This document shows positions 1-64,000 of a DNA stretch of 64,000 bases, piece by piece (within the stretch, counting starts at the first letter, position 1; each line of letters opens with the position of its first letter). The notes under the pieces are model-generated. The model had not been told where the DNA came from. It ran no database searches and saw only the letters and a list, made by a program, of their open reading frames with translations. Made by a program: the position numbers and the translations under genes. The stretch is from an uncultured bacterium (lineage in GTDB: Bacteria; Patescibacteriota; Microgenomatia; Levybacterales; UBA12049), in the NCBI GenBank assembly GCA_963826535.1, contig CAWGXL010000002.1:30503-94502 (forward strand), read 5' to 3'.

Positions 1-1
1 G

Positions 2-415
2 TGGGAAGAGGCGCGCAGGCGTGGTTCACTTCGTTCAACGATTAGGAGGCTTGAAAAACAATCACTTGTCTCTTGGAAAGAAGTAGACGGAGAAACTCTG
101 CTTCGACTAACAGAAAATGGTAAAAAGAAAACGCTTCAGTTTACAATAGATAGCCTTCAGATTAAAAAGTCCAATAAATGGGACGGTTGGTGGAGGCTTG
201 TCATTTTTGATATTCCTGAAAATAAAAAGCTCAATCGTGAAATCTTTCGTAGAAAGTTGAAAGATCTTGAGTTCACACAACTTCAGAAAAGCGTTTTTGT
301 TTGTCGTTATGAATGTAAGGATGAGATTGATTTTTTGCGCCATGCACTGGAAGTCTCACCTTTTGTCCATTATATTCTCGCCAAAGAGATATCTGGATTT
401 GTGAAGAGTAGTTGA
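2..415 (+). CDS. PaaX-family transcriptional regulator-like protein, C-terminal part (5' end lies outside the window)
   Basis: Frame 2 is open from the window edge to TGA at 413-415. It is missing from the ORF track because it has no in-window start. The translation ...KWDGWWRLVIFDIPENKKLNREIFRRKLKDLEFTQLQKSVFVC... matches the conserved WDGKWLLLL...K..L...GFG core of the E. coli PaaX middle domain. Confidence 0.55.
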   Translation, partial: WEEARRRGSLRSTIRRLEKQSLVSWKEVDGETLLRLTENGKKKTLQFTIDSLQIKKSNKWDGWWRLVIFDIPENKKLNREIFRRKLKDLEFTQLQKSVFVCRYECKDEIDFLRHALEVSPFVHYILAKEISGFVKSS

Positions 416-490
416 ATTAAAGAGTGACATTTTTCTAAAGCGATCGCTTCTAAAAAATGTCAATGCTTGTGGAATAGAAGAGAACAAGGG

Positions 491-1213
491 CTATCTTGCA
501 TGATTGATTCTCCAAACCACTAAATCTGTAAGAGCCGCATTGTTCTCAAGTTGTCGCATAAGTCCAATAATGCTGCGTGGAGATAAAGTTATTGCAGGAG
601 GAACATCTACTCCTTTATGGAACCTTCTAAACTCCTTATCCCATCTTCCACCTAAACCATTTTCTATTGCTTGATTCCTACCTGGTTGATTATCTGGTTT
701 TGGAGCCTGAATATAATCTATTACCTTTCGAGATTTAGATCCTGGAATTGTTGCGTTTGTACCTATCTCAAGAGCTTTTCTTATCCATTTGTTATCAAAA
801 CGATCATCAGCATCATGTAAATCTATAAACATAGTTAAATACCCACCTGGTTCTGCAGCATCAGTTAAGAAGCCAGGAGCTACAGGAGTTAGCTTTGTTC
901 CCCATACTGCGCCTTGAAATGGATGTACATTAAAATAGCCGCCGCTACTTTGTCTTGTTTGTTGCCCTAAAGCTATAAGCGCATCTTGAGCTTGCTGTTC
1001 TGACCCTTTGCTTAAAAAGGATTGTCTTTGTTCAGTATCAATTCTGATATAAGGACCATTAACAGGATGATCAAAAATAAATCCAAAACCGTATGTGTAT
1101 CCACTTGCTGAATTTCTTCCTTCTATAGAAACAACACTAAGTCTGGCTTCAGGTGATACCCGATCAGGTTCTTCATATTTTTGTGGGTTTGGTCCAAATC
1201 TTTCACCGCTCAT
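491..1213 (-). CDS. hypothetical protein (240 aa), no recognisable motif
   Basis: Long uninterrupted ORF. It is Gly/Pro-rich with no signal peptide or TM segment, and I saw no family signature. Confidence 0.5.
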   Translation of the reverse strand: MSGERFGPNPQKYEEPDRVSPEARLSVVSIEGRNSASGYTYGFGFIFDHPVNGPYIRIDTEQRQSFLSKGSEQQAQDALIALGQQTRQSSGGYFNVHPFQGAVWGTKLTPVAPGFLTDAAEPGGYLTMFIDLHDADDRFDNKWIRKALEIGTNATIPGSKSRKVIDYIQAPKPDNQPGRNQAIENGLGGRWDKEFRRFHKGVDVPPAITLSPRSIIGLMRQLENNAALTDLVVWRINHAR

Positions 1214-1319
1214 AGTTGTTATTTCCTTATATATAGTTGATTATCGAACAATGCATATTGTATCATACCATATCAAATATATCCACCGTTTGAATTTTTA
1301 ATATGCTACCATTAAATAT

Positions 1320-2411
1320 ATGGATGATCGTCTATATTGGTTAGGTTTTTCGGCTTTTCCGGGAATTGGACCGGCTCGATTTCAGAAACTACTTGCGGCT
1401 TTTGGGCAAGCTCAATCTGCATGGAAAGCAGATGTTTCCGAACTAAAGAAGTCCGGAGTTGGAGAAATTCTGGCGCATAAACTGGTTGAATTTAGAGAAA
1501 ATTTTTCTACAGATGAGTATTTACAGAAGTTAAATAACGCGAAAGTAAAATTTTTAACTTTACGTGATCCTGAATATCCCGCCCCTTTATCACGAATAAA
1601 AAACCCGCCATTTGTTTTATATGTTAAAGGAGATTTTGATTTTCACCACGCAGAAAATCAAAAAACAATTGCTTTTGTTGGATCCAGAAAAATAACTTCT
1701 TATGGTACTCAAGTCACAGAGCTTTTGGTTGGTGATTTGGCGGAGGCCGGTTGTGTTATTGTATCTGGTCTGGCAATTGGGGTTGATAGCGTAGCGCATC
1801 GAAAGACAATTCAAAGCGGAGGAAAAACAATTGCAGTGCTAGGTAGCGGTGTCGATTGTTGTTATCCTGCGCAAAATATATCTTTGTACCGAAAAATATT
1901 AGAAACCGGTGGAGCCATTGTTTCGGAGTATCCATTGGGACAAGAACCGACAAAAGGATCATTCCCTTCTCGCAATCGGATAATTGCGGGACTTTCTATC
2001 GGCGTAGTAGTGACAGAAGGCGCAGCAGATAGCGGAGCGCTTATTACCGCTGAGGACGCCTTTTTAAACAAGCGAAAGGTCTTTGCAATTCCGGGACCAA
2101 TTACCTCCAATTACTCTAAAGGACCTAATGCGCTTTTAGCCCGCGGAGCAATTCCGGTCACTCAATCTGGAGATATATTGCAAGCGCTTGCAATACCACA
2201 GCGCCCGTCCACCAGGAAAATTTTCACAGGCACCGCTGAGGAACAAAAGATTATTGTTTTATTGCAAAATACAGAAATGCATATCGATGAATTAATAAAA
2301 CGTATGAATATCCCGGCAAGCAAAATTGGCACGACCCTTTCAATTATGGAAATGAAAGGCTTATTGCGAAACTTAGGATCAGGAATTTTCGCCTTAGCAG
2401 ATATTTCGTGA
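1320..2411 (+). CDS. dprA: DNA processing protein DprA (Smf)
   Basis: 363-aa ORF with the Rossmann-like DprA core (...FVGSRKITSYG..., GLAIGVDSVAHRKTIQSGGKTIAVLGSGVDCCYP, SEYPLGQEPTKGSFPSRNRIIAGLS, AADSGALITAEDA) and a C-terminal winged-helix-like tail. Confidence 0.85.
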   Translation: MDDRLYWLGFSAFPGIGPARFQKLLAAFGQAQSAWKADVSELKKSGVGEILAHKLVEFRENFSTDEYLQKLNNAKVKFLTLRDPEYPAPLSRIKNPPFVLYVKGDFDFHHAENQKTIAFVGSRKITSYGTQVTELLVGDLAEAGCVIVSGLAIGVDSVAHRKTIQSGGKTIAVLGSGVDCCYPAQNISLYRKILETGGAIVSEYPLGQEPTKGSFPSRNRIIAGLSIGVVVTEGAADSGALITAEDAFLNKRKVFAIPGPITSNYSKGPNALLARGAIPVTQSGDILQALAIPQRPSTRKIFTGTAEEQKIIVLLQNTEMHIDELIKRMNIPASKIGTTLSIMEMKGLLRNLGSGIFALADIS

Positions 2412-2447
2412 ACATTAGACCCGCTGAGCAGACCAAAAAGCAACTGA

Positions 2448-3071
2448 CTATTTTTGAATGAACACAACTGCTGATACAGCACCAGCACGAGGAATGCCAT
2501 CCGCAGAATGCCGCCAAACTACCCGCAGTGGATTGCCAGGACGATCTCGACCAATGCTTACAGGGTAGTCATCCGACGTATTATCTAATACCCGGCCAAA
2601 CTGACGCATTAAAAGCTCATTTCCTGTTTTTGCCTTGCAAGCTTTATCTAATTGAGACAAACCTGAGGCTGGCAACATGACTGATCTTGCATAAGGATTT
2701 ATTGCTTCTATTAGTCCCCTGGAATGATTTTGAGTCATAACAAGTTGTAGAGGACGATCCTCATCAAAACTTCCCATAACAAAAACTCTAGTCGGATCTA
2801 TTGCAACTAGCATTGAGTTTGGTAAAGCAAAATCACGTAGACTAGGAATCGCATTTACATAATTCAGCTGATCGCGTCTGAAATAACTTGGATCTTCCTG
2901 AATAACCTCAGGCAATGTTTTTGGCTCGATCCTAAGAAAAATAAATCCACGACTTGCAAATTCTATCTGCTCTTCAATTGACGGCTTACGAACTCTGTAC
3001 AATAAATCATAGGATTCCTGACGAAGATTCTTTTCCGGAACTACTGCTTTTCTCTCTGGACCCAGCCCCAT
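2448..3071 (-). CDS. hypothetical protein (207 aa)
   Basis: Long ORF with no signal peptide and no family motif I can name. Confidence 0.45.
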   Translation of the reverse strand: MGLGPERKAVVPEKNLRQESYDLLYRVRKPSIEEQIEFASRGFIFLRIEPKTLPEVIQEDPSYFRRDQLNYVNAIPSLRDFALPNSMLVAIDPTRVFVMGSFDEDRPLQLVMTQNHSRGLIEAINPYARSVMLPASGLSQLDKACKAKTGNELLMRQFGRVLDNTSDDYPVSIGRDRPGNPLRVVWRHSADGIPRAGAVSAVVFIQK

Positions 3072-3170
3072 ATGACGAGAACCATATCATACTATGAGAT
3101 GTCTGTCAAATATTAAATTGACAACAGTTTATTTTAAAATTTAATTCCGCTCTGATTGAAATACATAAGC

Positions 3171-3275
3171 TTGTCATCCCTACCGAAGCGATAGCCTAGT
3201 TGAGGGATCTCACACAAATGAGTAGCTAAGGCGGTATGAGATTCCTCGACTCCCGTCGGTCGCTCGGAATGACAA
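3171..3275. repeat. Structured palindromic element, copy A: TTGTCATCCC...GGAATGACAA termini enclosing two hairpins closed by ATyCC/GGrAT stems
   Basis: Terminal inverted repeat TTGTCATCCC (3171-3180) / GGAATGACAA (3266-3275). Internal arms are ATCCC(3175-3179)...GGGAT(3204-3208) and ATTCC(3241-3245)...CGACtcccGTCG...GGAAT(3266-3270). It sits in the 3' intergenic region after the 3303..4850 gene. The architecture is shared with copy B at 52156..52271. Confidence 0.5.
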
Positions 3276-3302
3276 TACCAAGTCAACTTATTGCGGCGTA
3301 GT

Positions 3303-4850
3303 TTATTTGTCAACAACTGGTTGGTCAGGTGGCACAGCGCCTCTTTCCATCAATGCTCCCCCTGAACTGACTGGATAAGGATATGGTGGAGTTTGTCTGT
3401 CTTGGAAAAATATAAAGAAAATTAGAGCAAACACAATTCCATAAAACACGAGCCAGAAAATTGTCAGAATGAGAGTTGCCGATCCGGCAATAATCCCTTT
3501 TTTTATACCCACAATAATCCCGGGAGCGAATAAAAACATCGCATAAATACATAAAGAAATAACTGCAAAAAGGAGAATTAAAAGAGAATAGAAAAAGTTA
3601 TAACTGTAATATTGGAAAACCTGTACGAAGTAATAACTTAAAATGTACAAACCGATTGTATATAATAGTATAAGAAGTGACGCGCCGAAACTTGCCCCTA
3701 AAACCACCATGTAAGAAAGAGTTCTGAGGTTACTTGGTTGGTCAGGAGGAGTATCTTTTTTACCAAAAACCTTTTTTACAGCTATAAATAGCGATCCAAA
3801 TGCCAGCACCAGAACGAGAACAAAGATTCCGATTCCAACTCCTATTTCCCGGCCGTATAATTTCCATCTACTATCAGCATACACGCCATGAACTGTATAA
3901 GATTCATTTGGCTGGAGATTAGAAGCTGATTTTACTATTGTACCCTGACCAATTGAATTGTAAAATTGATCAAATTGAGCATTACCCGCGCTTCTCCCTT
4001 CATCAACCGCAGCACTCATAGGAGCGATTGATGTTTCTTTTGCCTGGTAATTAATATCTCCTTTTGCGTCTTTAAGGTAGTAATCAGGATCAACTATGAC
4101 TCCAACCTGCAGGCTTTGAATTGTATCCGCAACTTTAACCGTATCAACAGAAAAATTATATGCTCCAAGCATATCTTTATTCGTAACACCACTCATGGAA
4201 AAGGAAAGAAGCAAGCTTCCGCTGCCATTAGGCTTTACTTCTTTCGGTAATTGAACTGTCAGCTCGCTGCCATTAAGTACAAATTTTGCTTTATGATATG
4301 TTGTAGCCCCCCATCCATATGAATAGTCAGGCTCCTGATACTGATCGCATTTTTGTGTAGGTGGGGGATAATTGTAAATCATAGAATCACTTTCAGAAGT
4401 TAGCGGCATTGGTTGGTATGAAATACACTGCGGCTCCCGGTACACTTGATACACGCTGAGATTTTGCGGATCTTTTTGAAAAGTGAATTTAATTGCCGAC
4501 ACCGAAGCCTCTTCTCTATTTGAAAAAACTGTTTTCAAGGAGAACAAAGCGTCCCCATTGCCCCGTAAAGTTATAGTATAAAAATGATTTTGTCCAAAAG
4601 GGAGACTAGTTTCGGGATTAGGCACCGGGGGCATTATCTTCACCGGCTCGGCAACGCCTGGCATTGTCATTGGTTCCGCATCACGCATCCGATCTTCTGT
4701 CCAATATCCCTCACTCCCTGTAGATTCTGTAGTTGAAGATATGGGTGAAGAGACAGAAACGCTCGCTTTAGTATTATCTTGAGCGAAGGAAGTTATAGGA
4801 AGACAAAGGGTCAATAAAAACACAAACAATACAACCCAGCCTTTTTTCAT
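3303..4850 (-). CDS. secreted/membrane protein: N-terminal signal peptide, ~330-aa extracytoplasmic domain, C-terminal polytopic membrane domain
   Basis: The N-terminus MKKGWVVLFVFLLTLCLPITSFAQD is signal-peptide-like. The C-terminal ~170 aa form several hydrophobic helices (GIGIFVLVLVLAFGSLFIAV..., ...LILLYTIGLYILSYYF..., ...ILTIFWLVFYGIVFALIFFIFF). Confidence 0.6.
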   Translation of the reverse strand: MKKGWVVLFVFLLTLCLPITSFAQDNTKASVSVSSPISSTTESTGSEGYWTEDRMRDAEPMTMPGVAEPVKIMPPVPNPETSLPFGQNHFYTITLRGNGDALFSLKTVFSNREEASVSAIKFTFQKDPQNLSVYQVYREPQCISYQPMPLTSESDSMIYNYPPPTQKCDQYQEPDYSYGWGATTYHKAKFVLNGSELTVQLPKEVKPNGSGSLLLSFSMSGVTNKDMLGAYNFSVDTVKVADTIQSLQVGVIVDPDYYLKDAKGDINYQAKETSIAPMSAAVDEGRSAGNAQFDQFYNSIGQGTIVKSASNLQPNESYTVHGVYADSRWKLYGREIGVGIGIFVLVLVLAFGSLFIAVKKVFGKKDTPPDQPSNLRTLSYMVVLGASFGASLLILLYTIGLYILSYYFVQVFQYYSYNFFYSLLILLFAVISLCIYAMFLFAPGIIVGIKKGIIAGSATLILTIFWLVFYGIVFALIFFIFFQDRQTPPYPYPVSSGGALMERGAVPPDQPVVDK

Positions 4851-4889
4851 ATCTGTTCAAGTACACCATATTCTTTTATCTATGTCAAT

Positions 4890-5807
4890 TCAAAACTTCC
4901 ACCCAAGCTCTTTTTTGATTTCTTTCACGGCTTTCTCGTATTGCTCTTTAGTTAGCTGATTATTTAGAACGCAGTATTTTTTGTTGGCTAAATCCACACA
5001 GCCGAAGCAATCAGAGCAGTTTTTAAGATAGGCGCTATAATAACAATTGGTGCAATATTGACAAAAGTATAAAAAAGCACAGTTATAAAGAGAACGAGAA
5101 AGTGCTAGCTCATAACATCGCTCGGCAACAAGACTTCTGTCCGCGCTACCTGAGTAATATAAATCCCAACAGCTTTTTGCGTTTACGCTAATGAAAATAT
5201 AGCCTGAATTTTCACCATAAAAAGTATTAAAACACCAATAATTATTTTTTGAATTATAAATGTAATTACCATAAAGACAATTCTCATTATCCAACTGTTG
5301 GTTTGCGGGATGAGGAATTTGTCGTTTTAAATCAAACATTTGCTTGAGAAGCTTTTCAGGGTTTTGTTTTCTTAGCTCTTCAACTTTTTTAAAATATTCC
5401 TCTTTGGTATATTGTTTATTAAATATACAATATTTCTTATGAGTTAAACCTACACATCCGAAGCAATCTGCACAGGCATTTAACATCGCGGAAAAATGAC
5501 AGCCTGTACAACTGTTGCAATCCATCAGATACGTACAATTATGACATTTAGTGGAATCAATACATTGATAGCACTTTTCAGATTCTGCAACAAAAGTACA
5601 ATCTACGACTTTGTTACTCCAAAATCCATTCGAAGTATATATCCCGTCTTCCAAGTAGCTTGAAATAAAACAGTGATAGCAATTTTTGCTGTTATAAAGG
5701 ATATCTCCATATTCACAATCAACAGATTGGAAAGTTATAGTTGCCGGAACAGGAATAGATTTTTTCAGAAGCTCATATTTTTCCAGAAAGGTCATAATAA
5801 ATATCAA
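4890..5807 (-). CDS. Cys-rich repeat protein (about 30 Cys, internal two-fold duplication), paralog 1
   Basis: 305-aa ORF with repeated ~11-12-aa units carrying C-x2-C (CYHCF, CYQCI, CHNCT, CNSCTGC, CADCFGCVGL...KKYCIFNKQ). The second half repeats this pattern (...CQYCTNCYYSAYLKNCSDCFGCVDLANKKYCVLNNQ). It is about 65% identical to the ORF at 17309..18217, and the N-termini MTFLEK(Y/F)ELLKKSIPVPA are nearly identical. The likely true start is the second Met at 5795. Confidence 0.6.
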   Translation of the reverse strand: MIFIMTFLEKYELLKKSIPVPATITFQSVDCEYGDILYNSKNCYHCFISSYLEDGIYTSNGFWSNKVVDCTFVAESEKCYQCIDSTKCHNCTYLMDCNSCTGCHFSAMLNACADCFGCVGLTHKKYCIFNKQYTKEEYFKKVEELRKQNPEKLLKQMFDLKRQIPHPANQQLDNENCLYGNYIYNSKNNYWCFNTFYGENSGYIFISVNAKSCWDLYYSGSADRSLVAERCYELALSRSLYNCAFLYFCQYCTNCYYSAYLKNCSDCFGCVDLANKKYCVLNNQLTKEQYEKAVKEIKKELGWKF

Positions 5808-5849
5808 AAATTATTATAGCATAATTTATAATACCGTCTTGACAGCCCC

Positions 5850-5857
5850 TGTATAAT
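5850..5857 (+). promoter_or_regulatory. extended -10 element (TGTATAAT) upstream of topA
   Basis: TGTATAAT lies 46 nt upstream of the topA ATG. No well-spaced -35 hexamer is present. Confidence 0.3.
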
Positions 5858-5902
5858 GTAGACTACAATTATTTAAGTCCTGAAAGATGGACTAAATTTT
5901 TT

Positions 5903-8032
5903 ATGAGAAACCTTGTTATAGTTGAATCGCCTACAAAAGCAAGAACTATTGGTAAATTCTTAGGAAATGATTATGAGATTAAGTTCTCAATGGGACATAT
6001 TATTGATTTGCCCAAAAGTAAACTCGGGGTTGCGGTTGAAGATGGATTCACCCCGCAGTATGAAGTTATCGCGGATAAGAAAAAGATAATTGCGGATCTG
6101 CGCGCTTCAGCGAAAAAAGCGGACACAATCATTCTCGCGACAGACCCTGATCGTGAAGGAGAAGCGATCGCGTCCAATATTAAAGATGTTCTCTCTAAAA
6201 AAATTTTGGGCAAAGGCAAATCCCCCTCTGGTGAAAAAAACGAAAAATTTAAAAGGATTGTATTCCATGAAATCACAGAGGCTGCAATAAAAGAAGCACT
6301 TGCGAGTCCTAGGGATGTTGATGTTAATTTAGTTAATGCACAGACTGCAAGACGGGTTCTGGATCGGTTAGTCGGTTATCAATTATCACCGGTTTTGTGG
6401 AAGAAAGTTCGGCGGGGATTGTCAGCCGGTAGAGTGCAAAGTGTTACCTTGCGTCTTATTGTAGAGCGCGAGCGGGAAATTGAAAAATTCGCTAAGGAGC
6501 CATATTGGACAGTTCATGCGTTGTTTACAAAATTAGAAAATGACGCGGTAGAATTTACTTTATTAGAAATTAATGGTGAGAAAATAGAAACTTCTCAAAC
6601 ATTTACTCTTTACGATGGAGAATATAAAACAACAAAAACTATTATTGACAGTCAAAACAGAGCAGAGGAGATTGCCAAAGATATTACAGGGAAGAATTTT
6701 ACTGTCGCGGATGTGATCAAGCGGCAGATAAAACGTAGCCCCTATGCGCCTTTCACAACATCTACTATGCAGCAGGATGCATCCCGGCGATACGGATTTT
6801 CAGGAAAAAGGACTATGAGGTTAGCGCAAAAACTATACGAAGAAGGATTTATTACTTATCATAGAACCGATTCGGTAATTTTGTCCCGTCCCTCAATCAC
6901 ACAAATACGGACATTTATTCAAAAAGAATATGGTGAGAAATACGTGCCTGAAAAACCCCGGATTTATTCAGCCAAACAAAAACTTGCTCAGGAAGCTCAT
7001 GAAGGAATCAGGCCGACAAAAATCCAAAAAGTAAGCCTACAGGCAAATGGAGAAATAACAAATGATCATACTAAACTATATGAATTAATTTGGAAGCGGA
7101 CAGCCGCATCACAAATGAGTGATGCATTAATTGAATCAACAACTGTGTACGCAGATTCTACTGTTGTCATTGCGAGCGGTAGCGAATCAATCTCTAATAA
7201 TAATCTTTACAGATTTAAATCAACAGGCTCAGTACTTCTTTTCGATGGGTTCTTGAAATTGACTCCACTGGCTTTGCAGGATAGACAGCTACCACAATTT
7301 ATATCAGGGGAATCTTTGACACTAAGCAAATGTTTTAACACAGCGCATGAAACCCAACCGCCTCCAAGGTACAACGAGGCATCGCTGATCGCGGCTTTGG
7401 AAGAAAAAGGAATCGGCCGTCCATCAACATATGCTTCGATCGTCGCGACACTTATAGATCGCGGATATGCTGAACGAATTGAAAAGCGATTTGAACCAAC
7501 AGTTGTTGGGAAAGCGGTTAATGATTTTCTTGTCACTAATTTTTCAGCAATTGATGATATTCCGTTTACAGCGGAGATGGAAGATAAATTGGATAGCATT
7601 GCTCAAGGAAAAAAAGAATGGGTAGATATGATGCGCGACTTCTATACTCCTTTTGAAAAAAAGATAAGCGAGGTAGAAAGTGCAAGTAGAGTAAAGATAG
7701 AAACTCAGCCAACAAGTGAGATTTGTCCTCTATGCGGAGCAAATGTAGTGATAAGGTATGGAAAATTTGGAAAATTTCTTTCCTGTAGTAAATTTCCCGA
7801 ATGTAAGTTCACTAAATCTTATGCCGAGGAAACCAATTTAACCTGCCCAAAAGATAATGGAAACATTATTGTAAAGAAAACCCGCAAAGGCCGTAAATTT
7901 TTCGGTTGTTCCAATTATCCCGCCTGCGACTTCGCGGCGTGGAAGTTAGAAGACATTAAAAATTATGATCCAAACGCACCTGCAAAAAATAAAACTGAAA
8001 CGAAAATGATCTCTATCGGGAAGGAGAAGTAA
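5903..8032 (+). CDS. topA: DNA topoisomerase I with C-terminal zinc-ribbon repeats
   Basis: A 709-aa TOPRIM start (MRNLVIVESPTKARTIGKFLG...) is followed by the topoisomerase IA core (...GFITYHRTDS... with an active-site Tyr context). The C-terminus carries CxxC...CxxC ribbons (CPLCGANVVIRYGKFGKFLSCSKFPECKF; CPKDNG...FFGCSNYPACDF). Confidence 0.9.
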   Translation: MRNLVIVESPTKARTIGKFLGNDYEIKFSMGHIIDLPKSKLGVAVEDGFTPQYEVIADKKKIIADLRASAKKADTIILATDPDREGEAIASNIKDVLSKKILGKGKSPSGEKNEKFKRIVFHEITEAAIKEALASPRDVDVNLVNAQTARRVLDRLVGYQLSPVLWKKVRRGLSAGRVQSVTLRLIVEREREIEKFAKEPYWTVHALFTKLENDAVEFTLLEINGEKIETSQTFTLYDGEYKTTKTIIDSQNRAEEIAKDITGKNFTVADVIKRQIKRSPYAPFTTSTMQQDASRRYGFSGKRTMRLAQKLYEEGFITYHRTDSVILSRPSITQIRTFIQKEYGEKYVPEKPRIYSAKQKLAQEAHEGIRPTKIQKVSLQANGEITNDHTKLYELIWKRTAASQMSDALIESTTVYADSTVVIASGSESISNNNLYRFKSTGSVLLFDGFLKLTPLALQDRQLPQFISGESLTLSKCFNTAHETQPPPRYNEASLIAALEEKGIGRPSTYASIVATLIDRGYAERIEKRFEPTVVGKAVNDFLVTNFSAIDDIPFTAEMEDKLDSIAQGKKEWVDMMRDFYTPFEKKISEVESASRVKIETQPTSEICPLCGANVVIRYGKFGKFLSCSKFPECKFTKSYAEETNLTCPKDNGNIIVKKTRKGRKFFGCSNYPACDFAAWKLEDIKNYDPNAPAKNKTETKMISIGKEK

Positions 8033-8036
8033 AACT

Positions 8037-8834
8037 TTATTCCCCGGGCGAAGCGGGACAAACAAATTCACAATTAGGTCCGGTTCTCCCCACAAACGAT
8101 CCATCAGGACACTGCCTCGCATCCTCCGTGCAAAATGTTAGTTTCTGTGTAGGAGGTGGAATCGATACCTGCGCTTGGTCGAGGAATTTGAAGGTGGAGA
8201 TGATTTGGCCAAAAACCCTGGATGCATTTTCATCATAATATTGTATTTGTAGTTCGATTAATGGTTCCATATTGGTTTTAATTATATCGCTGCTTTCACC
8301 ATTTATTTCAACTAATTCAAAACCTTTTCCGGGAACACCTCCTAGAATAATTTGTCCTGAACGATTTCCGTTAATGCATTTTTTGACAATTTGACTACTT
8401 GAACATTCAGGATATGCTAGAAAATTTATAAATGATTTCGGATCATCAGACACAGTAATTCCTATCGCAGGGGTTCCATTTTGGTAATACAATATTATTT
8501 TAGTGTCTTTCTCTTCAATTTTGTCAATTTGCTGTGGATATTGAAAGGCAAAAGAATATCGATTATTAATATATGTTTTCATTTTACTCGGATCGGAAGT
8601 TGGAGAAGCAGAAAAAGAATTCGGAGATGTTGTCGGTTGTAATATAGCTAATTGTTTTTGTTTATAATTTGACGAAACATATTTAATTCCGAATACAACT
8701 ATTATAAAAATAAGTGAAAAAAGCAAAAAGTATTTGCCATATTTATCCAGGAACGAAGCATTAGGGTCATTCAACAATTTTTTATAGACCTCCGGAAGCT
8801 CTTGCTCTGGAGCAGGACGTTCAGAATTATCCAT
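8037..8834 (-). CDS. membrane-anchored hypothetical protein with a C-terminal 4-Cys module
   Basis: A single TM segment (FLLFSLIFIIVVFGIKYV) follows a ~35-aa cytoplasmic N-terminus. The extracytoplasmic C-terminus ends ...FCTEDARQCPDGSFVGRTGPNCEFVCPASPGE. Confidence 0.55.
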   Translation of the reverse strand: MDNSERPAPEQELPEVYKKLLNDPNASFLDKYGKYFLLFSLIFIIVVFGIKYVSSNYKQKQLAILQPTTSPNSFSASPTSDPSKMKTYINNRYSFAFQYPQQIDKIEEKDTKIILYYQNGTPAIGITVSDDPKSFINFLAYPECSSSQIVKKCINGNRSGQIILGGVPGKGFELVEINGESSDIIKTNMEPLIELQIQYYDENASRVFGQIISTFKFLDQAQVSIPPPTQKLTFCTEDARQCPDGSFVGRTGPNCEFVCPASPGE

Positions 8835-8967
8835 TAAGCTCAGTATTTCATATTACACAAACGAGTGTCAACAAAACATTTCCAGTTCCTGAATCTCCTT
8901 TTCAATACTTTTTAATTTCATTCAAATCAAATTAGGCGGATTTTGCACTATTTGCTATAATGGGTAT

Positions 8968-9852
8968 ATGGAAAAAGATTATTATAAAGCACTAGGTGTT
9001 TCTAAAAGTGCAACTCACGATGAAATAAAACGTGCCTACCGTAAGCTTGCTCTTGAATTTCATCCGGACCGTAATAAAACCAAAGAAGCAGGTGATAAGT
9101 TTAAAGAAATAACCAAAGCTTATGAAGTACTGTCCAATGATGAAAAAAGAAAAATGTACGACCAGGTAGGCCATGCAGCCTTCGAACAAGGAGCAGGTCA
9201 GGGTCCCTTTGGAGGCGGGGGCGGGCAATCTTCCGGACAATATGGACCTTTCACATATAGTTATCAAACGAATGGAGGAGGAGCTGACTTTGATTTCGGA
9301 GGCTACTCTGACCCATTTGAAATTTTCGAACAATTCTTCGGCGGCGGTTCACCATTCGGGCAACGACAGCGGCGCCCTATATACTCAGCAGCAATCAGTT
9401 TTATGGACGCAGCGCTCGGTACAGAGAAGGAGTTAATAATTAATGGAGAAAAACAGAAAATTAAAATTCCCGCAGGAGTTGATAGCGGTTCTAGAATCCG
9501 ATTTGAGAAGTATGACATTGTGCTTGATGTCAAGCCGGACGCACGCTTTGCGCGCGAAGGATCTGATGTTGTATCGGAAAAAGAAATCTCTTTCACACAA
9601 GCCGCAATAGGCGCGGAAATATCAGTCGCAACTGTTGATGGAGATATTAAAATACGCATACCCGAAGGAACACAACCTGGTACCTTGATCCGCCTTCAAG
9701 GACGAGGCATCCCTCATCTCAGAGGCAGCGGACGGGGAAGTCACTATGTACGCATCAAAGTCGTCGTCCCCAAAAAACTTTCAAAACAACAAAGAGATCT
9801 CCTTGAAGAATTTCAGAAAGAAGAGCTACAAGCAAAAAAACGCTGGTTCTAA
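8968..9852 (+). CDS. DnaJ-family J-domain protein (CbpA-like class II: J domain, G/F region, DnaJ C-terminal domains, no CxxCxGxG zinc finger)
   Basis: J domain [34 protein letters not shown] with the HPD motif, then a Gly/Phe-rich linker ([21 protein letters not shown]...[20 protein letters not shown]) and a C-terminal substrate-binding region. There are no Cys repeats. Confidence 0.8.
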
Positions 9853-9879
9853 AATTTGTTAAAAGTTAATTAATATTAT

Positions 9880-12800
9880 ATGGGAGAAACCTCACTTGCC
9901 GAGTCAATCGACCCAAAATTGGTAAATTTTCAAAAAGACGTACCTACTCAGAAAAAACCAAATTTGTATCTAGTTAACCCTCCGCAGCATCTAGAATCTT
10001 CCGCTAAAAAGAAAAATGGCGAAGTTCCTCATCCACCGGAAAAATCAAAATTTATATTTGACAGATCAAAAATTGAAGATGAATCAAAAAACTTTGATAA
10101 AGCAATACTAGATCCACTTACCGGAGTTGACCCTGCTTTTGAAGCAGGAACAAAAAACAATTTAGATTACCTTTGCCGCACCGGCGATCTTGAATTTAAC
10201 ACCCCAAGAACACAGATTCTTCAGAATATTGTCGATAAAATGACAGGACAAGACGGTATTCATGAAAAACTTATGACCGTATCTTCAAAAAAAGCAGTTG
10301 AAGCACGAATTGTAATAAAAAACAAAGGCGAGGCAGATGACGCCTTTGTACTTCCGGACGGGACGATTGTTTTATCTCAATCACTTATTGATAAGCTTAC
10401 TTTGGATGAGGTTGGCGGAGTCATGGCTCATGAGATTAACCACATCAGAACCGAAACAGCGGCAAAAAAAGAAGCAGCCGGAGGTCATGCATTTGGAGTT
10501 TGCTGGGCGCATGAAACCGCGGAAGACGCACTCGCTCCTGACCTATTGGTAAAAGCCGACCTTAATAGTTTAGGATTCTCTTCAGCAATCATCAAAGTTT
10601 CGGGCGCGGAAAGAGGAAGTATACATCAAAGTGGACTTTCCCGTGGTTCACAAAGCGTAGGACAGCACTTCGGACTGGATTTCGGCACAAGCAGCCAAGA
10701 ACAGACGCCACTTCCGGAACTACTAAAAACAAAAGAACCAATAAAAAAAACCAATCTGGAAGTAATGGGACAGCTTATCCGCCAGCAGGAACCTGAAAAT
10801 GTAGAACAAACGCTCTCTCTTTTGCACCCGCATGACTTAAAAGACGCTTATCAACATATAATCAATCAGGAGCGAGGAGGTGAATATTGGTCTCCAAAGG
10901 CGCTAACCGAGGAACAGAAAAAAATTATTGAGCTTGGCAGCGCGTATTTAAATAATCGATTGGAAGAAGCAGGCTATTCGCAAACTGAAAGGAATCTATT
11001 TTTTATCTTTATGCAAAGTTATAGTGCACGTACCCCCAGCTTCAGCATGATAAAAACACCTGAAATGGTGCTTGAAGCGACACGCGCTTTACCGGACTAC
11101 ATTAACTTTGGCGGACATGGCGACATTCATAGATCTCTTTTTGATAAAGAAATTACCGGCAGTACGGTGGAATCTTTCCTAAACATAATAAGTGCTAGAA
11201 TGCATGATACCGGTATCTCTCCTCAAGGTCAGAATGAAATACCCATCACAAAAGAGATTCTATTAAAAACACTGACTGAGATAAATTCGTGGGAAAATAT
11301 CGCCAACGGTTTAAAAGTTAAAGGTAAAGCAGGAGTATTTACCCAGGTCATAGAAAGTTATATAAGTAAAACCTACATCAGTACAGATAATGCCTATAAA
11401 AAGTTGCTTGATGAAACAAAAACAAGAGAATTACTTCAGGAAGTAAAAGATTTAAATATCCCAATAAATCTGGATACCCTTCATACAAGAATGAGTGCCT
11501 CTCCGGAAGAAAGAAAAGTTTATGAATTATTTAAAGAATTTTTTGTAGAAAAGAGCCCTAAAACAACTGAGCAAAGTATAGACGATTTTCTTGACTCATA
11601 TATAGGTCTACCGGAAAATGAAAAAGGAGGGGAACTTGATTATTTCATGAAAATAATCCGCAAAGATTTCGATGAAAAAGAACTAACAGACGCTCAAAGA
11701 ATAAATTATGTCAAGTATTTCGGGTCAAAAGTAAAAGAGCTCGATCTCTCATCAAATATTGACCTAAACAAGGAACTCAATCTGAATATTAAAGAAATTC
11801 CAGACAAAGAGCTATTCCAAAGAAACTTATTGGAATTTAATATGCAATCAAATGCTGCACTCGCCCTGCTGCAAAAAGACGGTGAAGAATTTTATGATTA
11901 TATTAAAGTACTTATGGATAAATCAGGCATTGATATACAAAACTGTTCTCCGGCAGGAATATACAATCTCAGCGCGAGCTTAATTAATATAGACAAAGGT
12001 CACTTTTACAACTTTGACGAGAAAAGTGTTAAAGAGAAAGATTATGTCTTCTTATTAAACCAAATAAAAATTGAAAACATAAATAAGTATCTTCAATTGC
12101 CGTTTCTCCAAAAACTCATGGAAGAATCTGAAAAAAAATTATCTTTTACAACATTAAAAGATTTAAACAAGTATATTGATACTGAAATATTCCAAAAAAG
12201 GCTTGATAGTAGAAGCAGCAGTCATTTATTTGAAGACACACTAAGCTCAATAATTACCCTAAAACCGGTTAGGGAAAATTTCTTGGAATTACTACAACGC
12301 GGTGTCCCTGAAGATGAATACCCACAGTTGTATAAATTTATAAAATTAGAATATCCATCAGGTCCGCGTGAAAAAGAATTTCTCAGAGCATTAAATGTCA
12401 GGTATTTGGACAAACCAATTGGTTCCCAAAACGAATTACATGAGAGAATTGATTATCTTAAGCAAAATTTTAATTCCGTCGGACCGGAGGGGATGGCACT
12501 ACTTGCCAATCATATCAATACATTGCCTCAATATCTGCATTTCAGGAAAGAAATGGCAGAGCTATTGGCCACTTATTTGGATGGGTCAGGTATAGTCAGC
12601 GCTGTCGCGATGGGAGACTTCGCAACCTCGTTTTTTACAAAACACTTTGCGGATCTATTAGAAAGCAGCAAAACAGACAAGCAGACAAAAAGTAAATTAT
12701 CAACAGACATGGCCAAGGAATGGTTCAAATTTTTCTTTATAGAAGGATCTAATCGTGATAAAAGAGTGAATTTTGACAAAGAAACAGGCAAAATAGAATT

Positions 12801-14574
12801 AAACGGTACCACACGAGATATTTTCAAAACATTTGCTGATTTGGTAAAAGAAATAAAAGGTCTTTCTGAACTTAAGAGATTTGCTATCACCCACAAATCA
12901 CTGGTTGATACCGGAGGAGCATTAACAGACGACAACAACAGAAAGCAATTGGGAGAAATACTTAACGCATCTCTGGAAACAAAGTCAACTTTTATCAGTC
13001 ATGCTCTGCAAAAAGGCTGCGAGCTAGCACCGGCAGAATTTTTCAGCTTCCCAATCTCAAAAATGCTTGCTCCTTTATTATTTAGGAGCCTTGATACCAA
13101 TTATGTGGATCTTAAAAAAGTATCGAGGGAAGATTATGAGGATAAAGTTCCATATAAACAGCTTCCTGTATTATTCGGATCAGACACCAGAGACGTAACG
13201 CTTTTTGGCGCACATTACAAAGGGGAGACTAATACAAAAGTTGCCCAAATGGCCATAGAAAGCGATGATCAATACCACCTCGCAACCCAATTACTTGATC
13301 GAATACTTACAGAAGAACCTGTTATAGGGGCGCCACATAAAGAGCCTGACGAAAAAGTTAAAGTTGATCCCAATACTGAAGCGATTATTAGCGCTGTTGA
13401 AGCGAGCGGGCCACTTGGAAAAAGATGTCTTCAGCTCTCGCGCCAACTTCATGAATTTGCGCCGGCTACAGACAGACGTCTTGCGAATTCCTTTGATAGC
13501 ACACCCGGTCTGAATAAATTGTTTCTTTGGGAAAATCTGGTCAGACATATGGAAAATGGTCATGACCCCGAACTTTCGGATTTTATAAAAAATAACCTTG
13601 TGGAGCTTAATGATGTCATAGCTGGCGGCAGCCTAAATACTGTAGCCAGCGCTAAAGTCAAAGATGAAAAAGGTAATACACGAAGCGCAGTTCTTCGTTA
13701 TCTCAACCCCAACCCGGAAGTTTTTATCGCAAAAACCCATGAAACAGCGCAAAAAGTATTAGAAGCAATTGAACTGACGGGAAATTCGCAAGATAGAAAA
13801 TTTGCGCGTATGGGATTAGTTTTTACTGATCTCTCCCGGGAATGGTGTCTCCGCGATATCAATGACCCGACATATGAAAAAGATGATGATGAATTTCGGG
13901 AGACTATTAGGTCATTCAATGAGCAAAAAGCAACATCATTCTATGCACCGGAACGGCTATTTACCCATAGAAAATTGAAAGTTGAGGAAGAAGCAGAAGG
14001 CAGGACAATAAATAAACTATTAAATGATGCAAACATATCTGTTAATGAAAAAAAGGAAACGGTCAACCGCCTAATGAGCTTTTTTGACTTTCAATTAACA
14101 AACCTGGCAGGAACCTCAGAGACAGGAGAAAATTACTATCTCATCCATTCAGATCCTCATGTTGGCAATTACATGATGGAAAATGGAAACTTAACAGAAA
14201 ACGCCGTACTAGATAGAAACATGTATTTGAAAATTAACGGGCAAGAAGCAAATATGTTTCATAATTTATTAAATACAGGCGACTATAAAACTTTTATTGA
14301 TCCGTTTATAGATGCATTATTGGATAAGAATAAAGTAATAAATGAAACTACAAGAAACGAAAGTAAAAAAAGGATAATGCGCTCCATGAAAACCGAGTAT
14401 TTAAAACAACAAATGTATCGCATGGTAAAATTCCGTTCAACCGTTGATAATTTTTCATTGATACGTAGTCTTATGAATGAATGCGCGGAAGCTAAGTTGG
14501 ATATACCGCTTGAAATGCGCCTTATGATCAGAAATGTAGAAATATTCAGAAATTTGGCGCAAAAATATTCTTAA
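9880..14574 (+). CDS. giant multidomain protein (1564 aa): N-terminal soluble M48-like Zn-metallopeptidase domain and C-terminal UbiB/ABC1-like atypical kinase domain
   Basis: The N-terminal region ...ADDAFVLPDGTIVLSQSLIDKLTLDEVGGVMAHEINHIRTE...AHETAEDALA fits the M48 pattern (NAF..G..ivl..gLl..l...El.aVlaHElgH, followed by the E..AD..A third-ligand motif). The C-terminal region GGSLNTVASAKVKDEKGNTRSAVLRYLNPN...HSDPHVGNYMMENG...VLDRNMY matches ABC1/UbiB motifs (ASIGQVH...VAVKVQRP; HADPHPGN), with K->R in VAVK and DFG->DRN. There is no signal peptide or TM segment. The ~900-aa Lys/Glu-rich middle has no motif I can name. Confidence 0.6.
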   Translation: MGETSLAESIDPKLVNFQKDVPTQKKPNLYLVNPPQHLESSAKKKNGEVPHPPEKSKFIFDRSKIEDESKNFDKAILDPLTGVDPAFEAGTKNNLDYLCRTGDLEFNTPRTQILQNIVDKMTGQDGIHEKLMTVSSKKAVEARIVIKNKGEADDAFVLPDGTIVLSQSLIDKLTLDEVGGVMAHEINHIRTETAAKKEAAGGHAFGVCWAHETAEDALAPDLLVKADLNSLGFSSAIIKVSGAERGSIHQSGLSRGSQSVGQHFGLDFGTSSQEQTPLPELLKTKEPIKKTNLEVMGQLIRQQEPENVEQTLSLLHPHDLKDAYQHIINQERGGEYWSPKALTEEQKKIIELGSAYLNNRLEEAGYSQTERNLFFIFMQSYSARTPSFSMIKTPEMVLEATRALPDYINFGGHGDIHRSLFDKEITGSTVESFLNIISARMHDTGISPQGQNEIPITKEILLKTLTEINSWENIANGLKVKGKAGVFTQVIESYISKTYISTDNAYKKLLDETKTRELLQEVKDLNIPINLDTLHTRMSASPEERKVYELFKEFFVEKSPKTTEQSIDDFLDSYIGLPENEKGGELDYFMKIIRKDFDEKELTDAQRINYVKYFGSKVKELDLSSNIDLNKELNLNIKEIPDKELFQRNLLEFNMQSNAALALLQKDGEEFYDYIKVLMDKSGIDIQNCSPAGIYNLSASLINIDKGHFYNFDEKSVKEKDYVFLLNQIKIENINKYLQLPFLQKLMEESEKKLSFTTLKDLNKYIDTEIFQKRLDSRSSSHLFEDTLSSIITLKPVRENFLELLQRGVPEDEYPQLYKFIKLEYPSGPREKEFLRALNVRYLDKPIGSQNELHERIDYLKQNFNSVGPEGMALLANHINTLPQYLHFRKEMAELLATYLDGSGIVSAVAMGDFATSFFTKHFADLLESSKTDKQTKSKLSTDMAKEWFKFFFIEGSNRDKRVNFDKETGKIELNGTTRDIFKTFADLVKEIKGLSELKRFAITHKSLVDTGGALTDDNNRKQLGEILNASLETKSTFISHALQKGCELAPAEFFSFPISKMLAPLLFRSLDTNYVDLKKVSREDYEDKVPYKQLPVLFGSDTRDVTLFGAHYKGETNTKVAQMAIESDDQYHLATQLLDRILTEEPVIGAPHKEPDEKVKVDPNTEAIISAVEASGPLGKRCLQLSRQLHEFAPATDRRLANSFDSTPGLNKLFLWENLVRHMENGHDPELSDFIKNNLVELNDVIAGGSLNTVASAKVKDEKGNTRSAVLRYLNPNPEVFIAKTHETAQKVLEAIELTGNSQDRKFARMGLVFTDLSREWCLRDINDPTYEKDDDEFRETIRSFNEQKATSFYAPERLFTHRKLKVEEEAEGRTINKLLNDANISVNEKKETVNRLMSFFDFQLTNLAGTSETGENYYLIHSDPHVGNYMMENGNLTENAVLDRNMYLKINGQEANMFHNLLNTGDYKTFIDPFIDALLDKNKVINETTRNESKKRIMRSMKTEYLKQQMYRMVKFRSTVDNFSLIRSLMNECAEAKLDIPLEMRLMIRNVEIFRNLAQKYS

Positions 14575-14606
14575 CATCAGAGTTCTAAGTTGAATGTTCA
14601 TGTTAT

Positions 14607-14615
14607 AATATAATT
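14607..14615 (+). promoter_or_regulatory. extended -10 element TGTTATAAT upstream of the MGMT-domain gene
   Basis: TGnTATAAT match 26 nt upstream of the ATG at 14641. Confidence 0.3.
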
Positions 14616-14640
14616 GTCAGTGCAGAAAAGTTTGTAATTT

Positions 14641-14949
14641 ATGAAAAAATCTTTTCGCGATAAAGTTTATGAAATTACAAAAAAAATTCCGAAAGGGAAA
14701 GTTGCGACCTACGGCCAAATCGCCGCAATGGCCGGTAGCCCAAGAGCAGCACGGGCTGTCGGGATGTTAATGAAAAATAATCCTGATATGCCAAGAACTC
14801 CTTGTCATCGCGTAGTTGCATCCGATGGCCGCTTGACAGGTTATTCAGCCAAAGATGGTATCAAAACAAAAAAGGAGATGCTTGTCGATGAAGGCGTGGT
14901 TTTTATTGGAGATAGAGTAAATTTGGTTAAGTCACAATGGAAGCCGTAG
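14641..14949 (+). CDS. stand-alone methylated-DNA-[protein]-cysteine S-methyltransferase DNA-binding domain protein (Ogt/MGMT C-terminal domain only)
   Basis: 102-aa ORF with the ...TYGQIA...AARAVG...NP...PCHRVV... signature. The PCHR active-site Cys is present and the N-terminal domain is absent. Confidence 0.75.
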   Translation: MKKSFRDKVYEITKKIPKGKVATYGQIAAMAGSPRAARAVGMLMKNNPDMPRTPCHRVVASDGRLTGYSAKDGIKTKKEMLVDEGVVFIGDRVNLVKSQWKP

Positions 14950-14959
14950 AGAATTCTGC

Positions 14960-14990
14960 TTGACTTATTTACTCTTTTTTAATATATAAT
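14960..14990 (+). promoter_or_regulatory. sigma70-like promoter candidate for the purF-purN gene (TTGACT ... TATAAT)
   Basis: TTGACT at 14960-14965 and TATAAT at 14985-14990, with a 19-bp spacer. It lies about 115 nt upstream of the 15106 start in an AT-rich leader. Confidence 0.35.
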
Positions 14991-15105
14991 ATAAGTAATA
15001 TGCGTCACCATTATTGCAAAAGAGCTGCCAAGACTGGGTAGAATATCCATAACTGAACCTCGCTTAGCGGGGTTTTTTAATTTTAGAACTTATTTTGTAT
15101 TAATT

Positions 15106-17274
15106 ATGATAAACCGAAAGGCGTTCGGTAATTTAGTTGTTTTGAAAGAGCAATTAAAAGAGAAGTGCGGAGTCATTGGGGTTTGGTCTGGAGAAAAAAT
15201 TGCGCCTTATTATGTACGAAAAGGTTTGTCCACACTGCAGCATCGAGGTCAAGAAAGTGCCGGAATTAGCATTTACACTCCTCAAGACAAAATAAAAACT
15301 TATTCAGGCATGGGTCTTGTTCTCGGTGTGCTGACAGCCGAAGTTCTTAAGCAGCTGGGAGAAAGTATGGCTGCTATTGGACATAATAGATATTCTACCA
15401 GCGGCAGTACCAGTTTAAGTAATGCCCAACCTATTACGCTCAAAAAGGGAAAATTTGAATTGAGCATAGGACATAATGGCAATATCCCTGATTGCGAGTA
15501 CCTTGGAGAACAAATAGAAGAAAAACAAAAAGAAGGAGAAACCAGCGATACTCATCTAGTCGCAAAGCTCCTATTGCAAGAACGGCCAAACTATTCAGAT
15601 TGGGACGAAACCCTAAAACAAGTATTACCGCGAATTCGCGGAGCTTTTTGTTTTGTAATTTTAACTGAAGACGGCAACATTTACGGCGCCCGCGATACAT
15701 ATGGTATACGGCCCTTTTGTTTAGGAAAATTTGAGAATGGGTGGATTATTGCCTCAGAATCTGTTGCTGTTGATTTAACAGGTGCCGAATTTTTGCGCGA
15801 TATTAAACCGGGAGAGATTATTAAGATCAGCTTTGATGGGAAGCTTACCTCTTTCTTTTTCGGTGCGCCATCAAGAGAACAGAATTGTATTTTTGAATAT
15901 ATTTATTTTTCCCGCCCGGATAGTTTTGAAAATGGCATTAGGATAAGAAAAGGGCGTGAAGAATCAGGCAGACTGTTGGGACAGCGAATTCTGAAAAAGG
16001 CAATCTTGGCAGATGTCGTGGTCCCTGTCTTTGACTCCGGATATCCGGCGGCGAAAGGAGTGGCGCATGTTCTTGGATTGCCTCTTGTGGACGCTATTAC
16101 TGTAAGTCATTATATCGGCCGAACTTTTATCCAACCGGGGCATGAAAATAGAAAGGCAGCAGTGAATGGCAAGCATAATATTATACCCGATGATATTAAG
16201 GGTATGCGAATTATTGTGGTTGATGATTCAGCAGTACGATTAACAACGAGCAAGCGGTTGACTCGTGAATTAAATGCAGCAGGTGCAAAGAGTGTATTTA
16301 TGGCTATTGCCAGCCCTCCAGTTGTTAACCACTGCGATATGGGCATTGATATGAAAAGTAAAAAAGAACTGCCGGCTTCTCTTTGGGAACATGAACCATT
16401 TGAGCTGATTGAAGAAAATGTTGCCAAGTTTATAGGCTCAAATGCAGCCGTGTATTTGCCAATTGAAGATTTAACCCGCGCTTTAGGAGGCGCAAAAGAG
16501 GATTTCTATCACTATCCGTTTGGTGGACCGCATCCTATACGCGATGCACAGCATAAATTTCCCAAGAGGAAGAAAACTATAAATCCTAAACCAAGAATAG
16601 CAATTTTAATTTCCGGAACTGGCACAAATCTTCAGGCAATTATCGATGGTGTAAAAACTCATGATATTGAGGCAGAAATCGTTTCAGTGGTATCGAACAA
16701 AAAGGACGCCTATGGTCTCAAAAGAGCCAAAGAGAATAATATTCCAACCCTCGTTCTTCCTATGACAGGAAAACTGAATGATAAAGTCGCGAGAAAAGAA
16801 TTTGAGTTGAAGCTTCTTGCTCATATCAAAAAGACCGCCGCCGACCTTATTGTTTTGGCTGGCTGGATGTTGGTTTTGGGGGATGAGTTCCTATCTGCTT
16901 TAGCAAAATTGGAAGTGCCTGTTATTAATCTTCATCCCGCGTTATTATCAAAAGGCAATGAAGATCATATCGCTACATCACGCGGGACTATCCCGGTTAT
17001 CCGTGGTATAGGTACACAAGCAATAAAATATGCTTTTGACAAAAACTTACTTGTTTCAGGAGTGACAGTCCATCAAATACTCCCCAAAAATAATTTTGAT
17101 ATCGGCCCGGTCATTTTAAAAGAGGAAGTAAGAAGAAGAAAAGAAGATACACTTGAAACATTTGAGAAACGAACTCATGAAGCGGAATATCGGGTTTTAC
17201 CAACAGCGATCAAAAGAGTTTTGCACGTCATGAAACAAGGAGTAGATGTAAGCCGCGGGGAGTTTTATTGGTAA
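15106..17274 (+). CDS. purF: fusion protein: amidophosphoribosyltransferase (PurF, with ~20-aa propeptide) fused to phosphoribosylglycinamide formyltransferase (PurN)
   Basis: The PurF part has the Ntn class-II amidotransferase start ...KEKCGVIGVW after a propeptide, and a PRTase motif ...GMRIIVVDDSAVRLTTSKRL.... The C-terminal ~200 aa read PRIAILISGTGTNLQAIIDG...VINLHPALLSK...GVTVHQI, the PurN formyltransferase signatures. Confidence 0.8.
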   Translation: MINRKAFGNLVVLKEQLKEKCGVIGVWSGEKIAPYYVRKGLSTLQHRGQESAGISIYTPQDKIKTYSGMGLVLGVLTAEVLKQLGESMAAIGHNRYSTSGSTSLSNAQPITLKKGKFELSIGHNGNIPDCEYLGEQIEEKQKEGETSDTHLVAKLLLQERPNYSDWDETLKQVLPRIRGAFCFVILTEDGNIYGARDTYGIRPFCLGKFENGWIIASESVAVDLTGAEFLRDIKPGEIIKISFDGKLTSFFFGAPSREQNCIFEYIYFSRPDSFENGIRIRKGREESGRLLGQRILKKAILADVVVPVFDSGYPAAKGVAHVLGLPLVDAITVSHYIGRTFIQPGHENRKAAVNGKHNIIPDDIKGMRIIVVDDSAVRLTTSKRLTRELNAAGAKSVFMAIASPPVVNHCDMGIDMKSKKELPASLWEHEPFELIEENVAKFIGSNAAVYLPIEDLTRALGGAKEDFYHYPFGGPHPIRDAQHKFPKRKKTINPKPRIAILISGTGTNLQAIIDGVKTHDIEAEIVSVVSNKKDAYGLKRAKENNIPTLVLPMTGKLNDKVARKEFELKLLAHIKKTAADLIVLAGWMLVLGDEFLSALAKLEVPVINLHPALLSKGNEDHIATSRGTIPVIRGIGTQAIKYAFDKNLLVSGVTVHQILPKNNFDIGPVILKEEVRRRKEDTLETFEKRTHEAEYRVLPTAIKRVLHVMKQGVDVSRGEFYW

Positions 17275-17308
17275 CCCGCCTTACGCATAACATGATAAAA
17301 TAAGAACG

Positions 17309-18217
17309 ATGACCTTTCTTGAAAAATTCGAACTCCTGAAAAAATCAATTCCTGTTCCGGCCATAACGATTGACAAATCTACAATTGATTGTGAATACGT
17401 AGATTATGCCTATGGAAGCAAAAATTGCTATTATTGTTTTACTAGCAATCTACTTAAAGACAGTATGTATTCAACAATGGGATGGGGCGATAAGTTAGTA
17501 GATTGTACTTATTTAGCAGAGTCGGAAAGATGTTTTCAATGCGTTGATTGCACTAAATGTTATAGCTCTACCTATTTAATGGATTGTAATAGCACTACTG
17601 ATTGCCATTTCTCGGCATTTTTAAACTCTTGCAACGATTGTTTTGGTTGTGTTGCATTAACTCATAAGAAATATTGTATTTTCAACAAACAATACACAAA
17701 AGATGAATATATGAAAAAAGTTGAAGAATTAAAAAAAGAAAAACCTGAAAAGATTCTAAAACAAATGCTGGAATTAAAAAAACAAATACCTCATCCCGCA
17801 AGCATACAATACAATAATGAAAAAAGCCCTTATGGTGATTATATATATGATTCAAAGAACGTTTATTGGGGTTTTAATTGTTGGTATGGAGAAAATTGTG
17901 GATATATCTATACAGGCGGTACGTCGAAAAACTCATGGGACACTTTTTTCTCAGGCGGATTCAAATCTAAAGGAACTATTTCTGAACGAGTTTATGAACA
18001 AGTAGATTCAGTCGTATGTTACGATTGTGCATTTCTTAACAATTGTAATAACTGCACTAATTGTTATTACAGCGCGGATATGAGAAACTGCTCAGACTGC
18101 TTCGGTTGCGTTGGGCTATCAAAGAAAAAATACTGTATCCTCAATAATCAACTAACCAAAGACCAATACGAAAAAGCTGTTAAAAATATCAGAAAAGAAC
18201 TTGGGTGGAAATCTTAG
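17309..18217 (+). CDS. Cys-rich repeat protein, paralog 2, embedded in the purine operon
   Basis: 302-aa ORF about 65% identical to 4890..5807 with the same C-x2-C repeat architecture and N-terminus (MTFLEKFELLKKSIPVPA). It starts 35 bp after purF-purN and overlaps the purD start. Confidence 0.6.
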   Translation: MTFLEKFELLKKSIPVPAITIDKSTIDCEYVDYAYGSKNCYYCFTSNLLKDSMYSTMGWGDKLVDCTYLAESERCFQCVDCTKCYSSTYLMDCNSTTDCHFSAFLNSCNDCFGCVALTHKKYCIFNKQYTKDEYMKKVEELKKEKPEKILKQMLELKKQIPHPASIQYNNEKSPYGDYIYDSKNVYWGFNCWYGENCGYIYTGGTSKNSWDTFFSGGFKSKGTISERVYEQVDSVVCYDCAFLNNCNNCTNCYYSADMRNCSDCFGCVGLSKKKYCILNNQLTKDQYEKAVKNIRKELGWKS

Positions 18218-18233
18218 TCTTGGAAAGATAGAT

Positions 18234-19535
18234 ATGGTAAAAAAGTCAGTCCTCATCATCGGCAACCTAGCCCGCGAACATGCCCTGGGTTGGAAACTTA
18301 AACAATCTGCCAAAGTAGGAAAAATTTATTTTGCTCCCGGAAATGTGGGCACTGGTCTAATTGGTGAGAATACAGGAATTGATGCCCTTGATATTAAGTC
18401 ATTAGTAAAATTTGCTAAAACGCATAATATTTATTTGACCGTTGCCGGCCCTGACGCATCGCTTGCTGCCGGAGTAGTTGACGAGTTTAAAAAAGCTAAA
18501 ATGAAAATTTTCGGACCCACTAAGAATGCGGCACAAATTGAATCATCAAAAGCCTTTTCGAAACAGTTGATGAAAGAAGAAAATATCCCGACAGCAGTTT
18601 TTAAAAAATTTACCGATCCCTCAAAAGCCAACAAATATGTCAAAACACTAAGCTTGCCGATTGTCATAAAAGCCAGTGGATTGGCATCGGGTAAAGGAGT
18701 AATTATCGCAAAAACCTTAGACGTAGCGCAAAGATTAATTGATGATATTTTAATTAAGAAAATCTTCGGAGAATCAGGCAATGAAATAATCATTGAAGAA
18801 TTTTTAGAAGGCCATGAAATTTCCATCCACGCTTTTTGTGACGGAAAAACCGTTTCAGTATTTCCTGTAAGTAAAGATCACAAGTCTATTTTTGAAAACA
18901 ACCTCGGGCCAAACACCGGCGGCATGGGAACGATTGCACCTGTGCCGGGTTTAAATAAATCTTTTTTGAAAGAAGTAAATCAAACAATTGTTCAACCGGC
19001 TCTCAATGGCATGAAGAAAAAAGGAATTACCTTTACCGGTTGTTTATATCCGGGATTAATTTTAACCAAACAAGGACCAAAAGTACTCGAATTTAATTCC
19101 CGTTTTGGCGACCCGGAAATGGAATCTTACATGAGGATTTTAGAGACCGATATTTTTGATATTTTAGAAGCATGTGTCAACAGTACACTTTCTCAACTGA
19201 ATATCAAATGGAAAAAACAATTCGCATGTTGTATAGTCCTTGCATCCGCTGGTTATCCAGGAACAGTAAAGACAGGAGAAATTATACATGGCCTTAAACT
19301 TACTCCTCCCTTGATAAAGGGAGGTCGGGAGGGATTTAATAATGACGTTGCAGTATTCCATTTCGGAACCAAAATTGAAAATGGGAACTTAGTCACAAAT
19401 GGCGGCAGGGTCCTCGGCATAACAGCAATCGGAAATACTTTGGATCAGGCTTTAGATAAAGCATATGCTATGATTGGAGAAAAAGGAATCCATTTTTCGG
19501 GAATGCAATATAGACGGGATATTGGAAGATCATGA
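18234..19535 (+). CDS. purD: phosphoribosylamine--glycine ligase (GAR synthetase)
   Basis: The PurD N-terminus reads MVKKSVLIIGNLAREHALGWKLKQSAKVGKIYFAPGNVGT. The ATP-grasp body is present. The C-terminus reads ...NGGRVLGITAIGNTLDQALDKAY. The track ORF begins at an upstream TTG (18201), and ATG 18234 is the more likely start. Confidence 0.85.
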   Translation: MVKKSVLIIGNLAREHALGWKLKQSAKVGKIYFAPGNVGTGLIGENTGIDALDIKSLVKFAKTHNIYLTVAGPDASLAAGVVDEFKKAKMKIFGPTKNAAQIESSKAFSKQLMKEENIPTAVFKKFTDPSKANKYVKTLSLPIVIKASGLASGKGVIIAKTLDVAQRLIDDILIKKIFGESGNEIIIEEFLEGHEISIHAFCDGKTVSVFPVSKDHKSIFENNLGPNTGGMGTIAPVPGLNKSFLKEVNQTIVQPALNGMKKKGITFTGCLYPGLILTKQGPKVLEFNSRFGDPEMESYMRILETDIFDILEACVNSTLSQLNIKWKKQFACCIVLASAGYPGTVKTGEIIHGLKLTPPLIKGGREGFNNDVAVFHFGTKIENGNLVTNGGRVLGITAIGNTLDQALDKAYAMIGEKGIHFSGMQYRRDIGRS

Positions 19536-22534
19536 AAAACCAAACAGCAAGAATAGAAATATTTTCAAAAGTATTTGATACGCGGGCTGTGACATCAAAG
19601 AACCGATTGATAAAACTGAGTTTAGTAACTGGAGATATTGATCTGTGGATTTCCGATGTCTATACGATTGATAAAACTTTTACCTCACCCCAACTTCAGA
19701 GGATTGCATCAATGCTCGCAAACCCTGTAATCCAAGACACAGTCATCCGTAAACAATTTGAAACTAAAACGTTTGACAATACTAAGCCATTTTCTTTCGC
19801 AATCGAGATCGGATTTCTTCCCGGTGTTACCGATAATGTAGCTAATACTGCGCGGGAAGGGATTGAAGATTTATTAAAAACAAAATTTAGTGAACAAGAA
19901 GGCGTTTATTCTTCACAACTATTTTTTCTGAAAGGAAAAATAACAGAACATGAAGCTTTAAAAATCGCCGAGAGTCTTTACAACCCACTTATCCAACGGG
20001 TTCATCTGAAAGACTTTAAAACATTTAAGAAAGATGGCGGTATGGAATTTATAGTGCCCCGCGTTATTATTACGCAAACCCCAAGTGTGACACAGGTTAA
20101 TCTTAAAGTTTCCGATAAAGAACTCCAGACAATCGGCAAATCAGGTATTGCCAACCCTGATGGAACTCGTCGCGGGCCGCTCGCCTTGAATTTGGCTTAT
20201 ATGAAAACCATACAAGCATTTTTTAAAAAGCTGGGAAGAAAACCAAACGATATAGAACTTGAATCCATTGCGCAGACCTGGTCTGAGCATTGTAAGCATA
20301 CGATTTTTGCCGATCCGATTGATGAACTCAAAGAGGGAATATTTAAAACATATATCAAAGGCGCAACCGAAAAGATTAGGAAGAAAAAGGGCAAGAGTGA
20401 TTTTTGCGTTTCCGTCTTTACCGATAATTCCGGAGCGATTGTTTTTGACGAAAAATATTTGGTAACACATAAAGTTGAAACACATAACAGTCCGTCAGCT
20501 CTTGATCCATTTGGTGGAGCAATTACAGGAATTGTTGGCGTAAACCGGGATACCATCGGATTTGGATTAGGAGCAAAGCCGGTTGCCAATTTTTATGGAT
20601 TTTGTTTTGCAGACCCCCGATTGGATATACCATTATATAAGGGAAAAAATAAAACGCAGAGAATGCTATCTAGTCAGCGTATTATGGATGGGGTTATCGC
20701 GGGCGTAAACAGCGGAGGCAACCAATCCGGAATTCCAACACCGCAGGGCTTCGTATATTTCAATGAGCGATTCCGGGGAAAACCACTCGTCATTGTAGGA
20801 ACAGTAGGGCTCATTCCCAGAAAAATAAAATCAAAATTTTCGCATGTAAAGAAGGCAAAACCCGGAGATTATATCGTCATGGTAGGTGGACGTGTTGGAA
20901 AAGACGGTGTTCATGGCGCGACATTCTCCTCAGAGGCTTTGGATTCCGGCAGTCCGGCAACATCTGTGCAGCTCGGTGATCCCATCACTCAAAAGAAATT
21001 AAGCGATGCAATAGTAAAAGAAGCGCGGGATATTCTTGCTTTTAACAGTATTACCGATAATGGCGCCGGCGGACTTTCCTGTTCGGTTGCAGAAATGGCC
21101 AAAGAGTCAGGCGGATGTCTGGTCGAACTTGAGAAAGTACCATTGAAATATCCTCATCTCGATCCATGGGAAATATGGGTTTCCGAGTCACAGGAACGAA
21201 TGACACTTGCAGTACCGAAAAAGAATTGGAAGAAGTTTTTTGATTTGATGAAAAGGCGGGGGGTTGAGGCAACAGTTATCGGAGAATTTACAGATAGCGG
21301 AAAGTGTATTGTAAAATTTAACTCAAAAACAATTATGAATATGGATTTGAACTTTTTGCATTACGGATTACCCAAGAGACCAATGAAAACGAACAAACCA
21401 CAAATCACGAATCACGAATCACGAATACCGGAAAATAAAGATTTAAATAAATCATTGCTACAAATGCTTTCAAGATTAAATATTGCGAGTTTCGAATTCA
21501 TCTCCCAACAATATGATCATATCGTGCAAGGCAATGCTGTACTTGGACCATTGCAAGGATGGGGAAAGGTTAATGGGGACACATCGGTAATAAGACCTGT
21601 TCTTTCATCTCAAAAAGGAGTGATTTTGTCTCAAGCTTTGTACCCAACATATAGCGAAATTGATCCGTATCGTATGGCAGGGGCGAATATTGATACGGCA
21701 ATTCGAAATGCAGTAGCAGCCGGCGCAAATCCTGACTATTTGTCACTTCTTGATAATTTTTGTTGGTGCAGCGCAAACGAGCCCGAGCGGCTTTATCAGT
21801 TAAAACTAGCAGCAAAAGCATGTTTCGATTTTGCCGTTGAGTATGGAACCCCATTCATTTCCGGCAAAGATAGCATGTTCAATGATTTTAATGGATTTGA
21901 TAAAGATGGTAAACCCATAAAAATTTCTGTCCTACCTACACTTCTTATTTCCTCATTCGGAGTTATTAATGACATAACCAAAGTTGTCTCACTGGATGCA
22001 AAATTGCCGGGAGATTTAGTCTATATTTTAGGCGAATCTTTTGATGAATTAGGCGGCTCTGAATATTTAGCAATGTTGAGTGAACGAGATAGAAAACAAT
22101 ATTTTAGTAAAAATATACCAAATGTTAATGCGCCGCGAAATAGGAAATTATATTCCGCATTGTATACCACAATCCAAAAGAATTTGGTTGCATCAAGCAT
22201 TAGTATAAGACATGGAGGATTGGGAGTAGCGCTGGCAAAAAAAGCGCTTGGCGGAATGCTCGGAATTACTGTTGATCTAAAACTAATTCCAGGAAACGTA
22301 AAGCGCGATGATAGTGTGTTGTATTCGGAAAGCCAAGGACGAATACTAGTTACTGTTGCGCCGGAAAATAAAACAGCATTTGAAAAGATATTTCGAGGGA
22401 ATTCATACTCGCTTGCTGGGAGGGTTACGAAAGAACCAAATATAATGATAAAAGGATTACAAGGAAATGAAATAATAAACCTTAGTTTAGCAAAAACATT
22501 GGAAGCATACAGAGAAACATTTAAAAATTTTTAA
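19532..22534 (+). CDS. purL: phosphoribosylformylglycinamidine synthase subunit PurL with an N-terminal PurS-like extension
   Basis: The 1000-aa body is PurL (FGAM synthase II), with AIRS/AIRS_C-like repeats (...VETHNSPSALDPFGGAITGIVGVNRD...) and overall co-linearity. The first ~150 aa (...LQRIASMLANPVIQDTVI...) resemble PurS (LLANTVIEDY). Confidence 0.75.
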   Translation: MKNQTARIEIFSKVFDTRAVTSKNRLIKLSLVTGDIDLWISDVYTIDKTFTSPQLQRIASMLANPVIQDTVIRKQFETKTFDNTKPFSFAIEIGFLPGVTDNVANTAREGIEDLLKTKFSEQEGVYSSQLFFLKGKITEHEALKIAESLYNPLIQRVHLKDFKTFKKDGGMEFIVPRVIITQTPSVTQVNLKVSDKELQTIGKSGIANPDGTRRGPLALNLAYMKTIQAFFKKLGRKPNDIELESIAQTWSEHCKHTIFADPIDELKEGIFKTYIKGATEKIRKKKGKSDFCVSVFTDNSGAIVFDEKYLVTHKVETHNSPSALDPFGGAITGIVGVNRDTIGFGLGAKPVANFYGFCFADPRLDIPLYKGKNKTQRMLSSQRIMDGVIAGVNSGGNQSGIPTPQGFVYFNERFRGKPLVIVGTVGLIPRKIKSKFSHVKKAKPGDYIVMVGGRVGKDGVHGATFSSEALDSGSPATSVQLGDPITQKKLSDAIVKEARDILAFNSITDNGAGGLSCSVAEMAKESGGCLVELEKVPLKYPHLDPWEIWVSESQERMTLAVPKKNWKKFFDLMKRRGVEATVIGEFTDSGKCIVKFNSKTIMNMDLNFLHYGLPKRPMKTNKPQITNHESRIPENKDLNKSLLQMLSRLNIASFEFISQQYDHIVQGNAVLGPLQGWGKVNGDTSVIRPVLSSQKGVILSQALYPTYSEIDPYRMAGANIDTAIRNAVAAGANPDYLSLLDNFCWCSANEPERLYQLKLAAKACFDFAVEYGTPFISGKDSMFNDFNGFDKDGKPIKISVLPTLLISSFGVINDITKVVSLDAKLPGDLVYILGESFDELGGSEYLAMLSERDRKQYFSKNIPNVNAPRNRKLYSALYTTIQKNLVASSISIRHGGLGVALAKKALGGMLGITVDLKLIPGNVKRDDSVLYSESQGRILVTVAPENKTAFEKIFRGNSYSLAGRVTKEPNIMIKGLQGNEIINLSLAKTLEAYRETFKNF
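21403..21423 (+). repeat. (AATCACG)x3 heptanucleotide tandem repeat inside the purL coding sequence
   Basis: aatcacg aatcacg aatcacg, encoding ...ITNHESRIP.... The 7-nt unit is not a multiple of 3. Confidence 0.8.
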
Positions 22535-22548
22535 TTGAAAATTATTTT

Positions 22549-23346
22549 ATGAAACCGAAAGTACTTGTTTTTTCAGGATACGGATTAAATTCAGAAGAAG
22601 AAACCTCTTATGGATTTGAATTGGCTGGAGCAATTGGAGATATTGTGCATGTTAATGATTTAGCTGATCGTTTATATGACCTTAATAATTATCAAATCTT
22701 AGCTTTTCCAGGTGGTTTTTCTTATGGCGATGACACAGGAGCCGGCAACGCTTATGCAAATAAACTTAGAAATCATTTGTGGGAAAAAGTTGAAAAATTT
22801 ATAAGTCAGGATAAATTGGTTATTGGAATTTGTAATGGCTGCCAAATTATTACCAATCTTGGAATTGTTCCCGCATTTTATAAAAGCTATGGAAAGCGAC
22901 AGGTCGCGCTTCTTCATAATGACTCCGCCCGCTTAGTTACACGCTGGACTGATATGAAAGTCGCGACAAAATCCCCTTGGCTTGAAGGAATAGAAATACT
23001 CTCACTCCCAATTGCACATGGAGAGGGAAAATTCTTTGCAGACAAAGAAAGCCTTAAACAGTTACATAATAAAAAACAAATAGCGCTACAATATATTCAC
23101 GGACCAATAAGTACATATCTCGATGTACCGGCTAATCCGAATGGATCGGTAGATGATATCGCAGGCATTATTGATGAAACTGGCCGTATTTTGGGACTTA
23201 TGCCACATCCCGAACGGGGGATGTTTTTCGTCCAGCGCCCGGATAGCGGTCTACTTAAAGAAAAATACAGACGGGAGAAAAAAGCGCTGCCTGAATTTTC
23301 GGATGGATTACAAATATTTAAAAATGCTGTAAACTATTTTAAATAG
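22549..23346 (+). CDS. purQ: phosphoribosylformylglycinamidine synthase glutaminase subunit PurQ
   Basis: Class-I glutamine amidotransferase with catalytic GICNGCQ and a ...MPHPER... His region. It lies immediately downstream of purL. Confidence 0.85.
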   Translation: MKPKVLVFSGYGLNSEEETSYGFELAGAIGDIVHVNDLADRLYDLNNYQILAFPGGFSYGDDTGAGNAYANKLRNHLWEKVEKFISQDKLVIGICNGCQIITNLGIVPAFYKSYGKRQVALLHNDSARLVTRWTDMKVATKSPWLEGIEILSLPIAHGEGKFFADKESLKQLHNKKQIALQYIHGPISTYLDVPANPNGSVDDIAGIIDETGRILGLMPHPERGMFFVQRPDSGLLKEKYRREKKALPEFSDGLQIFKNAVNYFK

Positions 23347-23386
23347 TACTGTTTGCAATATTGAGCTTATAGTGATATAATAATTT

Positions 23387-24400
23387 ATGGAGGCTAAAAA
23401 AGTAATCATTGGTACCCTTGGAAGCCATACAGCGCTGCAGATCCTCAAAGGCGCCAAAGATGAAGGCTTCTCCACGCTTCTAATAACTGTTCCCAAGCAT
23501 AAAGCTTTTTACTCAACATTTCCTTTTGTCGATAAGACTATTGTTATTCCTACTTTTGCAGATTTTCCATCAATAGAAAAAGAATTAATCAAAAAACAGG
23601 TAATCCTCATACCGCATGGTTCGTACGTGGCATATCTAGGATTTGAGAAAAATAAAAATATGCATGTCCCTTATTTCGGCAATAAAGACGTGTTGGATTG
23701 GGAGGAAAATAGAGACAAGCAACGTATGTGGTTGCTTTCAGCAGGCATTACTATGCCTGGACAATTTGACTTAAACGATAAAATTTTATATCCGGTTATT
23801 GTTAAGTCATTTGGAGCAGCAGGAGGAAGCGGATATTTTATGGCTAAGGATAAACCCGATTTAAAAAGCAAATTGGAAGATTTTGGACAAAAAAAATATA
23901 TTATACAGCAGTACATCGTTGGCGTTCCTCTTTACGTACACTATTTTTATTCTCCTTTGAGTGATAAGCTTGAAATAATGAGCATGGATAGAAGATATGA
24001 GACCAATGTGGATGCACTTGGCAGAGTTCCGTTTGGGATTCAAAAAGATATTGCATTAAATCCGTCTTTTGTCGTTGTCGGTAATAGCGAACTGGTGCTT
24101 CGGGAGGGAATGCTGTCAACAGCATATGATATGGGCCGAAAAGTAATTGACACCTCAAGAAAACTAATTGGCAAACGCGGAATTTTCGGCCCTTTTTGTT
24201 TGGAAACTATTATTACCCCTGACCGTAAATTTTCTGTAATTGAAATTTCCTGCAGAATAGTTGCAGGGACGAATCTATTTATTAACGGCTCCTCTTATTC
24301 TTGGTTATATTACAATGAGCCGATGAGTACTGGAAGAAGAATCGCAAGAGAAATTAAAAATGCTATTAAAGATTCTAAATTAGAATTATTGTTAGATTAA
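23387..24400 (+). CDS. purP: 5-formaminoimidazole-4-carboxamide ribonucleotide synthetase, archaeal type (PurP), copy 1
   Basis: Near co-linear with Methanocaldococcus PurP: IGTLGSHTALQILKGAKDEGFST, HYFYSPL, GPFCLE, GRRIAREIKNAI (compare TLGSHTSLHILKGAKLEGFST, HYFYSPL, GPFCLQ, GQRIAREIK). Confidence 0.8.
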   Translation: MEAKKVIIGTLGSHTALQILKGAKDEGFSTLLITVPKHKAFYSTFPFVDKTIVIPTFADFPSIEKELIKKQVILIPHGSYVAYLGFEKNKNMHVPYFGNKDVLDWEENRDKQRMWLLSAGITMPGQFDLNDKILYPVIVKSFGAAGGSGYFMAKDKPDLKSKLEDFGQKKYIIQQYIVGVPLYVHYFYSPLSDKLEIMSMDRRYETNVDALGRVPFGIQKDIALNPSFVVVGNSELVLREGMLSTAYDMGRKVIDTSRKLIGKRGIFGPFCLETIITPDRKFSVIEISCRIVAGTNLFINGSSYSWLYYNEPMSTGRRIAREIKNAIKDSKLELLLD

Positions 24401-24404
24401 CTTT

Positions 24405-25511
24405 ATGAAAAATTCTATATCAAAAAAAGATATAACAATAGCGACTCTTGGCAGTCATTCCGCTTTGGATGTGAGTAGGGGAGCCAAGGACGAAGGATTT
24501 CGTACAGTTGTCGTAGCTCAAAAAGGAAGAGAAAAAACCTACAGTCATTACTTTAAGACTTCTGGGAATACTGGTTGCGTAGACGAATGCATTGTTCTTG
24601 ATAAATTTTCAGACATTATGAATCAAGATATACAAAAACAACTTATTGACCGAAATGCAATTTTTGTCCCCAATCGTTCATTTGAAGTATATATAAATGA
24701 TTATAATGCAATAGAAAACAAATTTAATGTCCCAATGTTTGGAAATAAAAAATTGCTCAGAATTGAAGAAAGAGGTTTCAAGCCTAATCAATATGACTTG
24801 CTGGATTCTGCAAAAATTAATTACCCGAAACAGTTTAAAGATGCTATGGATATAGATCGCTTATGCATAGTTAAAGTTCTGGAAAAAGAACGAGGATTCG
24901 AAAGAGCATTCTTTCTTGCGAATAGTTATAAGGAGTATAAAAAGAAAGCTCAAAACAGAATCAAAAAGGGAGAGACTACTGAAGAATTGTTAAAAAAAGC
25001 CGTCATTGAGGAATTCGTTCCAGGTGTTCATGTTAACTTTAATTATTTCTATAGCCCACTTACTAAAACATTAGAACTACTTGGAACTGATACAAGAAGA
25101 CAAACTAATCATGAAGGAATTTACAAACTTTCTCCTGAGTATCAACAACAATACCAGAAGTTAGGCGGACGTATTAAATATGAAGAAGCAGGTCATACCG
25201 CTGTAACAGTACTTGAATCCATGCTTGAACAAGCCTTTGAAATGGGTGAGCGATTTGTTAAAGCAAGTAAAAAATTCGCTTCTCCAGGAATTATTGGACC
25301 GTTTGCATTGCAATCGATTATTATTCCCGGTCCACCAAAGAAAGATATTGTTGTTATTGACGTTTCTCCACGCATGCCTGGCTCTCCCGGTATCGCCGCA
25401 ACTCCATATAGTAAATATTTATTTGGAGAATCCATAAGCGTTGGTAGAAGAGTTGCCATGGAGATAAAAGAAGCTATAAAATTAAATAGACTAGAAGAAA
25501 TTGTAACTTAG
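24405..25511 (+). CDS. PurP-family ATP-grasp protein, paralog 2
   Basis: 368-aa ORF with IATLGSHSALDVSRGAKDEGFRT, NYFYSPL, GPFALQS and GRRVAMEIKEAI. It is more divergent than copy 1, in tandem 4 bp downstream. Confidence 0.7.
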   Translation: MKNSISKKDITIATLGSHSALDVSRGAKDEGFRTVVVAQKGREKTYSHYFKTSGNTGCVDECIVLDKFSDIMNQDIQKQLIDRNAIFVPNRSFEVYINDYNAIENKFNVPMFGNKKLLRIEERGFKPNQYDLLDSAKINYPKQFKDAMDIDRLCIVKVLEKERGFERAFFLANSYKEYKKKAQNRIKKGETTEELLKKAVIEEFVPGVHVNFNYFYSPLTKTLELLGTDTRRQTNHEGIYKLSPEYQQQYQKLGGRIKYEEAGHTAVTVLESMLEQAFEMGERFVKASKKFASPGIIGPFALQSIIIPGPPKKDIVVIDVSPRMPGSPGIAATPYSKYLFGESISVGRRVAMEIKEAIKLNRLEEIVT

Positions 25512-25520
25512 TTATTTATT

Positions 25521-26924
25521 ATGTCAAAACTTGATTTTTCAAATTATCTTTCACCATTCACCTGGCGTTACGGCTCTGAAGAAATGCGTCATATTTTTAG
25601 CGAAGAAAATAAATATAAAATCTGGCGAAAAATCTGGGTGGCTTTGGCAAGAGCAGAACATAAAGCTGGACTCTTATCCAAAGAGGAACTTGAAGATTTG
25701 GAAAAACATCAAGAAGATATTGATATTCAATCTATTCTTGAAAATGAAAAGGAAACCAAACACGATGTTGTGGCGGCAATACATGAATTTGCATATAAAG
25801 CAAAAACCGGCGGGGGGAAAATACACCTCGGAGCAACAAGCATGGATATAGTTGACAATACAGATGCTGTCCGGATAAAAGAAGCACTGGAATTAATTGA
25901 ACAAAAACTAAAGAAACTTCTCTCGCTTTTTAGTCAGAAAATTGAACAATATGCCTCGTTTCCTTGTATGGGATACACCCATCTGCAGCCAGCTGAGCCG
26001 ACCACTGTTGGATATCGGCTGAGTTTCTATGCTCAAGACTTATTAACTGACTTTCATTATTTACAATTCGTAAAAAATCAAATTAAGGGAAAAGGCATGA
26101 AAGGCGCGGTGGGTACTGCCGCAGCATATTCATCAGTGCTTGATGGGACAAGCGTTACCCCGGAAAATTTAGAGAAAGAAATTATGGAAGAATTGGGAAT
26201 TGATGCTGCACTTGTCTCTACACAAGTTTATCCAAGAAAATATGATTACCTTACGTTATCAGTATTGAGTAGTATTTCATCGAGTCTCGCAAAATTTGCC
26301 GGGGATATTCGAATCTTACAATCGCCCTCAATTGGAGAATGGTCAGAGCCTTTTGGAAAACAGCAAGTTGGATCATCAGCCATGCCATTTAAGAAAAACC
26401 CAATCAATTCGGAAAAAATTTGTTCACTCGCACGATTTATTGCAGCACTACCAAATGTGGCGTTAGAAAACGCAACTCTCTCTTATTTTGAGCGGACCCT
26501 GGATGACTCGGCGAATAAAAGAATTATAATCCCAGAAGCATTTTTAGCAGTTGATGAAATACTTAAGACATCTGAGAAACTTATTGATGGGTTGAGTTTA
26601 AATGAGAAAAAAATCGCATTTAACCTTTCACAATACGCGTCTTTCACAGCAACTGAAGGAATTTTAGTAGAAGCAGTTAAGAATGGAGCAAACAGACAAG
26701 AAATGCATGAGTTGCTTAGAACTATTTCATTAAAAGCATGGCAAGATGTGCAAGAAGGTAATGCAAATCCAATGATAAAGTTGCTAACTGAAAATATAAA
26801 AATTAAAAAATATGTGCCGGAAGAAAAAATACGTGGCCTATTGGATGTTAGCCAACATATTGGCAATGCACCCGATCGCGCAAAGCAATTAGTTAATAAA
26901 ATAAAACAAGAAGTACGCTTATGA
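25521..26924 (+). CDS. purB: adenylosuccinate lyase
   Basis: Fumarate-lyase superfamily signature GSSAMPFKKNP and PurB-like length (467 aa). Confidence 0.85.
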   Translation: MSKLDFSNYLSPFTWRYGSEEMRHIFSEENKYKIWRKIWVALARAEHKAGLLSKEELEDLEKHQEDIDIQSILENEKETKHDVVAAIHEFAYKAKTGGGKIHLGATSMDIVDNTDAVRIKEALELIEQKLKKLLSLFSQKIEQYASFPCMGYTHLQPAEPTTVGYRLSFYAQDLLTDFHYLQFVKNQIKGKGMKGAVGTAAAYSSVLDGTSVTPENLEKEIMEELGIDAALVSTQVYPRKYDYLTLSVLSSISSSLAKFAGDIRILQSPSIGEWSEPFGKQQVGSSAMPFKKNPINSEKICSLARFIAALPNVALENATLSYFERTLDDSANKRIIIPEAFLAVDEILKTSEKLIDGLSLNEKKIAFNLSQYASFTATEGILVEAVKNGANRQEMHELLRTISLKAWQDVQEGNANPMIKLLTENIKIKKYVPEEKIRGLLDVSQHIGNAPDRAKQLVNKIKQEVRL

Positions 26925-28048
26925 AAGATAGAATCGGCATAGTTGGAGGCGGGCAACTCGGACGAATGCTTTCATTTGCGGCAAAAAGGATGGGATTTAC
27001 AGTTACAATAATTGACCCAACCCCTCACTCACCAGCAGGACAAGTTGTAGATCGGGAAATCGTTGCAGGTTATAACGACGAAAAAGCTATTAGGGAACTA
27101 GCATCAGTTTCTGATTTTATTACCTTTGATATAGAGCTGGCAAACGCAAAACTTCTTGATGAACTTTCTGAAAATGGATTACAGGTAAACCCTTCCGCAA
27201 AAACATTGACTGTCATCAAAGATAAATTATCACAAAACAAATTTTTAAAAAAAGTTGGAATACCTGTTGCTAATTTTGCTGCAGTTGAAACTATGGAAGA
27301 TATTTTGGCTGCTATAAAACAATTCGGCTATCCAATAGTACTTAAAGCCCGCTTTGATGCCTATGACGGACGCGGGAATGCATTGATCAAAACAGAAAGT
27401 GATATAGAGCAAGGATTAAATAAACTGAAGAATAGAAAGTTATACGTAGAGAAATTTGTTCCCTTTGCCAAAGAATTAGCAATTGTGGTAGCACGAAATT
27501 TACAGGGCGAAATAGCAACATATCCTGTCGTAGAAACAGTCCATAGAAATAATATTTGTCATATAGTTTCTGCGCCCGCTCCTATTGATAAAAATATTGC
27601 CGGACAAGCGAAAGATTTGGCAATTCAGACAATGCGGCATTTAGAAGGAGCAGGTGTATTTGGTATAGAAATGTTTTTAACCAAAGACGGAAAAGTATTG
27701 GTAAACGAAATTGCGCCACGTGTTCATAATTCAGGACATTTTACTATAGAAGCCTGTGTTACTTCGCAATTCGAACAGCATATTAGAGCCATAACCGGCT
27801 TACCTCTTGGCTCTACAGATTTGATTGTTCCTTTTGCAGTGATGGTAAATATTTTGGGAGATAGAAGCGGAAAAGCAGAAATAAAGGGCTTAGAAAAAGC
27901 ATTAGCTATTACTAATGTAGCAGTACATATTTATGGAAAAACTGAAACCAGACCGGAACGCAAGATGGGGCATGTGACAGCGACTGGGAAAACACTGAAT
28001 GAAGCATTTGAAAAGGCAACTAGGGCGAGAAGTTATATAACAATATAA
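26921..28048 (+). CDS. purK: N5-carboxyaminoimidazole ribonucleotide synthetase
   Basis: ATP-grasp protein with IGIVGGGQLGRML and APRVHNSGH motifs. It is immediately upstream of purE. Confidence 0.8.
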   Translation: MKDRIGIVGGGQLGRMLSFAAKRMGFTVTIIDPTPHSPAGQVVDREIVAGYNDEKAIRELASVSDFITFDIELANAKLLDELSENGLQVNPSAKTLTVIKDKLSQNKFLKKVGIPVANFAAVETMEDILAAIKQFGYPIVLKARFDAYDGRGNALIKTESDIEQGLNKLKNRKLYVEKFVPFAKELAIVVARNLQGEIATYPVVETVHRNNICHIVSAPAPIDKNIAGQAKDLAIQTMRHLEGAGVFGIEMFLTKDGKVLVNEIAPRVHNSGHFTIEACVTSQFEQHIRAITGLPLGSTDLIVPFAVMVNILGDRSGKAEIKGLEKALAITNVAVHIYGKTETRPERKMGHVTATGKTLNEAFEKATRARSYITI

Positions 28049-28164
28049 AAAAAACGTTTTGGATTTTAGATTTTGGTCATTTGACATTGTTTCGGATTTG
28101 GCGCTTTGGTATTAGAATTTTAATTGATTTATAGAAATGTTATACTTTTAGTAGTTTTAATATT

Positions 28165-28698
28165 ATGGAAAACAAGAAACCTTTAGTCGGTATAATCATG
28201 GGTTCGGACTCGGATCTTCCGGTTATGCAGGAAGCAGCGAAAATTTTGGATGAATTTGGTGTGGCACATGAGATTACTATTGTATCCGCTCACCGGACTC
28301 CTGATCGACTTGTTGATTATGCAAAAGACGCAATACAAAAAGAATTAAAAGTTATAATCGCCGGAGCAGGTGGATCAGCACATCTACCGGGTATGGCTGC
28401 ATCTTTTACTTCATTGCCGGTTATCGGCGTACCAATTAAAACAAATAGCATGGACGGATTAGACTCCTTACTTTCTATTGTGCAAATGCCTCCGGGTATC
28501 CCGGTTGCTTCAGTTGCCGTTAATGGCGCGAAAAATGCTGCTCTTTTAGCGATTGAAATTCTCGGAACTTATGATAAGAATCTGCAAGAAAAAATCATGG
28601 CATATAAAAGAAATTTAAATGACACGGTCCTGGAAAAAGTAGAAAAATTGAAAACAAAAGGTTATAAAAAATATTTAGAATCATCTGATAAATCATGA
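28165..28698 (+). CDS. purE: N5-carboxyaminoimidazole ribonucleotide mutase
   Basis: The motifs [14 protein letters not shown] and [27 protein letters not shown] are classical PurE. Confidence 0.85.
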
Positions 28699-29666
28699 TA
28701 CCGGCGAAAACTATTCTTTCCGCTAGCCCAAATTTACTTAAAACAATCGACATTCCGGAACTCGGAAAAAAACATCAAGGAAAAGTTCGCGACTTTTATG
28801 TTCTTAATGATAAGCGCGTAATAATCACAACAGACCGAATATCTGCATTTGATGTTATCCTGGGCTTAATTCCTTATAAAGGGACTGTCCTGAATTCTTT
28901 GGCTGCTTTTTGGTTTGAAAAAACAAAAGACATTATCCCTAATCATATAATTTCCATCCCCGATCCAAATGTCTCAGTTGTAAATAATTGTAAAAATGTT
29001 CCGGTTGAAATGGTAGTTCGAGGATATCTATCAGGTGTTACAAAAACATCAGTTTGGTATTCATATCAAAAGGGTGAGCGAAATATTTACGGCATGAAAT
29101 TTCCGGATGGTATGAAAAAAAATCAAAAGCTACCTAAGCCGGTTATTACTCCCACTACTCATCCCGAAGCCGGAAGCGCAATTCATGATGAACGGTTGAC
29201 CAGGGATGAAATAATTGAGCAAAAAATCGTTGATAAAAAATCATACAAACAAATGGAAGAAGTCTCTCTGGAGCTTTTTGATTTTGGCAGTAAGTGGTGT
29301 CTAAAGCACGGACTTATTCTGGTTGATACAAAATATGAATTCGGACTGTATGACGGAAAATTAATCCTTATTGATGAAATTCATACACCTGACTCCTCCA
29401 GATTTTGGATTTCTAACACATATAAAGAAAAATTTGAAAAAGGCTTAGAACCTGAAAATTTTGACAAAGAATTTCTCAGGCTTTGGTATGCGAATAAGGG
29501 ATACAGAGGCGATGGAATACCACCAAAAATGTCTGAAGATTTAATTGAAGAAGTCGCGAATCGGTATATTGATGTATATGAAAAAATAACAGGAGAAAAG
29601 TTTGAAGTTTATAGTTATCCTATTGAAGATCGGATTAGAAAAAATATTGTAAATTATATTAAATGA
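28695..29666 (+). CDS. purC: phosphoribosylaminoimidazole-succinocarboxamide synthase (long form)
   Basis: SAICAR synthetase motifs GKVRDFY...[10 protein letters not shown] and 323 aa. Confidence 0.8.
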
Positions 29667-30772
29667 AAAGACAAAAAATCACATACTCAGAAGTAGGTGA
29701 TAATTACGACACAAAGGATCCAATAAAAATCCTCGCTCAAACTGCTGCTAAAAAAACAGCTGTAAATCTCAAGAAACATGGTTTTGAAGAAATTGCTGAA
29801 TCCCGCGGTGAGTCAGCATATGTTTGGCAACAGGGGAATATTTACATGGCGACAGTTACTGAACAATTGGGGACAAAAAATCTAGTTGCGGATGAAACAA
29901 GAAAATTAACAGGAAAAACTTATTACGATATCATCGGTCACGATACCATCGCCACCATCATCAATGACCTTGCAACAGTTGGAGCGCAGCCATTAGTTAT
30001 TTCTGCATACTGGGCAATAGAGAATAATGATTGGCTTGCCGATGAGAAACGCATGAAAGATCTTATTGCCGGTTGGAAATCTGCATGTGACCTATCAGGC
30101 GCGGCATGGGGTGGAGGAGAAACGCCAACTTTGAAAGGTATCATAGAGCCAAACACTGTTGCACTTGGAGGATCGGCGATTGGAATTATTACGTCTAAGA
30201 AGCGTTTATTAAATGATAAAAATTTAATAGAAGGTGACAGAGTCCTTCTTCTGAAAAGTTCCGGCATAAATGCAAACGGTCTATCCCTTGCTCGTGCAAT
30301 TGCCAAAAAACTCCCAAAAGGGTATGCCACAAAATTAAAAAACGGGCAGATGTATGGAGAAGCAATCCTCAAAAAAACAAACATTTACGCCTTGCTCATA
30401 CAAGATTTACTCAATGCAGGAGTAAGTATTCATTACATTTCCAATATTACAGGTCATGGATTTAGAAAATTAATGAGGGCAAGACAAAACTTCTCATATA
30501 TTGTTGAAAAGTTATTTGATCCGCAGGAACTATTTCTCTTCATGCAAAAACATGCTGGTCTTTCCGATTATGAAATGTATGATGAATTCAACATGGGTAT
30601 GGATTATGCGATTTTTCTTCCGGAAAAGGCTGTTAAAAAAGCGCAATCAATAGTTAATAAAAACGGATTTGAAAGTATTAACGCAGGATATGTTTCTAGC
30701 GGAAAAAGACAAGTTATAATTAAACCGAAGAATATTGTACTGGGAGGAGAGTCATTGCAGCTTAAGGCTTAG
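29663..30772 (+). CDS. purM: phosphoribosylformylglycinamidine cyclo-ligase (AIR synthetase)
   Basis: The region ...IGHDTIATIINDLATVGAQPLVISAYWA...AWGGGETPTLKGII aligns with the PurM AIRS domain ([29 protein letters not shown]...LVGGETAEMPGMY). An AIRS_C-like C-terminus is also present. Confidence 0.7.
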   Translation: MKRQKITYSEVGDNYDTKDPIKILAQTAAKKTAVNLKKHGFEEIAESRGESAYVWQQGNIYMATVTEQLGTKNLVADETRKLTGKTYYDIIGHDTIATIINDLATVGAQPLVISAYWAIENNDWLADEKRMKDLIAGWKSACDLSGAAWGGGETPTLKGIIEPNTVALGGSAIGIITSKKRLLNDKNLIEGDRVLLLKSSGINANGLSLARAIAKKLPKGYATKLKNGQMYGEAILKKTNIYALLIQDLLNAGVSIHYISNITGHGFRKLMRARQNFSYIVEKLFDPQELFLFMQKHAGLSDYEMYDEFNMGMDYAIFLPEKAVKKAQSIVNKNGFESINAGYVSSGKRQVIIKPKNIVLGGESLQLKA

Positions 30773-31788
30773 GCGACCATAGGTGCCAGGTGGGGAGCAA
30801 CATTATTAAAGACTTGATCAAGTATTTCTGCCTCTTCTGCTTCTTGAATTAATTTGTATGTTACCATTTCACCCTCTTTTGCTAAAATAGTATCATCCTG
30901 TCTTAAGATATTTTTCGTAAGATAGAGCCCGACAGCATCTCTTTTGCGTCTTTCTACAAACTTGTTTTTCACCTCAGTAGTGTTATCAGCCGGTTTTTTT
31001 TGTTCAATCTTTTGTTCAATTTTCGGAGTCTTTGAGGTTTCAATTGTTTCAGTTTGCAGCCCTTTTACAACCTCATCTTTTTTGCTCAATTCTACTTTTG
31101 TTATCTGCGGCTTAAGATTATCTTTCACTTCCTGGACTTTACTCTTTACTTCCTCTATTGGCTTTTTTGTTTCCTGTTGAATTTTGCTTGCATTTATTGG
31201 TTTGATGTCATATTCCCCACCAGCTCCGCTTTGATCGGAGCCAGCTGGCGGATTTTCGGCTCCCACTTTTTGTTTCTCTCGCAACAGCATTTCTTCTTGC
31301 TGCTTAGTTATTCTGACTATTGTCGCGTCTTGACCAACTGTAACAATATCTGAGATTTTTACTCTTTTTTTACCTTTCTTAAAATTCCGAATAGTTCCTT
31401 GAGAAACTTCAAATTCTTCAACACGACCTGTCGCGGAATTGAAATAAATATCGCTCACGCGGCCAAGCTCTAACCCGTCCTCTGTAATTATTTTGGTATT
31501 AGTGAGATAGGTATCGTTTTTCGCAATCATCTCAATGTGTTTCTCAACCTCCGATATTTTTTTAATTTGATTCGGCGAGGTAATAAGTGCGGCATCTTCA
31601 CCTATCCCTTCCAGGTCATCAAATAGTATAACTCTTGCTTCAGAAAACCATCCGCCTTTTTCTGTCAAAAGAGCCTCTATCCGGTTTTGTATAGGATCAT
31701 AGATAACATCTTCAATATTCTCTATTTTTCTTCCATCATTAATGGTGAAAACAGGCAACCCTATTACTTTTGATGCTTTAACTAACAT
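30769..31788 (-). CDS. PRC-barrel domain protein (two PRC-barrel-like modules plus a Lys/Glu-rich C-terminal half)
   Basis: Both ...VIGLPVFTINDGRKIENIEDVIYD... and ...ITEDGLELGRVSDIYFNSATGRVEEFEVS... fit PRC-barrel consensus. Confidence 0.5.
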   Translation of the reverse strand: MLVKASKVIGLPVFTINDGRKIENIEDVIYDPIQNRIEALLTEKGGWFSEARVILFDDLEGIGEDAALITSPNQIKKISEVEKHIEMIAKNDTYLTNTKIITEDGLELGRVSDIYFNSATGRVEEFEVSQGTIRNFKKGKKRVKISDIVTVGQDATIVRITKQQEEMLLREKQKVGAENPPAGSDQSGAGGEYDIKPINASKIQQETKKPIEEVKSKVQEVKDNLKPQITKVELSKKDEVVKGLQTETIETSKTPKIEQKIEQKKPADNTTEVKNKFVERRKRDAVGLYLTKNILRQDDTILAKEGEMVTYKLIQEAEEAEILDQVFNNVAPHLAPMVA

Positions 31789-32101
31789 ATTTTATCTCCC
31801 CTTTATGTATGTATCCCGTGTTTCTAAATGATGCTCTGTAAAATACTGCCAGGACAAGTGCGCTAATCAGTGCAGTTAAAAAACCTTCTATACTAAATCC
31901 AATTATTGCTTTTGCCAACAATAAGTTAGCCAGATATCCACCTATAACTGCTCCTAATACAGCAAAAAAACATGTTAAGATTACTCCCCCTATGGCTTTT
32001 CGATGGTCATGGACATGTGCAAATAAACCCATCATAAGCCCAAATATGATCCAGATAAGTAAATTTGCAGAAGAAATCCCTAATAATTCCAACATATTCA
32101 T
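31778..32101 (-). CDS. GlsB/YeaQ/YmgE-family small membrane protein
   Basis: 107 aa with about 3 TM helices and GxxxG-rich segments (IIFGLMMGLFA, GGVILTCFFAVLGAVIGGYLANLL). Confidence 0.5.
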   Translation of the reverse strand: MNMLELLGISSANLLIWIIFGLMMGLFAHVHDHRKAIGGVILTCFFAVLGAVIGGYLANLLLAKAIIGFSIEGFLTALISALVLAVFYRASFRNTGYIHKGEIKYVS

Positions 32102-32169
32102 TAAGGAATAACATACTCTACAAAGGTTAAATATTTGCTACAAAAAATGTAAGAAAAAAGGAAGAAATA

Positions 32170-32553
32170 TCAAAAGAATTCAACCAGCAGCTTTTTCTCA
32201 TCGAAAATAATCTTAAAACTTTCAAATATTGCCTGTCGCCCCAGGAGATTAAAGCTAACATTATATTCGTGAGAAAAAACTACCGGAGCCGCAATTTTTT
32301 TATCACCAATCTCTAGAGTGAGACTATGAATATAGCCTTTAATTCTCCCACCGACTCCTCCTAAATATATTTGTTTCCCGGTCATTATATCAATACGCAA
32401 AGATTGAGCAACTTCTAATCGAAAAATCGATATCGTTGCCCCTGAATCAACAAGGCAAGCTACTCTGGAAACATATTTGCTGTTATAAGCGAAGAGATCG
32501 ATTATTGGGAAGTGTTCTCCTAAGCTATTTTTCTTGTAAGGAAACTTAATCAT
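32170..32553 (-). CDS. retropepsin-like (clan AA) aspartic protease
   Basis: 127-aa ORF with the LVDSGAT active-site motif (D-S/T-G-A) in the expected N-terminal position, and length typical of single-lobe retropepsin-like proteases. Confidence 0.6.
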   Translation of the reverse strand: MIKFPYKKNSLGEHFPIIDLFAYNSKYVSRVACLVDSGATISIFRLEVAQSLRIDIMTGKQIYLGGVGGRIKGYIHSLTLEIGDKKIAAPVVFSHEYNVSFNLLGRQAIFESFKIIFDEKKLLVEFF

Positions 32554-32770
32554 TTATTGCAGGTAAGACATAAGGCCCCTCATCTTTACGAGGCACTTTA
32601 AAGGAGTAGGCTTTTATTTTGTTCTTGTCTTTTATTTTCCCACTCACTAATGGAGCAATATCTTCAAAAACTTCGCTTGCGCCGATAATTTTATCTTTTT
32701 TTGGATCAATTGCTACCCATTGTCCCTCAAATTTATCAATCTGTTTAGTTGAGACATTAATCTTTTTCAT
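32546..32770 (-). CDS. small DUF5678-like protein, translationally coupled to the aspartic protease
   Basis: 74-aa ORF (…FEGQWVAIDPKKDKIIGASEVFEDIAPLV…). It overlaps the protease start by 8 nt. The family assignment is from memory of the GxWVAi motif. Confidence 0.4.
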   Translation of the reverse strand: MKKINVSTKQIDKFEGQWVAIDPKKDKIIGASEVFEDIAPLVSGKIKDKNKIKAYSFKVPRKDEGPYVLPAIND

Positions 32771-32880
32771 ACATTGCTATACTACAAGAGCCAGTGCTGC
32801 TTGTCAAATTTTTGTTTCAAACGTAAGGTCGATGTTTCCAAAAAAGGAAGAAAACTAGCCCCCTCTATACTCTAATAAAT

Positions 32881-33573
32881 CTAATAAAGTAGTGGATCTT
32901 TACGTCCTGGATAAGTAGCAAATGCTGGAGTTGCAATAATACGCTCATCTAAAAAATTTGTTATAACAGTTCCTACACACCCTCCTAAGTCGTAGTTTTT
33001 AGCAATAGGTGGCCCCCATTCTCTTGCTTTTTGCCATGGAAAACGATTGGGATCGTAAAGCCGCAAGTAACTTCCACCTACTGTAACCCGTCGCAATCCA
33101 TTTGCCTTAAGCTGCTGATAAATACAATCATGCTTCTCGTCTGCTGGAGCAGGAGATCCAGCCCAAGTGGGTAAGACAAAAATATTGCCCTCTTGTACAC
33201 CCATTCGATTCAATATAGATTGCCAGTTTGATATTCGATATGCCTCTTCAAAAAGTATTAAAGGCAGGTCTATTTTTTTATATTCCCCTATTGAAGTCTT
33301 TAATCTCCTTTTATATTTCCTATACCTATTTTGTTCTTCTTTTGGCTCATAATAGTTCGATTTGTCATGCCAAAAAGGATGCACGATCACCGCCGCAGTG
33401 CCTCGCGAAGAGTCAATCGCTTCTTTAAATTTTTCCTTACCCTTCATGGTAGTTATGTCTAATATAGAGACCGGTGAGCTTGTCTCTTTTGCGCAAGAAG
33501 GATCCACGCCATCTTTATTCTGAATGTATGAATCTCGCAATCTTTCCATTTGTGGAGTATAGTATATAGCCAA
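32881..33573 (-). CDS. hypothetical protein (230 aa)
   Basis: Long ORF with no confident motif. The C-terminal LGGCVGTVITNF is vaguely Cys-hydrolase-like. Confidence 0.45.
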   Translation of the reverse strand: MAIYYTPQMERLRDSYIQNKDGVDPSCAKETSSPVSILDITTMKGKEKFKEAIDSSRGTAAVIVHPFWHDKSNYYEPKEEQNRYRKYKRRLKTSIGEYKKIDLPLILFEEAYRISNWQSILNRMGVQEGNIFVLPTWAGSPAPADEKHDCIYQQLKANGLRRVTVGGSYLRLYDPNRFPWQKAREWGPPIAKNYDLGGCVGTVITNFLDERIIATPAFATYPGRKDPLLY

Positions 33574-33603
33574 TTTATTCTCAACTCTACTATAAGTTAG
33601 AAA

Positions 33604-36072
33604 TTATTTTCCGAGGGAGTCTTCCAGTTGTTTTAATCTAATAGATGTTTTAAGTACGCTATCGGGCTGGAGACTTACGGAATCAATTCCTTCAGATACC
33701 AGAAACTCGGCAAAATCCGGAAAGTCAGACGGGCCTTGTCCACAAATACCGACAGGAACACCTAATTCATGGGCTTTTTTAATAAGGGTTCTTATTAAAC
33801 TTTTTACCGCATTGCTTTTCTCATTACCAATATGTGCGACAATTTTGGAGTCGCGGTCAAGACCAAGGGTAAGTTGTGTAAGATCATTTGAGCCAATAGA
33901 GAAACCGTCAAATAAAGCAGCGAACTCTTCAATTTGAAGAATATTTGAAGGTATTTCCGCCATACACCAGACGCGGAGTTTTTCATTTATTTCATCACTT
34001 GCCGCGATTTCCCTGGCATTCGGAAGTTTTTCGTGAACCAATCCATACTTAGCCATAACTTCCAGGACTTTTTTACCTTCTTCAGGTGTCCGGCAAAAGG
34101 GGATCATTACTTGCAAATTAAATAGTCCCATTTCTTCCCGTACCCGTTTTACCGCTTTGCATTCCAGCGCGAATGCAGCTTCAAAATTTGGATCATAATA
34201 ACGGCTTGCCCCGCGCCAGCCGATCATCGGGTTTTCTTCCTCCGGCTCATATTCGCGGCCGCCGAGTAATCCGGCATATTCATTGGTTTTAAAATCACTA
34301 AATCTTAGTATTACTTCTCGCGGATAAAATGCGCAGGCAATAATGCTGATTCCATAGGCGAGTTTCTCAACGTAATAATCAACTTTATTATGGTACCCGG
34401 AAGTCAGTTTATCAATTTGTTTCTTGACGGATTTATCGGTTAATTTGTCATAATTCAAGAGCGCATTAGGGTGAATTTTTATGAAATTAGTTATGACAAA
34501 CTCCTCACGCGCAAGTCCGACTCCCTTGTTAGGAATAAACGAATAACTGAATACCAAATCAGGATCGGCGACTATCATTTTGATCTTGGTTTTTGGGGGC
34601 TGGAAATCCTTTAGATCAGTTTTTTGAATTTCAAATTTTAGTAACCCTTCAAAGACTTTTCCCACTTCTCCTTCGGCGCAGCAAACTGTAATATCCGTTC
34701 CCGTCTTAATAACTTTAGTCGCATTGCCAGTACCGACAACAGCAGGGATACCAAGTTCACGTGATACGATCGCCGCATGGCTTGTCCTGCCGCCGGAATC
34801 TGTGACAATGGCCGATGCTTTTTTCATTATAGGTTCCCAATCAGGATCTGTGAGAGGCGCGACCAATACCTCTCCCGGTTTAAATTCATCTAATTGATTT
34901 GCGTCGTGGATATTTCGCGCTGTCCCGTGTCCGATCCTCGCGCCAACCGCAGCGCCCTGTACAAGAATTTTACTATGATCCAATAATTTATATTCTTCAA
35001 GAGTGTTTAAATTTTTCCGGGCTACTACTGTCTCGGGACGTGCCTGTACGATAAACAACTCTTTAGAATGTCCGTCATATGCCCATTCGATATCCATGGG
35101 TTTACCATAATGCTCTTCAATGATCACACCCCACTTGGCGAGCTTGAGTATTTGATCATCATTAAGCACATATTTGTGGCGGTCTGCTTCATGAACAATC
35201 GCTTCCTTAGTCGGCTTAGTACCTTCATGAGAATAAATAAGCTTCTTTTCTTTGGTTCCTAATTTCTTATTCACCATAGCTTTAAAACCCTTCTTCAAGG
35301 TCGGCTTAAATACCATAAATTCATCCGGTGTCACGACCCCCTTTACTATATATTCTCCGAGTCCCCATGACCCATTGATCAGAACGACTTCGCGGAATCC
35401 GCTATCCGAATCAAGAGTGAACATTACTCCGCTACAACCCCTATCACTTCGCACCATTTTTTGTACAGCAACTGAAAGTTTTACTTTGAAATGATCAAAG
35501 TGCTGGTCTTGTCGGTATGATATAGCCCGGTTGGTAAAGAGTGAAGCGATAGCCAGCTTTATTGCCTCAAGCAAATTATGTCTTCCATGTACATTTAGAT
35601 AAGATTCCTGCTGACCTGCAAATGAAGCATCCGGTAAATCTTCCGCTGTTGCCGAGGAACGTACCGCAACATCCAGATCAGCAAGATCAAGATTCAGTTC
35701 GCGGGCCAGCTGAATATAAGCGTTCCAGATCGCATCATTCATCTCGTGGGGGAAATCCGCAGCCATAATAAATTCACGGACTGCTTTTCCTGCTTTTTCC
35801 AGCGCATGTATGTTGCTTGTATCAAGACCTTCAAGAACACTTCTTATTTTTTTGTCGAGTTGATTTTTATCAACAAAATATTTATAAGCATATGCCGTCA
35901 CAGCAAATCCGTAAGGTACCTGAATTTTCTCATCCGCAAAAATTGGGCTTTGAGCGTTAGTTAGATTCTGATACATTTCTCCGAGGTTTGCGTTTTTCCC
36001 TCCTACCAGCGGAATATCGTCTTTATTTATTTCATTGAACCAAAGTATAAATTTTTGTTCTTTTAAATCCAT
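33604..36072 (-). CDS. ppsA: phosphoenolpyruvate synthase (pyruvate, water dikinase)
   Basis: 822 aa with an N-terminal ATP-grasp-type PEP-utilizer domain (DIPLVGGKNANLGEM), a phospho-His domain (GGRTSHAAIVSRELGIPAVVG) and a C-terminal PEP-utilizing TIM barrel. The size fits PpsA rather than PPDK. Confidence 0.85.
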   Translation of the reverse strand: MDLKEQKFILWFNEINKDDIPLVGGKNANLGEMYQNLTNAQSPIFADEKIQVPYGFAVTAYAYKYFVDKNQLDKKIRSVLEGLDTSNIHALEKAGKAVREFIMAADFPHEMNDAIWNAYIQLARELNLDLADLDVAVRSSATAEDLPDASFAGQQESYLNVHGRHNLLEAIKLAIASLFTNRAISYRQDQHFDHFKVKLSVAVQKMVRSDRGCSGVMFTLDSDSGFREVVLINGSWGLGEYIVKGVVTPDEFMVFKPTLKKGFKAMVNKKLGTKEKKLIYSHEGTKPTKEAIVHEADRHKYVLNDDQILKLAKWGVIIEEHYGKPMDIEWAYDGHSKELFIVQARPETVVARKNLNTLEEYKLLDHSKILVQGAAVGARIGHGTARNIHDANQLDEFKPGEVLVAPLTDPDWEPIMKKASAIVTDSGGRTSHAAIVSRELGIPAVVGTGNATKVIKTGTDITVCCAEGEVGKVFEGLLKFEIQKTDLKDFQPPKTKIKMIVADPDLVFSYSFIPNKGVGLAREEFVITNFIKIHPNALLNYDKLTDKSVKKQIDKLTSGYHNKVDYYVEKLAYGISIIACAFYPREVILRFSDFKTNEYAGLLGGREYEPEEENPMIGWRGASRYYDPNFEAAFALECKAVKRVREEMGLFNLQVMIPFCRTPEEGKKVLEVMAKYGLVHEKLPNAREIAASDEINEKLRVWCMAEIPSNILQIEEFAALFDGFSIGSNDLTQLTLGLDRDSKIVAHIGNEKSNAVKSLIRTLIKKAHELGVPVGICGQGPSDFPDFAEFLVSEGIDSVSLQPDSVLKTSIRLKQLEDSLGK

Positions 36073-36102
36073 GTATTTAATTATGATAGCAATAAAATAA
36101 AT

Positions 36103-36123
36103 ATGAATACAAGGGGGTAAAAA
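36103..36123. promoter_or_regulatory. 21-nt motif ATGAATACAAGGGGGTAAAAA, copy 1 of 2
   Basis: It differs at one position from 37741..37761. It lies 31 nt upstream of the ppsA start on the opposite strand. The G5 run occurs in only these two non-coding places in the window. Confidence 0.4.
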
Positions 36124-36139
36124 TCAGAAATTACTGAAA

Positions 36140-37008
36140 TTAAGGATTACTGATCTTATTATCAAAAAGGATAAAGTCACCATAAGTTCTACTGCATTTA
36201 CTTCCGAAGGAGTAATTAGGATAGCCACCACTAAGCTGGCCGACAGCCTCACCCGTTGGAAATCCATTAGAATCCAAGACGAGTACTGAAGATCCGCTCT
36301 GACCGTGACAAACTCTACCGAGCCAAGCAGTCATGATTTTTCCAAAGCCCTCTTTTGTAGAACCAATATAGGAAAGCTTAGTCAATTTTCCATCAGCGTC
36401 GACGATACCTAGGGATTGGTATCTTTTAATATGCCCAGACTTAATTTTAATGGCTTAATTTTCCCTTCTCCTATGGACATATTAAGGTCAGCATTATAAT
36501 CATCTAATGGATGAGCAACAATTTTATCATAACCTATGATACTGCCGGTGTTATCATCGTTTATGAGAGTCGTTTTAGAAAATGTTGCGAATGCCTCATT
36601 GCCAGGTATCATTATTTTCAAAAAGCGCGATTTATTTATGCCCGGAAATATAGCAACCATAGTCTCATCTTTTTTTATCTCATTCTTAACATGTTCTACT
36701 GTAGCAAGCCATAGTCTTCCACCCTTTTCATAAATGCCCCCATGACCAATATAATTAAAATCTGGAACTTCTTGCTTAGAAGGGGAATACTTCCCTATAA
36801 TTACAGCTCCGGCTGCCATATATGGCTCCAGCTCGTTTAGACTTTTCATATAGTCCTTTAGCTCGGGATTATTATCACAGCCGGTAAGTGCTAAAGCAGC
36901 AGATAAGCCTAGAATCTTTAGCACTCCACGACGGGACATTTGTCGTCCAAAAGTTCTTATTTGCTCTGAATCTTTTTTAGATAGACAAGGTGATTTAACA
37001 GTTTCCAC
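36140..37008 (-). pseudogene. trypsin-like (S1-like) serine protease lipoprotein with Tat-like signal, disrupted by a frameshift
   Basis: Two adjacent ORFs (36409..37008 and 36140..36385) lie in different frames. The second frame stays open upstream to 36457 and overlaps the first. The N-terminal part carries SRRGVLKILGLSAALALTGC (RR motif plus lipobox) and a His context (LWLATVEHV). The C-terminal part carries CHGQSGSSVLV (compare CxGDSGGP). The shift falls in an A/T-rich run (ttaaaattaagt...attaaaag). Confidence 0.45.
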
Positions 37009-37097
37009 TCACCAATTATACTATGGGATTAATTTAGTGTCAAGACAAGCTTCATGCTAAACATATCCAAATTTTGCACATTTGATTAAACTTGAAT

Positions 37098-37454
37098 TCA
37101 TGTCTCGCCAGTGATGGTAACAAATTTCCCAAAAATATCATTTTGTTTACTTTTGATAAGAAATGCTGTTAGTTTTTTATCAATTTGATCATCTGATAAA
37201 TTCACAGACAGAGCAATGACGCCTGATTTATTGCTTAAAGCGGCTAATGGTTTAAAATCGTCACCATTAAACGTCACAATAATACGTTGCAATTTAACTG
37301 CTTCATCATAAACTACTTTATCACTTATACCGCTTTTCTTGAGATCAAGAGTTATGTGTTTTATGTTAAAATTAAGATTTAGACGGGGAAACAATTGTCT
37401 TGGATGCATGTTTTCATCCAGAAGCAATTTAAATTTATAAAATCTTTTTGGCAT
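37098..37454 (-). CDS. DUF5615-family (PIN-like, Mut7-C-like) putative toxin
   Basis: The sequence ...KFKLLLDENMHPRQL...ISDKVVYDEAVKLQRIIVTFNGDDF... fits DUF5615 consensus. It overlaps the upstream DUF433 gene by 20 nt. Confidence 0.65.
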   Translation of the reverse strand: MPKRFYKFKLLLDENMHPRQLFPRLNLNFNIKHITLDLKKSGISDKVVYDEAVKLQRIIVTFNGDDFKPLAALSNKSGVIALSVNLSDDQIDKKLTAFLIKSKQNDIFGKFVTITGET

Positions 37455-37698
37455 GAAATTTTTCAGTTACTATCTGATCAATTTCGCCAATAACTCCTTC
37501 AAGAGTCTTTATATCTACCCACGGATAATGAGCGTGGATAGCATCCATTGGATAACCTTCTTTTAATAAAAAAATAATTCGCGAAATAATAATGCGGGTT
37601 CCTTTAACAACAGGTTGACCTCCCATTATTTCCGGGTCTGATGTAATAAACTTTGTTTTCATCTTATTGATATTATCAAGCATAAAATAAAATGTCAA
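37435..37698 (-). CDS. DUF433-family putative antitoxin
   Basis: The sequence ...SDPEIMGGQPVVKGTRIIISRIIFLLKEGYPMDAIHAHYPWVDI... fits DUF433 consensus (dp.i.GkPvikGTRi). Confidence 0.65.
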   Translation of the reverse strand: MTFYFMLDNINKMKTKFITSDPEIMGGQPVVKGTRIIISRIIFLLKEGYPMDAIHAHYPWVDIKTLEGVIGEIDQIVTEKFHAKKIL

Positions 37699-37744
37699 TT
37701 TTTTTTCAGCCGGAGAAGATTACACATCTGTGCGGATTAAATGA

Positions 37745-37772
37745 TTACAAGGGGGTAAAAAAATGGTATAAT
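37745..37772 (+). promoter_or_regulatory. sigma70-type promoter with extended -10 (TTACAA-16 bp-TGGTATAAT) for the small gene at 37801; contains copy 2 of the 21-nt G5 motif
   Basis: -35 TTACAA at 37745-37750, 16-bp spacer, TGGTATAAT at 37764-37772. A strong RBS AAGGAGGTGG lies 6 nt before the ATG. Confidence 0.6.
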
Positions 37773-37800
37773 TTAAATTACATTTTAAGGAGGTGGTTTT

Positions 37801-38085
37801 ATGTCAAACGATAATAAGAAAAGTAATAATAAAAGTTCAAGTTTAGCAGTAGGCGCAGCTGGTGTTGTAGCCGGCGCAGCACTCGGCGCAGCAGCAGCAG
37901 CTCTTTCTGACAAGAAGACTCGCAAAAAAGTCATTGACACAGTTAAAACGCTGAAAAAACACGCGCTTGTTGGTGTTAACAAATTGAAGAAAAATGCTGA
38001 ACCTTTGAAAGAAAAAGCACTGAATAGGCTTAGTAATGGGAAGAAAGTAGCTCAAAAACAAGCAACTAAAACAACGAAAAAATAG
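37801..38085 (+). CDS. small Lys-rich protein with an N-terminal Gly/Ala-rich hydrophobic segment
   Basis: 94 aa with a strong SD and promoter. The segment AVGAAGVVAGAALGAAAAALS is followed by a K-rich helical tail. Confidence 0.6.
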   Translation: MSNDNKKSNNKSSSLAVGAAGVVAGAALGAAAAALSDKKTRKKVIDTVKTLKKHALVGVNKLKKNAEPLKEKALNRLSNGKKVAQKQATKTTKK

Positions 38086-38179
38086 AATTCTAAAAAAATT
38101 ATTCTCAGTTTTTGAATAGAATTACCTAAGTTTCCCTATTGCAAACTGTTTTGACCTTCTCATATACTTAAAGTACTAT

Positions 38180-38518
38180 ATGTTCACCCTTATCCTCTTT
38201 GTTATATTAGCTCTTATTTTTGGCTACTTTGCTTCTCAAAATACACAGAATATTACAATAACTCTTGCCAACTATGTCATTACCAGTATTCCACTTTATA
38301 TTGTTATTGGAGTCGCCTTACTTATTGGACTTTCACTATCATGGCTGTATAGCCTTTTAGATTCTTTTTCAGCTGCAATGAAACTAAGAGGAAAAGATAG
38401 CACAATTAAAGATTCAAAGAGGACAATTCATGATCTGACAAAACGGGTCAATCAGTTAGAAATTGAAAACGCTAAACTGAAAGGAAGAAAGGAACAAGCA
38501 GACGATGAATCTTTATGA
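38180..38518 (+). CDS. LapA/DUF1049-family inner-membrane protein
   Basis: 112 aa with two TM helices followed by a coiled-coil tail (…VNQLEIENAKLKGRKEQ…), the typical LapA-domain layout. Confidence 0.5.
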   Translation: MFTLILFVILALIFGYFASQNTQNITITLANYVITSIPLYIVIGVALLIGLSLSWLYSLLDSFSAAMKLRGKDSTIKDSKRTIHDLTKRVNQLEIENAKLKGRKEQADDESL

Positions 38519-39063
38519 AGCCTTTGCTTATCAAAATATGGCGCAAACTTTCTCTCACTAAACTCCTTCAGCTTGCCATAATGCGCTTCACCCAAGACGA
38601 ATTCCTCATTGGAGTTACCGGAGTCATCCTCAATACGAACAATGAGATTCTTGTCTGTAAACACAAATATAGACAACCACCTCATTGGAGTTTGCCCGGA
38701 GGTTACATTAAAGGCAAAGAACATCCGAAAGAAGGATTAGCGCGGGAAGTTGAAGAAGAAACCGGCTTTATTGTGCGTATTGATGAGGAGTTACGGATCA
38801 GAACTGACCGGGAAACAGCACGGCTAGATATTTCTCTTATCGGCAGATACATTGGTGGAGTATTCAGACAGAGTCACGAGGTATCGGAAGCCGGATTTTT
38901 CCCATTTGATAATCTACCGGTATTATCTCAAAATCAACTCATGCTTATAAAAGAAGTATTAGGCAGAAAAGCCAATACACAAGACAGGAAGATAAATCGA
39001 ATACCTAAAAATGACAAACTTTCATTTTGGGAAAAAGTGACTAAGATTATTGAGAGAAGGTAA
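38515..39063 (+). CDS. NUDIX hydrolase
   Basis: Nudix box LPGGYIKGKEHPKEGLAREVEEETGF (GX5EX7REUXEEXGU). Confidence 0.8.
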   Translation: MKPLLIKIWRKLSLTKLLQLAIMRFTQDEFLIGVTGVILNTNNEILVCKHKYRQPPHWSLPGGYIKGKEHPKEGLAREVEEETGFIVRIDEELRIRTDRETARLDISLIGRYIGGVFRQSHEVSEAGFFPFDNLPVLSQNQLMLIKEVLGRKANTQDRKINRIPKNDKLSFWEKVTKIIERR

Positions 39064-39065
39064 TT

Positions 39066-39770
39066 ATGGCTAGAAACTTACTCGATTTCTATAAAAGTTC
39101 TCCTACCGCCCGCCGCTTAGTTGCTGAAATATGCGTAGGAGTTGTCACCGTAACAGTTTGTCTTTTAATCTTTTTAAAATTAATGGGTCATGTCAATGAC
39201 AAAGAGATTATTTTTTTTGATAACTCTATAACTCATTTTATTCATTCGTTTAGTAGTCAAGCAACGCAGGTAATTATGACGACTCTCTCATTTCTTGGTA
39301 GTGAATTCCTTATTATAGCCACAATTATAGTCATGATACTGCTTATACTAAGAAATCACAAGAATGAAGCGCTCGTGTTTTGGACTTTAGTTTTTTTTGG
39401 AACAGTACTGAATCATCTTCTCAAAAACATATTCCAAAGACTTAGGCCAAATGAAGTGTCACTTTTGGAAATATCCTCTTACAGTTTCCCGTCAGGACAT
39501 AGTATGGTCTCTTTTGTTTTTTATATGAGCCTCGCATATATTATTTTCCGTAATACGAGAAACAAAAAAATAGGTATCATACTTTTATTTGTTTTTAGCT
39601 TATTAGTTTTTGGTATTGGCATTAGTAGGGTATATCTTGGAAAACATTACCCAAGTGATTGTATTGCCGGCTTCGCAGCAGGATTAGCATGGTTGTGCCT
39701 GATACTTTTGATTGAAAAAATAGCTATATTCCTGCGTCTTTTTGGCAGGTGGAAATTAAAGAAAAACTAA
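39066..39770 (+). CDS. PAP2-family phosphatase (undecaprenyl-diphosphatase-like)
   Basis: PAP2 motifs KNIFQRLRPNE, FPSGHS and SRVYLGKHYPSD in a 6-TM protein. Confidence 0.8.
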   Translation: MARNLLDFYKSSPTARRLVAEICVGVVTVTVCLLIFLKLMGHVNDKEIIFFDNSITHFIHSFSSQATQVIMTTLSFLGSEFLIIATIIVMILLILRNHKNEALVFWTLVFFGTVLNHLLKNIFQRLRPNEVSLLEISSYSFPSGHSMVSFVFYMSLAYIIFRNTRNKKIGIILLFVFSLLVFGIGISRVYLGKHYPSDCIAGFAAGLAWLCLILLIEKIAIFLRLFGRWKLKKN

Positions 39771-40753
39771 TTATTTGCAGTGTTGCTTCCAATTGTAATT
39801 ATTATATCGGCTTCGCTGGTCGCTCCTGTAGGCGTTTTAACATCTGCGCCCAGAGTATAAGTTTTATTCAACTTTTCTTTTAAATTAATTAAATACTCGG
39901 CGCTTACATTTTTCTTGGCGAAAATTATTGTGTCCGTATAATCGCTGCTATCCGCATTGCCTACGGTACTAACTTTGAATCCATCAGTCACTAGTAATTC
40001 TTTTAATTTCGTAGCTTCTCCGGTTATCCCGCTGCCATTGAGAATTTCTATGCTAAATTCGGCAAGATTTAATACTTTTGCTGTGGGCGAAGGCGTACTC
40101 GTGGGTTTAGGAGTGGGTGAGGCTGCAATTGGTTTGGAGAAGAAGAATATACCGGCCGACATTCCGGCATTTGGCAGGAAAAAGTTCAATGCAGCCATGC
40201 TTAATAATCCAACTACAAATGAAATTATTGCAATAAGCCAAAAATATCCCAACATATTTTTCTTTACTTCTTTTTCCACAATATATGTATCACCACCGAG
40301 TGTTGCATTTGTGGAGTCAGATGGTTGCTCTGAACCGGTAGGAATTACCTTTTGTTCTTCAATATTTTCTTCTTTCGTTGTTTCAGATACTGAGGGGGTA
40401 TCTGCTATTGTATCTGAATTCTGAGTTATTGGTATTAGTTGATCTTGACCTGCATTTGGCGTAGTCTTATTTTCTTTCTCACCTGTCTGTGCTGGATTTG
40501 GTGACTTACTAGTCGATTCATCTTTTTGTTCAGGGCCCTTTTCTTTTGAAGGTGAAGGATTTACTTGTACCTCTTCTGATTGTGTCTCTAGTATAATCTC
40601 TACAGAATTTTCGATCTTTTCTTCTTTTTCAACTTCTGGTTTCTTAGTTGGTGGTTTTACTCCTTGCCTGCCGGCAGGCAGGTTGGCTTCAGTTTTAGGC
40701 GGATCCAGTTTTCTACCAAATTTTACAGCCTTTGCTCTTTTTTTTATTTGCAT
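39767..40753 (-). CDS. membrane-anchored LytR_C (LytR/CpsA/Psr C-terminal) domain protein with long disordered Lys/Glu/Pro-rich N-terminus
   Basis: A TM segment (YFWLIAIISFVVGLLSMAALNFFL) precedes a C-terminal ...FSIEILNGSGITGEATKLKELLVTDGFKVSTVGNADSSDYTDTIIFAKKN module typical of LytR_C. Confidence 0.55.
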   Translation of the reverse strand: MQIKKRAKAVKFGRKLDPPKTEANLPAGRQGVKPPTKKPEVEKEEKIENSVEIILETQSEEVQVNPSPSKEKGPEQKDESTSKSPNPAQTGEKENKTTPNAGQDQLIPITQNSDTIADTPSVSETTKEENIEEQKVIPTGSEQPSDSTNATLGGDTYIVEKEVKKNMLGYFWLIAIISFVVGLLSMAALNFFLPNAGMSAGIFFFSKPIAASPTPKPTSTPSPTAKVLNLAEFSIEILNGSGITGEATKLKELLVTDGFKVSTVGNADSSDYTDTIIFAKKNVSAEYLINLKEKLNKTYTLGADVKTPTGATSEADIIITIGSNTANN

Positions 40754-40781
40754 ATGCTTCCTCCGGTATCCTTATTTAATG

Positions 40782-41348
40782 CTATATAGAGTGTTTTGTC
40801 AAATTTTTGAATATATATTTTACAGTCTGCTTCTTAAACAGGAAATATAGGAAATTTGCAAAAAGCCCGAATAATATTGTAAGAGATATCATCGATGGCG
40901 AAGTGAGTATTTCTATGGCAGCGCTGCCGACTTTTTCCAGGCTAACAATCATATCCCATGAATTCACACGATGCACACGGCCGAGAACTATACCAAAGCC
41001 AATAAGAAAATTAATGCCAATTATTAAACCAGGGTGTCTAAGCATTTTTTCAATCGGATAAAGCGAAAAAATATAGGTTATAAACCCTACTATAAAAAGT
41101 ACCGTATATTGGAATACTATAATTACAGCCAAAAATGGAGTTACCTTGTCTATTATTCTTATAAAATGCAGGATGTCTGTAAATACGTAAATTGTATTTG
41201 GCACAAAAAGCAACCAGGCAATAAAAATAAATATTTTCAGGATCTTGTTTTTTTCCGTGTAAAATAACCAACCAAGAAATACAGGTATAAGCGCAAGGAG
41301 TATATTGAACGTCATCCAAGTGAAATTATGGTTAAGAATCTCGTACAT
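40782..41348 (-). CDS. polytopic membrane protein (DUF1361-like?)
   Basis: 188 aa with about 5 TM helices. The N-terminus ...NILLALIPVFLGW... resembles the DUF1361 start. Assignment is weak. Confidence 0.4.
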   Translation of the reverse strand: MYEILNHNFTWMTFNILLALIPVFLGWLFYTEKNKILKIFIFIAWLLFVPNTIYVFTDILHFIRIIDKVTPFLAVIIVFQYTVLFIVGFITYIFSLYPIEKMLRHPGLIIGINFLIGFGIVLGRVHRVNSWDMIVSLEKVGSAAIEILTSPSMISLTILFGLFANFLYFLFKKQTVKYIFKNLTKHSI

Positions 41349-41425
41349 TTAATTAGTATACAGTATTATCTCAAAACTCAAAACTCTTGCGTAGATTCTA
41401 ATATTTAGACTATAATATCTGTCTC

Positions 41426-42358
41426 ATGCTGATTATTACAGGCACAGTTGCTTATGATTATATAATGAATTTTCCCGGAATGTTCTCCGATCATATCCTT
41501 GCAGGAAAAGAACATAAAATTAATTTATCATTTATCGTGAATACATTCGCAAAAAGACGCGGTGGTACTGCTGGAAATGTGTCTTATAGCCTGGGACTTT
41601 TAGAAACTGAACATTTATTATTCACAGCTGCCGGCCGCGATTTTGCGGAATATAAAAAGGCATTGCGCAGACAAGGTATTGACACAAAATATATTTTCAT
41701 AGATAAAAATAATTATACCTCTACAGGTTTTGCCTTAACCGATAAAACAGACAATCAAATTTGGGGGTATTTTTACGGTGCTGCAGATAGAATAGAGGAA
41801 TTGAAGCTAAAAAAAGTCGCAAAAAAAGGAGACTTTGTTCTAATCGGGCCTTCAGGCTCTAGCAGTACTATGTCAATTGTAAGACAGTGTATAGATCTAA
41901 GCCTTCAATACATGTTTGATCCGGGTTTCATATTGACCCAGATCAAAACACAAGATCTAAGGCTGGGAGTGAAGCATGCAACTTATATAATCGGGAATGA
42001 TTATGAAATAAATTCTATACAAAGCAGGCTTACAGACTTTAAGACCTTAGTGAAAGGGAAAACGGTTATCACGACTTTAGGCCAAAAAGGAGCCTTGATA
42101 GAGCGGGATGGTGAAAAAATTTCTATAGCTGCCGTTCAAGTCAAAGACGCACAAGACCCGACCGGAGCCGGAGACGCATGGCGGGCAGGTTTTTTGGCAG
42201 GACTTTCCCGAAATTTCGATTTGCGCACTTGCGGACAACTTGGATCAGTTACCTCAGCTTATGCAGTTGTTAACTATGGAACACAGGAGCATAAGTTTAG
42301 TAAAAGAACGTTTGCGCAAAGATATAAAGATACGTATAATACAGAGATTAAACTTTAA
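41426..42358 (+). CDS. PfkB-family carbohydrate/nucleoside kinase (possible adenosine kinase, given the adjacent ahcY)
   Basis: PfkB signature 2 DPTGAGDAWRAGFLAGL and a ribokinase-like fold of 310 aa. Confidence 0.65.
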   Translation: MLIITGTVAYDYIMNFPGMFSDHILAGKEHKINLSFIVNTFAKRRGGTAGNVSYSLGLLETEHLLFTAAGRDFAEYKKALRRQGIDTKYIFIDKNNYTSTGFALTDKTDNQIWGYFYGAADRIEELKLKKVAKKGDFVLIGPSGSSSTMSIVRQCIDLSLQYMFDPGFILTQIKTQDLRLGVKHATYIIGNDYEINSIQSRLTDFKTLVKGKTVITTLGQKGALIERDGEKISIAAVQVKDAQDPTGAGDAWRAGFLAGLSRNFDLRTCGQLGSVTSAYAVVNYGTQEHKFSKRTFAQRYKDTYNTEIKL

Positions 42359-42369
42359 TTATAGGTAAA

Positions 42370-43647
42370 ATGACTAAAAATATTGCGTGCGACATTAAAG
42401 ATATTAAACTTGCCGGAGAAGGCAAATTGAAAATCGAATGGGCTTCCCAGCAAATGCAGGTTCTGGAAACAATTAAGAAACGTTTCGCAATAGAGAAGCC
42501 ATTTCAAGGAATTACTATAGCCGCGTGTCTTCATATTACAAGTGAAACTGCTAATTTATTAATTACATTACAAGCAGGAGGAGCGAAAATAGTAGCCTGC
42601 GCTTCAAATCCACTTTCTACACAAGACAGCGTTGCAGCAGCGCTCGTCAAGCACAAAAATATACCTGTCTTTGCCGTTAAAGGCGAAGACAATCAAACAT
42701 ACTTCAAACACTTAAATCAGGTTTTGGATTATAAACCTAATATAACTATGGACGATGGCGGAGATCTCATTCACGCTTTACATACAGATAGAAAAGAATT
42801 ATTAATAAATATCATCGGCTCATCGGAGGAAACAACAACAGGCGTTATCCGCTTGAAGGCAATGGAGAAAAAAAACGCCTTGAAGGTACCGGTTATCGCA
42901 GTAAATGATTCGGAAACTAAGCATTTATTTGATAATCGTTATGGAACCGGACAGTCAACAATTGATGGCATTATACGCGCTACAAATGTATTGCTCGCAG
43001 GAAAGGTGTTTGTTGTATGTGGGTATGGATGGTGTGGCAGAGGTGTTGCATCCAGGGCCCGTGGTATGGGGGCGGATGTTATTGTCACCGAAGTTGATCC
43101 TATTAAAGCGTTGGAAGCAGCGATGGATGGGTTTACAGTGAAAACGCTTGAGTCGGCTGTCGCGCATGGCCGTGCGGATATTATTGTTACTGTAACCGGG
43201 AATAAACATGTTATTACTGTTGCGCTTATGGAAAAAATGAAAGACGGTACGATTATCGCAAATGCCGGCCATTTTGATGTTGAGATTGACATTGATGGAC
43301 TGGAAAAAATCAAAAAATCAAAGAGACACTTGCGGCTGTCCCTTCAAGAGTATGTTTTACCAAACGAGAATAAATTATATATTCTTGCTGAGGGAAGGCT
43401 TGTAAATTTATCAGCAGCAGAAGGTCATCCTGCTGAAGTTATGGATATGTCATTTGCAAACCAGGCACTTGCAGCTGAAATACTTATTAAAGAAAAAGGT
43501 ACACTTACAAATAGCGTATATGTCTTACCACAAGCTATTGACAGCATGGTCGCAGGCCTTAAACTGAAAGCAATGGGAATAAGCATAGATACATTAACAC
43601 AAGCACAAAAAACATACCTATCTTCCTGGACCGAGGGGACGAAATAA
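42370..43647 (+). CDS. ahcY: adenosylhomocysteinase (short, archaeal-type ~425 aa form)
   Basis: NAD-binding GYGWCGRGVA motif and SAHH N-terminal substrate domain motifs (…TAHLL…, …DDGGDL…). Confidence 0.85.
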   Translation: MTKNIACDIKDIKLAGEGKLKIEWASQQMQVLETIKKRFAIEKPFQGITIAACLHITSETANLLITLQAGGAKIVACASNPLSTQDSVAAALVKHKNIPVFAVKGEDNQTYFKHLNQVLDYKPNITMDDGGDLIHALHTDRKELLINIIGSSEETTTGVIRLKAMEKKNALKVPVIAVNDSETKHLFDNRYGTGQSTIDGIIRATNVLLAGKVFVVCGYGWCGRGVASRARGMGADVIVTEVDPIKALEAAMDGFTVKTLESAVAHGRADIIVTVTGNKHVITVALMEKMKDGTIIANAGHFDVEIDIDGLEKIKKSKRHLRLSLQEYVLPNENKLYILAEGRLVNLSAAEGHPAEVMDMSFANQALAAEILIKEKGTLTNSVYVLPQAIDSMVAGLKLKAMGISIDTLTQAQKTYLSSWTEGTK

Positions 43648-43750
43648 TCAAAACCTCAAGTTGCTCGTTTTATTCAATTTAAGTCAGAAACTCTTGCTTT
43701 TAATTCAGGCATACAGTATAATAACTATCCTATAATATTAGAGTTTATTT

Positions 43751-45313
43751 ATGACAAAACAAGAAGGACAGCCAACTCGTATAAGAGGAAACCGTATCGA
43801 GTCAGAAAGGAAACGACCACCAATATTGGCTCTATTTTCGAATCGTTTACCAAAAAAAATTGAACATGGAGTTGTAAAGGATGCTGATGGAGGACTTACT
43901 GTAGTAACCAAACCTGTATTGCACCAAAAAAGCATAGAAGGGTTCGATGTTCGATGGTACGGATGGGCAGGAACCTATGACCACACAGGAGTTCAGGATG
44001 CATTTGATAAGTATTCCAGTCAAGACTCTGCATATACAGGACAAAAAGGTTATATTAAATATTGTCCAATAGTTTTTAATTTAAAAGAACATAACATGAT
44101 GTATAAAATTGCAAGTGAAACGCTCTGGTCTTTGGCGCATGAGCCTATAAATCCTAGGCGGGAGGACCTAAAGAAAAGCAATTTAAATAATTTGAAATAC
44201 TACTTTGACTACTATGTTACTACAGGTGATACCGCAGCAATGGAAATGAATAAGGAAGTTGGAGGTTTTCAATCAGGTGATATGCTGAGAGTTGATGATT
44301 TTCATGCATATACGGTAGGCCGTTCATTGGACAAAGTACTTAAATCAAAGGGAGTAAATGTCTCCAAGAGCTTTCAGCATCATATACCATGGTACGAACC
44401 TGAAAATTTTAAATTATTAGGAGCAGCCGGAGTTGATATCTTAGAAGCGATGACCCATTATGATTTGGTTTCGCTACAAAGAAAAGGTGATGTAGATAAA
44501 TTTATTAATTGTTTAGTAAATTATCTTCCGGGAGTTAATATTGATATTAACAGAGAGGGTATGTTTGTTAAATATCAAGGCAGAAGAACTAAACTTGTTA
44601 ATCATTTGGTTGGTGTGGACATAGATGATATTAAGCGGCAGGCTACTGGCCATAAAGTCGAGAGGGCTTCTGAGATATTTATTAGGGAAAACAAGGATAA
44701 AAGGACTGGAATTAACTTAAGTAGGATGGATCATACAAAAAGAATTGAGAAAACATTGATAGCATATGACAGGGCTTTTGAATTAGACCCGGCATTAACA
44801 GATATGCGACATACTTTACATTTAGCCGCCTCAGAAAGCAGAGAAGGCCTACCTGCTATTAGAAAATTACGGAGCATCGTTGAGATGGAGGTCGAAAGAG
44901 TGAATAAGCGAGGAAGCGGAAACTGGAAGCCGGTGGTTTATCATTCAAAGGGGTTGCATGATGCTCGTAAGTGGGGATACTTTAAAGAAGCAGATGATAC
45001 TTTAATCTTTCCTTATGACGGCCGCAATGTCGTATATGATGAAAGAATTATTGTAGGAAAATTAACACAAGCCATAGGCATGAGCAGAACTGCAGGATCT
45101 GCTGATTTATATAGTGACAAGAGTGTTATAAAAGTAACCGATCCTGATGATATAGAAGAAGTTGCGCATGCAATAGTAAGAGTAGCAACAATGCCTGATA
45201 ATGAAAGGCTTGATAGGATGAAGAGAGCACGCGCAGAGCTTAAAGAATATACTGTTTTTGATTATTCTGATGCATTCTTTAACGATTGGAATTCAATGAG
45301 GCAGCAAAAATAA
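43751..45313 (+). CDS. GT20-family glycosyltransferase (trehalose-6-phosphate synthase OtsA-like)
   Basis: Co-linear with E. coli OtsA: ALFSNRLP...GGLTVV...WYGWAG vs VVVSNRIA...GGLAVG...WFGWSG. Also RVDDFHAYTVGRSL...GVNVSKSFQHHIPWYEPENF vs IWIHDYHLLPFAHELRKRGVNNRIGFFLHIPFPTPEIF, and HYDLVSLQRKGDVDKFINCL vs DYDLLGFQTENDRLAFLDCL. Confidence 0.6.
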   Translation: MTKQEGQPTRIRGNRIESERKRPPILALFSNRLPKKIEHGVVKDADGGLTVVTKPVLHQKSIEGFDVRWYGWAGTYDHTGVQDAFDKYSSQDSAYTGQKGYIKYCPIVFNLKEHNMMYKIASETLWSLAHEPINPRREDLKKSNLNNLKYYFDYYVTTGDTAAMEMNKEVGGFQSGDMLRVDDFHAYTVGRSLDKVLKSKGVNVSKSFQHHIPWYEPENFKLLGAAGVDILEAMTHYDLVSLQRKGDVDKFINCLVNYLPGVNIDINREGMFVKYQGRRTKLVNHLVGVDIDDIKRQATGHKVERASEIFIRENKDKRTGINLSRMDHTKRIEKTLIAYDRAFELDPALTDMRHTLHLAASESREGLPAIRKLRSIVEMEVERVNKRGSGNWKPVVYHSKGLHDARKWGYFKEADDTLIFPYDGRNVVYDERIIVGKLTQAIGMSRTAGSADLYSDKSVIKVTDPDDIEEVAHAIVRVATMPDNERLDRMKRARAELKEYTVFDYSDAFFNDWNSMRQQK

Positions 45314-45898
45314 AATGGGCAAAGAATTTTATCAGCACTCTTAAGACTTTGTAAAAAAAGAGGTTATCACTTTACTCCATTACTATGCACTCTAATTCTA
45401 TACCCTGTTGTATCAGTGGGTCCTTTAAATGAACGTCTAGTAGGTTTTCCATCCAAAATATAAATAGTTTCCCTACGCCCTCCTTCTACGCTTCTTCCAT
45501 CTACGCGTTGCTCCTCACCCCTAGTCCTGCTTTCCCGAACGACCCAATCTTCACGTTCCAGCATTGCCATATTAAAAGTTTAACACAACAATTAATTATC
45601 CGCTTGACATTTATATAACATTTTATGCTATTTTTACATACTTAAAGTTTTTGACATAAATCGTACTGCTATTATGTTCAGCAATTGATTGGCACCTAGA
45701 TTTACTGATAAATTGAATAGTTAAAAAATATATGAAGTAAATAAATCTCCATTTTCAATTTTAGCCTATGTCAGCAAGCTTATTATTGTTCGGTTTATGT
45801 CAGAAAACTGTATGAGGTAAGTCAAGCGTTGAATTTTGGGATTATAGATTTAGACGAAACCTAGTGCACTAAAATGTCCTTAGCGCAAAAAGTAAAAT

Positions 45899-46798
45899 TT
45901 ATTTGTTCTTAAAAATTCTATGTACTGTTTCTAGAAAGACAGCAACGCCATCATTTTTCATGCTTGGAGCAATAAAATCAGCTTGTTCTTCGAGTATCTT
46001 TACTACTGAACCATCATCTTTTCTTACTGCTACATTAACTCCACATGCTTCAAAAAGAGGTATATCGTTTGGCCCATCACCAATTCCTAGAAGTCTTTCT
46101 GGAGGAATATTAACAAGTTCTGAAATTTCCATTACGGCATGATATTTTGTTGCGTCGCGATGAGTGATATGTATACCTTCGCGATGATCTTGTCCGGGAG
46201 GGAGGATAACCCTATGGGCTGCAATATCATTATAAGCTTTAAGCTCTTCCATTAATGACTTGGCATATGCTTCCGGTATTGCATCAATGACAATAATATA
46301 CGGATATTGAGGTTTGTAATTAGGATCTAATGGGTCAAAATCCTCGCCATTATCCTGTATCCATAATTTTCCTCCACTTTCTGTTGTAGGTATTATTAGC
46401 TTTCTGCATAAATCCAGTGCCACTCCCTTATTAATCGGGTGATTGCTTATTATTTTCCCTGATTCGGCATCAACAATTTCTGCTCCGCCGCTATTTACTT
46501 GTGGGCCTTTCAGCCCTAAGAACCTAATCAAATGTTCTGTTTTATACCGTGGGCTATTTGTGATAATAGAAACAGCAGAATTTTCAGGTCCTCTTTCGCG
46601 CCTCCAAGTGTTAAATGCACCTCTTACACGATCAGATGGGGGGTTACTTGTTCCGCTTTCTCTTAATGTCCCGTCTACATCACTTATTATTCCTCGATTT
46701 GAGGCTAATTTCTTTAATACGTCACTTTCCAACGTCCCTCCAGCTTCTTTTGCGCTTTGTCGTATTACCCTTAATTTATCTGGCATCTCTCTTTCCAT
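45899..46798 (-). CDS. HAD-IIB (Cof/OtsB-type) sugar-phosphate phosphatase
   Basis: HAD motif I ISDVDGTL and motif IV GIGDGPNDIPLFEACG. It is divergently adjacent to the GT20 gene. Confidence 0.65.
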   Translation of the reverse strand: MEREMPDKLRVIRQSAKEAGGTLESDVLKKLASNRGIISDVDGTLRESGTSNPPSDRVRGAFNTWRRERGPENSAVSIITNSPRYKTEHLIRFLGLKGPQVNSGGAEIVDAESGKIISNHPINKGVALDLCRKLIIPTTESGGKLWIQDNGEDFDPLDPNYKPQYPYIIVIDAIPEAYAKSLMEELKAYNDIAAHRVILPPGQDHREGIHITHRDATKYHAVMEISELVNIPPERLLGIGDGPNDIPLFEACGVNVAVRKDDGSVVKILEEQADFIAPSMKNDGVAVFLETVHRIFKNK

Positions 46799-47181
46799 TG
46801 GCGAAGTATAACATAAAAGCGCATAGTCGTCAACAAACTATAGGTCTGTAATATTAAGTATATGTACGAATTGAGCTTGCAGGTGATTTTGTGTTTATTT
46901 GTGCTGTGTAAATATATTGGTACCATTAATTTGAACTATAAAATTGATAGACCTTCCCATATTACAAGATAATAAGTGAAAAGGTAAAAGTCAAATAAAT
47001 TTTTTTATAATATCAATTCTAAAGAAAAAAGATTTATTTTCTCCTGTACAGTTGAGCAAATCTAACGTTGAGGCTAAATGTCAGCTTCACGTCATAATAA
47101 GGATTAGGACAGAGTCATGCAATAAGCTTATGGCTATGATATTATCAATTCCGTAAAGTTAGTTTTACTAACTATTTATCT

Positions 47182-48564
47182 ATGGAAAATAAAAAACCTA
47201 TAGGAATAGAGGATCGAAATTTTCAAAGCCCACAAGGAATGTTAACCCGTCAAGGATCCGAAATTCAAAGCGGGCAAGATGTTGTTCCTAACAGAAGAGT
47301 GTCCGCTATTTTTCAAAATGGTTTTACCCCCCCTCCTGCTGAAAGAGAGACCTTACGTAGAAACGGAGAAGTAACAAGGCAAACTGTAAGAGCAGTATTC
47401 AGCGAGAAGCCACTTTCTAAGTTAAGAAAAATGTCACCTATTGAAAGAGCCGACTATGTTAAAGAAATTTCCGAGAGAGAACAGGAAAAAAGATGGGAGC
47501 TAACTACAGGTGTTAAGCCTGAAAACTCTCGTTATATTCTTGCATGTCCAATATATAATGAAACACGAATGGGTCCCTCTGTACTCCCTATTGCACATGC
47601 ACTTGCAGATGTTCCAAAAAGAGCTCGAGTAGATCACGTATATGTTACCAACAGATGTACCGATGGAAGTGAGGAAATGGTTAGGAGATTTATGGGTACA
47701 TTAGGTAAGGTCGAGCATGATCTTCCTGTTAACGACTTAGGGGGTTTTTCTTTTGATCCGCAACTAGATCCAACATTTAGCATGGTAGAGGTAGGAAATC
47801 AAAAACATATCCATCTCAATACAAAAACTGGAGGTAAAGCAAATGTATTAAGAATAATCACTGAAATGGCAGTTGATCAAAAAGTCCCAATTGTGATGTC
47901 TCATGACGGTAATGTTACACTTCTGCCTGATGGGCCAATGAAATTGTTTGCTCAAGCGCATAGATCATTTGTACGAAGAGAAAATGATGCAGTAGTCATG
48001 AGTCATAAAGCTCTCGACTACTTCAGTCCTAATGTAACTGATCCTCTTTTGAGAGGAACCGGCCTAACCCCAAGGGAAATTATGCCGTTTGGTTTTCTGA
48101 TTCCTAAAGAACATAAAACAGAAGGCAAGTTCTTTGCATGGGATCCGGAATTCTATTCTGACAGACTCGGACACGGCATTCCGCCTTCAAAATTAGACGA
48201 TGTGGTTATGGGAAAACAAGCAGAAAGATATGGAAAAAAATTTTTGCACTTGGACAGCGTTATGTCATATGCATGGGGTCCTCCTACAATAGAGGGTAGA
48301 AGGCAGTCATTGCAAAGATATACAGCAGGTTACCTCCAATTTGGAAATGGGCTGAATTTGAGAGGGCAAAGTCCTGAGTTACAGTTTTTTGAAGATGAAT
48401 CTTACAGAATAAGGGTTTTAACTGATTATATGACAAGAAATAAGCTTGAACATTTTTTACCTTTAACTTTAACAATGTGGGAAGATGCTATTGAAAAAGG
48501 TCATGCAGATTACACTGCAGATCCACATAATTCTGCATTTGAGGGCATTGAAGGGGCAAAATAG
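47182..48564 (+). CDS. GT-A fold glycosyltransferase (glucosyl/mannosyl-3-phosphoglycerate synthase-like)
   Basis: GT2-like order of motifs ILACPIYNE (PxYNE), TDGSEEMV (DxS/TxD-like), TKTGGKANVL (GKGxA-like) and SHDGN. It has a ~100-aa N-terminal extension with no TM. Confidence 0.4.
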   Translation: MENKKPIGIEDRNFQSPQGMLTRQGSEIQSGQDVVPNRRVSAIFQNGFTPPPAERETLRRNGEVTRQTVRAVFSEKPLSKLRKMSPIERADYVKEISEREQEKRWELTTGVKPENSRYILACPIYNETRMGPSVLPIAHALADVPKRARVDHVYVTNRCTDGSEEMVRRFMGTLGKVEHDLPVNDLGGFSFDPQLDPTFSMVEVGNQKHIHLNTKTGGKANVLRIITEMAVDQKVPIVMSHDGNVTLLPDGPMKLFAQAHRSFVRRENDAVVMSHKALDYFSPNVTDPLLRGTGLTPREIMPFGFLIPKEHKTEGKFFAWDPEFYSDRLGHGIPPSKLDDVVMGKQAERYGKKFLHLDSVMSYAWGPPTIEGRRQSLQRYTAGYLQFGNGLNLRGQSPELQFFEDESYRIRVLTDYMTRNKLEHFLPLTLTMWEDAIEKGHADYTADPHNSAFEGIEGAK

Positions 48565-48579
48565 AAAAACATAATTCCA

Positions 48580-49971
48580 TTGATAAGTATGAGTAAACAA
48601 TTCCCGGCTAATTTTAAATTTGGCATTGCAGACGCCGACCTTCAAGTAATTGGAGAAGACAATACTAAAAAACTGGAAGGCTCTGAAGAAACAATGTGGT
48701 ATAATTTTGCCGAACATTCAGGAAAAGTACATCAAAACCAAACTCCTGGTGCAGGGATTGATAGATATCACCTTTGGAAAACTGACATAGAGATCATGAA
48801 AAAAATGGGCATAAAACATTACCGGACTTCTATCTCTATGTCCCGAACTCTTGATCAAAACGGGACAGAAAATACAAAAGCTATTCAGTGGTATGAAAAA
48901 TATTTTAAAGCTATAAAAAGCGCAGGTATATCTATATATCCTACCCTATACCACTGGGAACTCCCACAGTATCTTTTAGAGGAAGGCGGATGGGAGAACG
49001 AGAAATCCGGTGAATATCTTGTTAAGCATGCAAAAATTGTCGCAAAATATTTGGGAGAATATATTACAGAATATTTTATTTTAAATGAACCATGGTGTTC
49101 ATCAATTTTGAGTTACTTTCATGGTAAACATGCACCGGGAAAAACGAGCCTAAAAAGCGCGCTTCTTGCAGCCCACAACCTCCTTATAGCCCAGGGGAAA
49201 GTATATAAAACACTTAGTTCTATTTCTAAAGAAAGTATTATCTCTACTGTTTTAAATGTTCAACCCAGCTACGCAAGAAGTACAGATGCTAAAGATCTTC
49301 TTGCAGCACAGTACTCTGATGGCAGTTTTAATAGATGGTTCTTTGATCCTATTTATAAGGGAAAATATCCCGAAGATATGGTAGAGCTATATGGAAAGAG
49401 TATGCCTTCTATTTCAGATGCTGACATGAAGGTTATAAAAATCGGGGATAAACTTCACACCATGGGAGTTAACTTTTATAAAGGAAGTATTGTAAATTAT
49501 AGAGCCGAAAATGAATTGAAATTTAGCGAACTGAACCTGCGAAAGGGGGGAAGAATAAATGGTCTTGGATGGCCAATTTTTTATCCACCTCTATACCCGG
49601 AAGGATTATCTGATATTCTAGGACAGCTATATTATTCTTATAGAGATTATGGACTAAAAAGACTATATATTACAGAAAATGGTATGGCATGGAAGGATAA
49701 ATGGGATGGAAAAAGTAAAATAGTAGAGGATCCTGAACGGGTTTCATATTATAAAGAGCATTTAAAGCAAGTGTATAACTCAATTCTTCGCGGAATTCCT
49801 ATTAAGGGATATTTTGCATGGACATTAATGGATAATTATGAATGGGCGGAAGGCTATTGTCAGGAATCCAGATTTGGTCTTATATACATAGATAGAAACA
49901 CGATGCAACGATTATGGAAAAAAAGCGCATATTGGTATAGAGGTCTTATTAAGAGTAATAACTTAAACTAA
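48580..49971 (+). CDS. glycoside hydrolase family 1 (beta-glucosidase/6-phospho-beta-glucosidase)
   Basis: GH1 N-terminal signature FKFGIADADLQVIG. The acid/base is LNEPW, the nucleophile is YITENG, and the end reads ...DNYEWAEGY. Confidence 0.85.
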   Translation: MISMSKQFPANFKFGIADADLQVIGEDNTKKLEGSEETMWYNFAEHSGKVHQNQTPGAGIDRYHLWKTDIEIMKKMGIKHYRTSISMSRTLDQNGTENTKAIQWYEKYFKAIKSAGISIYPTLYHWELPQYLLEEGGWENEKSGEYLVKHAKIVAKYLGEYITEYFILNEPWCSSILSYFHGKHAPGKTSLKSALLAAHNLLIAQGKVYKTLSSISKESIISTVLNVQPSYARSTDAKDLLAAQYSDGSFNRWFFDPIYKGKYPEDMVELYGKSMPSISDADMKVIKIGDKLHTMGVNFYKGSIVNYRAENELKFSELNLRKGGRINGLGWPIFYPPLYPEGLSDILGQLYYSYRDYGLKRLYITENGMAWKDKWDGKSKIVEDPERVSYYKEHLKQVYNSILRGIPIKGYFAWTLMDNYEWAEGYCQESRFGLIYIDRNTMQRLWKKSAYWYRGLIKSNNLN

Positions 49972-50065
49972 CATATTCACTAATTATGAAAATAACTATC
50001 TATTGGAAGAAAATATACTACATTATCAAGATGATCAACGGTCGATAAACATTGCGCATATATAT

Positions 50066-50093
50066 TTGACAACCTCAATTTTTATGATATAAT
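50066..50093 (+). promoter_or_regulatory. near-consensus sigma70 promoter (TTGACA-16 bp-TGaTATAAT) for the gene at 50109
   Basis: TTGACA at 50066-50071 and extended -10 TGATATAAT at 50085-50093. The ATG is 16 nt downstream. Confidence 0.6.
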
Positions 50094-50108
50094 CTAGACC
50101 TATAATAT

Positions 50109-50699
50109 ATGAAAATAGAAATTGAATCAGGAAGATTACCTATAGACACAGAGCCTATAAAAAAGCCTTTACCTGTTGAGACTTTGAGGCTTATCGAGCA
50201 TGTGAAAAAATCTGGAGGATACGCAGTCTATGAAATTCCACTTGAATCACCGAATTCTTTACAGGATCAAGAAAGGTCAATTTTGGCATTCAGACCTGAC
50301 CCTCTAAATATTTTCCTAAGAGGAAGTCAGGGGCTCCCATACGAGCAGCAACTTGAACGCCTCGAAGCAGAAAAAGCAGCAGTTGAGTTAAGATATCGTG
50401 ACAGCGGTATTATAGTCCGGGTTGGGAAACCTACAGAATGGAAAAGAGTAGCTAGTGAGCATTTTAAAGCAACGGAAGGAAGAGCTAGGATTTTCGGAGA
50501 TCAATATGGAGACACCTGTACCTGGGCAGATGCAAATATTGATATTGCAGCAAGTCATAGATCATCTCCTGGAGGTAGCCGCCGTGCTATTGTCGGTCCT
50601 TGGGAAGAGAATAGTGGGCTCAAGGTCTATTTTGGTATTCCTAATTCCACAGATTCGAGATTAGGATTGGCTCCAATTCTAGAAATTCCTCACAAATAG
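50109..50699 (+). CDS. hypothetical protein (196 aa)
   Basis: ORF with a strong promoter. I recognised no motif. Confidence 0.5.
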   Translation: MKIEIESGRLPIDTEPIKKPLPVETLRLIEHVKKSGGYAVYEIPLESPNSLQDQERSILAFRPDPLNIFLRGSQGLPYEQQLERLEAEKAAVELRYRDSGIIVRVGKPTEWKRVASEHFKATEGRARIFGDQYGDTCTWADANIDIAASHRSSPGGSRRAIVGPWEENSGLKVYFGIPNSTDSRLGLAPILEIPHK

Positions 50700-50959
50700 G
50701 TTTATATCAAATTTTGACTTATTGAAAAAATAGAAAATTATTTGGATTCACATTGGCTTCTTGGCTAGAATCACTTCTGTGTTACTGTTGAATTTTACTG
50801 AAAAAAACAAAAACTGTATCAATCTTTTAAGAAAGCTACAATGTTATCTAGTACTTTTCTTGACCAAAAAAACTGATCAAGATTTTGATTTATCACATTT
50901 TACTCCTCTCGCCTATGAGGGCTGTATATTCTCAGTATTGATGTTATAATTTAATCCTC

Positions 50960-52135
50960 ATGCGGATTAAATTTATTTTTGTTTTTCTTGTTGTTATTCT
51001 GGCTTTAGTTTGTGTCGCTGTTAAACCCGCCCATGCTGTCGAAAATCCGTTTGCCTCTTTTAACAATAAATTCGGCATACATATCCTTTTTCCTGAAGAA
51101 CTATACAACGCGGCGCAGCTGGTAAATAGTTCGGGCGGGGATTGGGGATATGTGACTATTCCGATTCAATCAGGAGATAAAGATATCGTAAAATGGCAGC
51201 AATTTATGAATAGGGCAAAAAAATTGCACATTATTCCAATTATCCGTCTGGCAACAGAAGGAGATTACTTCGATACAAAGGTTTGGAGGAAGCCAAATGA
51301 ATCTGACATTATTGATTTTGCCAACTTTCTTAGCTCAATAGAGTGGCCTGTTAAAAATAGGTACATAATTGTTTTTAATGAGGTTAATCGTGGTGATGAA
51401 TGGGGTGGGAGTACAAACTCCAGTGAGTACGCAAATCTTCTTGGCTATGCCGTAACACTATTTAAATCGAAAAACCAGGATTTTTTTATTATAAGCGCCG
51501 GACTTGATAACGCCGCTCCGGATTTACCTCCTCAATATAAGAATCAATATGATTATTTGAGAGAGATGAATGATGCGGTGCCCGGAATTTTCAATCAAAT
51601 AGATGGTTTATCCAGTCATTCCTATCCTAATCCCGCTTTTTCTCAACCACCAACAGGTTTGAGTAGAATGGGAATTAGAAGTTTTGACTATGAAAGAAAG
51701 TTGGTTAGAAGTATGAACACAAAAGATTTGCCTGTATTTATTACCGAAACAGGCTGGTCCACAAACGAAATATCAGATCTGGCTGCAGCTAATTATTATC
51801 AACATGCATTTAACAATGCTTGGTCTGATAACGGTATTGTGGCAGTTACGCCATTCTTACTTCGTGCAAACGGTTCATTTAATGAATTTTCGTTTATCGC
51901 TGATAATGGCGCCCCATCGGTACAATATCAAATGATAAAATCATTACCAAAAACGAGAGGGTTGCCAATTCTCACACGAAAACCCCCAATGCTTTTGCAA
52001 CTGCAAAAAAAAGTGTTGGGCGTAAGTGACACAACAACTAATTACCGGGATTTTTCAAAAAGTGAAGAGCAGCCAAAAAAGTTTTCACTAACAAACTTGA
52101 GCATGAACGCTTTACGCTGGCTGATTGGTAGTTAG
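50960..52135 (+). CDS. secreted clan GH-A glycoside hydrolase (TIM-barrel; NEVN acid/base and ITETGW nucleophile)
   Basis: Signal peptide MRIKFIFVFLVVILALVCVAVKPAHA, then ...IIVFNEVN... and ...VFITETGWS... motifs about 120 aa apart, as in GH5/GH-A enzymes. Confidence 0.55.
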   Translation: MRIKFIFVFLVVILALVCVAVKPAHAVENPFASFNNKFGIHILFPEELYNAAQLVNSSGGDWGYVTIPIQSGDKDIVKWQQFMNRAKKLHIIPIIRLATEGDYFDTKVWRKPNESDIIDFANFLSSIEWPVKNRYIIVFNEVNRGDEWGGSTNSSEYANLLGYAVTLFKSKNQDFFIISAGLDNAAPDLPPQYKNQYDYLREMNDAVPGIFNQIDGLSSHSYPNPAFSQPPTGLSRMGIRSFDYERKLVRSMNTKDLPVFITETGWSTNEISDLAAANYYQHAFNNAWSDNGIVAVTPFLLRANGSFNEFSFIADNGAPSVQYQMIKSLPKTRGLPILTRKPPMLLQLQKKVLGVSDTTTNYRDFSKSEEQPKKFSLTNLSMNALRWLIGS

Positions 52136-52155
52136 TTATTTATGTTACGCAAAAC

Positions 52156-52271
52156 AATTTGTCATTCCCGCGAACGCGGGAATCCAGTAGGTAAAATAAG
52201 CCTGTTCCATTTATCATTTAATAAGGAAAAGTTATTTATATCTTCTGGATTCCCCTGTCCAGGGGAATGAC
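52156..52271. repeat. Structured palindromic element, copy B: TTGTCATTCC...GGAATGACA termini with two perfect 9-bp hairpins and an additional GGAATCCAG/CTGGATTCC inverted repeat
   Basis: Left arm TTGTC-ATTCCCGCG-aa-CGCGGGAAT-CCAG (52156-52184). A 60-nt AT-rich spacer follows. Right arm CTGG-ATTCCCCTG-tcc-AGGGGAAT-GACA (52245-52271). The arms are reverse complements of each other except in the hairpin cores. Confidence 0.55.
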
Positions 52272-52306
52272 AGCAGTGTGTGTAATTTGGGTTAGGAATT
52301 TTATTT

Positions 52307-52711
52307 ATGGAATGGGATACAGCGGAAGATGTACAAAAAGACATAGAAAGAGTTTTAGCAGTACTTGATCTGCCTTATATTAAAAGTAACAGGATATTTT
52401 GTTATCGCACAAAAGGCTCGAAAGTACGCGCATATGCACGGACTTGGGCAATGCCCAAAATTTTCCAAAGGGCGTTAACCTTACAACCGGCATACGTCAT
52501 CGAAGTGCTTTCAAAGCATTATGATAATTTAGACGCAGACAACAGGACTAAGGTGCTTATTCATGAACTATTACATATACCCAGGAATTTTTCCGGAGCC
52601 TTACTTCCTCATAGGACAAGAAGTAGAAATTTGCACTCGGTTGCGAATCAGCTATTTAAGGAATACAAACTTAAAATAAATCTCAAATTCAAAGCACCAA
52701 ATTCCAAATAA
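52307..52711 (+). CDS. predicted zinc metallopeptidase (HExxH; SprT/DUF45-like small protein)
   Basis: 134 aa with ...TKVLIHELLHIPRNFSGALLPH..., an HExxH motif plus a downstream His, characteristic of minimal SprT/WLM/DUF45-like metallopeptidases. Confidence 0.4.
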   Translation: MEWDTAEDVQKDIERVLAVLDLPYIKSNRIFCYRTKGSKVRAYARTWAMPKIFQRALTLQPAYVIEVLSKHYDNLDADNRTKVLIHELLHIPRNFSGALLPHRTRSRNLHSVANQLFKEYKLKINLKFKAPNSK

Positions 52712-52805
52712 ATTCAAATATCAAAATTCTAAATATAAATAGTTTTGAATTTAATTATTTGGATTTTGATATTATTTAGGATTTGTAATTTTGGATTTGT
52801 AATTT

Positions 52806-53498
52806 ATGCTTACTATAGTTCATGGCTCAGACATTGTTGCATCAAGGAAATTTTTTCTTGCGGAGAAAGAACGATTTGTTGATGCTATCTTACTGAGGGA
52901 AGATGAAATTAATCTAACCCATTTGTCGCAATTGCTTGAAACAGGAGGATTGTTTGAGAAATTACAGACATTATTAATCGAACAATTTTTGACTGAAAGA
53001 AAAAAGAGTACTGAAAAAGAAGCTATTCTTTCCTATCTCGTAAAACAGGCTAAAACGCATACTATCATATTTTGGGAAGGAAAAGAATTAGCTAAAACTA
53101 CTTTTACTCCATTTAAAAATGCTAATATAAAGTCTTTTAAACTTTCATCAAGCCTTTTTGTTTTTCTGGATGCAATAAAACCGAAAAACGGCAGGCAGCT
53201 TGTGCAATTATTTCATAAATCTTTGGAAACAACAGAGCCGGAATTAGTTTTCTTTATGCTAATTAGGCAATTACGTATTCTTCTCTGTATGTCAGAAAAC
53301 CGGGGAGAAACAATATCTGAAGTGGTGCGTCTTGCATCATGGCAAAAAGGCAAAATTGAAAAACAAGCCAAATTATTTGAAAAAGATACTTTGAAAAAAT
53401 ACTACTCCCAACTTTTTGAAATAGAACGAGCACAAAAAACAGGAACGCTGTCTTCACCGCTTATTTCAGCTGTTGACTTTTTTTTGGTAGAGATTTAA
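52806..53498 (+). CDS. DNA polymerase III delta subunit-like protein (HolA-like, short)
   Basis: 230 aa with N-terminus MLTIVHGSDIVASRKFF (compare the delta lyllyGed start) and a lid-like ...ELVFFMLIRQLRILL... segment. Assignment is tentative. Confidence 0.4.
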   Translation: MLTIVHGSDIVASRKFFLAEKERFVDAILLREDEINLTHLSQLLETGGLFEKLQTLLIEQFLTERKKSTEKEAILSYLVKQAKTHTIIFWEGKELAKTTFTPFKNANIKSFKLSSSLFVFLDAIKPKNGRQLVQLFHKSLETTEPELVFFMLIRQLRILLCMSENRGETISEVVRLASWQKGKIEKQAKLFEKDTLKKYYSQLFEIERAQKTGTLSSPLISAVDFFLVEI

Positions 53499-53622
53499 GG
53501 TATAATTAAAAATACAACAGAAGTATCTTATCTAAAAAATGTAGTGGAGCGATTTATCGCTCAAAAATAAGTTAATTTAGAGAATGATAAATCATTCCAC
53601 AACATAATTTAAAAATTCTGAA

Positions 53623-55038
53623 ATGATTAATCCAAAAATTTTTAAAGCTTACGATATTCGTGGCATTTATCCTACCGAACTTGATGAGAAAGCCGCGTAT
53701 ACTATAGCAAAAGCATTTTACACGTTTTTTTCCAAACGACTTGCAAAAAAGAACTTAACAATTGTTGTAGGCGGAGACATGCGCTTATCGACCCCATCAC
53801 TTTTAGAAGCAGTTAATAAGGGGTTGACCGAGAGTGGGGCAGAAATAATTGATGTCGGTCTTGTGTCTACCCCGTCTGTTTATTTTGCAGTCCGGCATTA
53901 TGGCTACGATGCGGGAATCCAGGTTAGCGCTTCGCATAATCCTAAAGAGTATAACGGTCTGAAATCGGTTCTCAACACTCCTGAGGGACTGGTGAAAATT
54001 GGCCTTAATACAGGTATGGATGAAGTCAAGAAAATTGCTGATTCCGGCAATTTTGATCCGCCAGCTGGCGGAAAAGAAACTAACCTGTCCAGCGAAGCGA
54101 AAGCGAAGCGGGGTAAAATCACCAAAAAAGAAGTTCTTGAAGATGATGTCGCGAATGCTTTTGAAGTCATCAAACCTGGGCAAATTAAACCGCTTACAGT
54201 AGTTGCGGACGCGGCAAATGCAATGGGAGCAACTTATCTTGACGCATTGTTCGCAAAATTACCATGTAAACTTATCCGCATGAATTTCGAACTTGACGGC
54301 ACATTTCCCGCGCACCAGGCAGACCCGCTGCAATTTGATACGCTCAAGGATTTGCAAAAACGCGTAATTGACGAAAAAGCTGATCTCGGTATTGCCCCTG
54401 ACGGCGATGGAGACAGGGTATTTTTCATTGATAATAAAGGCGAGATCATACCGGCATCAATTTCTACCGCTATTATTATTCGTGAGATACTCAAAAAGTA
54501 CCCGGGAGTTAAAGTGGGTTTTGATACCAGGTATATTTGGTCGCCCCTTAAAGCTGCAAAGGATTATGGTGGAGTGCCTGTTATTACAAGGGTTGGCCAT
54601 GCTTTAATTACTGAAATCATGCATAAAGAGAATCTATTTTATGCAGGTGAGTCTTCCGGGCATAATTATTGGCGTTTCGCCGGAGGTGCCGAATCTTCAA
54701 TTGCAGTCGTACTTACAATTTTGGACACCCTTTCAAGGGAGAATAAAACTATTTCTGAAATAGTTAGCGAAGTTAGGGCGAGCTATGAATCAGGGGAAAT
54801 AAATTTTGAACTGGGTACTGCTGATAAGGCGAAAAAAAAGATTGAGTTATTTAAAGAGAAGTTCAAGGATGGAAATATTTCCTTGATTGACGGGTTATCG
54901 GTTAATTATGATGATTGGCGGTTTAATTTACGCGCGTCAAATACTGAGCCGCTCTTGCGTTTGAATGTAGAATCAAAAACAAAAGAACTGACAGAGGAGA
55001 AAAAATCAGAGCTTAGCAAACTTATTTTAACTGATTAA
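53623..55038 (+). CDS. phosphoglucomutase/phosphomannomutase
   Basis: Phosphoserine loop GIQVSASHNPKEYNGLK, metal loop APDGDGDR, and a four-domain PGM/PMM length of 471 aa. Confidence 0.85.
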   Translation: MINPKIFKAYDIRGIYPTELDEKAAYTIAKAFYTFFSKRLAKKNLTIVVGGDMRLSTPSLLEAVNKGLTESGAEIIDVGLVSTPSVYFAVRHYGYDAGIQVSASHNPKEYNGLKSVLNTPEGLVKIGLNTGMDEVKKIADSGNFDPPAGGKETNLSSEAKAKRGKITKKEVLEDDVANAFEVIKPGQIKPLTVVADAANAMGATYLDALFAKLPCKLIRMNFELDGTFPAHQADPLQFDTLKDLQKRVIDEKADLGIAPDGDGDRVFFIDNKGEIIPASISTAIIIREILKKYPGVKVGFDTRYIWSPLKAAKDYGGVPVITRVGHALITEIMHKENLFYAGESSGHNYWRFAGGAESSIAVVLTILDTLSRENKTISEIVSEVRASYESGEINFELGTADKAKKKIELFKEKFKDGNISLIDGLSVNYDDWRFNLRASNTEPLLRLNVESKTKELTEEKKSELSKLILTD

Positions 55039-55042
55039 AACA

Positions 55043-55483
55043 ATGATAGACTTTAGCCAAATTGATAAAAACACTTTTACTAATGACCCTTTTGTAAAAA
55101 AAGTAACCAAACCCTGGGGATATGAAATTATTTTTACAACTCCTGATTTGCCTTATACCGGGAAAATAATTCATGTAAATGCAGGAAAACGATTGAGTCT
55201 GCAAGTGCATGACAAAAAACAAGAAAGCTGGCAAATTTTACACGGCCGGGGAAAAGTTATCTGGGAAAATAGTTCCGGTGAACTTATAGAAACTGAACTT
55301 GAGGTAGGTCAAGGATATACCTGCAAAATCGGACAGAGGCATAGACTTGCCGGGATTACCGACTGTGACATTCTTGAAGTTTCGACTCCGGAACTTGGGA
55401 CCACTTATCGCCTTGAAGATGATTATAAAAGACCGGATGAGACAGAAGATATGCGTCAGGAAGAAAGAAAAAAGCTTGAATAA
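55043..55483 (+). CDS. cupin-domain protein (type II mannose-6-phosphate isomerase-like cupin)
   Basis: The sequence ...KPWGYEIIFT...GKRLSLQVHDKKQESWQILHGRGKV... is cupin_2-like with an HxH...E...H arrangement. Confidence 0.6.
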   Translation: MIDFSQIDKNTFTNDPFVKKVTKPWGYEIIFTTPDLPYTGKIIHVNAGKRLSLQVHDKKQESWQILHGRGKVIWENSSGELIETELEVGQGYTCKIGQRHRLAGITDCDILEVSTPELGTTYRLEDDYKRPDETEDMRQEERKKLE

Positions 55484-55486
55484 TTT

Positions 55487-56536
55487 ATGCTGGATTTAAA
55501 TAACATTGAAGAATTGAAAAAAATTGATCCGCAAAACACTTTGGGATCTACAGAACTGTTACCCAAGCAGTGCGAGACAGTTTGGGAGCAGGTCAATAAA
55601 ATTGATGTGCCTAAAAGTTATCGTGAGATAAACAAAATTGTTTTCTGTGGTATGGGGGCATCTATCTATGGAGCATTGGTATTCAAGGCACTGGAGGGTC
55701 GGGGAATGCCCTTCCCTACTGAAGTGGTGTCTGATTATTATTTACCCGAATATGTAGACAGCAATACCTTGGTTGTATTAACCAGCTATTCAGGAACAAC
55801 TGAAGAAGTCCTTTCCTGTGCTCAGGACGCGAAGGCTAAGAAAGCAAAAATGTTGGTACTTACCAAAGGAGGCCCGCTTGCGCAGTTCGCAAGCGATAAT
55901 TCAATACCTGCATATATTTTTGATGGTAAATTAAACCCGGCAGGAGTGCCCCGTCTCGGCAATGGGTACTCTATTCTGGGAATGATCGGTCTTTTAAATA
56001 AGATCGGCATTTTTGAGTTGGGTGAGCATGAAATAACCAACGCTATTACACGTTTGAAGGAAAAGTTCGAGGACATAAAATCTCAAGCACAACAAGATTA
56101 TCAACTATTCATTAATAAGATTCCGATTGTCTTTGCTGCTGAGCATCTCTCGGGTAATGGACAAATATTGCGTAATCAATTCAACGAAACAAGTAAAACC
56201 TTTTCCGCATTCTACCTTATCCCCGACCTTAACCATCATCTTATGGAAGGACTACAATACCCCCAAGGTGCCCCGCTCTATTTCCTTATAATGAATACAC
56301 CCAACTTCTCTGAGAAAATTGAAAAACGGATCGAGTTGACTGTTGATGTTATCAAACAGAATAAGCTTGATGTTTATGAATTTAAAACCAGCGGACAAAC
56401 AATTTATGATGATTTCCTTGAGACGCTACAATATGGGAGTTTCCTCACCTTATACCTCGCGCTTGAATACAAACAAAATCCCGCTATAAATCCCTGGGTG
56501 GATTATTTCAAAAAGAAACTGGCAGAGGACAAATAA
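55487..56536 (+). CDS. bifunctional phosphoglucose/phosphomannose isomerase (SIS domain, archaeal/bacterial PGI-PMI family)
   Basis: SIS-domain start ...IVFCGMGASIYGALVF..., a second SIS-like half, and about 350 aa as in PGI/PMI. Confidence 0.65.
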   Translation: MLDLNNIEELKKIDPQNTLGSTELLPKQCETVWEQVNKIDVPKSYREINKIVFCGMGASIYGALVFKALEGRGMPFPTEVVSDYYLPEYVDSNTLVVLTSYSGTTEEVLSCAQDAKAKKAKMLVLTKGGPLAQFASDNSIPAYIFDGKLNPAGVPRLGNGYSILGMIGLLNKIGIFELGEHEITNAITRLKEKFEDIKSQAQQDYQLFINKIPIVFAAEHLSGNGQILRNQFNETSKTFSAFYLIPDLNHHLMEGLQYPQGAPLYFLIMNTPNFSEKIEKRIELTVDVIKQNKLDVYEFKTSGQTIYDDFLETLQYGSFLTLYLALEYKQNPAINPWVDYFKKKLAEDK

Positions 56537-56554
56537 GCTGCTAATTTTTTAAAT

Positions 56555-57040
56555 TTATCTCGTGACAGAAATCTTATTTGTTAATGGAGATTGAGTATTT
56601 GGAGCAGCTACCATAATCCTTCCATCAGCAGAACTTACAGACACTGTGTACCCCGAATCATATCCCGCACCGCAATTTATATTCACTCCGCCATTCTCTG
56701 AAGTAGGATCTGATGGTAATCCTACTAGATATTTTGTTACCAATGAAGCACAAATATTCGCCCCTGACTCCGAAATGTTTTCAGCATCCGAACCCGGTTT
56801 TGGCATATCGGGAGGATATAACGCTTGATTGTCCGCTGCATATTGATGAATGGCATTTAAGATTTTAATTACGTCAGAATTCCTCTTGGCATTATTAGCC
56901 TCAGCAAATTGTTTGGCTGGATTTATTGCGGTAATTAATATTGCCAATAGAATAGATAGAATACCGATGAAAACTAGAAGTTTAATAAGCACAGATGCTT
57001 TTTTAAATTTTTTTAGTTTAAACAAGCGCGATCTTTTCAT
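56555..57040 (-). CDS. type IV pilin paralog with degenerate prepilin-peptidase site
   Basis: KLKKFKKASVLIKLLVFIGILSILLAILITAINPAKQFAEANNAKRN aligns residue by residue with the neighbouring pilin KLTKFQEGFTLIELLVVIGILAVLLAITLIAINPARQFAQANDTKRK. The cleavage motif G|FTLIE is changed to A-SVLIK. The track ORF starts at an upstream TTG (57100), and ATG 57040 is the more likely start. Confidence 0.55.
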   Translation of the reverse strand: MKRSRLFKLKKFKKASVLIKLLVFIGILSILLAILITAINPAKQFAEANNAKRNSDVIKILNAIHQYAADNQALYPPDMPKPGSDAENISESGANICASLVTKYLVGLPSDPTSENGGVNINCGAGYDSGYTVSVSSADGRIMVAAPNTQSPLTNKISVTR

Positions 57041-57140
57041 CAAAATTTTAAAAATTATATATCCAATAATAATAGTTTCATAATACTGTGGCCTTGTCAA
57101 TGCAATAATAGGGTACTAACACCAAAGCTTAAGTAAACAC

Positions 57141-57162
57141 AAAAAAAACCACCCTAAAGTGG
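57141..57162 (-). terminator. weak intrinsic terminator candidate downstream of the major pilin gene
   Basis: On the minus strand, CCACtttaggGTGG is followed by T8. The stem is only 4-5 bp. Confidence 0.3.
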
Positions 57163-57185
57163 CTTCTTATTTTGTCTTTATTATA

Positions 57186-57659
57186 TTATCTAGTAACAGT
57201 TATATCTGTATCAACATTTGGATTTACTTCACTATCTGCAGTTACTGTTACTCTTCCAAGATTTCTGGTTATAGTATAACCGCTATTATATGTTGTGCAG
57301 CTTGTTATATCTGCCCCATTATTATTTCTTGGATCCTGCGGTAATGCCGGCATATAATTTGGTACTAAATCAGCACATATATTAATTCCTGTATTACTTA
57401 CCTCTCCTGAAGAACTAGCTGTTAACGCTGCCGGATAATTCCCTCTATTATCTGCCATATATGCCCCAACTGCATTTAAGATTTGCGTTGCAGCGCTTTT
57501 TCTCTTTGTATCATTTGCCTGGGCAAACTGTCTTGCGGGATTGATGGCGATAAGTGTAATTGCCAAGAGTACTGCGAGGATTCCGATAACGACTAATAAT
57601 TCAATTAATGTGAAACCTTCCTGAAACTTAGTTAATTTGCGAGCAGATGTATTTTTCAT
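57186..57659 (-). CDS. type IV pilin (class III signal peptide, canonical G|FTLIELLVV)
   Basis: The N-terminus reads MKNTSARKLTKFQEGFTLIELLVVIGILAVLLAITLIAINPARQ. It has 157 aa and C-terminal Cys residues. Confidence 0.85.
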   Translation of the reverse strand: MKNTSARKLTKFQEGFTLIELLVVIGILAVLLAITLIAINPARQFAQANDTKRKSAATQILNAVGAYMADNRGNYPAALTASSSGEVSNTGINICADLVPNYMPALPQDPRNNNGADITSCTTYNSGYTITRNLGRVTVTADSEVNPNVDTDITVTR

Positions 57660-57868
57660 TAAATTTATTTAAGATTTATTTATCTTTATCAATAATTACA
57701 TAACGGATGAGCGCTTGTCAACTAGGAACAAATATATCAAAATAGACCAGTTTTGGTTATTTTAATGATTTTATGGTTGAGCCATTTTAATAATTAAAAT
57801 GAAAATATGTTTTGTTCGTATTTTCTTTCTATTGACATTTCATTTAAATTTCATCTATAACTATATAT

Positions 57869-58126
57869 ATGAGTAATTCCAATCATCCTGATTCAGCCAG
57901 AGCTGTAATTGCATTTTTAATAATTGGGCTAATGGCAGGAATATTTTTAGTTTTTTATCAAAATAGTGATTATATAATGAATTCCAATCAGTTTTATTAT
58001 TTTATGACTCTTGCGGTAGTTGGCGCAGGATTTATGATAGGCTTGCTATATTTAGCAAGTAAACCTGTACAGAAGCATAAGGCTGTTACGCATAAGACGC
58101 ACAAAAAGAAAAGATCCTCGAGATAA
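57869..58126 (+). CDS. small membrane protein (2 TM, basic C-terminus)
   Basis: 85-aa ORF with TM segments AVIAFLIIGLMAGIFLVF and MTLAVVGAGFMIGLLYL, and a KKKRSSR tail. Confidence 0.35.
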   Translation: MSNSNHPDSARAVIAFLIIGLMAGIFLVFYQNSDYIMNSNQFYYFMTLAVVGAGFMIGLLYLASKPVQKHKAVTHKTHKKKRSSR

Positions 58127-58187
58127 ACTTCCAAATTTATATTTTTTTCTAGACTTTTATTAAAGCAAATGAATTATACATCTTGCG

Positions 58188-59042
58188 CTATTGGGAAAGT
58201 GGAGGGTTGGTGATGGTTTGTACACTGGAAACCGGCTGTGTCGCGGTTGTTGTTGAAGCGGAGTTTGTATTAGAAGACATATACACAACTATAAGTACGA
58301 TAATAAGAATACCAAATACACCGCTCATTATAATAATTCTTTTTTTGTCTGTTTTTGGTTTTTGGACTTCTTGTGTTTCTGTTTCGTCTATTTCACTTTC
58401 GTTTTTCTCTGGTTCATGTGTTGACTGAACTAACAGATTATATTGTTTTAATGTAGGAGTTAATTGCAGGATTAAGTTTGCCGCTGCGGGAGTCAATACC
58501 GGCTGAGAGCTAATATTGCTTCCATATAATCCGCCCGGTATAACGAAATCAATTGAAAAGCCGTTTTTTTCAAATGTAGTTTTTATTGCATCTATCAATT
58601 CCTGATTGGTAGCAATTATCCGTTCTCCGTTTTGCAATTGAAACTCTTTGCTCGCCACTATTTCAAATGGAATATGATCCAGAAACTCTTCTTTTTGCTT
58701 CTTCAGCTCATTTTTAGATTCGTCTTCCTCTTTTTCTTGAGTTTGTTTTTGCACCTGTGACTCCTTGGTTGCAACAGCTAGCACAGGACGCCTATCCGGC
58801 TGCGCAAAGTCCTTTATAAAACAGACATTATCGGCTAAAGCTATTATAAAACTACAAGGCAGTATTTTATTGCTTTCTATAAAGATTTTGATAATATTTT
58901 CAAACAACTCTTTGTTAACTACATCCAGATCACGGACAATATCAGGCACAAAATGGAACTCAAGAACGTTAGGTTGCAAAGCAGTGTAGATCTGAAATTT
59001 ATCGCGTAGTAAATAAATCACCCCAGTTCCTTTGACCGGCAT
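58188..59042 (-). CDS. pilus-cluster protein with C-terminal membrane anchor (possible pilus assembly component)
   Basis: 284 aa. The soluble N-terminal ~220 aa are followed by a TM segment (RIIIMSGVFGILIIVLIVVYM) and a short Ser/Thr-rich tail. It is co-oriented and contiguous with the pseudopilin genes. Confidence 0.4.
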   Translation of the reverse strand: MPVKGTGVIYLLRDKFQIYTALQPNVLEFHFVPDIVRDLDVVNKELFENIIKIFIESNKILPCSFIIALADNVCFIKDFAQPDRRPVLAVATKESQVQKQTQEKEEDESKNELKKQKEEFLDHIPFEIVASKEFQLQNGERIIATNQELIDAIKTTFEKNGFSIDFVIPGGLYGSNISSQPVLTPAAANLILQLTPTLKQYNLLVQSTHEPEKNESEIDETETQEVQKPKTDKKRIIIMSGVFGILIIVLIVVYMSSNTNSASTTTATQPVSSVQTITNPPLSQ

Positions 59043-59044
59043 AT

Positions 59045-59419
59045 TTAAAATACCTCCTTTCTTGAGTCTATCACAAGAACATAATCAGAATTATAATGTG
59101 CTTTAATCTGTATTTTACGCGTATAATTACCTACTTTTCCACTTGCAGTTGCTATAAATGTACCTCCGGGACTGGTAACTTGTATATCTACTGTTCCATC
59201 ACCAATTGACATACTTTCGCCGGTATACGCAGGATTTCTTAATAATCGCAGCAAGGCATTTTCTGCTCCGCTTTGTGCCAACTCATAGGCGATGGTACCC
59301 TGCTGGAATTTCAATCCGCTTTGGGAATTAATTAAAACCAACATGGTTGCTCCAGTGGCTATGGTAATTCCGATAAGTGAAATAAAAAGCAATGAAATGA
59401 GCGCTTGTCCTTTATTCAT
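59045..59419 (-). CDS. pseudopilin-like protein (non-canonical N-terminus)
   Basis: MNKGQALISLLFISLIGITIATGATMLVLINSQ is a pilin-like N-terminal hydrophobic helix without the G-F motif. It has 124 aa and a 4-nt overlap with the upstream gene. Confidence 0.45.
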   Translation of the reverse strand: MNKGQALISLLFISLIGITIATGATMLVLINSQSGLKFQQGTIAYELAQSGAENALLRLLRNPAYTGESMSIGDGTVDIQVTSPGGTFIATASGKVGNYTRKIQIKAHYNSDYVLVIDSRKEVF

Positions 59420-59946
59420 GGCATGCTAAAAGTAGTCTTGAAATCTCTATATTCAGGTCCGTTACGGCGTATTATCTTACTGGTTAATCTGAAACTAACC
59501 CGGATTGTATCTTTGTTCCCTCCCGGACCGATTCTCTGAAATAAAAGAGCCGATATGCTTGAGTCAGTACTACTTAAATTATTCAGACTCGGAGTAACTA
59601 ATTGCAAGCTACCGCTACTGGACGCACTATAAGTATATAGCACAGAATTTATCTTAATTTTCAAAATCGGCCCGGCTGAACCGGTAGCAGGCGTATCAAT
59701 GTTATTGTTTAAGGGGTTAGCGCTATCCGCTGACTGAAAATCATGTGCCAATTTCGCCAAAATATACCTTCCATCCAGATCAACGCTAGAGTATGATTTC
59801 GACTCAAGCTGAACATCTATAATTGATCCAAAAACCGAACTTAATATCAGCAAAAGTGTAGAAAAAATACTTATAAACATAAGTAATTCTATAAGTGTAA
59901 AGCCCTTCGGCAAGCTCAGGGCATGGCCATGTGACGTAGTTTTCAT
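59416..59946 (-). CDS. type IV pseudopilin (canonical prepilin signal)
   Basis: MKTTSHGHALSLPKGFTLIELLMFISIFSTLLLIL contains the G|FTLIEL prepilin motif. It has 176 aa. Confidence 0.7.
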   Translation of the reverse strand: MKTTSHGHALSLPKGFTLIELLMFISIFSTLLLILSSVFGSIIDVQLESKSYSSVDLDGRYILAKLAHDFQSADSANPLNNNIDTPATGSAGPILKIKINSVLYTYSASSSGSLQLVTPSLNNLSSTDSSISALLFQRIGPGGNKDTIRVSFRLTSKIIRRNGPEYRDFKTTFSMP

Positions 59947-60927
59947 TTATTGAACATTGAAATCTAGCGAGCGCAGCATATGATCAAAAACATAAACAAA
60001 TACAGGATTGCTTGCACTACTGCCCAACGCGAAATAACCGTTTGCATATTGGAATACAGCCGAAATAGAACTCAAACCAAGGGGACCATTTGTGTAAATG
60101 GTGCCGGGAGTTCCACTAACTATAATTGGACCGGTATAGCTGGCTGACGAACTTAAATAGTCAGCTTTCCACCCCACAAAAGCGATAGACGGCTTGTCTA
60201 TATTGCCCGCATCACCGGGCATATATAGAGTAATTCCTTCATGTCCATTAAAGTTGGATTTCACCATTTGCCAATCAGAGGGATAATCAATAGCGTAATG
60301 ATCTTGATGATTTATATAACGCATCCAGATTACATCTACAGGAGGTATGGCCGGAGGTATATAGGTGAAATAATCACCTTCTTCATTTTTAAAAATAATT
60401 TGAACATCCGTCACAGGTGTGGGAGTTACAGAATTGGCGGGATTATTTAACTCGCTGCCTTGCTGATTGTCTGTTGATGATGAACCGGATCCGCCGCCGC
60501 TTCCTCCTGAATTTGCTGATTGATTTGATGAACCTGCGTTTGCATTTTGTTGGGTTGAAACATTTTGAGTACTTGTTTGTGATCCTGATTGAGAATATTG
60601 TCCGCCTGAATTACTGTATTGGTTCTGGGTTTGAATGGTATTTCTACCAGGACTAAAGAAGCCTCCTATAAAATAAAAAAATTTAGTCATTAGCGGGGGG
60701 TCTGTCGGAGTTGGCGCGTTTGCAGGTAATTGTGAAGCCTGTTGATAATCCTGCGTATTTAATTGACTTTGTGTTTTATCATTTACGGCTTTATACTTGG
60801 TGTTGCTACTTATAAATGACATGCTAACAACGCTCACAAGCATGACAAAGATAATCGCGCCAATGATAAACAGCATTTTTTGCTGCACAATTAATTGGAT
60901 TAATTTATCAGAATATTTATTTTTCAT
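59947..60927 (-). CDS. membrane-anchored protein with Ser/Gln/Gly-rich low-complexity linker and C-terminal globular domain
   Basis: N-terminal TM (LFIIGAIIFVMLVSVVSMSF), a long SQ/GS-rich region (...GSGGGSGSSSTDNQQGS...), then a ~150-aa C-terminal domain. Confidence 0.5.
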   Translation of the reverse strand: MKNKYSDKLIQLIVQQKMLFIIGAIIFVMLVSVVSMSFISSNTKYKAVNDKTQSQLNTQDYQQASQLPANAPTPTDPPLMTKFFYFIGGFFSPGRNTIQTQNQYSNSGGQYSQSGSQTSTQNVSTQQNANAGSSNQSANSGGSGGGSGSSSTDNQQGSELNNPANSVTPTPVTDVQIIFKNEEGDYFTYIPPAIPPVDVIWMRYINHQDHYAIDYPSDWQMVKSNFNGHEGITLYMPGDAGNIDKPSIAFVGWKADYLSSSASYTGPIIVSGTPGTIYTNGPLGLSSISAVFQYANGYFALGSSASNPVFVYVFDHMLRSLDFNVQ

Positions 60928-60987
60928 AGGTTCTAATTAAGATTATCGTTTTGAGGAGGTAGATGCAAGAGGATGACAAAAATATGG

Positions 60988-63900
60988 TTATGGAGCATGA
61001 TTGACTGTAACGTCTTTTAGCTGGGGTGAATAGTCATTATTTTCGGTTGTTAACCATGCTTTATAAAGGAAACAGCGATTTGGATTTTGGTAATTCGGGT
61101 TAATACTACCGTACCTGATAGCCCCTGATATGCTCGCGCCTATTGTGCTATAAAAATCAAGCGGCTTGCCATCGGCATCAAGAGCAGGATTACCGTTGGG
61201 TCCAATAAAAGTGTAATAATTTGGATCGGTCGAACAGGATGGCCCAACAATAGGTGCTACTGCAACTTGCATCGTAAGAGTTGTATTAGCAGGACTATCA
61301 ATATTGGCTACAAATCTATTAAAGATCGTTGATGTACTTGCTACTATCGGATTGGATACAAAGTTCCCCGCAGGCATATAAATGCCTTCATCAACCCCGC
61401 CTTGAATGATTTTCAACTCATTATTTGTCGTATTCGCAATTATATAAACAAAATTATCACCGTCTTTTTCTGACACAGAAGTCAGACCATTAAATCCTGT
61501 ACCGGAATTGTAAATTCCTCCACAATACCTGGGATTCGTTTCGCTGCTCGGAGGAGAAGCTGCAGGATCCATACTAATCACTTGATACTCCTGAGCGTTA
61601 TTACTGTTAGGAATACCGTCCTTTCCTACCAGAACTGCACGCTTACCATCAAGGACTGTCAATGAACTTCTCGTAAAAAGTTCTTCATTGTGATAGCTGG
61701 GACCACTTGGTGGGGGTGTAACTACCGCACCGTTATAGTAACCATTTGCTGGTTCTGGAGATCCTGATCCCGACAGGAATCGTACATCGCTTTTGTTTGA
61801 AGTATTAAGTATATAAAATTGTTTACTATCCGGTCCATTAGCTCCATCTGCATCAACGCCTCCATTTGACGATATATATGCACGAGTTCCGTCTGAGTTA
61901 CCGAATACCGAATTTGCCGCTTCTTCTGTATTATTATCATTATTAAAATCAATTGTATCGCTACGCCTCCATCCGCTATTAGGGTTATTAGATGTATCAG
62001 TAGCACCGCAATAAGCATTACTGATGGTAGGGGAAGTACTTCCCGTTGGCAACGTGGTGACATTAATAATCTCAAATTCTTCAGGAGTAACTCCGCCGAC
62101 AGCCACATAAACATAAGTATTAGCTCCAACTTTTATAGGAAAAACGTCATTAGTCGCGTAAAGTTCTATATTCCCTCCGTCCGAACAATCATTATGAATT
62201 GCGCTTGTATCATCGCCCCAGCTAGTCCCTGATTCTCCGGGATCATATTTTTCCACGGTTGCAGGAGAGCCCGGATTACAATCATAACCGTCAAGTTGGA
62301 TACGGCAGCCCAACATATCAAGACCGTTGCTCGGAGATTTACTATCAATATTGCTTAAATCAAATACATAAAGATACCCGCCTGAAGTCATGTACCCTTT
62401 ATTATCAAGTATTGCGAGCGATGTTGCCCCATAAGTATAAGGCGCTCTATCATAAGCGGTATCAGTAAGGCTGTAATAGACCTTCACTGCTGCCCAATCC
62501 AGAAAGAAATCACGCGTATTGTCAAGACCAACATTAGTTATACGCATTCGGAAATTCGCATTGGTGAAATCTCCGACGCTCCACGCGCGGCCCCAAGTAT
62601 TTGTTGAGCCGCCATAAGTCTCAGTAGCCTGACTTGTGCCAAGAGTACTGGAAATGGCTGATGTCCATGTATTACCTCCATCCCACGATAGCTCAACGCA
62701 CATAGTCGGATCCGGAGAGCCTGACGTACTGTTAACCCATGCATCCAAACGCACTTCTATGCCACCGATAGTTACCCCGGCCGGAATATTTATATTGTAG
62801 TCGTAATAGCGATGCCGGTCTTTACCTGCGCTTCCACAAGTAGTGCCTGTTGCTGTGCCACTGTCACGGTCTTCCGCATACGAGGTACTTCCGGAACCGT
62901 CAGCATATGCTCTTGTCGGATCCCGTTCAAAGCCGTTGCCATCCCCTCCGGTACTGGCTGCGTTGGCTGATGGACTTAAGAATCCCGTATCAAAGTTTTG
63001 AACAACAGGAGGAGAGCCTGAATAAATTCTGGTGTTAAAAAAAGTATGGTATTTATAAATCTTGTTTGTTATATCCTGATAGGCGTCCCCGCTACCGTCA
63101 TTTATCTGCGCAGCTACAATCTCTTTGTCCGGAAGATCTGTCGCAAGTAAGGCGTATACTTTGCCGTCAGATTTTTTATAAAATGCCACATCATTTGTCT
63201 TGAAACTATTTGTCAAATTTGGAATTGAAGGGGGATTCCCCAAAACAGATGGATAAGTTCCTCCCGTATATTGACTTGAATCTAAGGTAAATTTTCCCCG
63301 CATTGTTGCAGTAGGAGTTGCCTGATTGGCAGTCACATTTATATAAGCAAGTTTTACCGCACTTGTTGTATTCGGAGACGTTGCAACAAAAACATCATTC
63401 GGGATGGATGTAAATGCGCTGGCTGTCGCCGCCACTGCAACAGGAGGATCAGGTAAGGGTATATTAAAATCTGAGATCGATGGGGAGCACCATTTTGCTT
63501 TGTCATTATTAGACAGCTTGACCTCTCCGTCGCTAACAGTAGTTAATTGGACATGATCTTTATGCCCCGCGTTAAATTGATCATAGGTTGTCTGTTTTTG
63601 AGTGAGGTTATCCGTGCGAGTCAGATAAAATATTGAGTTGATCGAATTTGTGGTAGGTTGGGTCCAGGAGACTCTGATCTCTGCTTTTTTAGTTGACGGA
63701 TCGATTGTGCCTGACGGAGCAGCAACGATATTACCATTGTCATCTCTGTTCACGTCACTGATAAACACCTCCTGTGTGAGCCCGGCAGAAGTACTGGCCC
63801 CCGACACCAGAGTCCAAAGGTTTCCTGAAATTTCGGGATGATATGGGATGAGACTGCTTGGAGGCATAAACGACCATCCTGATTTTTGCACTGCCCTGAC

Positions 63901-64000
63901 CGCTTCTTCAGTTTCTTTGAGCAGCGAAACTGCCTGCGCTTGCTGTATTTGCCTGACTTTCCCGTCTCGCGATGCCATTAGGCCTATCATCAAAGTAGGA
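60988..64000 (-). CDS. giant pilin-like/pilus-associated protein, probable tip adhesin (5' end outside window)
   Basis: The ORF is open to the window edge, with no stop upstream of the annotated TTG at 63993. The N-terminal residues ...MIGLMASRDGKVRQIQQAQAV read like the end of a pilin N-terminal helix. It has more than 1000 aa and Thr/Ser/Gly/Asn-rich beta-type composition. Confidence 0.55.
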   Translation of the reverse strand, partial: PTLMIGLMASRDGKVRQIQQAQAVSLLKETEEAVRAVQKSGWSFMPPSSLIPYHPEISGNLWTLVSGASTSAGLTQEVFISDVNRDDNGNIVAAPSGTIDPSTKKAEIRVSWTQPTTNSINSIFYLTRTDNLTQKQTTYDQFNAGHKDHVQLTTVSDGEVKLSNNDKAKWCSPSISDFNIPLPDPPVAVAATASAFTSIPNDVFVATSPNTTSAVKLAYINVTANQATPTATMRGKFTLDSSQYTGGTYPSVLGNPPSIPNLTNSFKTNDVAFYKKSDGKVYALLATDLPDKEIVAAQINDGSGDAYQDITNKIYKYHTFFNTRIYSGSPPVVQNFDTGFLSPSANAASTGGDGNGFERDPTRAYADGSGSTSYAEDRDSGTATGTTCGSAGKDRHRYYDYNINIPAGVTIGGIEVRLDAWVNSTSGSPDPTMCVELSWDGGNTWTSAISSTLGTSQATETYGGSTNTWGRAWSVGDFTNANFRMRITNVGLDNTRDFFLDWAAVKVYYSLTDTAYDRAPYTYGATSLAILDNKGYMTSGGYLYVFDLSNIDSKSPSNGLDMLGCRIQLDGYDCNPGSPATVEKYDPGESGTSWGDDTSAIHNDCSDGGNIELYATNDVFPIKVGANTYVYVAVGGVTPEEFEIINVTTLPTGSTSPTISNAYCGATDTSNNPNSGWRRSDTIDFNNDNNTEEAANSVFGNSDGTRAYISSNGGVDADGANGPDSKQFYILNTSNKSDVRFLSGSGSPEPANGYYNGAVVTPPPSGPSYHNEELFTRSSLTVLDGKRAVLVGKDGIPNSNNAQEYQVISMDPAASPPSSETNPRYCGGIYNSGTGFNGLTSVSEKDGDNFVYIIANTTNNELKIIQGGVDEGIYMPAGNFVSNPIVASTSTIFNRFVANIDSPANTTLTMQVAVAPIVGPSCSTDPNYYTFIGPNGNPALDADGKPLDFYSTIGASISGAIRYGSINPNYQNPNRCFLYKAWLTTENNDYSPQLKDVTVNHAP

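Follow-up and report, generated by a model that had tools for sequence, protein, structure and literature searches.

The CGTC-tagged REPs are built from a CGTC or TGTC tag (CCTC is also allowed), a stem of 8-9 bp beginning with AT, a loop of 4-5 nt and a CCA tail, with a few families having loops of other lengths (PMC3733652). They occur mostly as inverted pairs, named HH dimers by the authors of that survey, in which the two members are separated by spacers of 20-100 bp; they lie mainly downstream of genes, are plausibly transcribed, are found in several phyla and include the neisserial repeat dRS3 among their members (PMC3733652). The survey found no dedicated transposase or other enzyme for them (PMC3733652). 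Chenal et al. (2025, PMC11893778) extended dRS3 to a 28-nt motif, the NTS (consensus CGTCATTCCCGCGMAVGCGGGAATCYRG), and described degenerate Ssn-related motifs (SRM) in addition. Their protein SsnA is a 94-aa GIY-YIG protein that binds and cuts the NTS as single-stranded DNA, on one strand only, and that does not act on double-stranded DNA or on RNA; binding depends critically on the C that follows the palindrome, and cutting on the three bases that precede it (PMC11893778). A copy of the motif typically lies on either side of ssnA (NTS-ssnA-NTS), and in N. meningitidis the SsnA/NTS system reduces transformation by motif-bearing DNA (PMC11893778).

Two further systems resemble these repeats in architecture. 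The neisserial intergenic mosaic elements carry dRS3 on both sides of 50-150 bp (dRS3-RS-dRS3; Bentley et al. 2007, PMC1797815), and their arrays are stated to be unseen outside the genus Neisseria (PMC1797815). In the REPIN/RAYT system (Bertels and Rainey 2011, PMC3116915), two inverted REPs with a GTAG tag form a long hairpin of ~100 nt, and the same REPs bracket a single-copy gene that encodes a Y1/HUH transposase.

Here we describe two elements, copies A and B, in a window of 64 kb (the whole stretch of DNA that was analysed) from a Patescibacteria-like MAG, a type of host outside the groups covered by the CGTC REP survey (PMC3733652). They are of a known kind: we are highly confident that both are inverted dimers of CGTC-tagged REP/Ssn-related hairpin motifs, that is, of the dRS3/NTS/SRM class.

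Anatomy of the two dimers

An earlier note on this DNA had described two elements of ~110 nt with shared termini, each made of two hairpin arms and each lying just 3' of a gene stop. Both elements are present. Copy A occupies exactly the coordinates given there (105 nt, from TTGTCATCCC to GGAATGACAA), while copy B, which had been started 2-4 nt too early at 52156, actually runs from 52160 to 52272 (113 nt, from TGTCATTCCC to GGGGAATGACA). The position relative to genes was also correct, with copy A lying 27 nt past the stop of the gene at 3303-4850 (minus strand) and copy B 24 nt past that of the gene at 50960-52135 (plus strand). Both copies are intergenic and stand as isolated single units in the window. 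Their parts are as follows.

3171-3275, no strand: copy A, two inverted long-loop modules whose tags face outwards
3172-3212, plus strand: A-left module, TGTC, 6-bp stem ATCCCT/AGGGAT, 21-nt interior ACCGAAGCGATAGCCTAGTTG, C, tail TCA
3213-3236, no strand: copy A spacer, 24 nt
3237-3274, minus strand: A-right module, TGTC, stem ATTCC/GGAAT, 20-nt interior GAGCGACCGACGGGAGTCGA, C, tail TCA
52160-52272, no strand: copy B, inverted dimer of two canonical modules with 8-bp stem and 4-nt loop
52160-52187, plus strand: B-left module, TGTC-ATTCCCGC-GAAC-GCGGGAAT-CCAG
52188-52244, no strand: copy B spacer, 57 nt, AT-rich
52245-52272, minus strand: B-right module, TGTC-ATTCCCCT-GGAC-AGGGGAAT-CCAG

Each copy pairs two modules in inverted orientation, both of them reading TGTC-AT(T/C)CC…GG(G/A)AT-C and then a 3-nt tail, which is CCA in copy B and CTC in copy A. 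Read along the forward strand, copy A is laid out as TTGTCATCCC-TACCGAAGCGATAGCCTAGTTGA-GGGATCTCA, the spacer of 24 nt and TGAGATTCC-TCGACTCCCGTCGGTCGCTC-GGAATGACAA, and copy B as TGTCATTCCCGC-GAAC-GCGGGAATCCAG, the spacer of 57 nt and CTGGATTCCCCT-GTCC-AGGGGAATGACA. All four modules have the TGTC tag, with GTC immediately 5' and C immediately 3' of the palindrome. The pattern GTCATYCC-N4-30-GGRAT matches the window four times, where 0.16 matches would be expected, and four was not attained in any of 100 shuffles. A broader structural scan of the window (GTC, a stem of at least 5 bp starting with AT, a loop, the complementary stem and C) returned the same four modules and one hit within a gene, which is probably due to chance. 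Between the modules, no conservation was found when the interiors of copies A and B were compared, and B-right differs from B-left at two stem pairs, both changed in a compensatory manner. The conserved, repeating unit is the terminal hairpin module of 28-41 nt, and not the element of ~110 nt.

The folding of the elements depends on the unit that is considered. As whole RNAs they reach -40.8 (copy A) and -48.2 (copy B) kcal/mol, with z of -3.8 and -8.5; since the two termini of an element repeat each other in inverted orientation, the most stable structure predicted for the complete sequence is a single long hairpin and not two. In copy B the inverted repeat extends ~10 nt past the modules into the spacer, giving arms of 37 nt. 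The two hairpin arms proposed in the earlier note are real as terminal modules, but they are not what the complete element is predicted to form. As isolated single-stranded DNA, B-left and B-right fold into hairpins with an 8-bp stem and a 4-nt loop (-8.0 kcal/mol, z -3.9, and -6.7 kcal/mol, respectively), and A-left into a weak one (-3.3 kcal/mol); the copy A modules, treated in this way, fold no better than shuffles.

When set beside the described systems, the two copies show both likenesses and differences: (i) They share with the CGTC-1 family (Di Nocera, De Gregorio and Rocco 2013, PMC3733652) the TGTC tag, the stem starting with AT and a 3-nt tail, and with the CGTC REPs in general the inverted dimers, the spacers in the range of 20-100 bp (24 and 57 nt here) and the intergenic location downstream of genes. 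The copy B modules match CGTC-1 exactly in their 8-bp stem, 4-nt loop and CCA tail, whereas those of copy A differ in having stems of 5-6 bp, interiors of 20-21 nt and the CTC tail. The CGTC REPs are by definition multi-copy, and the count for this window is four modules in 64 kb. (ii) Both copy B modules are exact dRS3 (ATTCCC-N8-GGGAAT), for which copy A does not qualify. B-left departs from the NTS consensus at one base (T at position 1) and is matched by the SRM pattern; the other three modules (A-left, A-right and B-right) fall outside the published pattern, and yet the critical GTC and C positions are kept in all four (PMC11893778). The window also has isolated dimers where the NTS/SRM motifs form clusters around particular genes (PMC11893778). 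(iii) With 65 nt between its two 20-nt dRS3 cores, copy B formally counts as a single mosaic unit of the neisserial type (dRS3-57 bp-dRS3; PMC1797815). The mosaic elements, however, form arrays in the genus Neisseria, whereas copies A and B are single isolated units in a Patescibacteria-like host. (iv) The likeness to the REPIN/RAYT system (PMC3116915) resides in the pair of inverted REPs forming a hairpin of ~100 nt and in the gene bracketed by the same repeats; the tag is (C/T)GTC here instead of GTAG, and the enzyme linked to the CGTC/Ssn modules is a GIY-YIG nuclease instead of a Y1/HUH transposase. The idea, put forward in the earlier note, of a REP-like or MITE-like element with fixed ends and a variable interior was therefore well founded, the elements being inverted dimers of CGTC/TGTC-tagged REP hairpins (PMC3733652, PMC11893778).

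The module family and its association with ssn genes

Together, the two module types are present in more than 260 public loci, with GC contents from 0.32 to 0.69, and the family that the earlier note had proposed from two copies numbers in the hundreds across public collections. The B-type module, taken as exact GTCATTCCC-N8-GGGAATCCAG, was found in at least 120 loci of a viral-contig collection, the A-left type in at least 120 loci of metagenome contigs and the A-right type (GTCATTCCGAGCG…GAGGAATCTC) in 27 loci, two of which (L129 and L150) carry modules one base apart from A-right. Between ATCCC and GGGAT, A-left is identical at 20 of 23 nt to the left module of locus L173 (MAG 'bacterium isolate ELA643', GC 0.37), where a dimer of 168 nt lies between convergent genes (7050-7221). 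CTC tails, like those of copy A, are frequent among the A-type families. In the loci fetched, neighbouring modules were paired with their tags outwards in 38 cases and inwards in 8, and the tags-out dimers mostly measure 58-180 nt, compared with 105 and 113 nt in the window.

The covariation check suggested in the earlier note gave a clear outcome. Among the matches listed for the A-left pattern with both sides of stem position 3 left free, this position is T-A or C-G in 119 of 122 modules (Fisher p 3e-26, a value that ignores relatedness). Stem covariation in this family is strong.

Both module types are associated with ssn genes in other loci, Patescibacteria included. In the B-type loci, units of ~375 nt with the same termini enclose an ORF of ~97 aa with a Pfam GIY-YIG match (E 1e-15), and inverted modules bracket eight of the nine GIY-YIG genes among the matches listed. 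The ssn genes, for which the published definition is a GIY-YIG gene of the cd10448 type, were recognised here by Pfam GIY-YIG and by an HMM built from the B-type-locus proteins. The same HMM matches 8 loci among the A-left-pattern loci listed. In three loci (L192, L207 and L273) the order is module-ssn-module, with tails (CTCAC…GTGAG) identical to those of copy A; because of this arrangement, we conclude that the long-loop modules of the A type belong to the same Ssn system, though they are missed by the published SRM pattern. The Ssn proteins are not represented by any NCBIfam model, their match in the PDB is only a weak one (1ZG2, an uncharacterised UPF0213 protein), and a literature search linking GIY-YIG to repetitive extragenic palindromic by those terms found no papers.

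Patescibacteria frequently encode Ssn homologues, and the genes are accompanied by flanking modules. In a Ca. Magasanikbacteria genome (L306, GCA_001784475.1), ssn lies between TTGTCATCCCGAACGAATGTGAGGGATCTCTG and an inverted partner module, an arrangement also seen in a Parcubacteria-type locus (L311), while in Berkelbacteria (CP011213, L308) one module lies directly upstream of ssn. L306 also carries a B-type dimer, which brings both module types into one genome, as in the window. Within the same locus (3937-5838), the module-ssn-module unit stands directly upstream of comEC and the B-type dimer after it; given the effect of SsnA on transformation in Neisseria, this adjacency is suggestive, in what is a single lineage. 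A separate observation concerns L241 (1560-2354) and L247 (74-790), where the ssn frame is open from stop to stop and runs on across modules arrayed in tandem downstream, whose translation is a repeated ECHSDRSVSAAEESL-like peptide.

The window itself has no ssn or other GIY-YIG gene by tblastn or by hmmsearch of all ORFs of at least 50 aa, whereas both of its module types flank ssn homologues elsewhere. Nor did Pfam reveal a transposase, recombinase, phage or insertion-sequence gene in the 64 kb, and the co-occurring transposase or recombinase contemplated in the earlier note is accordingly absent from this stretch. Its other supposition, a common factor recognising the elements, was right in spirit: the factor known for such motifs is a nuclease for single-stranded DNA of the GIY-YIG type, reported not to interact with RNA (PMC11893778).

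Host relatives and the insertion of copy B

The phosphomannomutase encoded at 53623-55038 has its closest named relatives in the Patescibacteria group (77% identity), followed by Levybacteria, Daviesbacteria and Woesebacteria; some related contigs come from groundwater metagenomes, and a scan of a genome collection gave 48% identity for the closest relative. Module density in the host's close relatives is low, with one module in ~120 kb. The window encodes DprA and a pilin-like protein. It also contains, at 15106-30772 (plus strand), a complete cluster for de novo purine synthesis, comprising a purF-purN fusion, purD, purL, purQ, purB, purK, purE, purC, a purM-like gene and two archaeal-type PurP (DUF1246/DUF1297); Patescibacteria are usually described as being without nucleotide synthesis. 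Upstream of it, at 9880-14574 (plus strand), lies an ORF of 1564 aa whose sole Pfam match is a short M48 peptidase segment.

Four loci (L126, L299, L300 and L301), in which the phosphomannomutase is 74-81% identical to that of the window, allowed the site of copy B to be compared. There, the orthologues of the genes at 50960-52135 and 52307-52711 are 5-8 nt apart, against 171 nt in the window. Comparison of the flanks further revealed that each copy is bracketed by a perfect direct repeat of 9 nt, located 15-36 nt outside the dimer.

3126-3134, no strand: left 9-nt direct repeat AGTTTATTT of copy A, from the flank comparison
3300-3308, no strand: right 9-nt direct repeat AGTTTATTT of copy A, overlapping the stop of 3303-4850 (minus strand)
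52136-52144, no strand: left 9-nt direct repeat TTATTTATG of copy B, immediately after the stop of 50960-52135
52301-52309, no strand: right 9-nt direct repeat TTATTTATG of copy B, including the ATG of 52307-52711

Removing one repeat of copy B and everything between the two leaves stop-TTATTT-ATG, a spacer of 6 nt such as the relatives have. Since four relatives have 5-8 nt where the window has 171 nt, and since excision between the repeats gives 6 nt, it is well supported by this comparison of sequences that copy B is an insertion and was not inherited. For copy A, the orthologues of the 515-aa gene have other downstream neighbours, and they show just that no module follows the gene there.

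Shuffled flanks reach 9 nt in 52 of 5000 trials for copy A and in 70 of 5000 for copy B, ~1% each. The bracketed units, of 165 and 156 nt, are longer than the dimers, show no inverted repeats at their ends apart from the modules and resemble one another outside the modules weakly at best (outer ends ACGC… and …GGAATT). Flanking 9-nt duplications were not found at other dimers, where long flanking repeats are due to arrays. We know of no mechanism for CGTC-type repeats, GIY-YIG or HUH enzymes that predicts a target duplication of 9 bp.

Another site close to copy B varies among the relatives. In two of them a lone NTS-like module, TTGTCATTCCCGCGAAGGCGGGAATCCAGA, separates holA from the phosphomannomutase gene (L301, 9935-9964; L302, 1437-1466), and no 9-nt duplication accompanies the one in L301. 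This spacer is of 9 nt in L299 and L300 and is free of modules in the window, where it holds a perfect palindrome followed by an A-run (GAGCGAT-TTA-ATCGCTC, 53547-53563) at the site that is occupied by 9 nt or by a hairpin module in the relatives.

Proposed mechanism, alternatives and meaning

We consider it likely that the dimers are pairs of CGTC/TGTC REP/Ssn motifs, gene-less counterparts of the module-ssn-module units, that arrived by insertion. The module opens with an unpaired (C/T)GTC tag; a stem that starts with AT and closes over a loop comes next, and the obligatory C and a tail of 3 nt follow. On single-stranded DNA it would fold into a hairpin. Following what has been reported for SsnA (PMC11893778), small single-domain GIY-YIG nucleases of this family would bind the hairpin and cut beside it, on the GTCAT… strand only; as the two modules are oppositely oriented in a dimer, there would be one cleavable module per strand. 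The damping of natural transformation, likewise, is a finding made in Neisseria (PMC11893778). With ssn genes bracketed by the same inverted modules, the dimers of ~100 nt look like gene-less, non-autonomous counterparts of these units, and may stand to them as REPINs do to RAYT genes. They would have reached the host genome by insertion, as is suggested by copy B, which sits in a spacer that measures 5-8 nt in the relatives and has the 9-nt duplication around it, and a cognate Ssn, encoded elsewhere in the host, would act on the four modules; Ssn or another enzyme may also have mobilised them. We are considerably less confident of this last part, the action of an active Ssn on copies A and B within the host, than of the classification.

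Other readings were weighed against this one. The elements might instead work at the RNA level, being transcribed with the 3' end of the upstream mRNA, or within an operon in the case of copy B, and stabilising the transcript, attenuating read-through or yielding a small RNA. Such a role is suggested by the position of both elements just 3' of stop codons, by their strong folding as RNA on either strand and by the mostly downstream and plausibly transcribed location of REPs in general (PMC3733652). Copy B also resembles the Rfam family RF02625, WsnRNA46 (Wolbachia sRNA 46), whose namesake is reported as an expressed small RNA of Wolbachia (PMC12796755): at a relaxed threshold the full model matches 52139-52291 on both strands, with 38.6 and 35.5 bits. 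These scores are, however, far under the gathering value of 65.3. The consensus of RF02625 is itself an inverted dimer of such modules, like copy B, so that the Rfam family appears to have been modelled on a dimer of a CGTC-type repeat; its interior is unrelated to that of copy B. At the gathering score, no Rfam family was found in either element, and ARAGORN called no tRNA or tmRNA in the window; the known RNA genes that the earlier note had named as a possible refutation do not cover the elements. Its bidirectional terminator finds no support, as no hairpin with a T-run was found at copy A or copy B on either strand, and this lack of a terminator-like site also speaks against the RNA-level role, together with the interior that differs between the copies and with modules that flank protein genes and are met in either orientation, as suits an element acting as DNA. 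We therefore regard this role as unlikely to explain the elements, although it can coexist with the reading as Ssn-motif dimers as a side effect.

The perfect 9-nt direct repeats around both copies, and the return to the ancestral spacing when the bracketed segment of copy B is removed, would also be expected if the dimers were miniature derivatives of a DDE cut-and-paste IS that makes 9-bp duplications, with the modules as part of the cargo or as its ends; the bracketed units exceed the dimers, as this would have it, and their outer ends are weakly alike. Yet these units lack inverted repeats other than the modules, the window has no transposase, AT-rich 9-mers recur by chance at ~1%, other dimers are without such duplications and the modules are clearly of the Ssn-linked family, all of which make a DDE origin quite improbable. 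A part in site-specific integration is less probable still. dRS3 is the reported integration site of neisserial filamentous phages, by means of a transposase/recombinase encoded by the phage (PMC1797815), and both copy B modules being exact dRS3, the dimers could be conceived as scars or landing pads of a recombinase. The window, however, has neither a recombinase nor a phage or IS gene, nothing is integrated at the four modules, and this account leaves the tags-out architecture of the dimers and their linkage to GIY-YIG genes without explanation.

Returning to the dimers as gene-less counterparts of the module-ssn-module units, their present mobility is a further proposal, and a doubtful one: they would be non-autonomous units of ~160 nt in Patescibacteria, making a 9-bp duplication and mobilised in trans by an Ssn-type nuclease or by an unrecognised partner. 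To our knowledge, nobody has demonstrated mobility or transposition of CGTC/Ssn-type repeats. If the dimers did move by way of Ssn, this would supply the dedicated enzyme and the insertion mechanism that have been missing for the CGTC-type REPs since 2013, Ssn would be a transposase-like enzyme of a new catalytic class, and single strands entering the cell might be processed by the system as well, in bacteria that are thought to depend on DNA uptake.

Taken as they stand, these results connect a sequence that an annotator might have listed as a structured RNA of unknown kind, or as a terminator, with a named repeat class, its published record and a biochemical partner. They go modestly beyond the published findings known to us in placing the Ssn/hairpin-repeat system, with long-loop variants, in Patescibacteria (the candidate phyla radiation), in providing one clean comparison of a filled with an empty site, with a 9-nt duplication, and in an apparent link between Rfam WsnRNA46 and a dimer of the same repeat. 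They leave the general picture unchanged, and they bear on how the CGTC-type REPs spread.

Follow-up and report, generated by a model that had tools for sequence, protein, structure and literature searches.

Two cysteine-rich proteins of similar sequence are encoded in opposite orientations in the stretch of DNA analysed here (64,000 nucleotides, hereafter the window), one of them among the pur genes, which raises the question of what these proteins are and whether their positions say anything about their function. Copy 1 occupies 4890..5795 on the minus strand (301 aa, identical to P0021; stop codon 4890-4892) and copy 2 occupies 17309..18217 on the plus strand (302 aa, identical to P0001), between the purF-purN fusion gene and purD; they are the sole copies of their family within the 64-kb window. 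Both open reading frames of the preliminary description, 4890..5807 (-) and 17309..18217 (+), are real. Copy 1 most likely starts at the ATG at 5793-5795 and not at the TTG at 5807, because the DNA-level similarity of the copies (72%), which spans from the ATG of MTFLEK to the stop codon, begins there and P0021 starts there too. In BLASTP the two proteins are 65% identical, with 80% positives, across 302 aa (E = 1e-131), in agreement with the approximate figure reported earlier, and the N-termini are nearly identical as described, with 17 of 18 residues matching. The number of cysteines was put too high at about 30 each, the actual counts being 27 and 25 in the two proteins. With a dS of about 2 and a dN/dS of 0.11, the two genes are old, diverged paralogues that are both under purifying selection.

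Both proteins consist of a unit of about 150 aa repeated in tandem, and in copy 2 the halves share 41% identity (E = 4e-35). The end-of-half motif noted previously, C.DCFGCV.L..KKYC[IV][FL]N.Q.TK[ED][EQ]Y, has one match in each of the four halves (residues 108 and 260/261). It lies at 17630..17710 (+) (CNDCFGCVALTHKKYCIFNKQYTKDEY) and 18089..18169 (+) (CSDCFGCVGLSKKKYCILNNQLTKDQY) in copy 2, and at 5394..5474 (-) (CADCFGCVGLTHKKYCIFNKQYTKEEY) and 4938..5018 (-) (CSDCFGCVDLANKKYCVLNNQLTKEQY) for the first and second motifs of copy 1. The unit ends in a conserved C-x2-C-F-G-C-V-x-L-x2-K-x-Y-C-(I/V)-(L/F)-N followed by a helix, and the C-x2-C-x2-C(-x8-C) cluster is conserved family-wide. In the first motif of copy 2, C108, C111 and C114 are kept in 89-94% of the family and N126 in 99%, while in the second the values are 97% for C267, 87% for C276 and 100% for N279. 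The sequence unit of 11-12 residues proposed earlier did not hold up, the underlying regularity being a period of 3 instead. Gaps between cysteines are divisible by 3 in 25 of 26 and 21 of 24 cases in the two proteins, a regularity that none of 20,000 shuffled sequences reached; Cys frequency shows an autocorrelation of 0.77 for lag 3 and of about 0.6 for both lag 9 and lag 12. Each third position is occupied by Cys (or Ser/Ala/Leu) in both proteins, with CxxCxxC runs present. Across the family, occupancy of the core Cys positions is variable (0.3-0.77) and the core Cys are mostly replaceable by Ser, Leu or Ala. Conserved polar residues are D65, D211, E73, K120, N126 and N279. A signal peptide is lacking, as stated before: a hydrophobic N-terminus and a TM segment are absent, the maximum Kyte-Doolittle mean over 19 residues being 0.95-1.21. 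Net charge gave no sign of a DNA mimic, the cores being only mildly acidic.

A metal-binding or disulfide-braced repeat fold, as suggested earlier, remains a fair description in view of the narrow beta-solenoid model and the family-wide conserved Cys cluster. In copy 2, the first predicted beta-solenoid half covers residues 20-125 (17366..17683, +), with Cys or small residues at each third position and moderate model confidence (pLDDT 55-85). It is followed by a basic helical linker between the halves, of low model confidence (residues 126-165; 17684..17803, +), and by the second predicted half (residues 166-280; 17804..18148, +). The best structural match of the copy 2 model is the disulfide-cored Tenebrio antifreeze protein (TmAFP, PDB 1ezg). 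It seems plausible that each half forms a narrow, TmAFP-like beta-solenoid with 12 residues per coil and the period-3 Cys/Ser/Ala as its core, the 12-residue coil being taken solely from structural superposition. Coil geometry differs with the model: the short form resembles the right-handed 12-residue TmAFP, whereas the long form (described below) weakly resembles left-handed helices of 15-18 residues, and Foldseek gave no match of the long-form model in the PDB at E <= 0.1.

TmAFP and the antifreeze beta-solenoids 1m8n and 3ult are structural analogues and not family members, since TmAFP is only 14% identical to the copies in the superposition and homology is undetectable in sequence. Of the TCTxSxxCxxAx repeats and the Thr-x-Thr ice-binding ladder of TmAFP, no TCT is present and TxT occurs 1 and 0 times in the two proteins. 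TmAFP is secreted with a signal peptide and has a disulfide core, whereas the copies have a hydrophilic N-terminus and are bacterial and probably cytoplasmic, which makes a disulfide core unlikely in them. Unlike TmAFP, they also have helices and a conserved C-x2-C-x2-C cap in addition to two solenoids. At the last coil, the invariant Cys cluster may bind a structural metal (Zn or Fe) and thereby cap the solenoid; both the putative site and the identity of the metal are guesses, because AlphaFold cannot place metals. Alternatively, the six conserved polar residues could belong to an active site like those of beta-helix enzymes. We favour a soluble cytoplasmic binding or scaffold module, not an enzyme, whose outer surfaces would be specific to each paralogue.

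The preliminary description could not assign the proteins to a known family, and our searches of Pfam, NCBIfam, PDB sequences, PHROGs and PADLOC likewise gave no characterised match. Scans of both window proteins against Pfam (at E <= 1) and NCBIfam returned nothing, PDB sequence searches with single sequences and profiles gave nothing significant, and the PHROGs matches were weak and limited to families without a known function. No homologue turned up among 50,697 phage records searched by tblastn, and PADLOC matched neither short nor long forms; only a neighbouring ATPase matches its mad8/HerA models. Pentapeptide-repeat proteins (PF00805) differ from the copies, which contain no A[DN]Lxx motif and have no Pfam match. 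The [LIV]-G-x4 repeat and the Pfam match of the hexapeptide left-handed beta-helix (PF00132; acyltransferases, gamma-carbonic anhydrases) are absent as well, and no Pfam match links the window proteins to bactofilins. The repeat register of the copies is 3, as against 5 or 6 in the pentapeptide and hexapeptide families, and among the bacterial beta-helix repeat families compared, only this one has a Cys-rich core. The ferredoxin-type 4Fe-4S signature CxxCxxCxxxCP is also missing, the copies having C-x2-C-x2-C-x8-C without Pro and no Fer4 match in Pfam. The copies belong to a very large protein family that is confined to CPR/Patescibacteria and has no name. We found no description of this cysteine-ladder family in the literature; it is abundant, uncharacterised and named in no database.

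The family is modular, and the window proteins represent its core-only (short) form. In the majority of CPR classes, the core lies inside proteins of about 560 aa, flanked by N-terminal and C-terminal regions, the latter ending in an Arg-rich double CxxC (treble-clef-like) module, while in Microgenomates-type genomes this module has its own gene (about 95 aa) beside the short-form gene. Among the best 80 of at least 498 family loci, which are not a random sample, five genuine cases of such a stand-alone zinc-module neighbour were found; further zinc-ribbon candidates were discarded as mostly long-form C-termini ending at the edge of a locus. The long-form C-termini and the 95-aa neighbour share paired CxxC motifs with the 'probable treble clef' families PF13451 (zf_Tbcl), PF23477 (zf_Tbcl_2) and TIGR04272. 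Matches to these families are sub-threshold or precomputed, with scores below the curated cut-offs (21.9 vs 24 bits; 21.7 vs 27 bits), and a few family members carry precomputed PF13451/PF23477 matches. To our knowledge, no function is known for the two Pfam families. The module is absent from both window proteins.

CPR/Patescibacteria genomes are about 1 Mb in size, and dozens of copies of the gene are apparent in some of them. At least four clusters are attributed to the 196-kb contig from which the window derives, and 28 to one related 894-kb contig, where they would make up roughly 3% of the DNA. Most members sit in arrays unrelated to metabolism. The best match lies in a different genome for 185 of 202 members; conserved orthologous subfamilies, which this number might suggest, were rejected when ATPase-terminated arrays compared position by position showed no diagonal. 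A weaker form of orthology is seen in one-to-one pairs at 60-72% identity between related genomes, the order of paralogues in the arrays differing between genomes.

The genes flanking the copies had been named correctly as topA, dnaJ, an MGMT-type domain gene, a purF-purN fusion and purD, and the giant gene among them encodes a 1,564-aa M48-motif protein. The purF-purN fusion (15106..17274, +) precedes copy 2 by a 34-nt spacer (17275..17308, +), and a 16-nt spacer (18218..18233, +) separates the stop codon of copy 2 from purD (18234..19535, +), whose start by homology is the ATG at 18234 and not the TTG at 18201. Co-transcription of copy 2 with the pur genes, as implied earlier, is physically plausible given these short spacers and the absence of a terminator-like site between the genes. 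Upstream of purF-N (15055..15110, +), a hairpin resembling a terminator (15055-15075) and, after it, a promoter-like site (15082-15110) were recognised by consensus scan only; they likely mark the start of the transcript that carries purF-N, copy 2 and purD. In the closest relative (L081; purD 78% and purF-N 73% identical), purF-N and purD are separated by a 10-nt AGGAG spacer, which copy 2 and its two spacers replace in the window. As judged from this comparison, copy 2 entered a formerly contiguous purF-N/purD junction; no target duplication was found there.

Tight packing between purF-N and purD would be expected of a purine accessory protein, i.e. a component or regulator of the de novo purine pathway, such as a donor of metal or Fe-S to PurF, retained for that role, and at a distant locus (L046, Nomurabacteria) two long-form members do lie between purL and purF. 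However, these have orthologues of 71-72% identity in an array (L042) without pur genes, L081 does without the gene, and the family consists mostly of arrays unconnected with metabolism. Moreover, a family member was seen in 0 of 47 purD loci, and pur genes accompany the family at a single one of its best 80 loci (of at least 498). The purine link proposed earlier is thus not supported, because the synteny with pur genes in relatives by which it was to be judged is lacking; we consider such a role highly improbable. Operon position alone does not imply pathway membership. Linkage to topA, seen in 2 of the best 80 of at least 498 loci, was dismissed as near chance level. We suggest that copy 2 is a passenger, expressed when pur transcription reads through it, and that copy 1 is served by a promoter region of its own. 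Another reading is that of a selfish gene whose short form spreads singly into intergenic spacers, like free-standing homing endonuclease genes. Some CxxC-rich proteins are nucleases, which counts in favour of this idea, as do the clean single-gene insertion into a 10-nt operon spacer and the many dispersed copies per genome in Microgenomates-type contigs. Nevertheless, neither terminal repeats nor a target duplication nor flanking sequence is common to the copies, which are 60-70% identical instead of near-identical (dN/dS 0.11), match no nuclease, transposase or PADLOC model, have no phage homologues and form stable arrays, including orthologues, elsewhere; this makes mobility improbable. 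An insertion sequence or transposon fits no better, the 72% similarity being confined to the CDS and no transposase family being matched. The proposal that the inverted copies act as recombination arms flipping the block with topA, dnaJ, the giant gene, MGMT and purF-N draws on their orientation and their distance of 11.5 kb. Efficient RecA-dependent exchange needs longer near-identical tracts, whereas these arms, at 72-79% identity and a dS of about 2, match perfectly over 23 nt at most. Their flanks are not shared, and the block borders carry no other inverted repeats. Inversion would also part purF-N from purD-purL, which adjoin it now as in L081, and gene strand and GC skew continue unbroken from the block into the downstream region. 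In a multi-copy family an inverted pair within 64 kb is unremarkable, so that the "pair" is an artefact of the window and does not imply an invertible segment. An inversion switch is accordingly extremely improbable, and neither copy would rearrange DNA.

A possible clue to function comes from the neighbours of the arrays. At 11 loci among the best 80 (of at least 498), a VirD4/TrwB-type ATPase matching PF02534, PF10412 and PF12696 ends or adjoins an array. It lacks convincing TM segments in most cases and appears soluble. The ATPase, a TrmB-type regulator and the zinc module are recurrent neighbours in a minority of family loci, and none of the three is found in the 64-kb window. Fic and HicAB genes are occasional neighbours. 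The loci differ from type IV coupling protein systems in that other T4SS genes were not seen in them. VirD4/TrwB homologues are reported to be widespread in Patescibacteria and mostly unlinked to virB4, with 97% of copies away from T4SS genes, and the single strain tested did not need the gene for epibiotic growth (PMC12102498); the cysteine-rich family is unmentioned there. It seems plausible that the family acts together with the Arg-rich zinc module and, at canonical loci, a soluble orphan VirD4-like hexameric ATPase under the TrmB-type regulator, perhaps as adaptor or substrate of the motor. That the family is the missing partner of these orphan ATPases, in a CPR-specific, ATP-driven and TrmB-controlled machine in which arrays of metal-capped Cys-ladder solenoids with Arg-rich zinc modules would handle nucleic acid or protein cargo, is a tentative proposal with a rather low chance of being correct. 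If true, the machine would represent a system of a new kind, based on a previously undescribed metal-stabilised solenoid fold, with the window proteins as core-only subunits. With the role of this ATPase gene in Patescibacteria left open by the literature (PMC12102498), its recurrent link to the family offers a concrete point of entry.

The same ATPase at or beside arrays (11 of the best 80 of at least 498 loci) would also be expected if the members were cargo, i.e. effectors recognised by the coupling ATPase and delivered to the epibiont's host, the arrays being an effector repertoire. The Arg-rich C-terminus of the long forms and the occasional Fic and HicAB genes point in this direction. 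However, the window proteins lack the Arg-rich module, the ATPase mostly lacks convincing TM segments, its copies are nearly all (97%) unlinked to T4SS and non-essential for epibiotic growth in one strain (PMC12102498), and the paralogues are old and under purifying selection instead of fast-evolving. We therefore regard secretion as unlikely, and the same grade applies to metal storage or redox, in which the Cys-lined core would bind many metals or Fe-S and high copy number would buffer metal or sulfur in anaerobic CPR cells. The 25-27 Cys per 300 aa in one inward-facing register, the CxxCxxC runs and a predicted cytoplasmic location where disulfides are not expected make the proteins comparable, in principle, to Cys-lined copper storage proteins, and variable core occupancy (0.3-0.77) would be tolerable for storage. 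On the other hand, core Cys are mostly swapped freely for Ser, Leu or Ala, packing is tight in the modelled TmAFP-like core and the ferredoxin CxxCxxCxxxCP signature is absent. Distinct paralogues with distinct orthologues (60-72%) across genomes suggest specific and not bulk functions, and storage leaves the link to the ATPase, the regulator and the Arg-rich zinc module unexplained. The reading we prefer, that of a metal-capped Cys-ladder beta-solenoid scaffold family with copy 2 as a passenger of the pur operon and no rearrangement, has in our judgement an even chance of being right. The predicted Cys-lined beta-solenoid would be an unusual structural solution in a bacterial cytoplasm, and the metal content of its core is directly testable on what is predicted to be a soluble protein of 300 aa. 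A recurrent neighbour of 1,040 aa proved to be SecDF and was set aside as a case of lineage-local synteny.

Both open reading frames of the preliminary description, at 4890..5807 (-) (copy 1) and 17309..18217 (+) (copy 2), are real, and the genes flanking them had been named correctly. The two proteins are paralogues, 65% identical in amino acid sequence over their full length (E = 1e-131), and their N-termini are nearly identical as described, with 17 of 18 residues equal. At the nucleotide level the copies are 72% similar, and only within the coding sequence. Since this similarity begins at the ATG of MTFLEK, comparison of the sequences places the start of copy 1 most likely at 5795, which is also the start of the database protein identical to it (P0021). 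The dN/dS ratio between the copies is 0.11, indicating purifying selection. Within copy 2 the two halves share 41% identity (E = 4e-35), revealing an internal duplication, and the motif reported for the end of each half is present once per half in both proteins. Neither protein has a hydrophobic N-terminus or a transmembrane segment, in agreement with the reported lack of a signal peptide.

The cysteines had been described as about 30 per protein, arranged in units of 11-12 residues. Their periodicity stands, but the totals are 27 and 25 and the register is a different one. Gaps between cysteines are divisible by three in 25 of 26 and 21 of 24 cases, which was matched in 0 of 20,000 shuffles, and family-wide the Cys frequency has an autocorrelation of 0.77 at lag 3, against about 0.6 at lags 9 and 12. 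The regularity of the sequence therefore has a period of three and is not an 11-12-residue unit. Conservation was computed from 333 family members at 60% identity or less. A terminal Cys cluster is conserved, with C108, C111 and C114 (0.89-0.94) kept in the first half and C267 (0.97) and C276 (0.87) in the second, and C40 is kept as well (0.80); the remaining core positions are Cys in 30-77% of the members. One Asp and one Asn per half are near-invariant (D65, 0.95 and N126, 0.99; D211, 0.96 and N279, 1.00).

The pair in the window belongs to a large family with many copies. Among 5.8 billion proteins searched, copy 2 has 961 relatives, all of them unnamed and lacking any Pfam domain, and scanning 1.84 billion representatives exhaustively with an HMM gave 3,435 family clusters at 50% identity with E <= 1e-3, of which 1,120 reach E <= 1e-30. 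A 196,521-bp contig, which carries the window proteins themselves, is credited with four family clusters and another contig, of 894,453 bp, with 28, their placement on a single contig being presumed in both cases. Scanning one genome per species yielded at least 498 family loci, where the named records are nearly all CPR lineages (Levy-, Gottesman-, Peregrini-, Peri-, Gracili-, Staskawicz-, Nomura-, Berkel- and Saccharibacteria, among others), apart from a few MAG bins labelled otherwise.

The architecture of the family is modular. Among 216 members from the best 80 of the at least 498 loci, 125 are 540-600 aa in length (long forms) and 32 are 290-330 aa (short forms, consisting of the core only, as in the window). 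The wider family also has intermediate forms of ~410 aa (N-terminal region and core) and ~470 aa (core and C-terminal region). The N- and C-terminal regions of the long forms have a common Arg-rich CxxC (zinc) module, and treble-clef matches in the long forms are below threshold. In five short-form loci, a ~95-aa gene for this module adjoins the short form. Its product matches the long-form C-terminus (hhalign probability 99.8%, E = 2e-29), which links the two arrangements by fusion or fission, a split-gene relationship.

Family genes occur in same-strand arrays: none of the 125 neighbouring pairs is split between strands, and the median identity of paralogues in one locus is 41%. Between related genomes, one-to-one paralogue pairs reach 60-72% against a background of 35-49%, and the paralogues are thus older than the splits of those genomes; their order in the arrays is not kept between genomes, and deeper comparisons saturate. 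Some neighbours recur. Within the best 80 of the at least 498 loci, a divergent TrmB regulator is found at 11 of 65 visible upstream boundaries of arrays, and a VirD4/TrwB-type ATPase in 11 of 80 loci from several CPR classes, where about two would be expected if a ~1,000-gene genome carries roughly two such genes (Poisson P about 8e-6). This apparently soluble ATPase directly adjoins family arrays or closes them at their 3' end, with examples in L001 (3434-6918), L064 (5684-9112) and, at array ends, L049, L037 and L015. In L001, which among the at least 498 loci is the nearest genome-derived relative of the window proteins, the genes run ATPase, zinc gene (93-aa product), short form, rplS. 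Of these partners (ATPase, TrmB, zinc gene), the 64-kb window contains none.

Each half of the protein may fold as a cysteine-laddered solenoid, in which most of the cysteines would be core-packing residues and the terminal cluster a putative metal site capping each solenoid. The family might serve for binding or as a scaffold rather than as an enzyme, with surfaces differing by paralogue, and could act together with the soluble VirD4-like ATPase and the zinc module. Reading the many cysteines as those of a metal-storage or redox protein is an improbable alternative; the ferredoxin signature is not present in the window proteins, and most core cysteines are replaceable. A translocated effector, equally improbable, would fit a VirD4/TrwB-type neighbour; only 148 of the 5,713 VirD4-like homologues in 2,918 Patescibacteria genomes lie near virB4 (PMC12102498). 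The same study treats this ATPase of Patescibacteria as an orphan of open function and found the homologue non-essential in the one strain tested, so that, given also the few copies near virB4, exaptation is conceivable. Our account of what the family is appears very probable and its mechanistic part is tentative, so that identity and mechanism taken together are evenly balanced between right and wrong.

The preliminary description had taken copy 2 to be co-transcribed with the purine genes and had proposed that the two copies could mediate inversion of the 11.5-kb block between them; its observation was accurate, and its two mechanistic proposals, a purine link and the inversion, are not borne out. 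As for a purine accessory, purF-N (the purF-purN fusion gene) is preceded by a terminator-like and then a promoter-like site, and nothing terminator-like separates purF-N, copy 2 and purD, so co-transcription is plausible as far as sequence signals go. No family member is found in any of 47 metagenomic loci encoding relatives of the window's purD, and pur genes lie near only one family locus (L046) among the best 80 of at least 498. In the closest of the 47 (L081; purD 78%, purF-N 73% and purL 62% identical), a spacer of 10 nt that contains AGGAG separates the purF-N stop codon from the purD ATG, which by homology puts the purD start of the window at ATG 18234. In the window this spacer gives way to the 909-nt gene, with 34 nt before it and 16 nt after it. 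L046, a Nomurabacteria contig, has two long-form genes between purL and purF (2801-12060) and so adds one more, independent instance of family genes within a pur cluster; orthologues of both (71-72%) reside in an ordinary five-gene array of another locus, L042, where there are no pur genes. The contiguous L081 junction, the 47 purD loci and the pur-free L042 array together identify copy 2 as a lineage-specific insertion, and any co-transcription would reflect position, not pathway membership. A selfish gene is an unlikely further reading of such an insertion; no duplication or terminal repeats are present at the copy 2 junction in comparison with L081, and the family is absent from 50,697 phage records. 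For the copies as inversion arms, the block is flanked by no inverted repeats other than the two coding sequences, with 72-79% complementarity, a longest exact common stretch of 23 nt, a dS of about 2 and no shared flanking sequence. Moreover, the present orientation leaves purF-N on the side of purD-purL exactly as in L081, and inversion would split that operon. Inversion through homologous recombination between the copies is therefore very unlikely.

What remains of interest is the family itself, and not the inversion or the pur position. The beta-solenoid fold class and zinc modules are of known kinds; the libraries and literature searched contain no description of the family, of its cysteine ladder, of its abundance in minimal genomes or of the link to the orphan ATPase.

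HicA/HicB-like toxin-antitoxin genes (assigned by sequence only) or Fic-domain genes directly adjoin some members (L002, 5481-5992; L004, 6438-7235; L039, 7497-8411, the Fic-domain gene of L039 having a Pfam match), which hints that some family copies reside in accessory or variable regions. Throughout one locus, L073, the family genes and the zinc modules are broken into many short pieces when translated with genetic code 11. They could be pseudogenes, or the lineage could be one in which UGA is a sense codon (code 25).

No tRNA genes, and no Rfam families at the gathering threshold, were found in the window (1..64000). Downstream of copy 1, a 515-aa protein (3303..4850 (-)) has an N-terminal signal-like segment, a strongly hydrophobic C-terminal third and no Pfam match. 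The 1,564-aa open reading frame at 9880..14574 (+) has a single recognisable feature, an M48 peptidase HExxH stretch (residues 144-195), and is otherwise free of Pfam matches. The purF-purN fusion is one 722-aa open reading frame at 15106..17274 (+) with GATase, PRTase and Formyl_trans_N domains; it is common to L081 (73% identity), and more distant purD loci have separate genes. The 102-aa protein at 14641..14949 (+) consists of the MGMT DNA_binding_1 domain alone with the PCHRV active-site motif and so represents a minimal methyltransferase-type protein, and 3' of its gene lies the best terminator-like hairpin of the region (15055-15075).

What the first reader, a model, noticed from the sequence alone, without database searches (positions are those of the whole stretch)
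9880..14574. 1564-aa cytoplasmic-looking protein combining a soluble M48-like HExxH peptidase domain with a UbiB/ABC1-like kinase domain, downstream of a zinc-finger-less DnaJ
The N-terminal region fits the M48 peptidase pattern (…DDAFVLPDGTIVLSQSLIDKL…VMAHEINHI…ETAEDALA) but has none of the membrane helices seen in HtpX/Ste24. The last ~350 aa carry ABC1/UbiB landmarks (…SLNTVASAKV…AVLRYLNPN…HSDPHVGN…VLDRNMY), with the VAVK lysine replaced by Arg and DFG by DRN. The ~900 residues between are Lys/Glu-rich helix with no motif I can place. I do not know a described protein family with this combination. An ABC1 kinase is unexpected in a reduced genome with no evident quinone pathway. It may be a pseudokinase or a regulatory or effector scaffold. 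It starts 28 bp after the J-domain gene on the same strand. The stand-alone MGMT domain follows, but an extended -10 element (14607..14615) lies between them, so MGMT may have its own promoter.
Basis: partly seen in the sequence, partly recalled or inferred. Interest (0 to 1): 0.72.

Follow-up and report, generated by a model that had tools for sequence, protein, structure and literature searches.

The report
Soluble M48 protease fused to UbiB-like kinase
This is one intact gene for a 1564-residue soluble protein that joins a self-locking zinc protease to a UbiB-type (ATP-using, kinase-like) domain through a long helical scaffold; it belongs to a large, uncharacterised family in ultra-small Patescibacteria and links two enzyme families that were only known to work side by side.

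Summary
ORF 9880..14574 (+) is one uninterrupted 1564-aa gene, collinear with more than 100 homologues of 1500-1700 aa.

- **Middle ~840 residues:** an all-helical scaffold with no specific relative.
- **Localisation and context:** no member has a membrane segment or signal peptide. The DnaJ and MGMT neighbours are not conserved elsewhere.
- **Distribution and annotation:** named members come from Patescibacteria (Daviesbacteria, Nomurabacteria). Public annotation says only "M48 family metalloprotease".

My best reading, which is inferred, is a latent protease whose plug is released by the nucleotide cycle of the UbiB-like module. I rate it a new variant of known kinds, with interest 0.6.

The parts
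9880..14574 (+). Whole gene: 1564-aa M48 peptidase / helical scaffold / UbiB-like protein (stop codon included)
   Evidence: The ORF listing and translation show a single stop. It is collinear with 10 indexed homologues and with 113 full-length representatives.
9880..10131 (+). Variable, probably disordered N-terminal region (residues 1-84) carrying a short conserved motif, phi-[ED]-[DN]-E-[FY] ... L-x-P-L (residues 65-80)
   Evidence: Conservation is low overall, but Glu68 is kept in 99/113 and Pro79 in 101/113. The region is coil in the AF2 model.
10132..10839 (+). M48 zinc-metallopeptidase domain (residues ~85-320)
10429..10443 (+). HEINH zinc-binding and catalytic motif (His184, Glu185, His188)
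   Evidence: It aligns to BepA H136/E137/H140. Each residue is conserved in 112/113.
10513..10527 (+). ETAED: third zinc ligand Glu212, and Asp216 (the latch partner)
   Evidence: Glu212 aligns to BepA E201 and Asp216 to D205. They are conserved in 113/113 and 112/113. The HExxH-to-Glu spacing is 24-27 residues family-wide, against 61 in BepA.
10624..10644 (+). HQSGLSR: auto-inhibitory plug motif H-x(5)-R (M48 consensus H-P-x4-R)
   Evidence: The extended hhalign puts His249 on BepA H246, Gln250 on P247 and Arg255 on R252. His is kept in 105/113 and Arg in at least 90%. The motif definition comes from 10.1101/2020.07.30.230011.
10840..13356 (+). All-alpha scaffold (residues 321-1159): poorly conserved first part (330-780) and better conserved second part (780-1130)
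13357..14571 (+). UbiB/ABC1-like atypical kinase-fold domain (residues 1160-1564)
13423..13434 (+). RCLQ: counterpart of the UbiB KxGQ motif (Arg1182, Gln1185)
   Evidence: The global hhalign puts Arg1182 on the Lys and Gln1185 on the Gln of E. coli UbiB KFGQ. Position 1182 is Arg in 106 and Lys in 6 of 113. Gln1185 is kept in 113/113.
13621..13635 (+). AGGSL nucleotide-binding loop. The family consensus is GGGSL, which is Gly-rich where UbiB is Ala-rich.
   Evidence: It aligns to UbiB ASASIAQVH. Gly1250 is kept in 112/113 and Ser1251 in 113/113.
13696..13698 (+). Arg1273 at the beta3 'VAIK' lysine position
   Evidence: It aligns to the Lys of UbiB VVIKV. The family has Lys in 94 and Arg in 19 of 113.
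14146..14169 (+). HSDPHVGN catalytic loop (Asp1425, Asn1430)
   Evidence: It aligns to UbiB HADMHPGN. Asp is kept in 111/113 and Asn in 113/113.
14212..14226 (+). DRNMY: counterpart of the DFG metal-binding motif (Asp1445)
   Evidence: It aligns to UbiB IDCG. Asp is kept in 112/113 and Arg1446 in 109/113.

Best explanation
**Shown.** The locus is one gene for a soluble three-part enzyme that belongs to a conserved family found largely in Patescibacteria. The three parts are:
1. An M48 zinc protease with a full catalytic set and the family's auto-inhibitory latch. The latch is plug His249 as fourth zinc ligand, held by the Arg255-Asp216 pair. The domain lacks the long lid or membrane segment that other M48 enzymes have between HExxH and the Glu ligand.
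2. An ~840-residue alpha-helical scaffold.
3. A UbiB-type kinase-fold domain with all nucleotide-binding and catalytic residues.

**Inferred mechanism.** The protein is a latent, nucleotide-controlled protease. The UbiB-like module binds and hydrolyses ATP (or autophosphorylates), possibly in response to a hydrophobic ligand or client, as COQ8 does. The resulting conformational change is passed through the helical scaffold and displaces the His plug, so the M48 site cleaves only when licensed. By analogy with both parent families, likely clients are hydrophobic, membrane-derived or misassembled polypeptides in the cytoplasm.

**Confidence.** About 0.9 for the anatomy and about 0.35 for the coupling mechanism.
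For: **Anatomy**
- It is a single intact ORF.
- 113 full-length representatives have the same domain order.

**M48 domain**
- Membership is supported by the Pfam cut-off, by fold and by alignment of H184/E185/H188/E212/D216/H249/R255 to BepA H136/E137/H140/E201/D205/H246/R252.
- In BepA, H246 is the fourth zinc ligand that blocks catalysis. The D205-R252 pair holds the plug, and release needs a lid that inserts into the membrane.
- Here the lid region is deleted. The spacing is 24-27 residues against 61, and there is no membrane anchor. A different release trigger is therefore needed.

**UbiB-like domain**
- The KxGQ Gln is kept in 113/113, the catalytic Asp in 111/113, the Asn in 113/113 and the metal-binding Asp in 112/113.
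- In COQ8, ATP hydrolysis drives long-range gating of a C-lobe pocket, and the KxGQ Gln holds the attacking water.

**Linkage of the two halves**
- Both active sites are conserved together in one polypeptide across deep divergence (25-35% identity), which argues for a joint function.
- Independent precedent exists for M48 and UbiB proteins acting in one compartment. The plastoglobule protease PGM48 is co-expressed with ABC1K7 and ABC1K3.
Against: - No experiment and no full-length model exists. The two halves were modelled separately, so no contact between the kinase-like domain and the plug has been seen.
- Fusion alone does not prove allostery.
- The family has a Gly-rich loop and Arg in place of the KxGQ Lys. 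COQ8 variants with A-to-G and K-to-H changes lose ATPase activity and gain autophosphorylation, so the domain may be a true phosphotransferase rather than an ATPase switch.
- The plug Pro is replaced by Gln or Met, so the latch may behave differently.
- No conserved neighbours point to a substrate.
Confidence: 0.4

Rival explanations
1. Two-step modifier. The C-terminal domain is a real phosphotransferase that phosphorylates a protein or small-molecule client, or the enzyme itself. The M48 domain cleaves the same client. The scaffold only brings the two activities and the client together, with no allosteric gating.
For: - The Gly-rich GGGS loop replaces UbiB's Ala-rich loop, and Arg replaces the KxGQ Lys.
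- COQ8 A-to-G plus K-to-H mutants gain autophosphorylation and lose ATPase activity.
- All kinase catalytic residues are conserved.
- Weak sequence and fold similarity also exists to APH, RIO and eukaryotic-type kinases.
Against: - The KxGQ-bearing N-terminal extension, which in COQ8 occludes the protein-substrate site, is retained with its invariant Gln.
- The M48 latch residues are conserved, which implies regulated rather than constitutive proteolysis.
- No phospho-acceptor or substrate is known.
Confidence: 0.25
2. Lipid or hydrophobic-ligand handler. As in COQ8, the UbiB-like domain uses ATP to extract or chaperone a hydrophobic molecule, for example scavenged host lipid or isoprenoid in an organism that cannot make its own. 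The M48 domain processes lipid-anchored or membrane-derived proteins met in the same process.
For: - The closest structural relatives are COQ8A, an ATP-gated lipid-intermediate chaperone, and Rv3197/MABP-1, an ATPase that binds macrolides.
- M48 enzymes characteristically act on membrane or lipid-modified clients such as Ste24, HtpX and BepA.
- Named family members are Patescibacteria. That these commonly lack lipid biosynthesis is my own background knowledge and was not tested here.
Against: - No amphipathic or TM membrane-binding element was detected.
- The profile does not reach canonical UbiB proteins at all. Only 489 hits were found in 1.84 billion proteins, so ligand specificity cannot be transferred.
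- No lipid-metabolism neighbours were seen.
Confidence: 0.2
3. Pseudokinase, inert scaffold or secreted effector. The kinase-like domain is catalytically dead and serves only as a binding module, or the protein is exported to act on a host cell.
For: - The query has Arg instead of the beta3 Lys and DRN instead of DFG.
- Patescibacteria are often epibionts with large exported proteins (my own background knowledge).
- Toxin-antitoxin genes sit next to three homologues.
Against: - The catalytic Asp, the Asn, the metal-binding Asp, the KxGQ Gln and the loop Ser are each conserved in 111-113 of 113 representatives.
- Lys is the majority state at beta3.
- No signal peptide or TM segment occurs in any member.
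- No secretion-system neighbours were seen.
- There is no hit in the defence-system library.
Confidence: 0.08
4. Artefact. The long ORF is a chimera made by a frameshift, a mis-assembly or the fusion of two or three adjacent genes.
For: None was found.
Against: - Ten indexed homologues of 1506-1605 aa align end to end.
- 113 representatives of 1400-1800 aa from independent assemblies share the architecture.
- Composition is uniform.
Confidence: 0.01

Closest known systems
BepA / YfgC (E. coli periplasmic M48 protease with TPR domain; PDB 6AIT, 6SAR)
   Same: - The zinc ligands are the same, as are the plug His and the Asp-Arg latch, which align residue for residue.
- Both are soluble M48 domains followed by a helical domain.
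   Different: - BepA is exported, is 487 aa and has a TPR domain. It also has a ~50-residue alpha6-lid that inserts into the outer membrane to release the plug.
- Here the lid is missing and the plug Pro is Gln.
- The helical part is about 840 residues with no TPR signal, a UbiB-like domain follows, and there is no signal peptide.
COQ8A/ADCK3, Coq8p and E. coli UbiB (UbiB/ABC1 atypical kinase family, PF03109; PDB 4PED)
   Same: - The beta3 Lys/Arg, HxDxHxGN, the metal-binding Asp and the Gln of KxGQ align.
   Different: - Sequence identity is about 15%.
- The query itself fails Pfam ABC1, and the family profile does not retrieve canonical UbiB proteins.
- KxGQ is RxLQ, the Ala-rich loop is Gly-rich and DFG is DRx.
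- There is no C-terminal TM helix or membrane anchor.
- The host lineage is not known to make ubiquinone (my own background knowledge).
Rv3197 / MABP-1 and MSMEG_1954 (mycobacterial UbiB-fold ATPases that bind macrolides; PDB 5YJZ)
   Same: - It is an example of a soluble UbiB-fold ATPase working outside quinone biosynthesis.
   Different: It has no protease or scaffold, it has a different ligand, and it is much shorter.
Plastoglobule pair PGM48 (M48 peptidase) + ABC1K kinases; by extension mitochondrial OMA1 + COQ8
   Same: An M48 protease and UbiB-family proteins operate in one lipid-associated compartment and are co-expressed, as with PGM48 and ABC1K7/ABC1K3.
   Different: They are separate polypeptides in eukaryotic organelles, and no physical or regulatory coupling has been demonstrated in the papers read. 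Here the two are covalently fused in a bacterium. The OMA1/COQ8 parallel is from my own knowledge and was not checked.
FtsH (AAA+ ATPase fused to an M41 HExxH zinc protease)
   Same: The functional analogy is an ATP-using module and a zinc metalloprotease in one polypeptide.
   Different: There is no homology. FtsH uses an AAA+ ring and an M41 protease and is membrane-anchored. Here the ATP module has a protein-kinase-like fold and the protease is M48. This is analogy only and was not tested.

Membership tests
Peptidase family M48 (PF01435) | Profile match above the curated threshold | tested here: met
   The query scores 34.0 bits against a cut-off of 20.3, at E 3.3e-8 over residues 144-195. 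10 of 11 homologues match, with best E 2.4e-12.
Peptidase family M48 (PF01435) | HExxH plus a downstream Glu as third zinc ligand (E-x-x-x-D) | tested here: met
   H184/E185/H188 align to BepA H136/E137/H140. E212 aligns to E201 and D216 to D205. Conservation is 112-113 of 113.
Peptidase family M48 (PF01435) | Auto-inhibitory plug motif H-P-x(4)-R (defined in 10.1101/2020.07.30.230011) | tested here: inconclusive
   His249 and Arg255 are present at the exact spacing and align to BepA H246 and R252, but only in the extended low-confidence part of the alignment. The Pro is replaced by Gln in 85, Met in 14 and Gly in 7 of 113.
Peptidase family M48 (PF01435) | M48 fold | tested here: met
   [not shown]
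Characterised M48 subfamilies (HtpX, Ste24, Oma1, BepA, LoiP, YcaL) | Membrane anchoring or export (TM helices, lipobox or signal peptide) and a long lid or TM insert between HExxH and the Glu ligand | tested here: not met
   Maximum 19-residue hydropathy is 1.65 or less and no signal peptide occurs in 11 members. HExxH-to-Glu spacing is 24-27 against 61 in BepA. NCBIfam HtpX and LoiP models score far below their cut-offs.
UbiB / ABC1 atypical kinase family (PF03109) | Profile match above the curated threshold | tested here: inconclusive
   The query has no hit at E<=1. Five homologues have significant E-values, best 2.3e-7. The short relative P0153 scores 61.8 bits against a cut-off of 22.9 and matches this family's profile at E 1.8e-48. 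hhalign to E. coli UbiB gives E 3.8e-6 to 6.5e-6.
UbiB / ABC1 atypical kinase family (PF03109) | UbiB-type protein-kinase-like fold with the N-terminal helical extension | tested here: met
   [not shown]
UbiB / ABC1 atypical kinase family (PF03109) | Invariant KxGQ motif in the N-terminal extension | tested here: inconclusive
   The aligned position reads R-x-L-Q. Gln is kept in 113/113. The Lys position is Arg in 106 and Lys in 6. Gly is replaced by Leu. The functionally cited residue (Gln) is kept, but the literal motif is not.
UbiB / ABC1 atypical kinase family (PF03109) | Ala-rich nucleotide loop in place of the Gly-rich loop | tested here: not met
   The family consensus is G-G-G-S-L (AGGSL in the query), aligned to UbiB A-S-A-S-I-A-Q.
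UbiB / ABC1 atypical kinase family (PF03109) | Kinase-core catalytic residues (beta3 Lys, HxD Asp, Asn, DFG Asp) | tested here: met
   Asp1425 is kept in 111/113, Asn1430 in 113/113 and Asp1445 in 112/113. Beta3 is Lys in 94 and Arg in 19, and the query has Arg.
UbiB / ABC1 atypical kinase family (PF03109) | ATPase activity stimulated by lipids or phenolic ligands, and membrane association | not testable with these tools
   This needs recombinant protein. No TM segment is present.
DnaJ-linked chaperone/protease operon (implied by the finding) | Conserved adjacency to a J-domain gene | tested here: not met
   None of five other loci (L001, L002, L070, L071, L072) has a DnaJ or MGMT neighbour.
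Known anti-phage defence systems (PADLOC) | Match to any defence-system protein model | tested here: not met
   There were no families at E<=0.01.

The most novel reading that the evidence does not exclude
The fusion is a natural 'Rosetta stone' showing that UbiB-type ATPases and M48 proteases are obligate functional partners. This family would then be a new class of self-contained, ATP-dependent zinc protease, in which a kinase-fold ATPase rather than an AAA+ ring licenses proteolysis by pulling out the M48 His plug. The same logic would then apply to the unfused pairs COQ8/OMA1 in mitochondria, ABC1K/PGM48 in plastoglobules and UbiB/HtpX in bacteria.
Probability: 0.15. Interest if true: 0.85.

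Novelty: new variant of a known kind. Interest (0 to 1): 0.6.

Why it matters
- **UbiB/ABC1 proteins.** They are ancient, near-universal and disease-linked, yet their biochemical role outside coenzyme-Q synthesis remains unclear. This family is a soluble, membrane-free version covalently tied to a defined effector domain, in a lineage thought not to make quinones. It gives a tractable system for asking what the UbiB nucleotide cycle actually drives.
- **M48 proteases.** How the conserved auto-inhibitory plug is released is known only for BepA, where membrane insertion of a lid does it. This family keeps the latch but lacks the lid, so it must use another trigger.
- **Patescibacteria.** This is a large, widely conserved, catalytically intact protein that public annotation labels only as 'M48 family metalloprotease' or 'hypothetical'. 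It is a candidate core proteostasis or envelope-maintenance factor in organisms with very few such systems.

Tried and rejected
- **Sequence search of the PDB.** The whole protein found only a marginal M48 hit, 3C37 at E 0.12. The C-domain profile found only weak APH and Cdc7 hits at E~0.4. Structure prediction was needed.
- **Word-indexed profile search.** Searching with the full alignment added no members. The family looked rare until the exhaustive HMMER search found 489 representatives.
- **GTDB species-representative scan.** It returned one full-length relative, a Nomurabacteria MAG.
- **Gene neighbourhood.** Five other loci gave no conserved partner. P0001 itself is not in the contig index.
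- **Source names.** Lineage had to be inferred from the nearest TopA relatives and from three named family members.
- **Other libraries.** PADLOC gave nothing. PHROGs gave only a weak M48-core hit. Rfam gave nothing in the window.
- **alphaC Glu / 'ExD' region.** I tried to place it from the hhalign output. The alignment there is too uncertain, so the invariant W-C-x-x-D-x-x-D...D-D cluster (residues 1322-1337) is left unassigned.
- **PGM48 paper.** The primary paper (PMC5240743) is not held. Statements about PGM48 rest on secondary papers.
Full report
**1. Observation**

The mechanical ORF list gives one frame, 9880..14574 on the + strand, with an ATG start and 1564 codons. Re-translation shows a single terminal stop, and the ORF's GC content (0.377) equals that of the window (0.381).

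The upstream gene (8968..9852) has the DnaJ and DnaJ_C domains and no zinc-finger domain. The downstream 102-aa gene is a lone MGMT DNA_binding_1 domain. The gap to dnaJ is 27 nt with no terminator-like site. The only terminator-like hairpin nearby follows the MGMT gene, at 15055-15075.

No member of the family has a hydrophobic stretch of transmembrane grade or a signal peptide. The middle region is helical but not especially Lys/Glu-rich.

**2. It is one gene and it has a family**

The indexed protein search found ten relatives of 1065-1605 aa at 25-60% identity, aligned from end to end. A second indexed search with the alignment added nothing.

The exhaustive HMMER search, using a profile of residues 400-1564 against 1.84 billion cluster representatives, found 489 proteins at E<=1e-3 and 217 at E<=1e-30. 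Most of the best 150 are 1500-1700 aa, with the match beginning near residue 370, so they share this architecture. A frameshift or gene-fusion artefact is therefore excluded.

Canonical UbiB proteins, which must number many thousands of clusters, were not reached. The C-terminal domain is thus a deep, separate branch.

Three family members carry source organism names:
- Candidatus Daviesbacteria, annotated by NCBI only as "M48 family metalloprotease"
- Candidatus Nomurabacteria, L003, 1696 aa with all motifs
- a 4.4-kb contig binned as Bacteroidetes

The window's TopA is 64-68% identical to proteins named "Patescibacteria group bacterium" and "Candidatus Saccharimonadales". The window is thus from a Patescibacteria (CPR) genome, and the family spans both the Microgenomates and Parcubacteria branches.

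**3. N-terminal domain: a complete but lid-less M48 protease**

Pfam Peptidase_M48 is above its curated cut-off in the query (34 bits against 20.3) and matches 10 of 11 homologues.

A 101-sequence profile aligned to E. coli BepA gives probability 95% and E 1.8e-8. The alignment maps as follows:

| This protein | BepA |
|---|---|
| H184 / E185 / H188 | H136 / E137 / H140 |
| E212 | E201 (zinc ligand) |
| D216 | D205 |

The extended alignment adds H249 on H246, Q250 on P247 and R255 on R252.

According to the BepA literature, H-P-x4-R is the M48-wide auto-inhibitory plug and its His is the fourth zinc ligand. The D205-R252 hydrogen-bond pair holds the plug in place. Mutating either residue hyperactivates the enzyme, and release normally requires the alpha6-lid to insert into the membrane.

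In 113 full-length representatives of this family, conservation is as follows:
- H184, E185 and H188 are each kept in 112/113.
- E212 is kept in 113/113.
- D216 is kept in 112/113.
- H249 is kept in 105/113.
- R255 is kept in at least 90%.

The segment equivalent to the lid is absent. HExxH-to-Glu spacing is 24-27 residues family-wide, against 61 in BepA. The domain is therefore a catalytically competent, latched M48 protease that lacks the known unlatching device.

**4. C-terminal domain: UbiB-like and catalytically intact**

The evidence comes from the family:
- PF03109 is significant in five homologues, with best E 2.3e-7.
- A short relative, P0153, scores 61.8 bits on ABC1 and E 1.8e-48 on this family's profile.
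- hhalign to E. coli UbiB gives E 6.5e-6 with 10 sequences and E 3.8e-6 with 102 sequences.

The alignment to UbiB places the following:

| This family | UbiB |
|---|---|
| GGGSL loop | ASASIAQ |
| Position 1273 | beta3 Lys |
| HSDPHxGN | HADMHPGN |
| D1445 | metal-binding Asp |
| R1182 | Lys of KFGQ |
| Q1185 | Gln of KFGQ |

Conservation across 113 representatives:
- Q1185, S1251 and N1430 are each kept in 113/113.
- D1445 and G1250 are each kept in 112/113.
- D1425 is kept in 111/113.
- Position 1182 is Arg in 106 and Lys in 6.
- Position 1273 is Lys in 94 and Arg in 19.

The query's Arg is thus a recurrent conservative variant, and the domain is not a decayed pseudokinase.

It differs from textbook UbiB in three signature features. 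KxGQ reads RxLQ, the Ala-rich loop is Gly-rich, and there is no membrane anchor. For that reason I call it UbiB-like rather than a plain member.

In COQ8, the KxGQ Gln holds the water that attacks ATP. A-to-G plus K-to-H variants lose ATPase activity and gain autophosphorylation. The natural Gly-rich loop and the Lys-to-Arg change here therefore leave open whether this domain hydrolyses ATP or transfers phosphate.

**5. Middle region**

Conservation is low for residues 330-780 and moderate for 780-1130. The short relatives P0151 and P0153 have extra N-terminal sequence ahead of the kinase-like part. By eye, that sequence in P0153 resembles the conserved tail of the scaffold. This suggests the tail belongs functionally to the kinase-like module.

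**6. Context**

In the window the gene lies between a class-B-type DnaJ and a small MGMT-domain gene, followed by a purine-biosynthesis cluster. In five other loci the neighbours are unrelated. They include pyrimidine genes, Lgt/LspA, queuosine genes, a pilin-like gene, FtsJ and toxin-antitoxin genes. No operon partner is conserved, and the DnaJ adjacency should not be read as functional linkage.

The protein matches no defence-system model.

**7. Mechanism**

Four things are shown:
- The protease is latent but competent.
- The nucleotide-using domain is competent.
- The two are fused at a fixed order and distance.
- Both active sites are co-conserved across deep divergence.

The mechanism itself is inferred. 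M48 plugs need an external trigger, and this family has lost the membrane-inserting lid. UbiB proteins convert ATP turnover into long-range conformational gating. The most economical model is therefore that the nucleotide cycle of the UbiB-like module, perhaps triggered by a hydrophobic client or ligand, releases the plug through the scaffold. I put this at roughly 0.35-0.4.

The main rivals are:
- a kinase-plus-protease two-step modifier without allostery (0.25)
- a COQ8-like handler of hydrophobic ligands whose protease acts on lipid-associated clients (0.2)
- a pseudokinase or effector reading (below 0.1)

**8. Comparison and novelty**

Each domain has a clear closest relative, BepA-type M48 and COQ8/UbiB. 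I found no description of the combination in the searchable literature, and public annotation sees only the M48 part.

A functional association of the two families is hinted at by plant plastoglobules, where the M48 peptidase PGM48 is co-expressed with ABC1K7 and ABC1K3. A covalent fusion would be the strongest genomic evidence so far for such a partnership.

I classify it as a new variant of known kinds, namely a new conserved architecture with altered signature motifs, and not as categorically new.

**9. Limits**

- No full-length model could be made because of the 1200-residue cap, so inter-domain contacts are untested.
- The lineage distribution rests on few named sequences.
- Absence of a quinone pathway in this genome was not tested.
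- All functional statements are inference from homology.

Noticed in passing
window 15106-30772 (+): This is a contiguous de novo purine-biosynthesis cluster. It contains a 722-aa PurF (GATase+PRTase) / PurN (Formyl_trans_N) fusion, an ORF with no Pfam hit (17309-18217), PurD, a 1000-aa PurL, PurQ, two tandem DUF1246/DUF1297 proteins (the archaeal PurP type), PurB, PurK, PurC and PurM. A full pathway, and archaeal-type PurP in duplicate, are unusual for a Patescibacteria genome. This also argues against reading the genome as extremely reduced.
   Followed up: partly
L001 7493-7693; L070 5046-5683; L071 229-486: Toxin-antitoxin-type genes (a HicB-like antitoxin, Fic + MazE, and a ParE toxin) lie directly beside the homologous giant gene in three of the six loci examined. 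They are absent in the window, L002 and L072. This may be chance.
   Followed up: no
window 10072-10119 (protein residues 65-80): A short conserved linear motif sits in the otherwise variable N-terminus: phi-[ED]-[DN]-E-[FY] then L-x-P-L. Glu68 is kept in 99/113 and Pro79 in 101/113. The query has Ser where most members have Phe or Tyr. It could be a docking or pseudo-substrate segment. The AF2 model gives it moderate confidence although it is coil.
   Followed up: partly
window 13843-13893 (protein residues 1322-1338): A near-invariant acidic cluster, W-C-x-x-D-x-x-D ... D-D, lies in the N-lobe of the kinase-like domain. W1322 is kept in 111/113, C1323 in 104, D1326 in 105 and D1336 in 109. 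I could not map it confidently onto the UbiB alphaC or 'ExD' elements.
   Followed up: partly
proteins P0146 (5745 aa), P0154 (2690 aa), P0143 (2344 aa), P0149 (2060 aa), P0151/P0153 (633/690 aa): There are variant architectures of the family. Giant proteins carry the scaffold and kinase-like parts deep inside. P0154 has its M48 core at residues 992-1057. Short forms appear to be scaffold tail plus kinase-like domain without a protease. Whether the short forms are complete genes was not checked.
   Followed up: partly
window 8037-8834 (-): This divergently oriented 265-aa ORF has one N-terminal hydrophobic helix and a Cys-rich C-terminal tail (CTEDARQCPDGSFVGRTGPNCEFVCP). Its only hit is a sub-threshold PsbP_2 match.
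   Followed up: no
window 1-64000: No Rfam family reaches its gathering score anywhere in the 64 kb. There is no tRNA, rRNA, riboswitch or other described RNA.
   Followed up: no
window 491-5807 (-): Four consecutive minus-strand ORFs of 207-515 aa (491-1213, 2448-3071, 3303-4850, 4890-5807) have no Pfam hit at E<=1e-5. DprA (1320-2411, + strand) lies among them.
   Followed up: no
P0007 (MBU3928485.1): A partial family member is deposited as 'Bacteroidetes bacterium' from a 4.4-kb MAG contig. Every other named member is from Patescibacteria, so this is probably a binning error rather than a real occurrence outside that group.
   Followed up: no

Follow-up and report, generated by a model that had tools for sequence, protein, structure and literature searches.

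The protein studied here has its closest described relatives in type I PurF (B. subtilis, 1AO0/1GPH; plant ASE2, 6LBP) and in PurN (E. coli, 1CDE/1C2T; B. halodurans, 3P9X; the C-terminal domain of human GART). Type I PurF has a propeptide before the catalytic Cys, an Ntn glutaminase and PRTase fold with a PRPP loop and a flexible loop, and four cysteine ligands of a [4Fe-4S] cluster; enzymes of the B. subtilis type autoprocess the propeptide. PurN carries a catalytic Asn-x-His...Asp set and a GxGxN phosphate loop and is found free or with PurD-PurM. The product of PurF, phosphoribosylamine, is the substrate of PurD and is not used by PurN. In eukaryotic GART (PurD-PurM-PurN), which belongs with PPAT and FGAMS to the mammalian purinosome core, PurN is covalently tied to early-pathway enzymes (PMC10912719). 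Among prokaryotes, PurN is fused to a different pur enzyme in the haloarchaeal PurN-PurH1 (PMC3261824), which joins two folate-dependent formyltransferases and follows a shared-cofactor logic.

The gene described here, purFN, shares the propeptide, fold, and loops of type I PurF and the catalytic set and phosphate loop of PurN. In contrast to type I PurF, its C terminus runs on into a PurN domain, and in contrast to PurN-PurH1, it joins PurN to the committed first step of the pathway. Like GART, it has PurN tied to an early enzyme, but it differs in the partner (PurF, not PurD and PurM), in its bacterial host, and in a short linker that is modeled as rigid. The fused steps are not all consecutive in either GART (2, 5, 3) or purFN (1, 3), which suggests co-assembly and not a simple two-site tunnel. 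We consider it quite likely that purFN encodes a true bifunctional enzyme for making purines de novo, of ancient origin and maintained by selection, with both activities predicted.

Architecture of the PurF-PurN polypeptide

The window (the whole 64-kb stretch of DNA that was analyzed) contains purFN at positions 15106 to 17274 on the plus strand. The ORF starts with ATG, has no internal stops, and encodes 722 aa. According to the ORF list, profiles, and alignment, the product is a bifunctional amidophosphoribosyltransferase/GAR formyltransferase in the order PurF (propeptide, Cys21, PRPP loop), 18-residue linker, and PurN (Asn608/His610/Asp665), and both halves are complete. A preliminary description of the window had read this ORF as PurF joined to PurN, and these identities were borne out by the profiles, structure alignments, and catalytic residues. 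The scores against the curated cut-offs were 54.1 bits for GATase_6 (cut-off, 27), 50.3 bits for GATase_7 (25), 31.5 bits for Pribosyltran (26.3), and 134 bits for Formyl_trans_N at aa 497 to 702 (26.1). The NCBIfam PurN model TIGR00639 matched aa 497 to 707 with 160.8 bits, above its equivalog cut-off of 150.1. The assignment of the C-terminal half to GAR transformylase, which had been made dependent on such profiles, therefore holds. The PurF model TIGR01134 matched aa 21 to 467 with 332.5 bits over profile positions 1 to 422 of 432, narrowly below its equivalog cut-off of 350. We regard this shortfall as marginal, the lineage being divergent and its C-terminal end changed; PurF membership is supported by the fold and catalytic residues. 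GARS and AIRS domains were absent from the 722-aa product in searches with Pfam and NCBIfam profiles, and steps 1 and 3 thus lie on one polypeptide that has no PurD domain, as first described.

Solved PurF and PurN structures aligned end to end with the respective halves, each with a TM-score of 0.87. The AlphaFold2 model of the whole product had a pLDDT of 88.7 and a pTM of 0.90, and disorder was confined to two parts, the propeptide and the PRTase loop that is known to be mobile. As judged only from pTM and pLDDT, PurF-PurN is predicted to form a single rigid body. Across 80 sequences, the invariant residues were C21, R95/Y96, HNGN 123-126, D148, DDS 373-375, N608, H610, D665, and E694.

The PurF half begins with a propeptide of aa 1 to 20 (positions 15106 to 15165; pLDDT, <50), whose removal would presumably leave Cys21 at the N terminus. 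Its length varies from 0 to 38 aa across the family, as does its sequence, but E19-K20-C21 is conserved. The motif KEKCGVIGVW lies at aa 18 to 27, in agreement with the roughly 20-aa propeptide proposed earlier. Cys21 (codon at 15166 to 15168) is invariant in 80 homologues and aligns with Cys1 of 1ao0. By analogy with B. subtilis-type PurF, the propeptide would be autoprocessed. The Ntn glutaminase domain (about aa 21 to 255; 15166 to 15870), assigned by profiles with an approximate boundary from the 1ao0 alignment, contains the invariant residues Cys21, R95/Y96, H123-N124-G125-N126, and D148. It is followed by the PRTase domain (about aa 256 to 466; 15871 to 16503), supported by profiles and alignments. 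The PRTase loop of the preliminary description was recovered here as VVDDSAVR by profile and alignment, with D373, D374, and S375 invariant (PRPP loop; 16222 to 16230). The flexible loop of this domain (aa 334 to 355; 16105 to 16170) is the only internal region with a pLDDT of <50. Type I PurF was the best match for aa 21 to 466 in both sequence (274 bits) and structure.

In contrast to the four cluster ligands of type I PurF, two of the four Fe-S ligand cysteines are kept in the window's subclade, namely, C261 (15886 to 15888) and C410 (16333 to 16335), as identified by alignment to type I PurF. At the positions of the C-terminal CxxC ligands, the alignment shows Y468 and P471 in this subclade. 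The CxxC is present in deeper-branching PurF-PurN fusions, which rules out Fe-S loss as a consequence of fusion. Members with the full ligand set and members without two ligands constitute a natural experiment on the role of the PurF cluster. The place of the CxxCFxGxxP ligand motif is occupied by the junction motif FYHYPFGGPHPIR (aa 467 to 479; 16504 to 16542), in which SFCYACFTGDYP aligns with DFYHYPFGGPHP of Arabidopsis 6lbp. No other segment of the purFN product is as highly conserved (majority frequency, 0.90).

The PurN (GAR formyltransferase) domain comprises aa 497 to 722 (16594 to 17271), as supported by profiles, alignments, and the TM-score to 3p9x given above. It opens with PRIAILISGTGTNLQAI (aa 497 to 513) and contains NLHPALL at aa 608 to 614. 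Its invariant residues are the S503/G506/N508 loop, N608-L609-H610 (16927 to 16935), D665 (17098 to 17100), and E694. N608, H610, and D665, which correspond to the catalytic N106, H108, and D144 of E. coli PurN, do not vary among the 80 fusions or in standalone relatives. Right after NLHPALL, an insertion of 15 to 17 aa (about aa 615 to 634; 16948 to 17007) was found by structure alignment and in the AlphaFold2 model, and none of the solved PurN structures has it. It is modeled as a beta-hairpin (strands E621-624 and E627-630) with a pLDDT of about 93 to 95, and T624, S625, G627, P630, R633, and G636 are conserved in or near it. The hairpin also occurs in standalone PurN proteins, and a role as a fusion-specific docking element was ruled out by this presence.

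The pur operon, purD, and phosphoribosylamine

Downstream of purFN, on the same strand, purD (GAR synthetase, step 2) lies at 18234 to 19535, with GARS_N, GARS_A, and GARS_C domains; its probable start is the ATG at 18234, and the ORF opens at 18201. The rest of the pur operon extends over 19532 to 30772 on the plus strand and consists of purL (1000 aa; 19532 to 22534), purQ (22549 to 23346), two purP paralogues (23387 to 24400 and 24405 to 25511), purB (25521 to 26924), purK (26921 to 28048), purE (28165 to 28698), purC (28695 to 29666), and purM (29663 to 30772). The formate-dependent PurP of this operon serves the other formylation step.

Downstream flanks were examined in 14 loci, and in each of them the pur gene that follows purFN is purD; the purD start overlaps or abuts the purFN stop in nine of the related loci (L001, L003 to L005, and L084 to L088). 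In the window itself, the two genes are separated by an inserted Cys-rich orphan ORF of 302 aa (17309 to 18217, plus strand). The ORF consists of two tandem modules of about 150 aa, which are 41% identical (E = 1e-26). It had no Pfam, NCBIfam, or PDB matches and only marginal PHROG matches. Because none of the related loci examined has it between these two genes, it was rejected as a system component and probably lies outside the system.

In the proposed mechanism, the 20-residue propeptide would be removed, and Cys21 of the Ntn glutaminase domain would hydrolyze glutamine. The ammonia would pass to the PRTase domain and displace the pyrophosphate of PRPP, yielding phosphoribosylamine (step 1). 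The separate PurD would convert phosphoribosylamine to GAR (step 2), which the C-terminal PurN domain would formylate, presumably with 10-formyl-tetrahydrofolate as the donor (step 3). Joining the two enzymes through the fixed-length, well-packed 18-residue linker sets their stoichiometry at 1:1 and keeps steps 1 and 3 permanently close, from which a kinetic benefit may follow.

The preliminary description had suggested that the fusion could channel phosphoribosylamine. The fusion alone cannot do so because PurF and PurN do not catalyze successive steps. Only a modified version remains partly tenable, with PurD, the product of a gene of its own, docking on PurF-PurN; it would fit the invariant purFN-purD order and the frequent start/stop overlap. 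A further step would make PurF-PurN the permanent core of a bacterial purinosome-like particle, in which PurD, coupled in translation, docks between the sites and phosphoribosylamine is turned into GAR and FGAR without release. We hold this view only tentatively and consider it rather unlikely. An interleaved pair of PurF-PurN and PurD-PurL fusions was rejected as evidence of a four-enzyme complex, since PurD-PurL occurs only in L002. Channeling of phosphoribosylamine between PurF and PurD is indicated by kinetic evidence, yet a complex has never been detectable, and it has been sought in E. coli since 1995 without success (PMC10912719). A naturally rigid PurF-PurN with coupled purD is therefore a promising system for finding a PurF-PurD complex. 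If the purinosome-like core were real, this lineage would provide the first PurF-PurD channeling complex that is stable and structurally tractable.

Conservation of the fusion and alternative explanations

The PurF-PurN architecture was found in at least 120 protein clusters with 53 to 79% identity and 97 to 100% coverage. At the 50% level, about 15 clusters share it, with PurN identity down to 36%. In genome scans, a full-length alignment recovered mostly ordinary PurF and five fusion loci, a junction-only search was specific and recovered 23 loci, and a search with the single purFN protein recovered none. Labeled hosts are mostly Patescibacteria (Microgenomates), and the relatives include Levyibacteriota and Roizmanbacteria; discordant third-party host labels (Gammaproteobacteria, Xanthomonadales, Saccharimonadales, Acidoferrales, and Limnocylindrales) were treated as unreliable. 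No description of a PurF-PurN fusion was found in purine-pathway reviews or targeted full-text searches, which supports the earlier remark that the arrangement is unusual. The fusion, conserved throughout a whole lineage, thus appears to be undescribed, though an unsurprising variant of known enzymes. Automated annotation gives the fusions no more than the name "amidophosphoribosyltransferase" or "formyltransferase family protein," so that pathway reconstructions in the candidate phyla radiation may count purN or purF as absent although both reside in one gene.

A bifunctional gene of this kind might also be a neutral product, in which adjacent purF and purN lost the intervening stop and drift in small genomes then maintained the join, like beads on a string, with no structural integration or kinetic gain beyond co-expression. 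Such joins arise easily: PurN is also fused to PurD (in both orders), to PurM, and to PurC, and the PurD-PurL fusion of L002 is likewise a one-off. An intact PurF-PurN of independent origin, whose short linker is unrelated, occurs in L084. Because the Chloroflexota PurF proteins around it are all unfused, this single convergent second origin carries little weight as an argument for selection. The PurN hairpin, which is not fusion-specific, also agrees with a neutral join. However, the linker is difficult to reconcile with drift. It covers aa 480 to 496 in the window (16543 to 16593) and 18 aligned residues in the family alignment, is basic (consensus xKQxxFPKxKKKIxGKPK), and has a gap-free length of 18 aa in 79 of 80 sequences, even in members that are only 34 to 48% identical. 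It is modeled with a pLDDT of 92 to 94, which together with the pTM of the whole model speaks against loosely strung domains. Against the nearest relatives, pN/pS was 0.16 to 0.19 for junction and linker and 0.20 to 0.27 for the catalytic domains; by this sequence measure, purifying selection constrains junction and linker as strongly as it does the catalytic domains. Moreover, no split descendants of the fusion were found among the best 120 matches. An internal start yielding a separate PurN was ruled out by reading the sequences, in which no conserved in-frame start codon occurs near the linker. Taken together, these observations make a purely neutral fusion unlikely and favor a selectively maintained enzyme.

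The PurN half might instead no longer be a folate-dependent GAR transformylase. It could act in regulation or folate sensing, or it could draw on a different donor or acceptor, and GAR would then be formylated by, e.g., one of the PurP-like ATP-grasp paralogues. The two PurP paralogues of the operon are compatible with this explanation, as is the unusual hairpin beside the catalytic NxH motif. The function of the second archaeal PurP type (cluster II) is unproven (PMC3261824). Furthermore, no folate or one-carbon genes were found within the 64-kb window. In relatives, however, folate-biosynthesis genes lie immediately upstream of purFN (L088 and L086), and the PurN cofactor is therefore available in the clade. 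Within the window, neither purT nor a second purN was found to take over the step. The same PurN subtype occurs standalone, its equivalog model scores above the cut-off, and the Asn/His/Asp triad, GxGxN loop, and E694 are invariant in the 80 sequences. We thus consider a changed function of the PurN half highly improbable and retain GAR formylation as its predicted role. An assembly chimera, missed stop, or frameshift at the junction is effectively refuted, since the same in-frame junction and conserved motif recur across the clusters described above and in more than 30 independently assembled loci from independent samples, assemblers, and sources (NCBI, ENA, JGI, and Logan), and the extensive nucleotide divergence at the junction is mostly synonymous.

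The leader upstream of purFN

The E. coli pyrBI attenuator combines a promoter, a short leader ORF, and an intrinsic terminator, whose hairpin would be kept from folding by a ribosome that has reached the end of this ORF. The region upstream of purFN has the same layout. A custom script detected a promoter-like element on the plus strand at 14960 to 14990 (TTGACT at 14960 to 14965, a 19-nt spacer, and TATAAT at 14985 to 14990), which a consensus promoter scan missed because its spacer range was only 16 to 18 nt. In 22 other non-redundant loci, an equivalent element (TTGACA, 17 to 19 nt, TATAAT/TATAAA) lies upstream of purFN at the same position. It is followed on the same strand by a mini-ORF, MRHHYCKRAAKTG (15000 to 15041), whose stop TAG at 15039 to 15041 ends 13 nt before the stem of a terminator-like hairpin. 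The hairpin, GAACCTCGC-TTA-GCGGGGTTT (15055 to 15075), is followed by a T-run, and the whole terminator-like element (15055 to 15085, plus strand) lies 30 nt upstream of the purFN ATG. It is kept at the same position in nearly all loci in which purFN is the first gene and is also present where the upstream gene is divergent (L082 and L005).

A short ORF that starts 5 to 19 nt past the -10 element and stops 5 to 14 nt before the stem was present in 21 of the 23 non-redundant leaders. In 2000 shuffles, 3.2 +/- 1.6 leaders had such an ORF, with a maximum of 9. The mini-ORF may be translated. Stop-to-stem gaps of 5 to 14 nt lie within the range that experimentally suppresses termination (PMC4824070). 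A riboswitch was rejected: Rfam 15 gave no match at the gathering threshold in the window or 7 related loci and only chance-level matches at E <= 10 in 14930 to 15130, the fold of the window's leader had a z of -1.7, and no aptamer-like core was common to the leader types. NTP sensing by a purine-rich leader was likewise unsupported, since the purine content of the leader (0.53) is close to that of the coding strand (0.54).

Thus, the promoter, mini-ORF, and terminator at 14960 to 15085 look like a putative translation-coupled attenuator of the pur operon. In contrast to pyrBI, which is a pyrimidine operon, this leader precedes a purine operon and has no purine-rich bias. The predicted peptides may have as few as 4 aa and show no relation from one leader type to another. 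This attenuator may be more novel than the PurF-PurN fusion, and the conserved leader suggests an undescribed mode of purine-synthesis regulation in these poorly understood bacteria.

Identity and distribution of the PurF-PurN fusion

The purFN gene is an uninterrupted ORF on the plus strand at positions 15106 to 17274, encoding a protein of 722 amino acids. The preliminary description had placed this ORF exactly, and the ORF has no internal stop codon; every sequence string that it cited was found in the protein, and Cys21 is preceded by the N-terminal extension of 20 residues that it claimed. Pfam searches showed a GATase_6/7 match at residues 86 to 221, a Pribosyltran match at residues 288 to 400, and a Formyl_trans_N match at residues 497 to 702, which scored 134 bits against a cut-off of 26.1. 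With the NCBIfam profiles, PurN (TIGR00639) spanned residues 497 to 707 at 160.8 bits, above the cut-off of 150.1, and PurF (TIGR01134) spanned residues 21 to 467 at 332.5 bits, slightly below the equivalog cut-off of 350. Apart from this marginal TIGR01134 score and an incomplete set of Fe-S ligands, both halves are unremarkable members of established families.

The claimed fusion was also recovered widely in databases. A search of 5.8 billion proteins yielded at least 120 distinct 90%-identity clusters of 700 to 760 amino acids with the same domain set, which came from NCBI, ENA, JGI, and Logan assemblies and were 53 to 79% identical to the window protein across 97 to 100% of its length. In an exhaustive search with the PurN half, about 15 50%-identity representatives of 716 to 761 amino acids ended in this PurN, with PurN identities down to 36%; those inspected were PurF-PurN according to Pfam or alignment. 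In addition, the fusion was present in 5 species-representative genomes by genome scan and in 8 more contigs by exact look-up, and a scan specific to the junction located it in 23 metagenomic loci. When the window purFN was compared with its closest relatives in other samples, synonymous sites were saturated (pS of about 0.7), and the pN/pS of the junction and linker was 0.16 to 0.19, compared with 0.20 to 0.27 in the catalytic domains. Because the fusion is common to many clusters and assemblies and the pN/pS at the junction is low, these sequence comparisons exclude a chimera or missed stop codon as a family-wide explanation, and such an artifact appears extremely unlikely in the window's genome. 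The architecture is not described in an archaeal purine review (PMC3261824), where PurN-PurH1 is the only such fusion given, and it is absent from a survey of how the final two steps of the purine pathway vary, from a 2024 regulatory review (PMC10912719), and from targeted full-text literature searches. It is thus undescribed in the literature so covered, though hundreds of such sequences are already in databases under the names of single-function proteins.

Junction, catalytic halves, and proposed function

The segment F467-Y-x-x-P-F-G-G-P-H-P-I-R479 ranked highest for conservation in the whole protein among 80 sequences. It is followed by a basic linker, which is exactly 18 residues long and gap-free in 79 of the 80 sequences. 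This length holds even in members only 34 to 48% identical overall, which argues that the fusion arose once, long ago, and that the connection is under structural constraint. An AlphaFold2 model built with the 80-sequence alignment gave a mean pLDDT of 88.7, a pTM of 0.90, and a linker pLDDT of 92 to 94; its sole internal low-confidence stretch, residues 334 to 355, corresponds to the mobile PRTase loop. For a chain divided 480/240 between its two enzymes, so high a pTM implies that the modeled halves have a confidently fixed relative orientation. Structure comparison found no solved chain spanning both halves.

In the PurF half, Cys21, R95/Y96, H123-N124-G125-N126, D148, and the PRPP loop D373-D374-S375 were invariant across 80 fusions. 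Its closest relatives include plant ASE2 and, closest of all, Bacillus subtilis PurF (1ao0; 274 bits, TM-score of 0.87). Propeptide length ranges from 0 to 38 residues across the family, with E-K-C kept at the cleavage site. In type-I PurF, two of the four [4Fe-4S] ligands come from a C-terminal CxxC, whereas the window protein has Y468 and P471 there (DFYHYPFGGPHP against SFCYACFTGDYP in Arabidopsis); the other two cysteine positions, C261 and C410, are kept. This Y..P-for-CxxC swap lies at positions 16504 to 16542 (residues 467 to 479), and the propeptide is kept in the window's subclade. Because deep-branching fusions still have CxxC (for example, MCTHCFGGKHP), the alignment indicates that the ligand loss is a derived trait of this subclade, and an effect of the fusion itself was ruled out. 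PurF of the subclade thus keeps its propeptide and probably has no Fe-S cluster, and the propeptide together with the predicted absence of a cluster is a combination outside the usual two-type PurF classification.

In the PurN half, N608, H610, D665, the S503/G506/N508 loop, and E694 were invariant in the 80 fusions, and the fold superposes on Bacillus halodurans PurN with a TM-score of 0.87. Unlike all solved PurN structures, the fused PurN carries an insertion of 15 to 17 residues directly after NLHPALL (positions 16948 to 17007, residues 615 to 634). The insertion has the conserved pattern xxVxTSxGxxPxxRG, comes immediately behind the catalytic NxHPxLL motif, and is modeled as a confident beta-hairpin. 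Since standalone PurN proteins of about 215 to 250 amino acids also have this insertion, it is no fusion adaptation but the mark of a PurN subtype. PurN is also found in other prokaryotic fusions, namely, PurD-PurN, PurN-PurD, PurM-PurN, and PurN-PurC (representative proteins P0163, P0169, P0186, P0223, P0231, and P0233).

Taken together, the sequence and model data best support a true bifunctional enzyme, in which steps 1 and 3 would be carried out by one rigid PurF-PurN unit and PurD would be made together with it. That the fusion is instead a neutral accident has some support, given that PurN fusions of the four kinds above are common and that the PurF-PurN of locus L084 and the PurD-PurL of locus L002 are both singletons, but it fits poorly with the fixed linker length, the selection on the linker, and a model that is confident as a single body. 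The L084 protein (JGI 3300040800, 62% G+C, positions 4336 to 6387) is an intact fusion of 683 amino acids; its stop codon is overlapped by purD, and a PurC-PurE fusion adjoins. It arose independently and has kept CxxC, with a short, unrelated linker and a canonical PurN. It stands alone among Chloroflexota PurF proteins that are not fused, so either a sequencing error or a very recent origin may account for it. That the PurN half has lost its catalytic role or taken on another is unlikely, as the catalytic residues are invariant and the PurN profile score is at equivalog level. The bifunctional reading does not extend to the channelling of phosphoribosylamine by the fusion, as first suggested: the consumer of this intermediate is PurD, so the fusion alone cannot channel it. 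Such channelling would require a PurD docked on the PurF-PurN body, which seems doubtful.

Genomic context and formyl donor

The pur operon (positions 15106 to 30772) begins with purFN and continues with a Cys-rich ORF, purD, purL, purQ, purP, purP', purB, purK, purE, purC, and purM. After purFN, the next pur gene was purD in each of the 14 loci with an examined downstream flank; in L001, L003, L004, L005, and L084 to L088, it overlaps the stop codon of purFN or abuts it. purL follows purD wherever the locus reaches far enough, except in L084 and L086. The Cys-rich orphan ORF (positions 17309 to 18217, 302 amino acids) consists of two tandem modules of about 150 residues (41% identity, E = 1e-26), both ending in CFGCV..KKKYCI, and matched no family or structure. 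Among the loci compared, it lies between purFN and purD in the window only; as a unique, orphan, two-module ORF, it was rejected as a system component and regarded as an insertion. PurL and PurD show further fusions or extensions in this clade. The window PurL (positions 19532 to 22534) carries about 220 extra residues at its N terminus, ahead of its core. L085 encodes a 1,275-amino-acid PurL that includes the PurQ domain (positions 9492 to 13319), and L002 a 1,406-amino-acid PurD-PurL fusion (positions 12176 to 16396), which sister genomes do not corroborate.

Later formylation is represented by two adjacent, archaeal-type, formate-dependent PurP paralogues (FAICAR synthetase; DUF1246/DUF1297) beside purB (positions 23387 to 25511). 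[quoted passage not shown] The window's pur operon showed no gene for an IMP cyclohydrolase, neither PurH2 nor PurO. A PurH-type gene with MGS and AICARFT_IMPCHas domains is present in two more distant relatives, L084 and L088, in L088 alongside PurP.

Folate-biosynthesis genes adjoin purFN on its upstream side in relatives (FolP, FolB, FolE, a PabC-PabB-HPPK fusion, and a DHFR-like gene), which supports a folate-dependent PurN as the predicted state in this clade; none lies within the 64-kb window. Directly upstream of purFN in L088 (positions 379 to 5494) and L086 (positions 3661 to 5520), the cluster comprises FolP, FolB, GTP cyclohydrolase I, F420_ligase-like, DHFR-like, and GATase genes and an 880-amino-acid protein with Aminotran_4, Chorismate_bind, and HPPK domains. 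CPR bacteria are commonly assumed to lack cofactor synthesis, and against this assumption the cluster is notable.

The window encodes the bacterial proteins DprA, TopA, DnaJ, and Pol III delta, with a G+C content of 35 to 45% and numerous ORFs without a family match. These include a 1,001-amino-acid ORF on the minus strand (positions 60988 to 63993) with no Pfam match and a 1,564-amino-acid ORF (positions 9880 to 14574), almost unannotated except for a single short match to the M48-peptidase HExxH region at residues 144 to 195. L004 and L005 are Candidatus Levyibacteriota by submitter label, a group within the Patescibacteria/Microgenomates group in NCBI taxonomy, and P0109/L088 is Candidatus Roizmanbacteria. 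These labeled relatives point to a probable Patescibacteria/Microgenomates origin of the window. Conflicting third-party taxon labels on several relatives were judged unreliable.

A candidate attenuator upstream of purFN

Upstream of the purFN start codon at position 15106 lie a promoter-like element (TTGACT, 19 nt, TATAAT; positions 14960 to 14990), a mini-ORF of 13 codons (positions 15000 to 15041), and, after a gap of 13 nt, a GC-rich hairpin (positions 15055 to 15075) followed by a T-run. Equivalent leaders precede purFN in L001 to L005, L081, L082, L086, L088, and L093 to L110, and the layout is repeated in 23 non-redundant leaders from independent samples. In L082 and L005, the neighboring gene is divergent, which rules out the hairpin as an upstream gene's terminator. 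No Rfam family matched the leader, and a purine-rich bias was looked for in it and not found. The leader peptides are 4 to 28 amino acids long and unrelated between leader types: one type conserves MVT[HRL]F..., with TAA, TAG, and TGA all used at the same position, and in another the ORF has just 4 codons.

In 21 of the 23 leaders, the mini-ORF begins 5 to 19 nt past the -10 element and stops 5 to 14 nt ahead of the stem; in the remaining two, it reads through the hairpin. Shuffling the leaders produced 3.2 ± 1.6 such cases and never more than 9 in 2,000 shuffles, in a test that ignores kinship among sequences; the leaders comprise several unrelated sequence types, all with the same geometry. 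In an Escherichia coli reporter, termination fell from about 90% to less than 10% when the distance between a stop codon and the terminator downstream of it was shortened from 28 to 5 nt (PMC4824070), and the stop-to-stem gaps observed here fall within this ribosome-sensitive range. The layout is like that of the E. coli pyrBI attenuator but stands before a purine operon, and it looks like a candidate translation-coupled, pyrBI-style attenuator of that operon.
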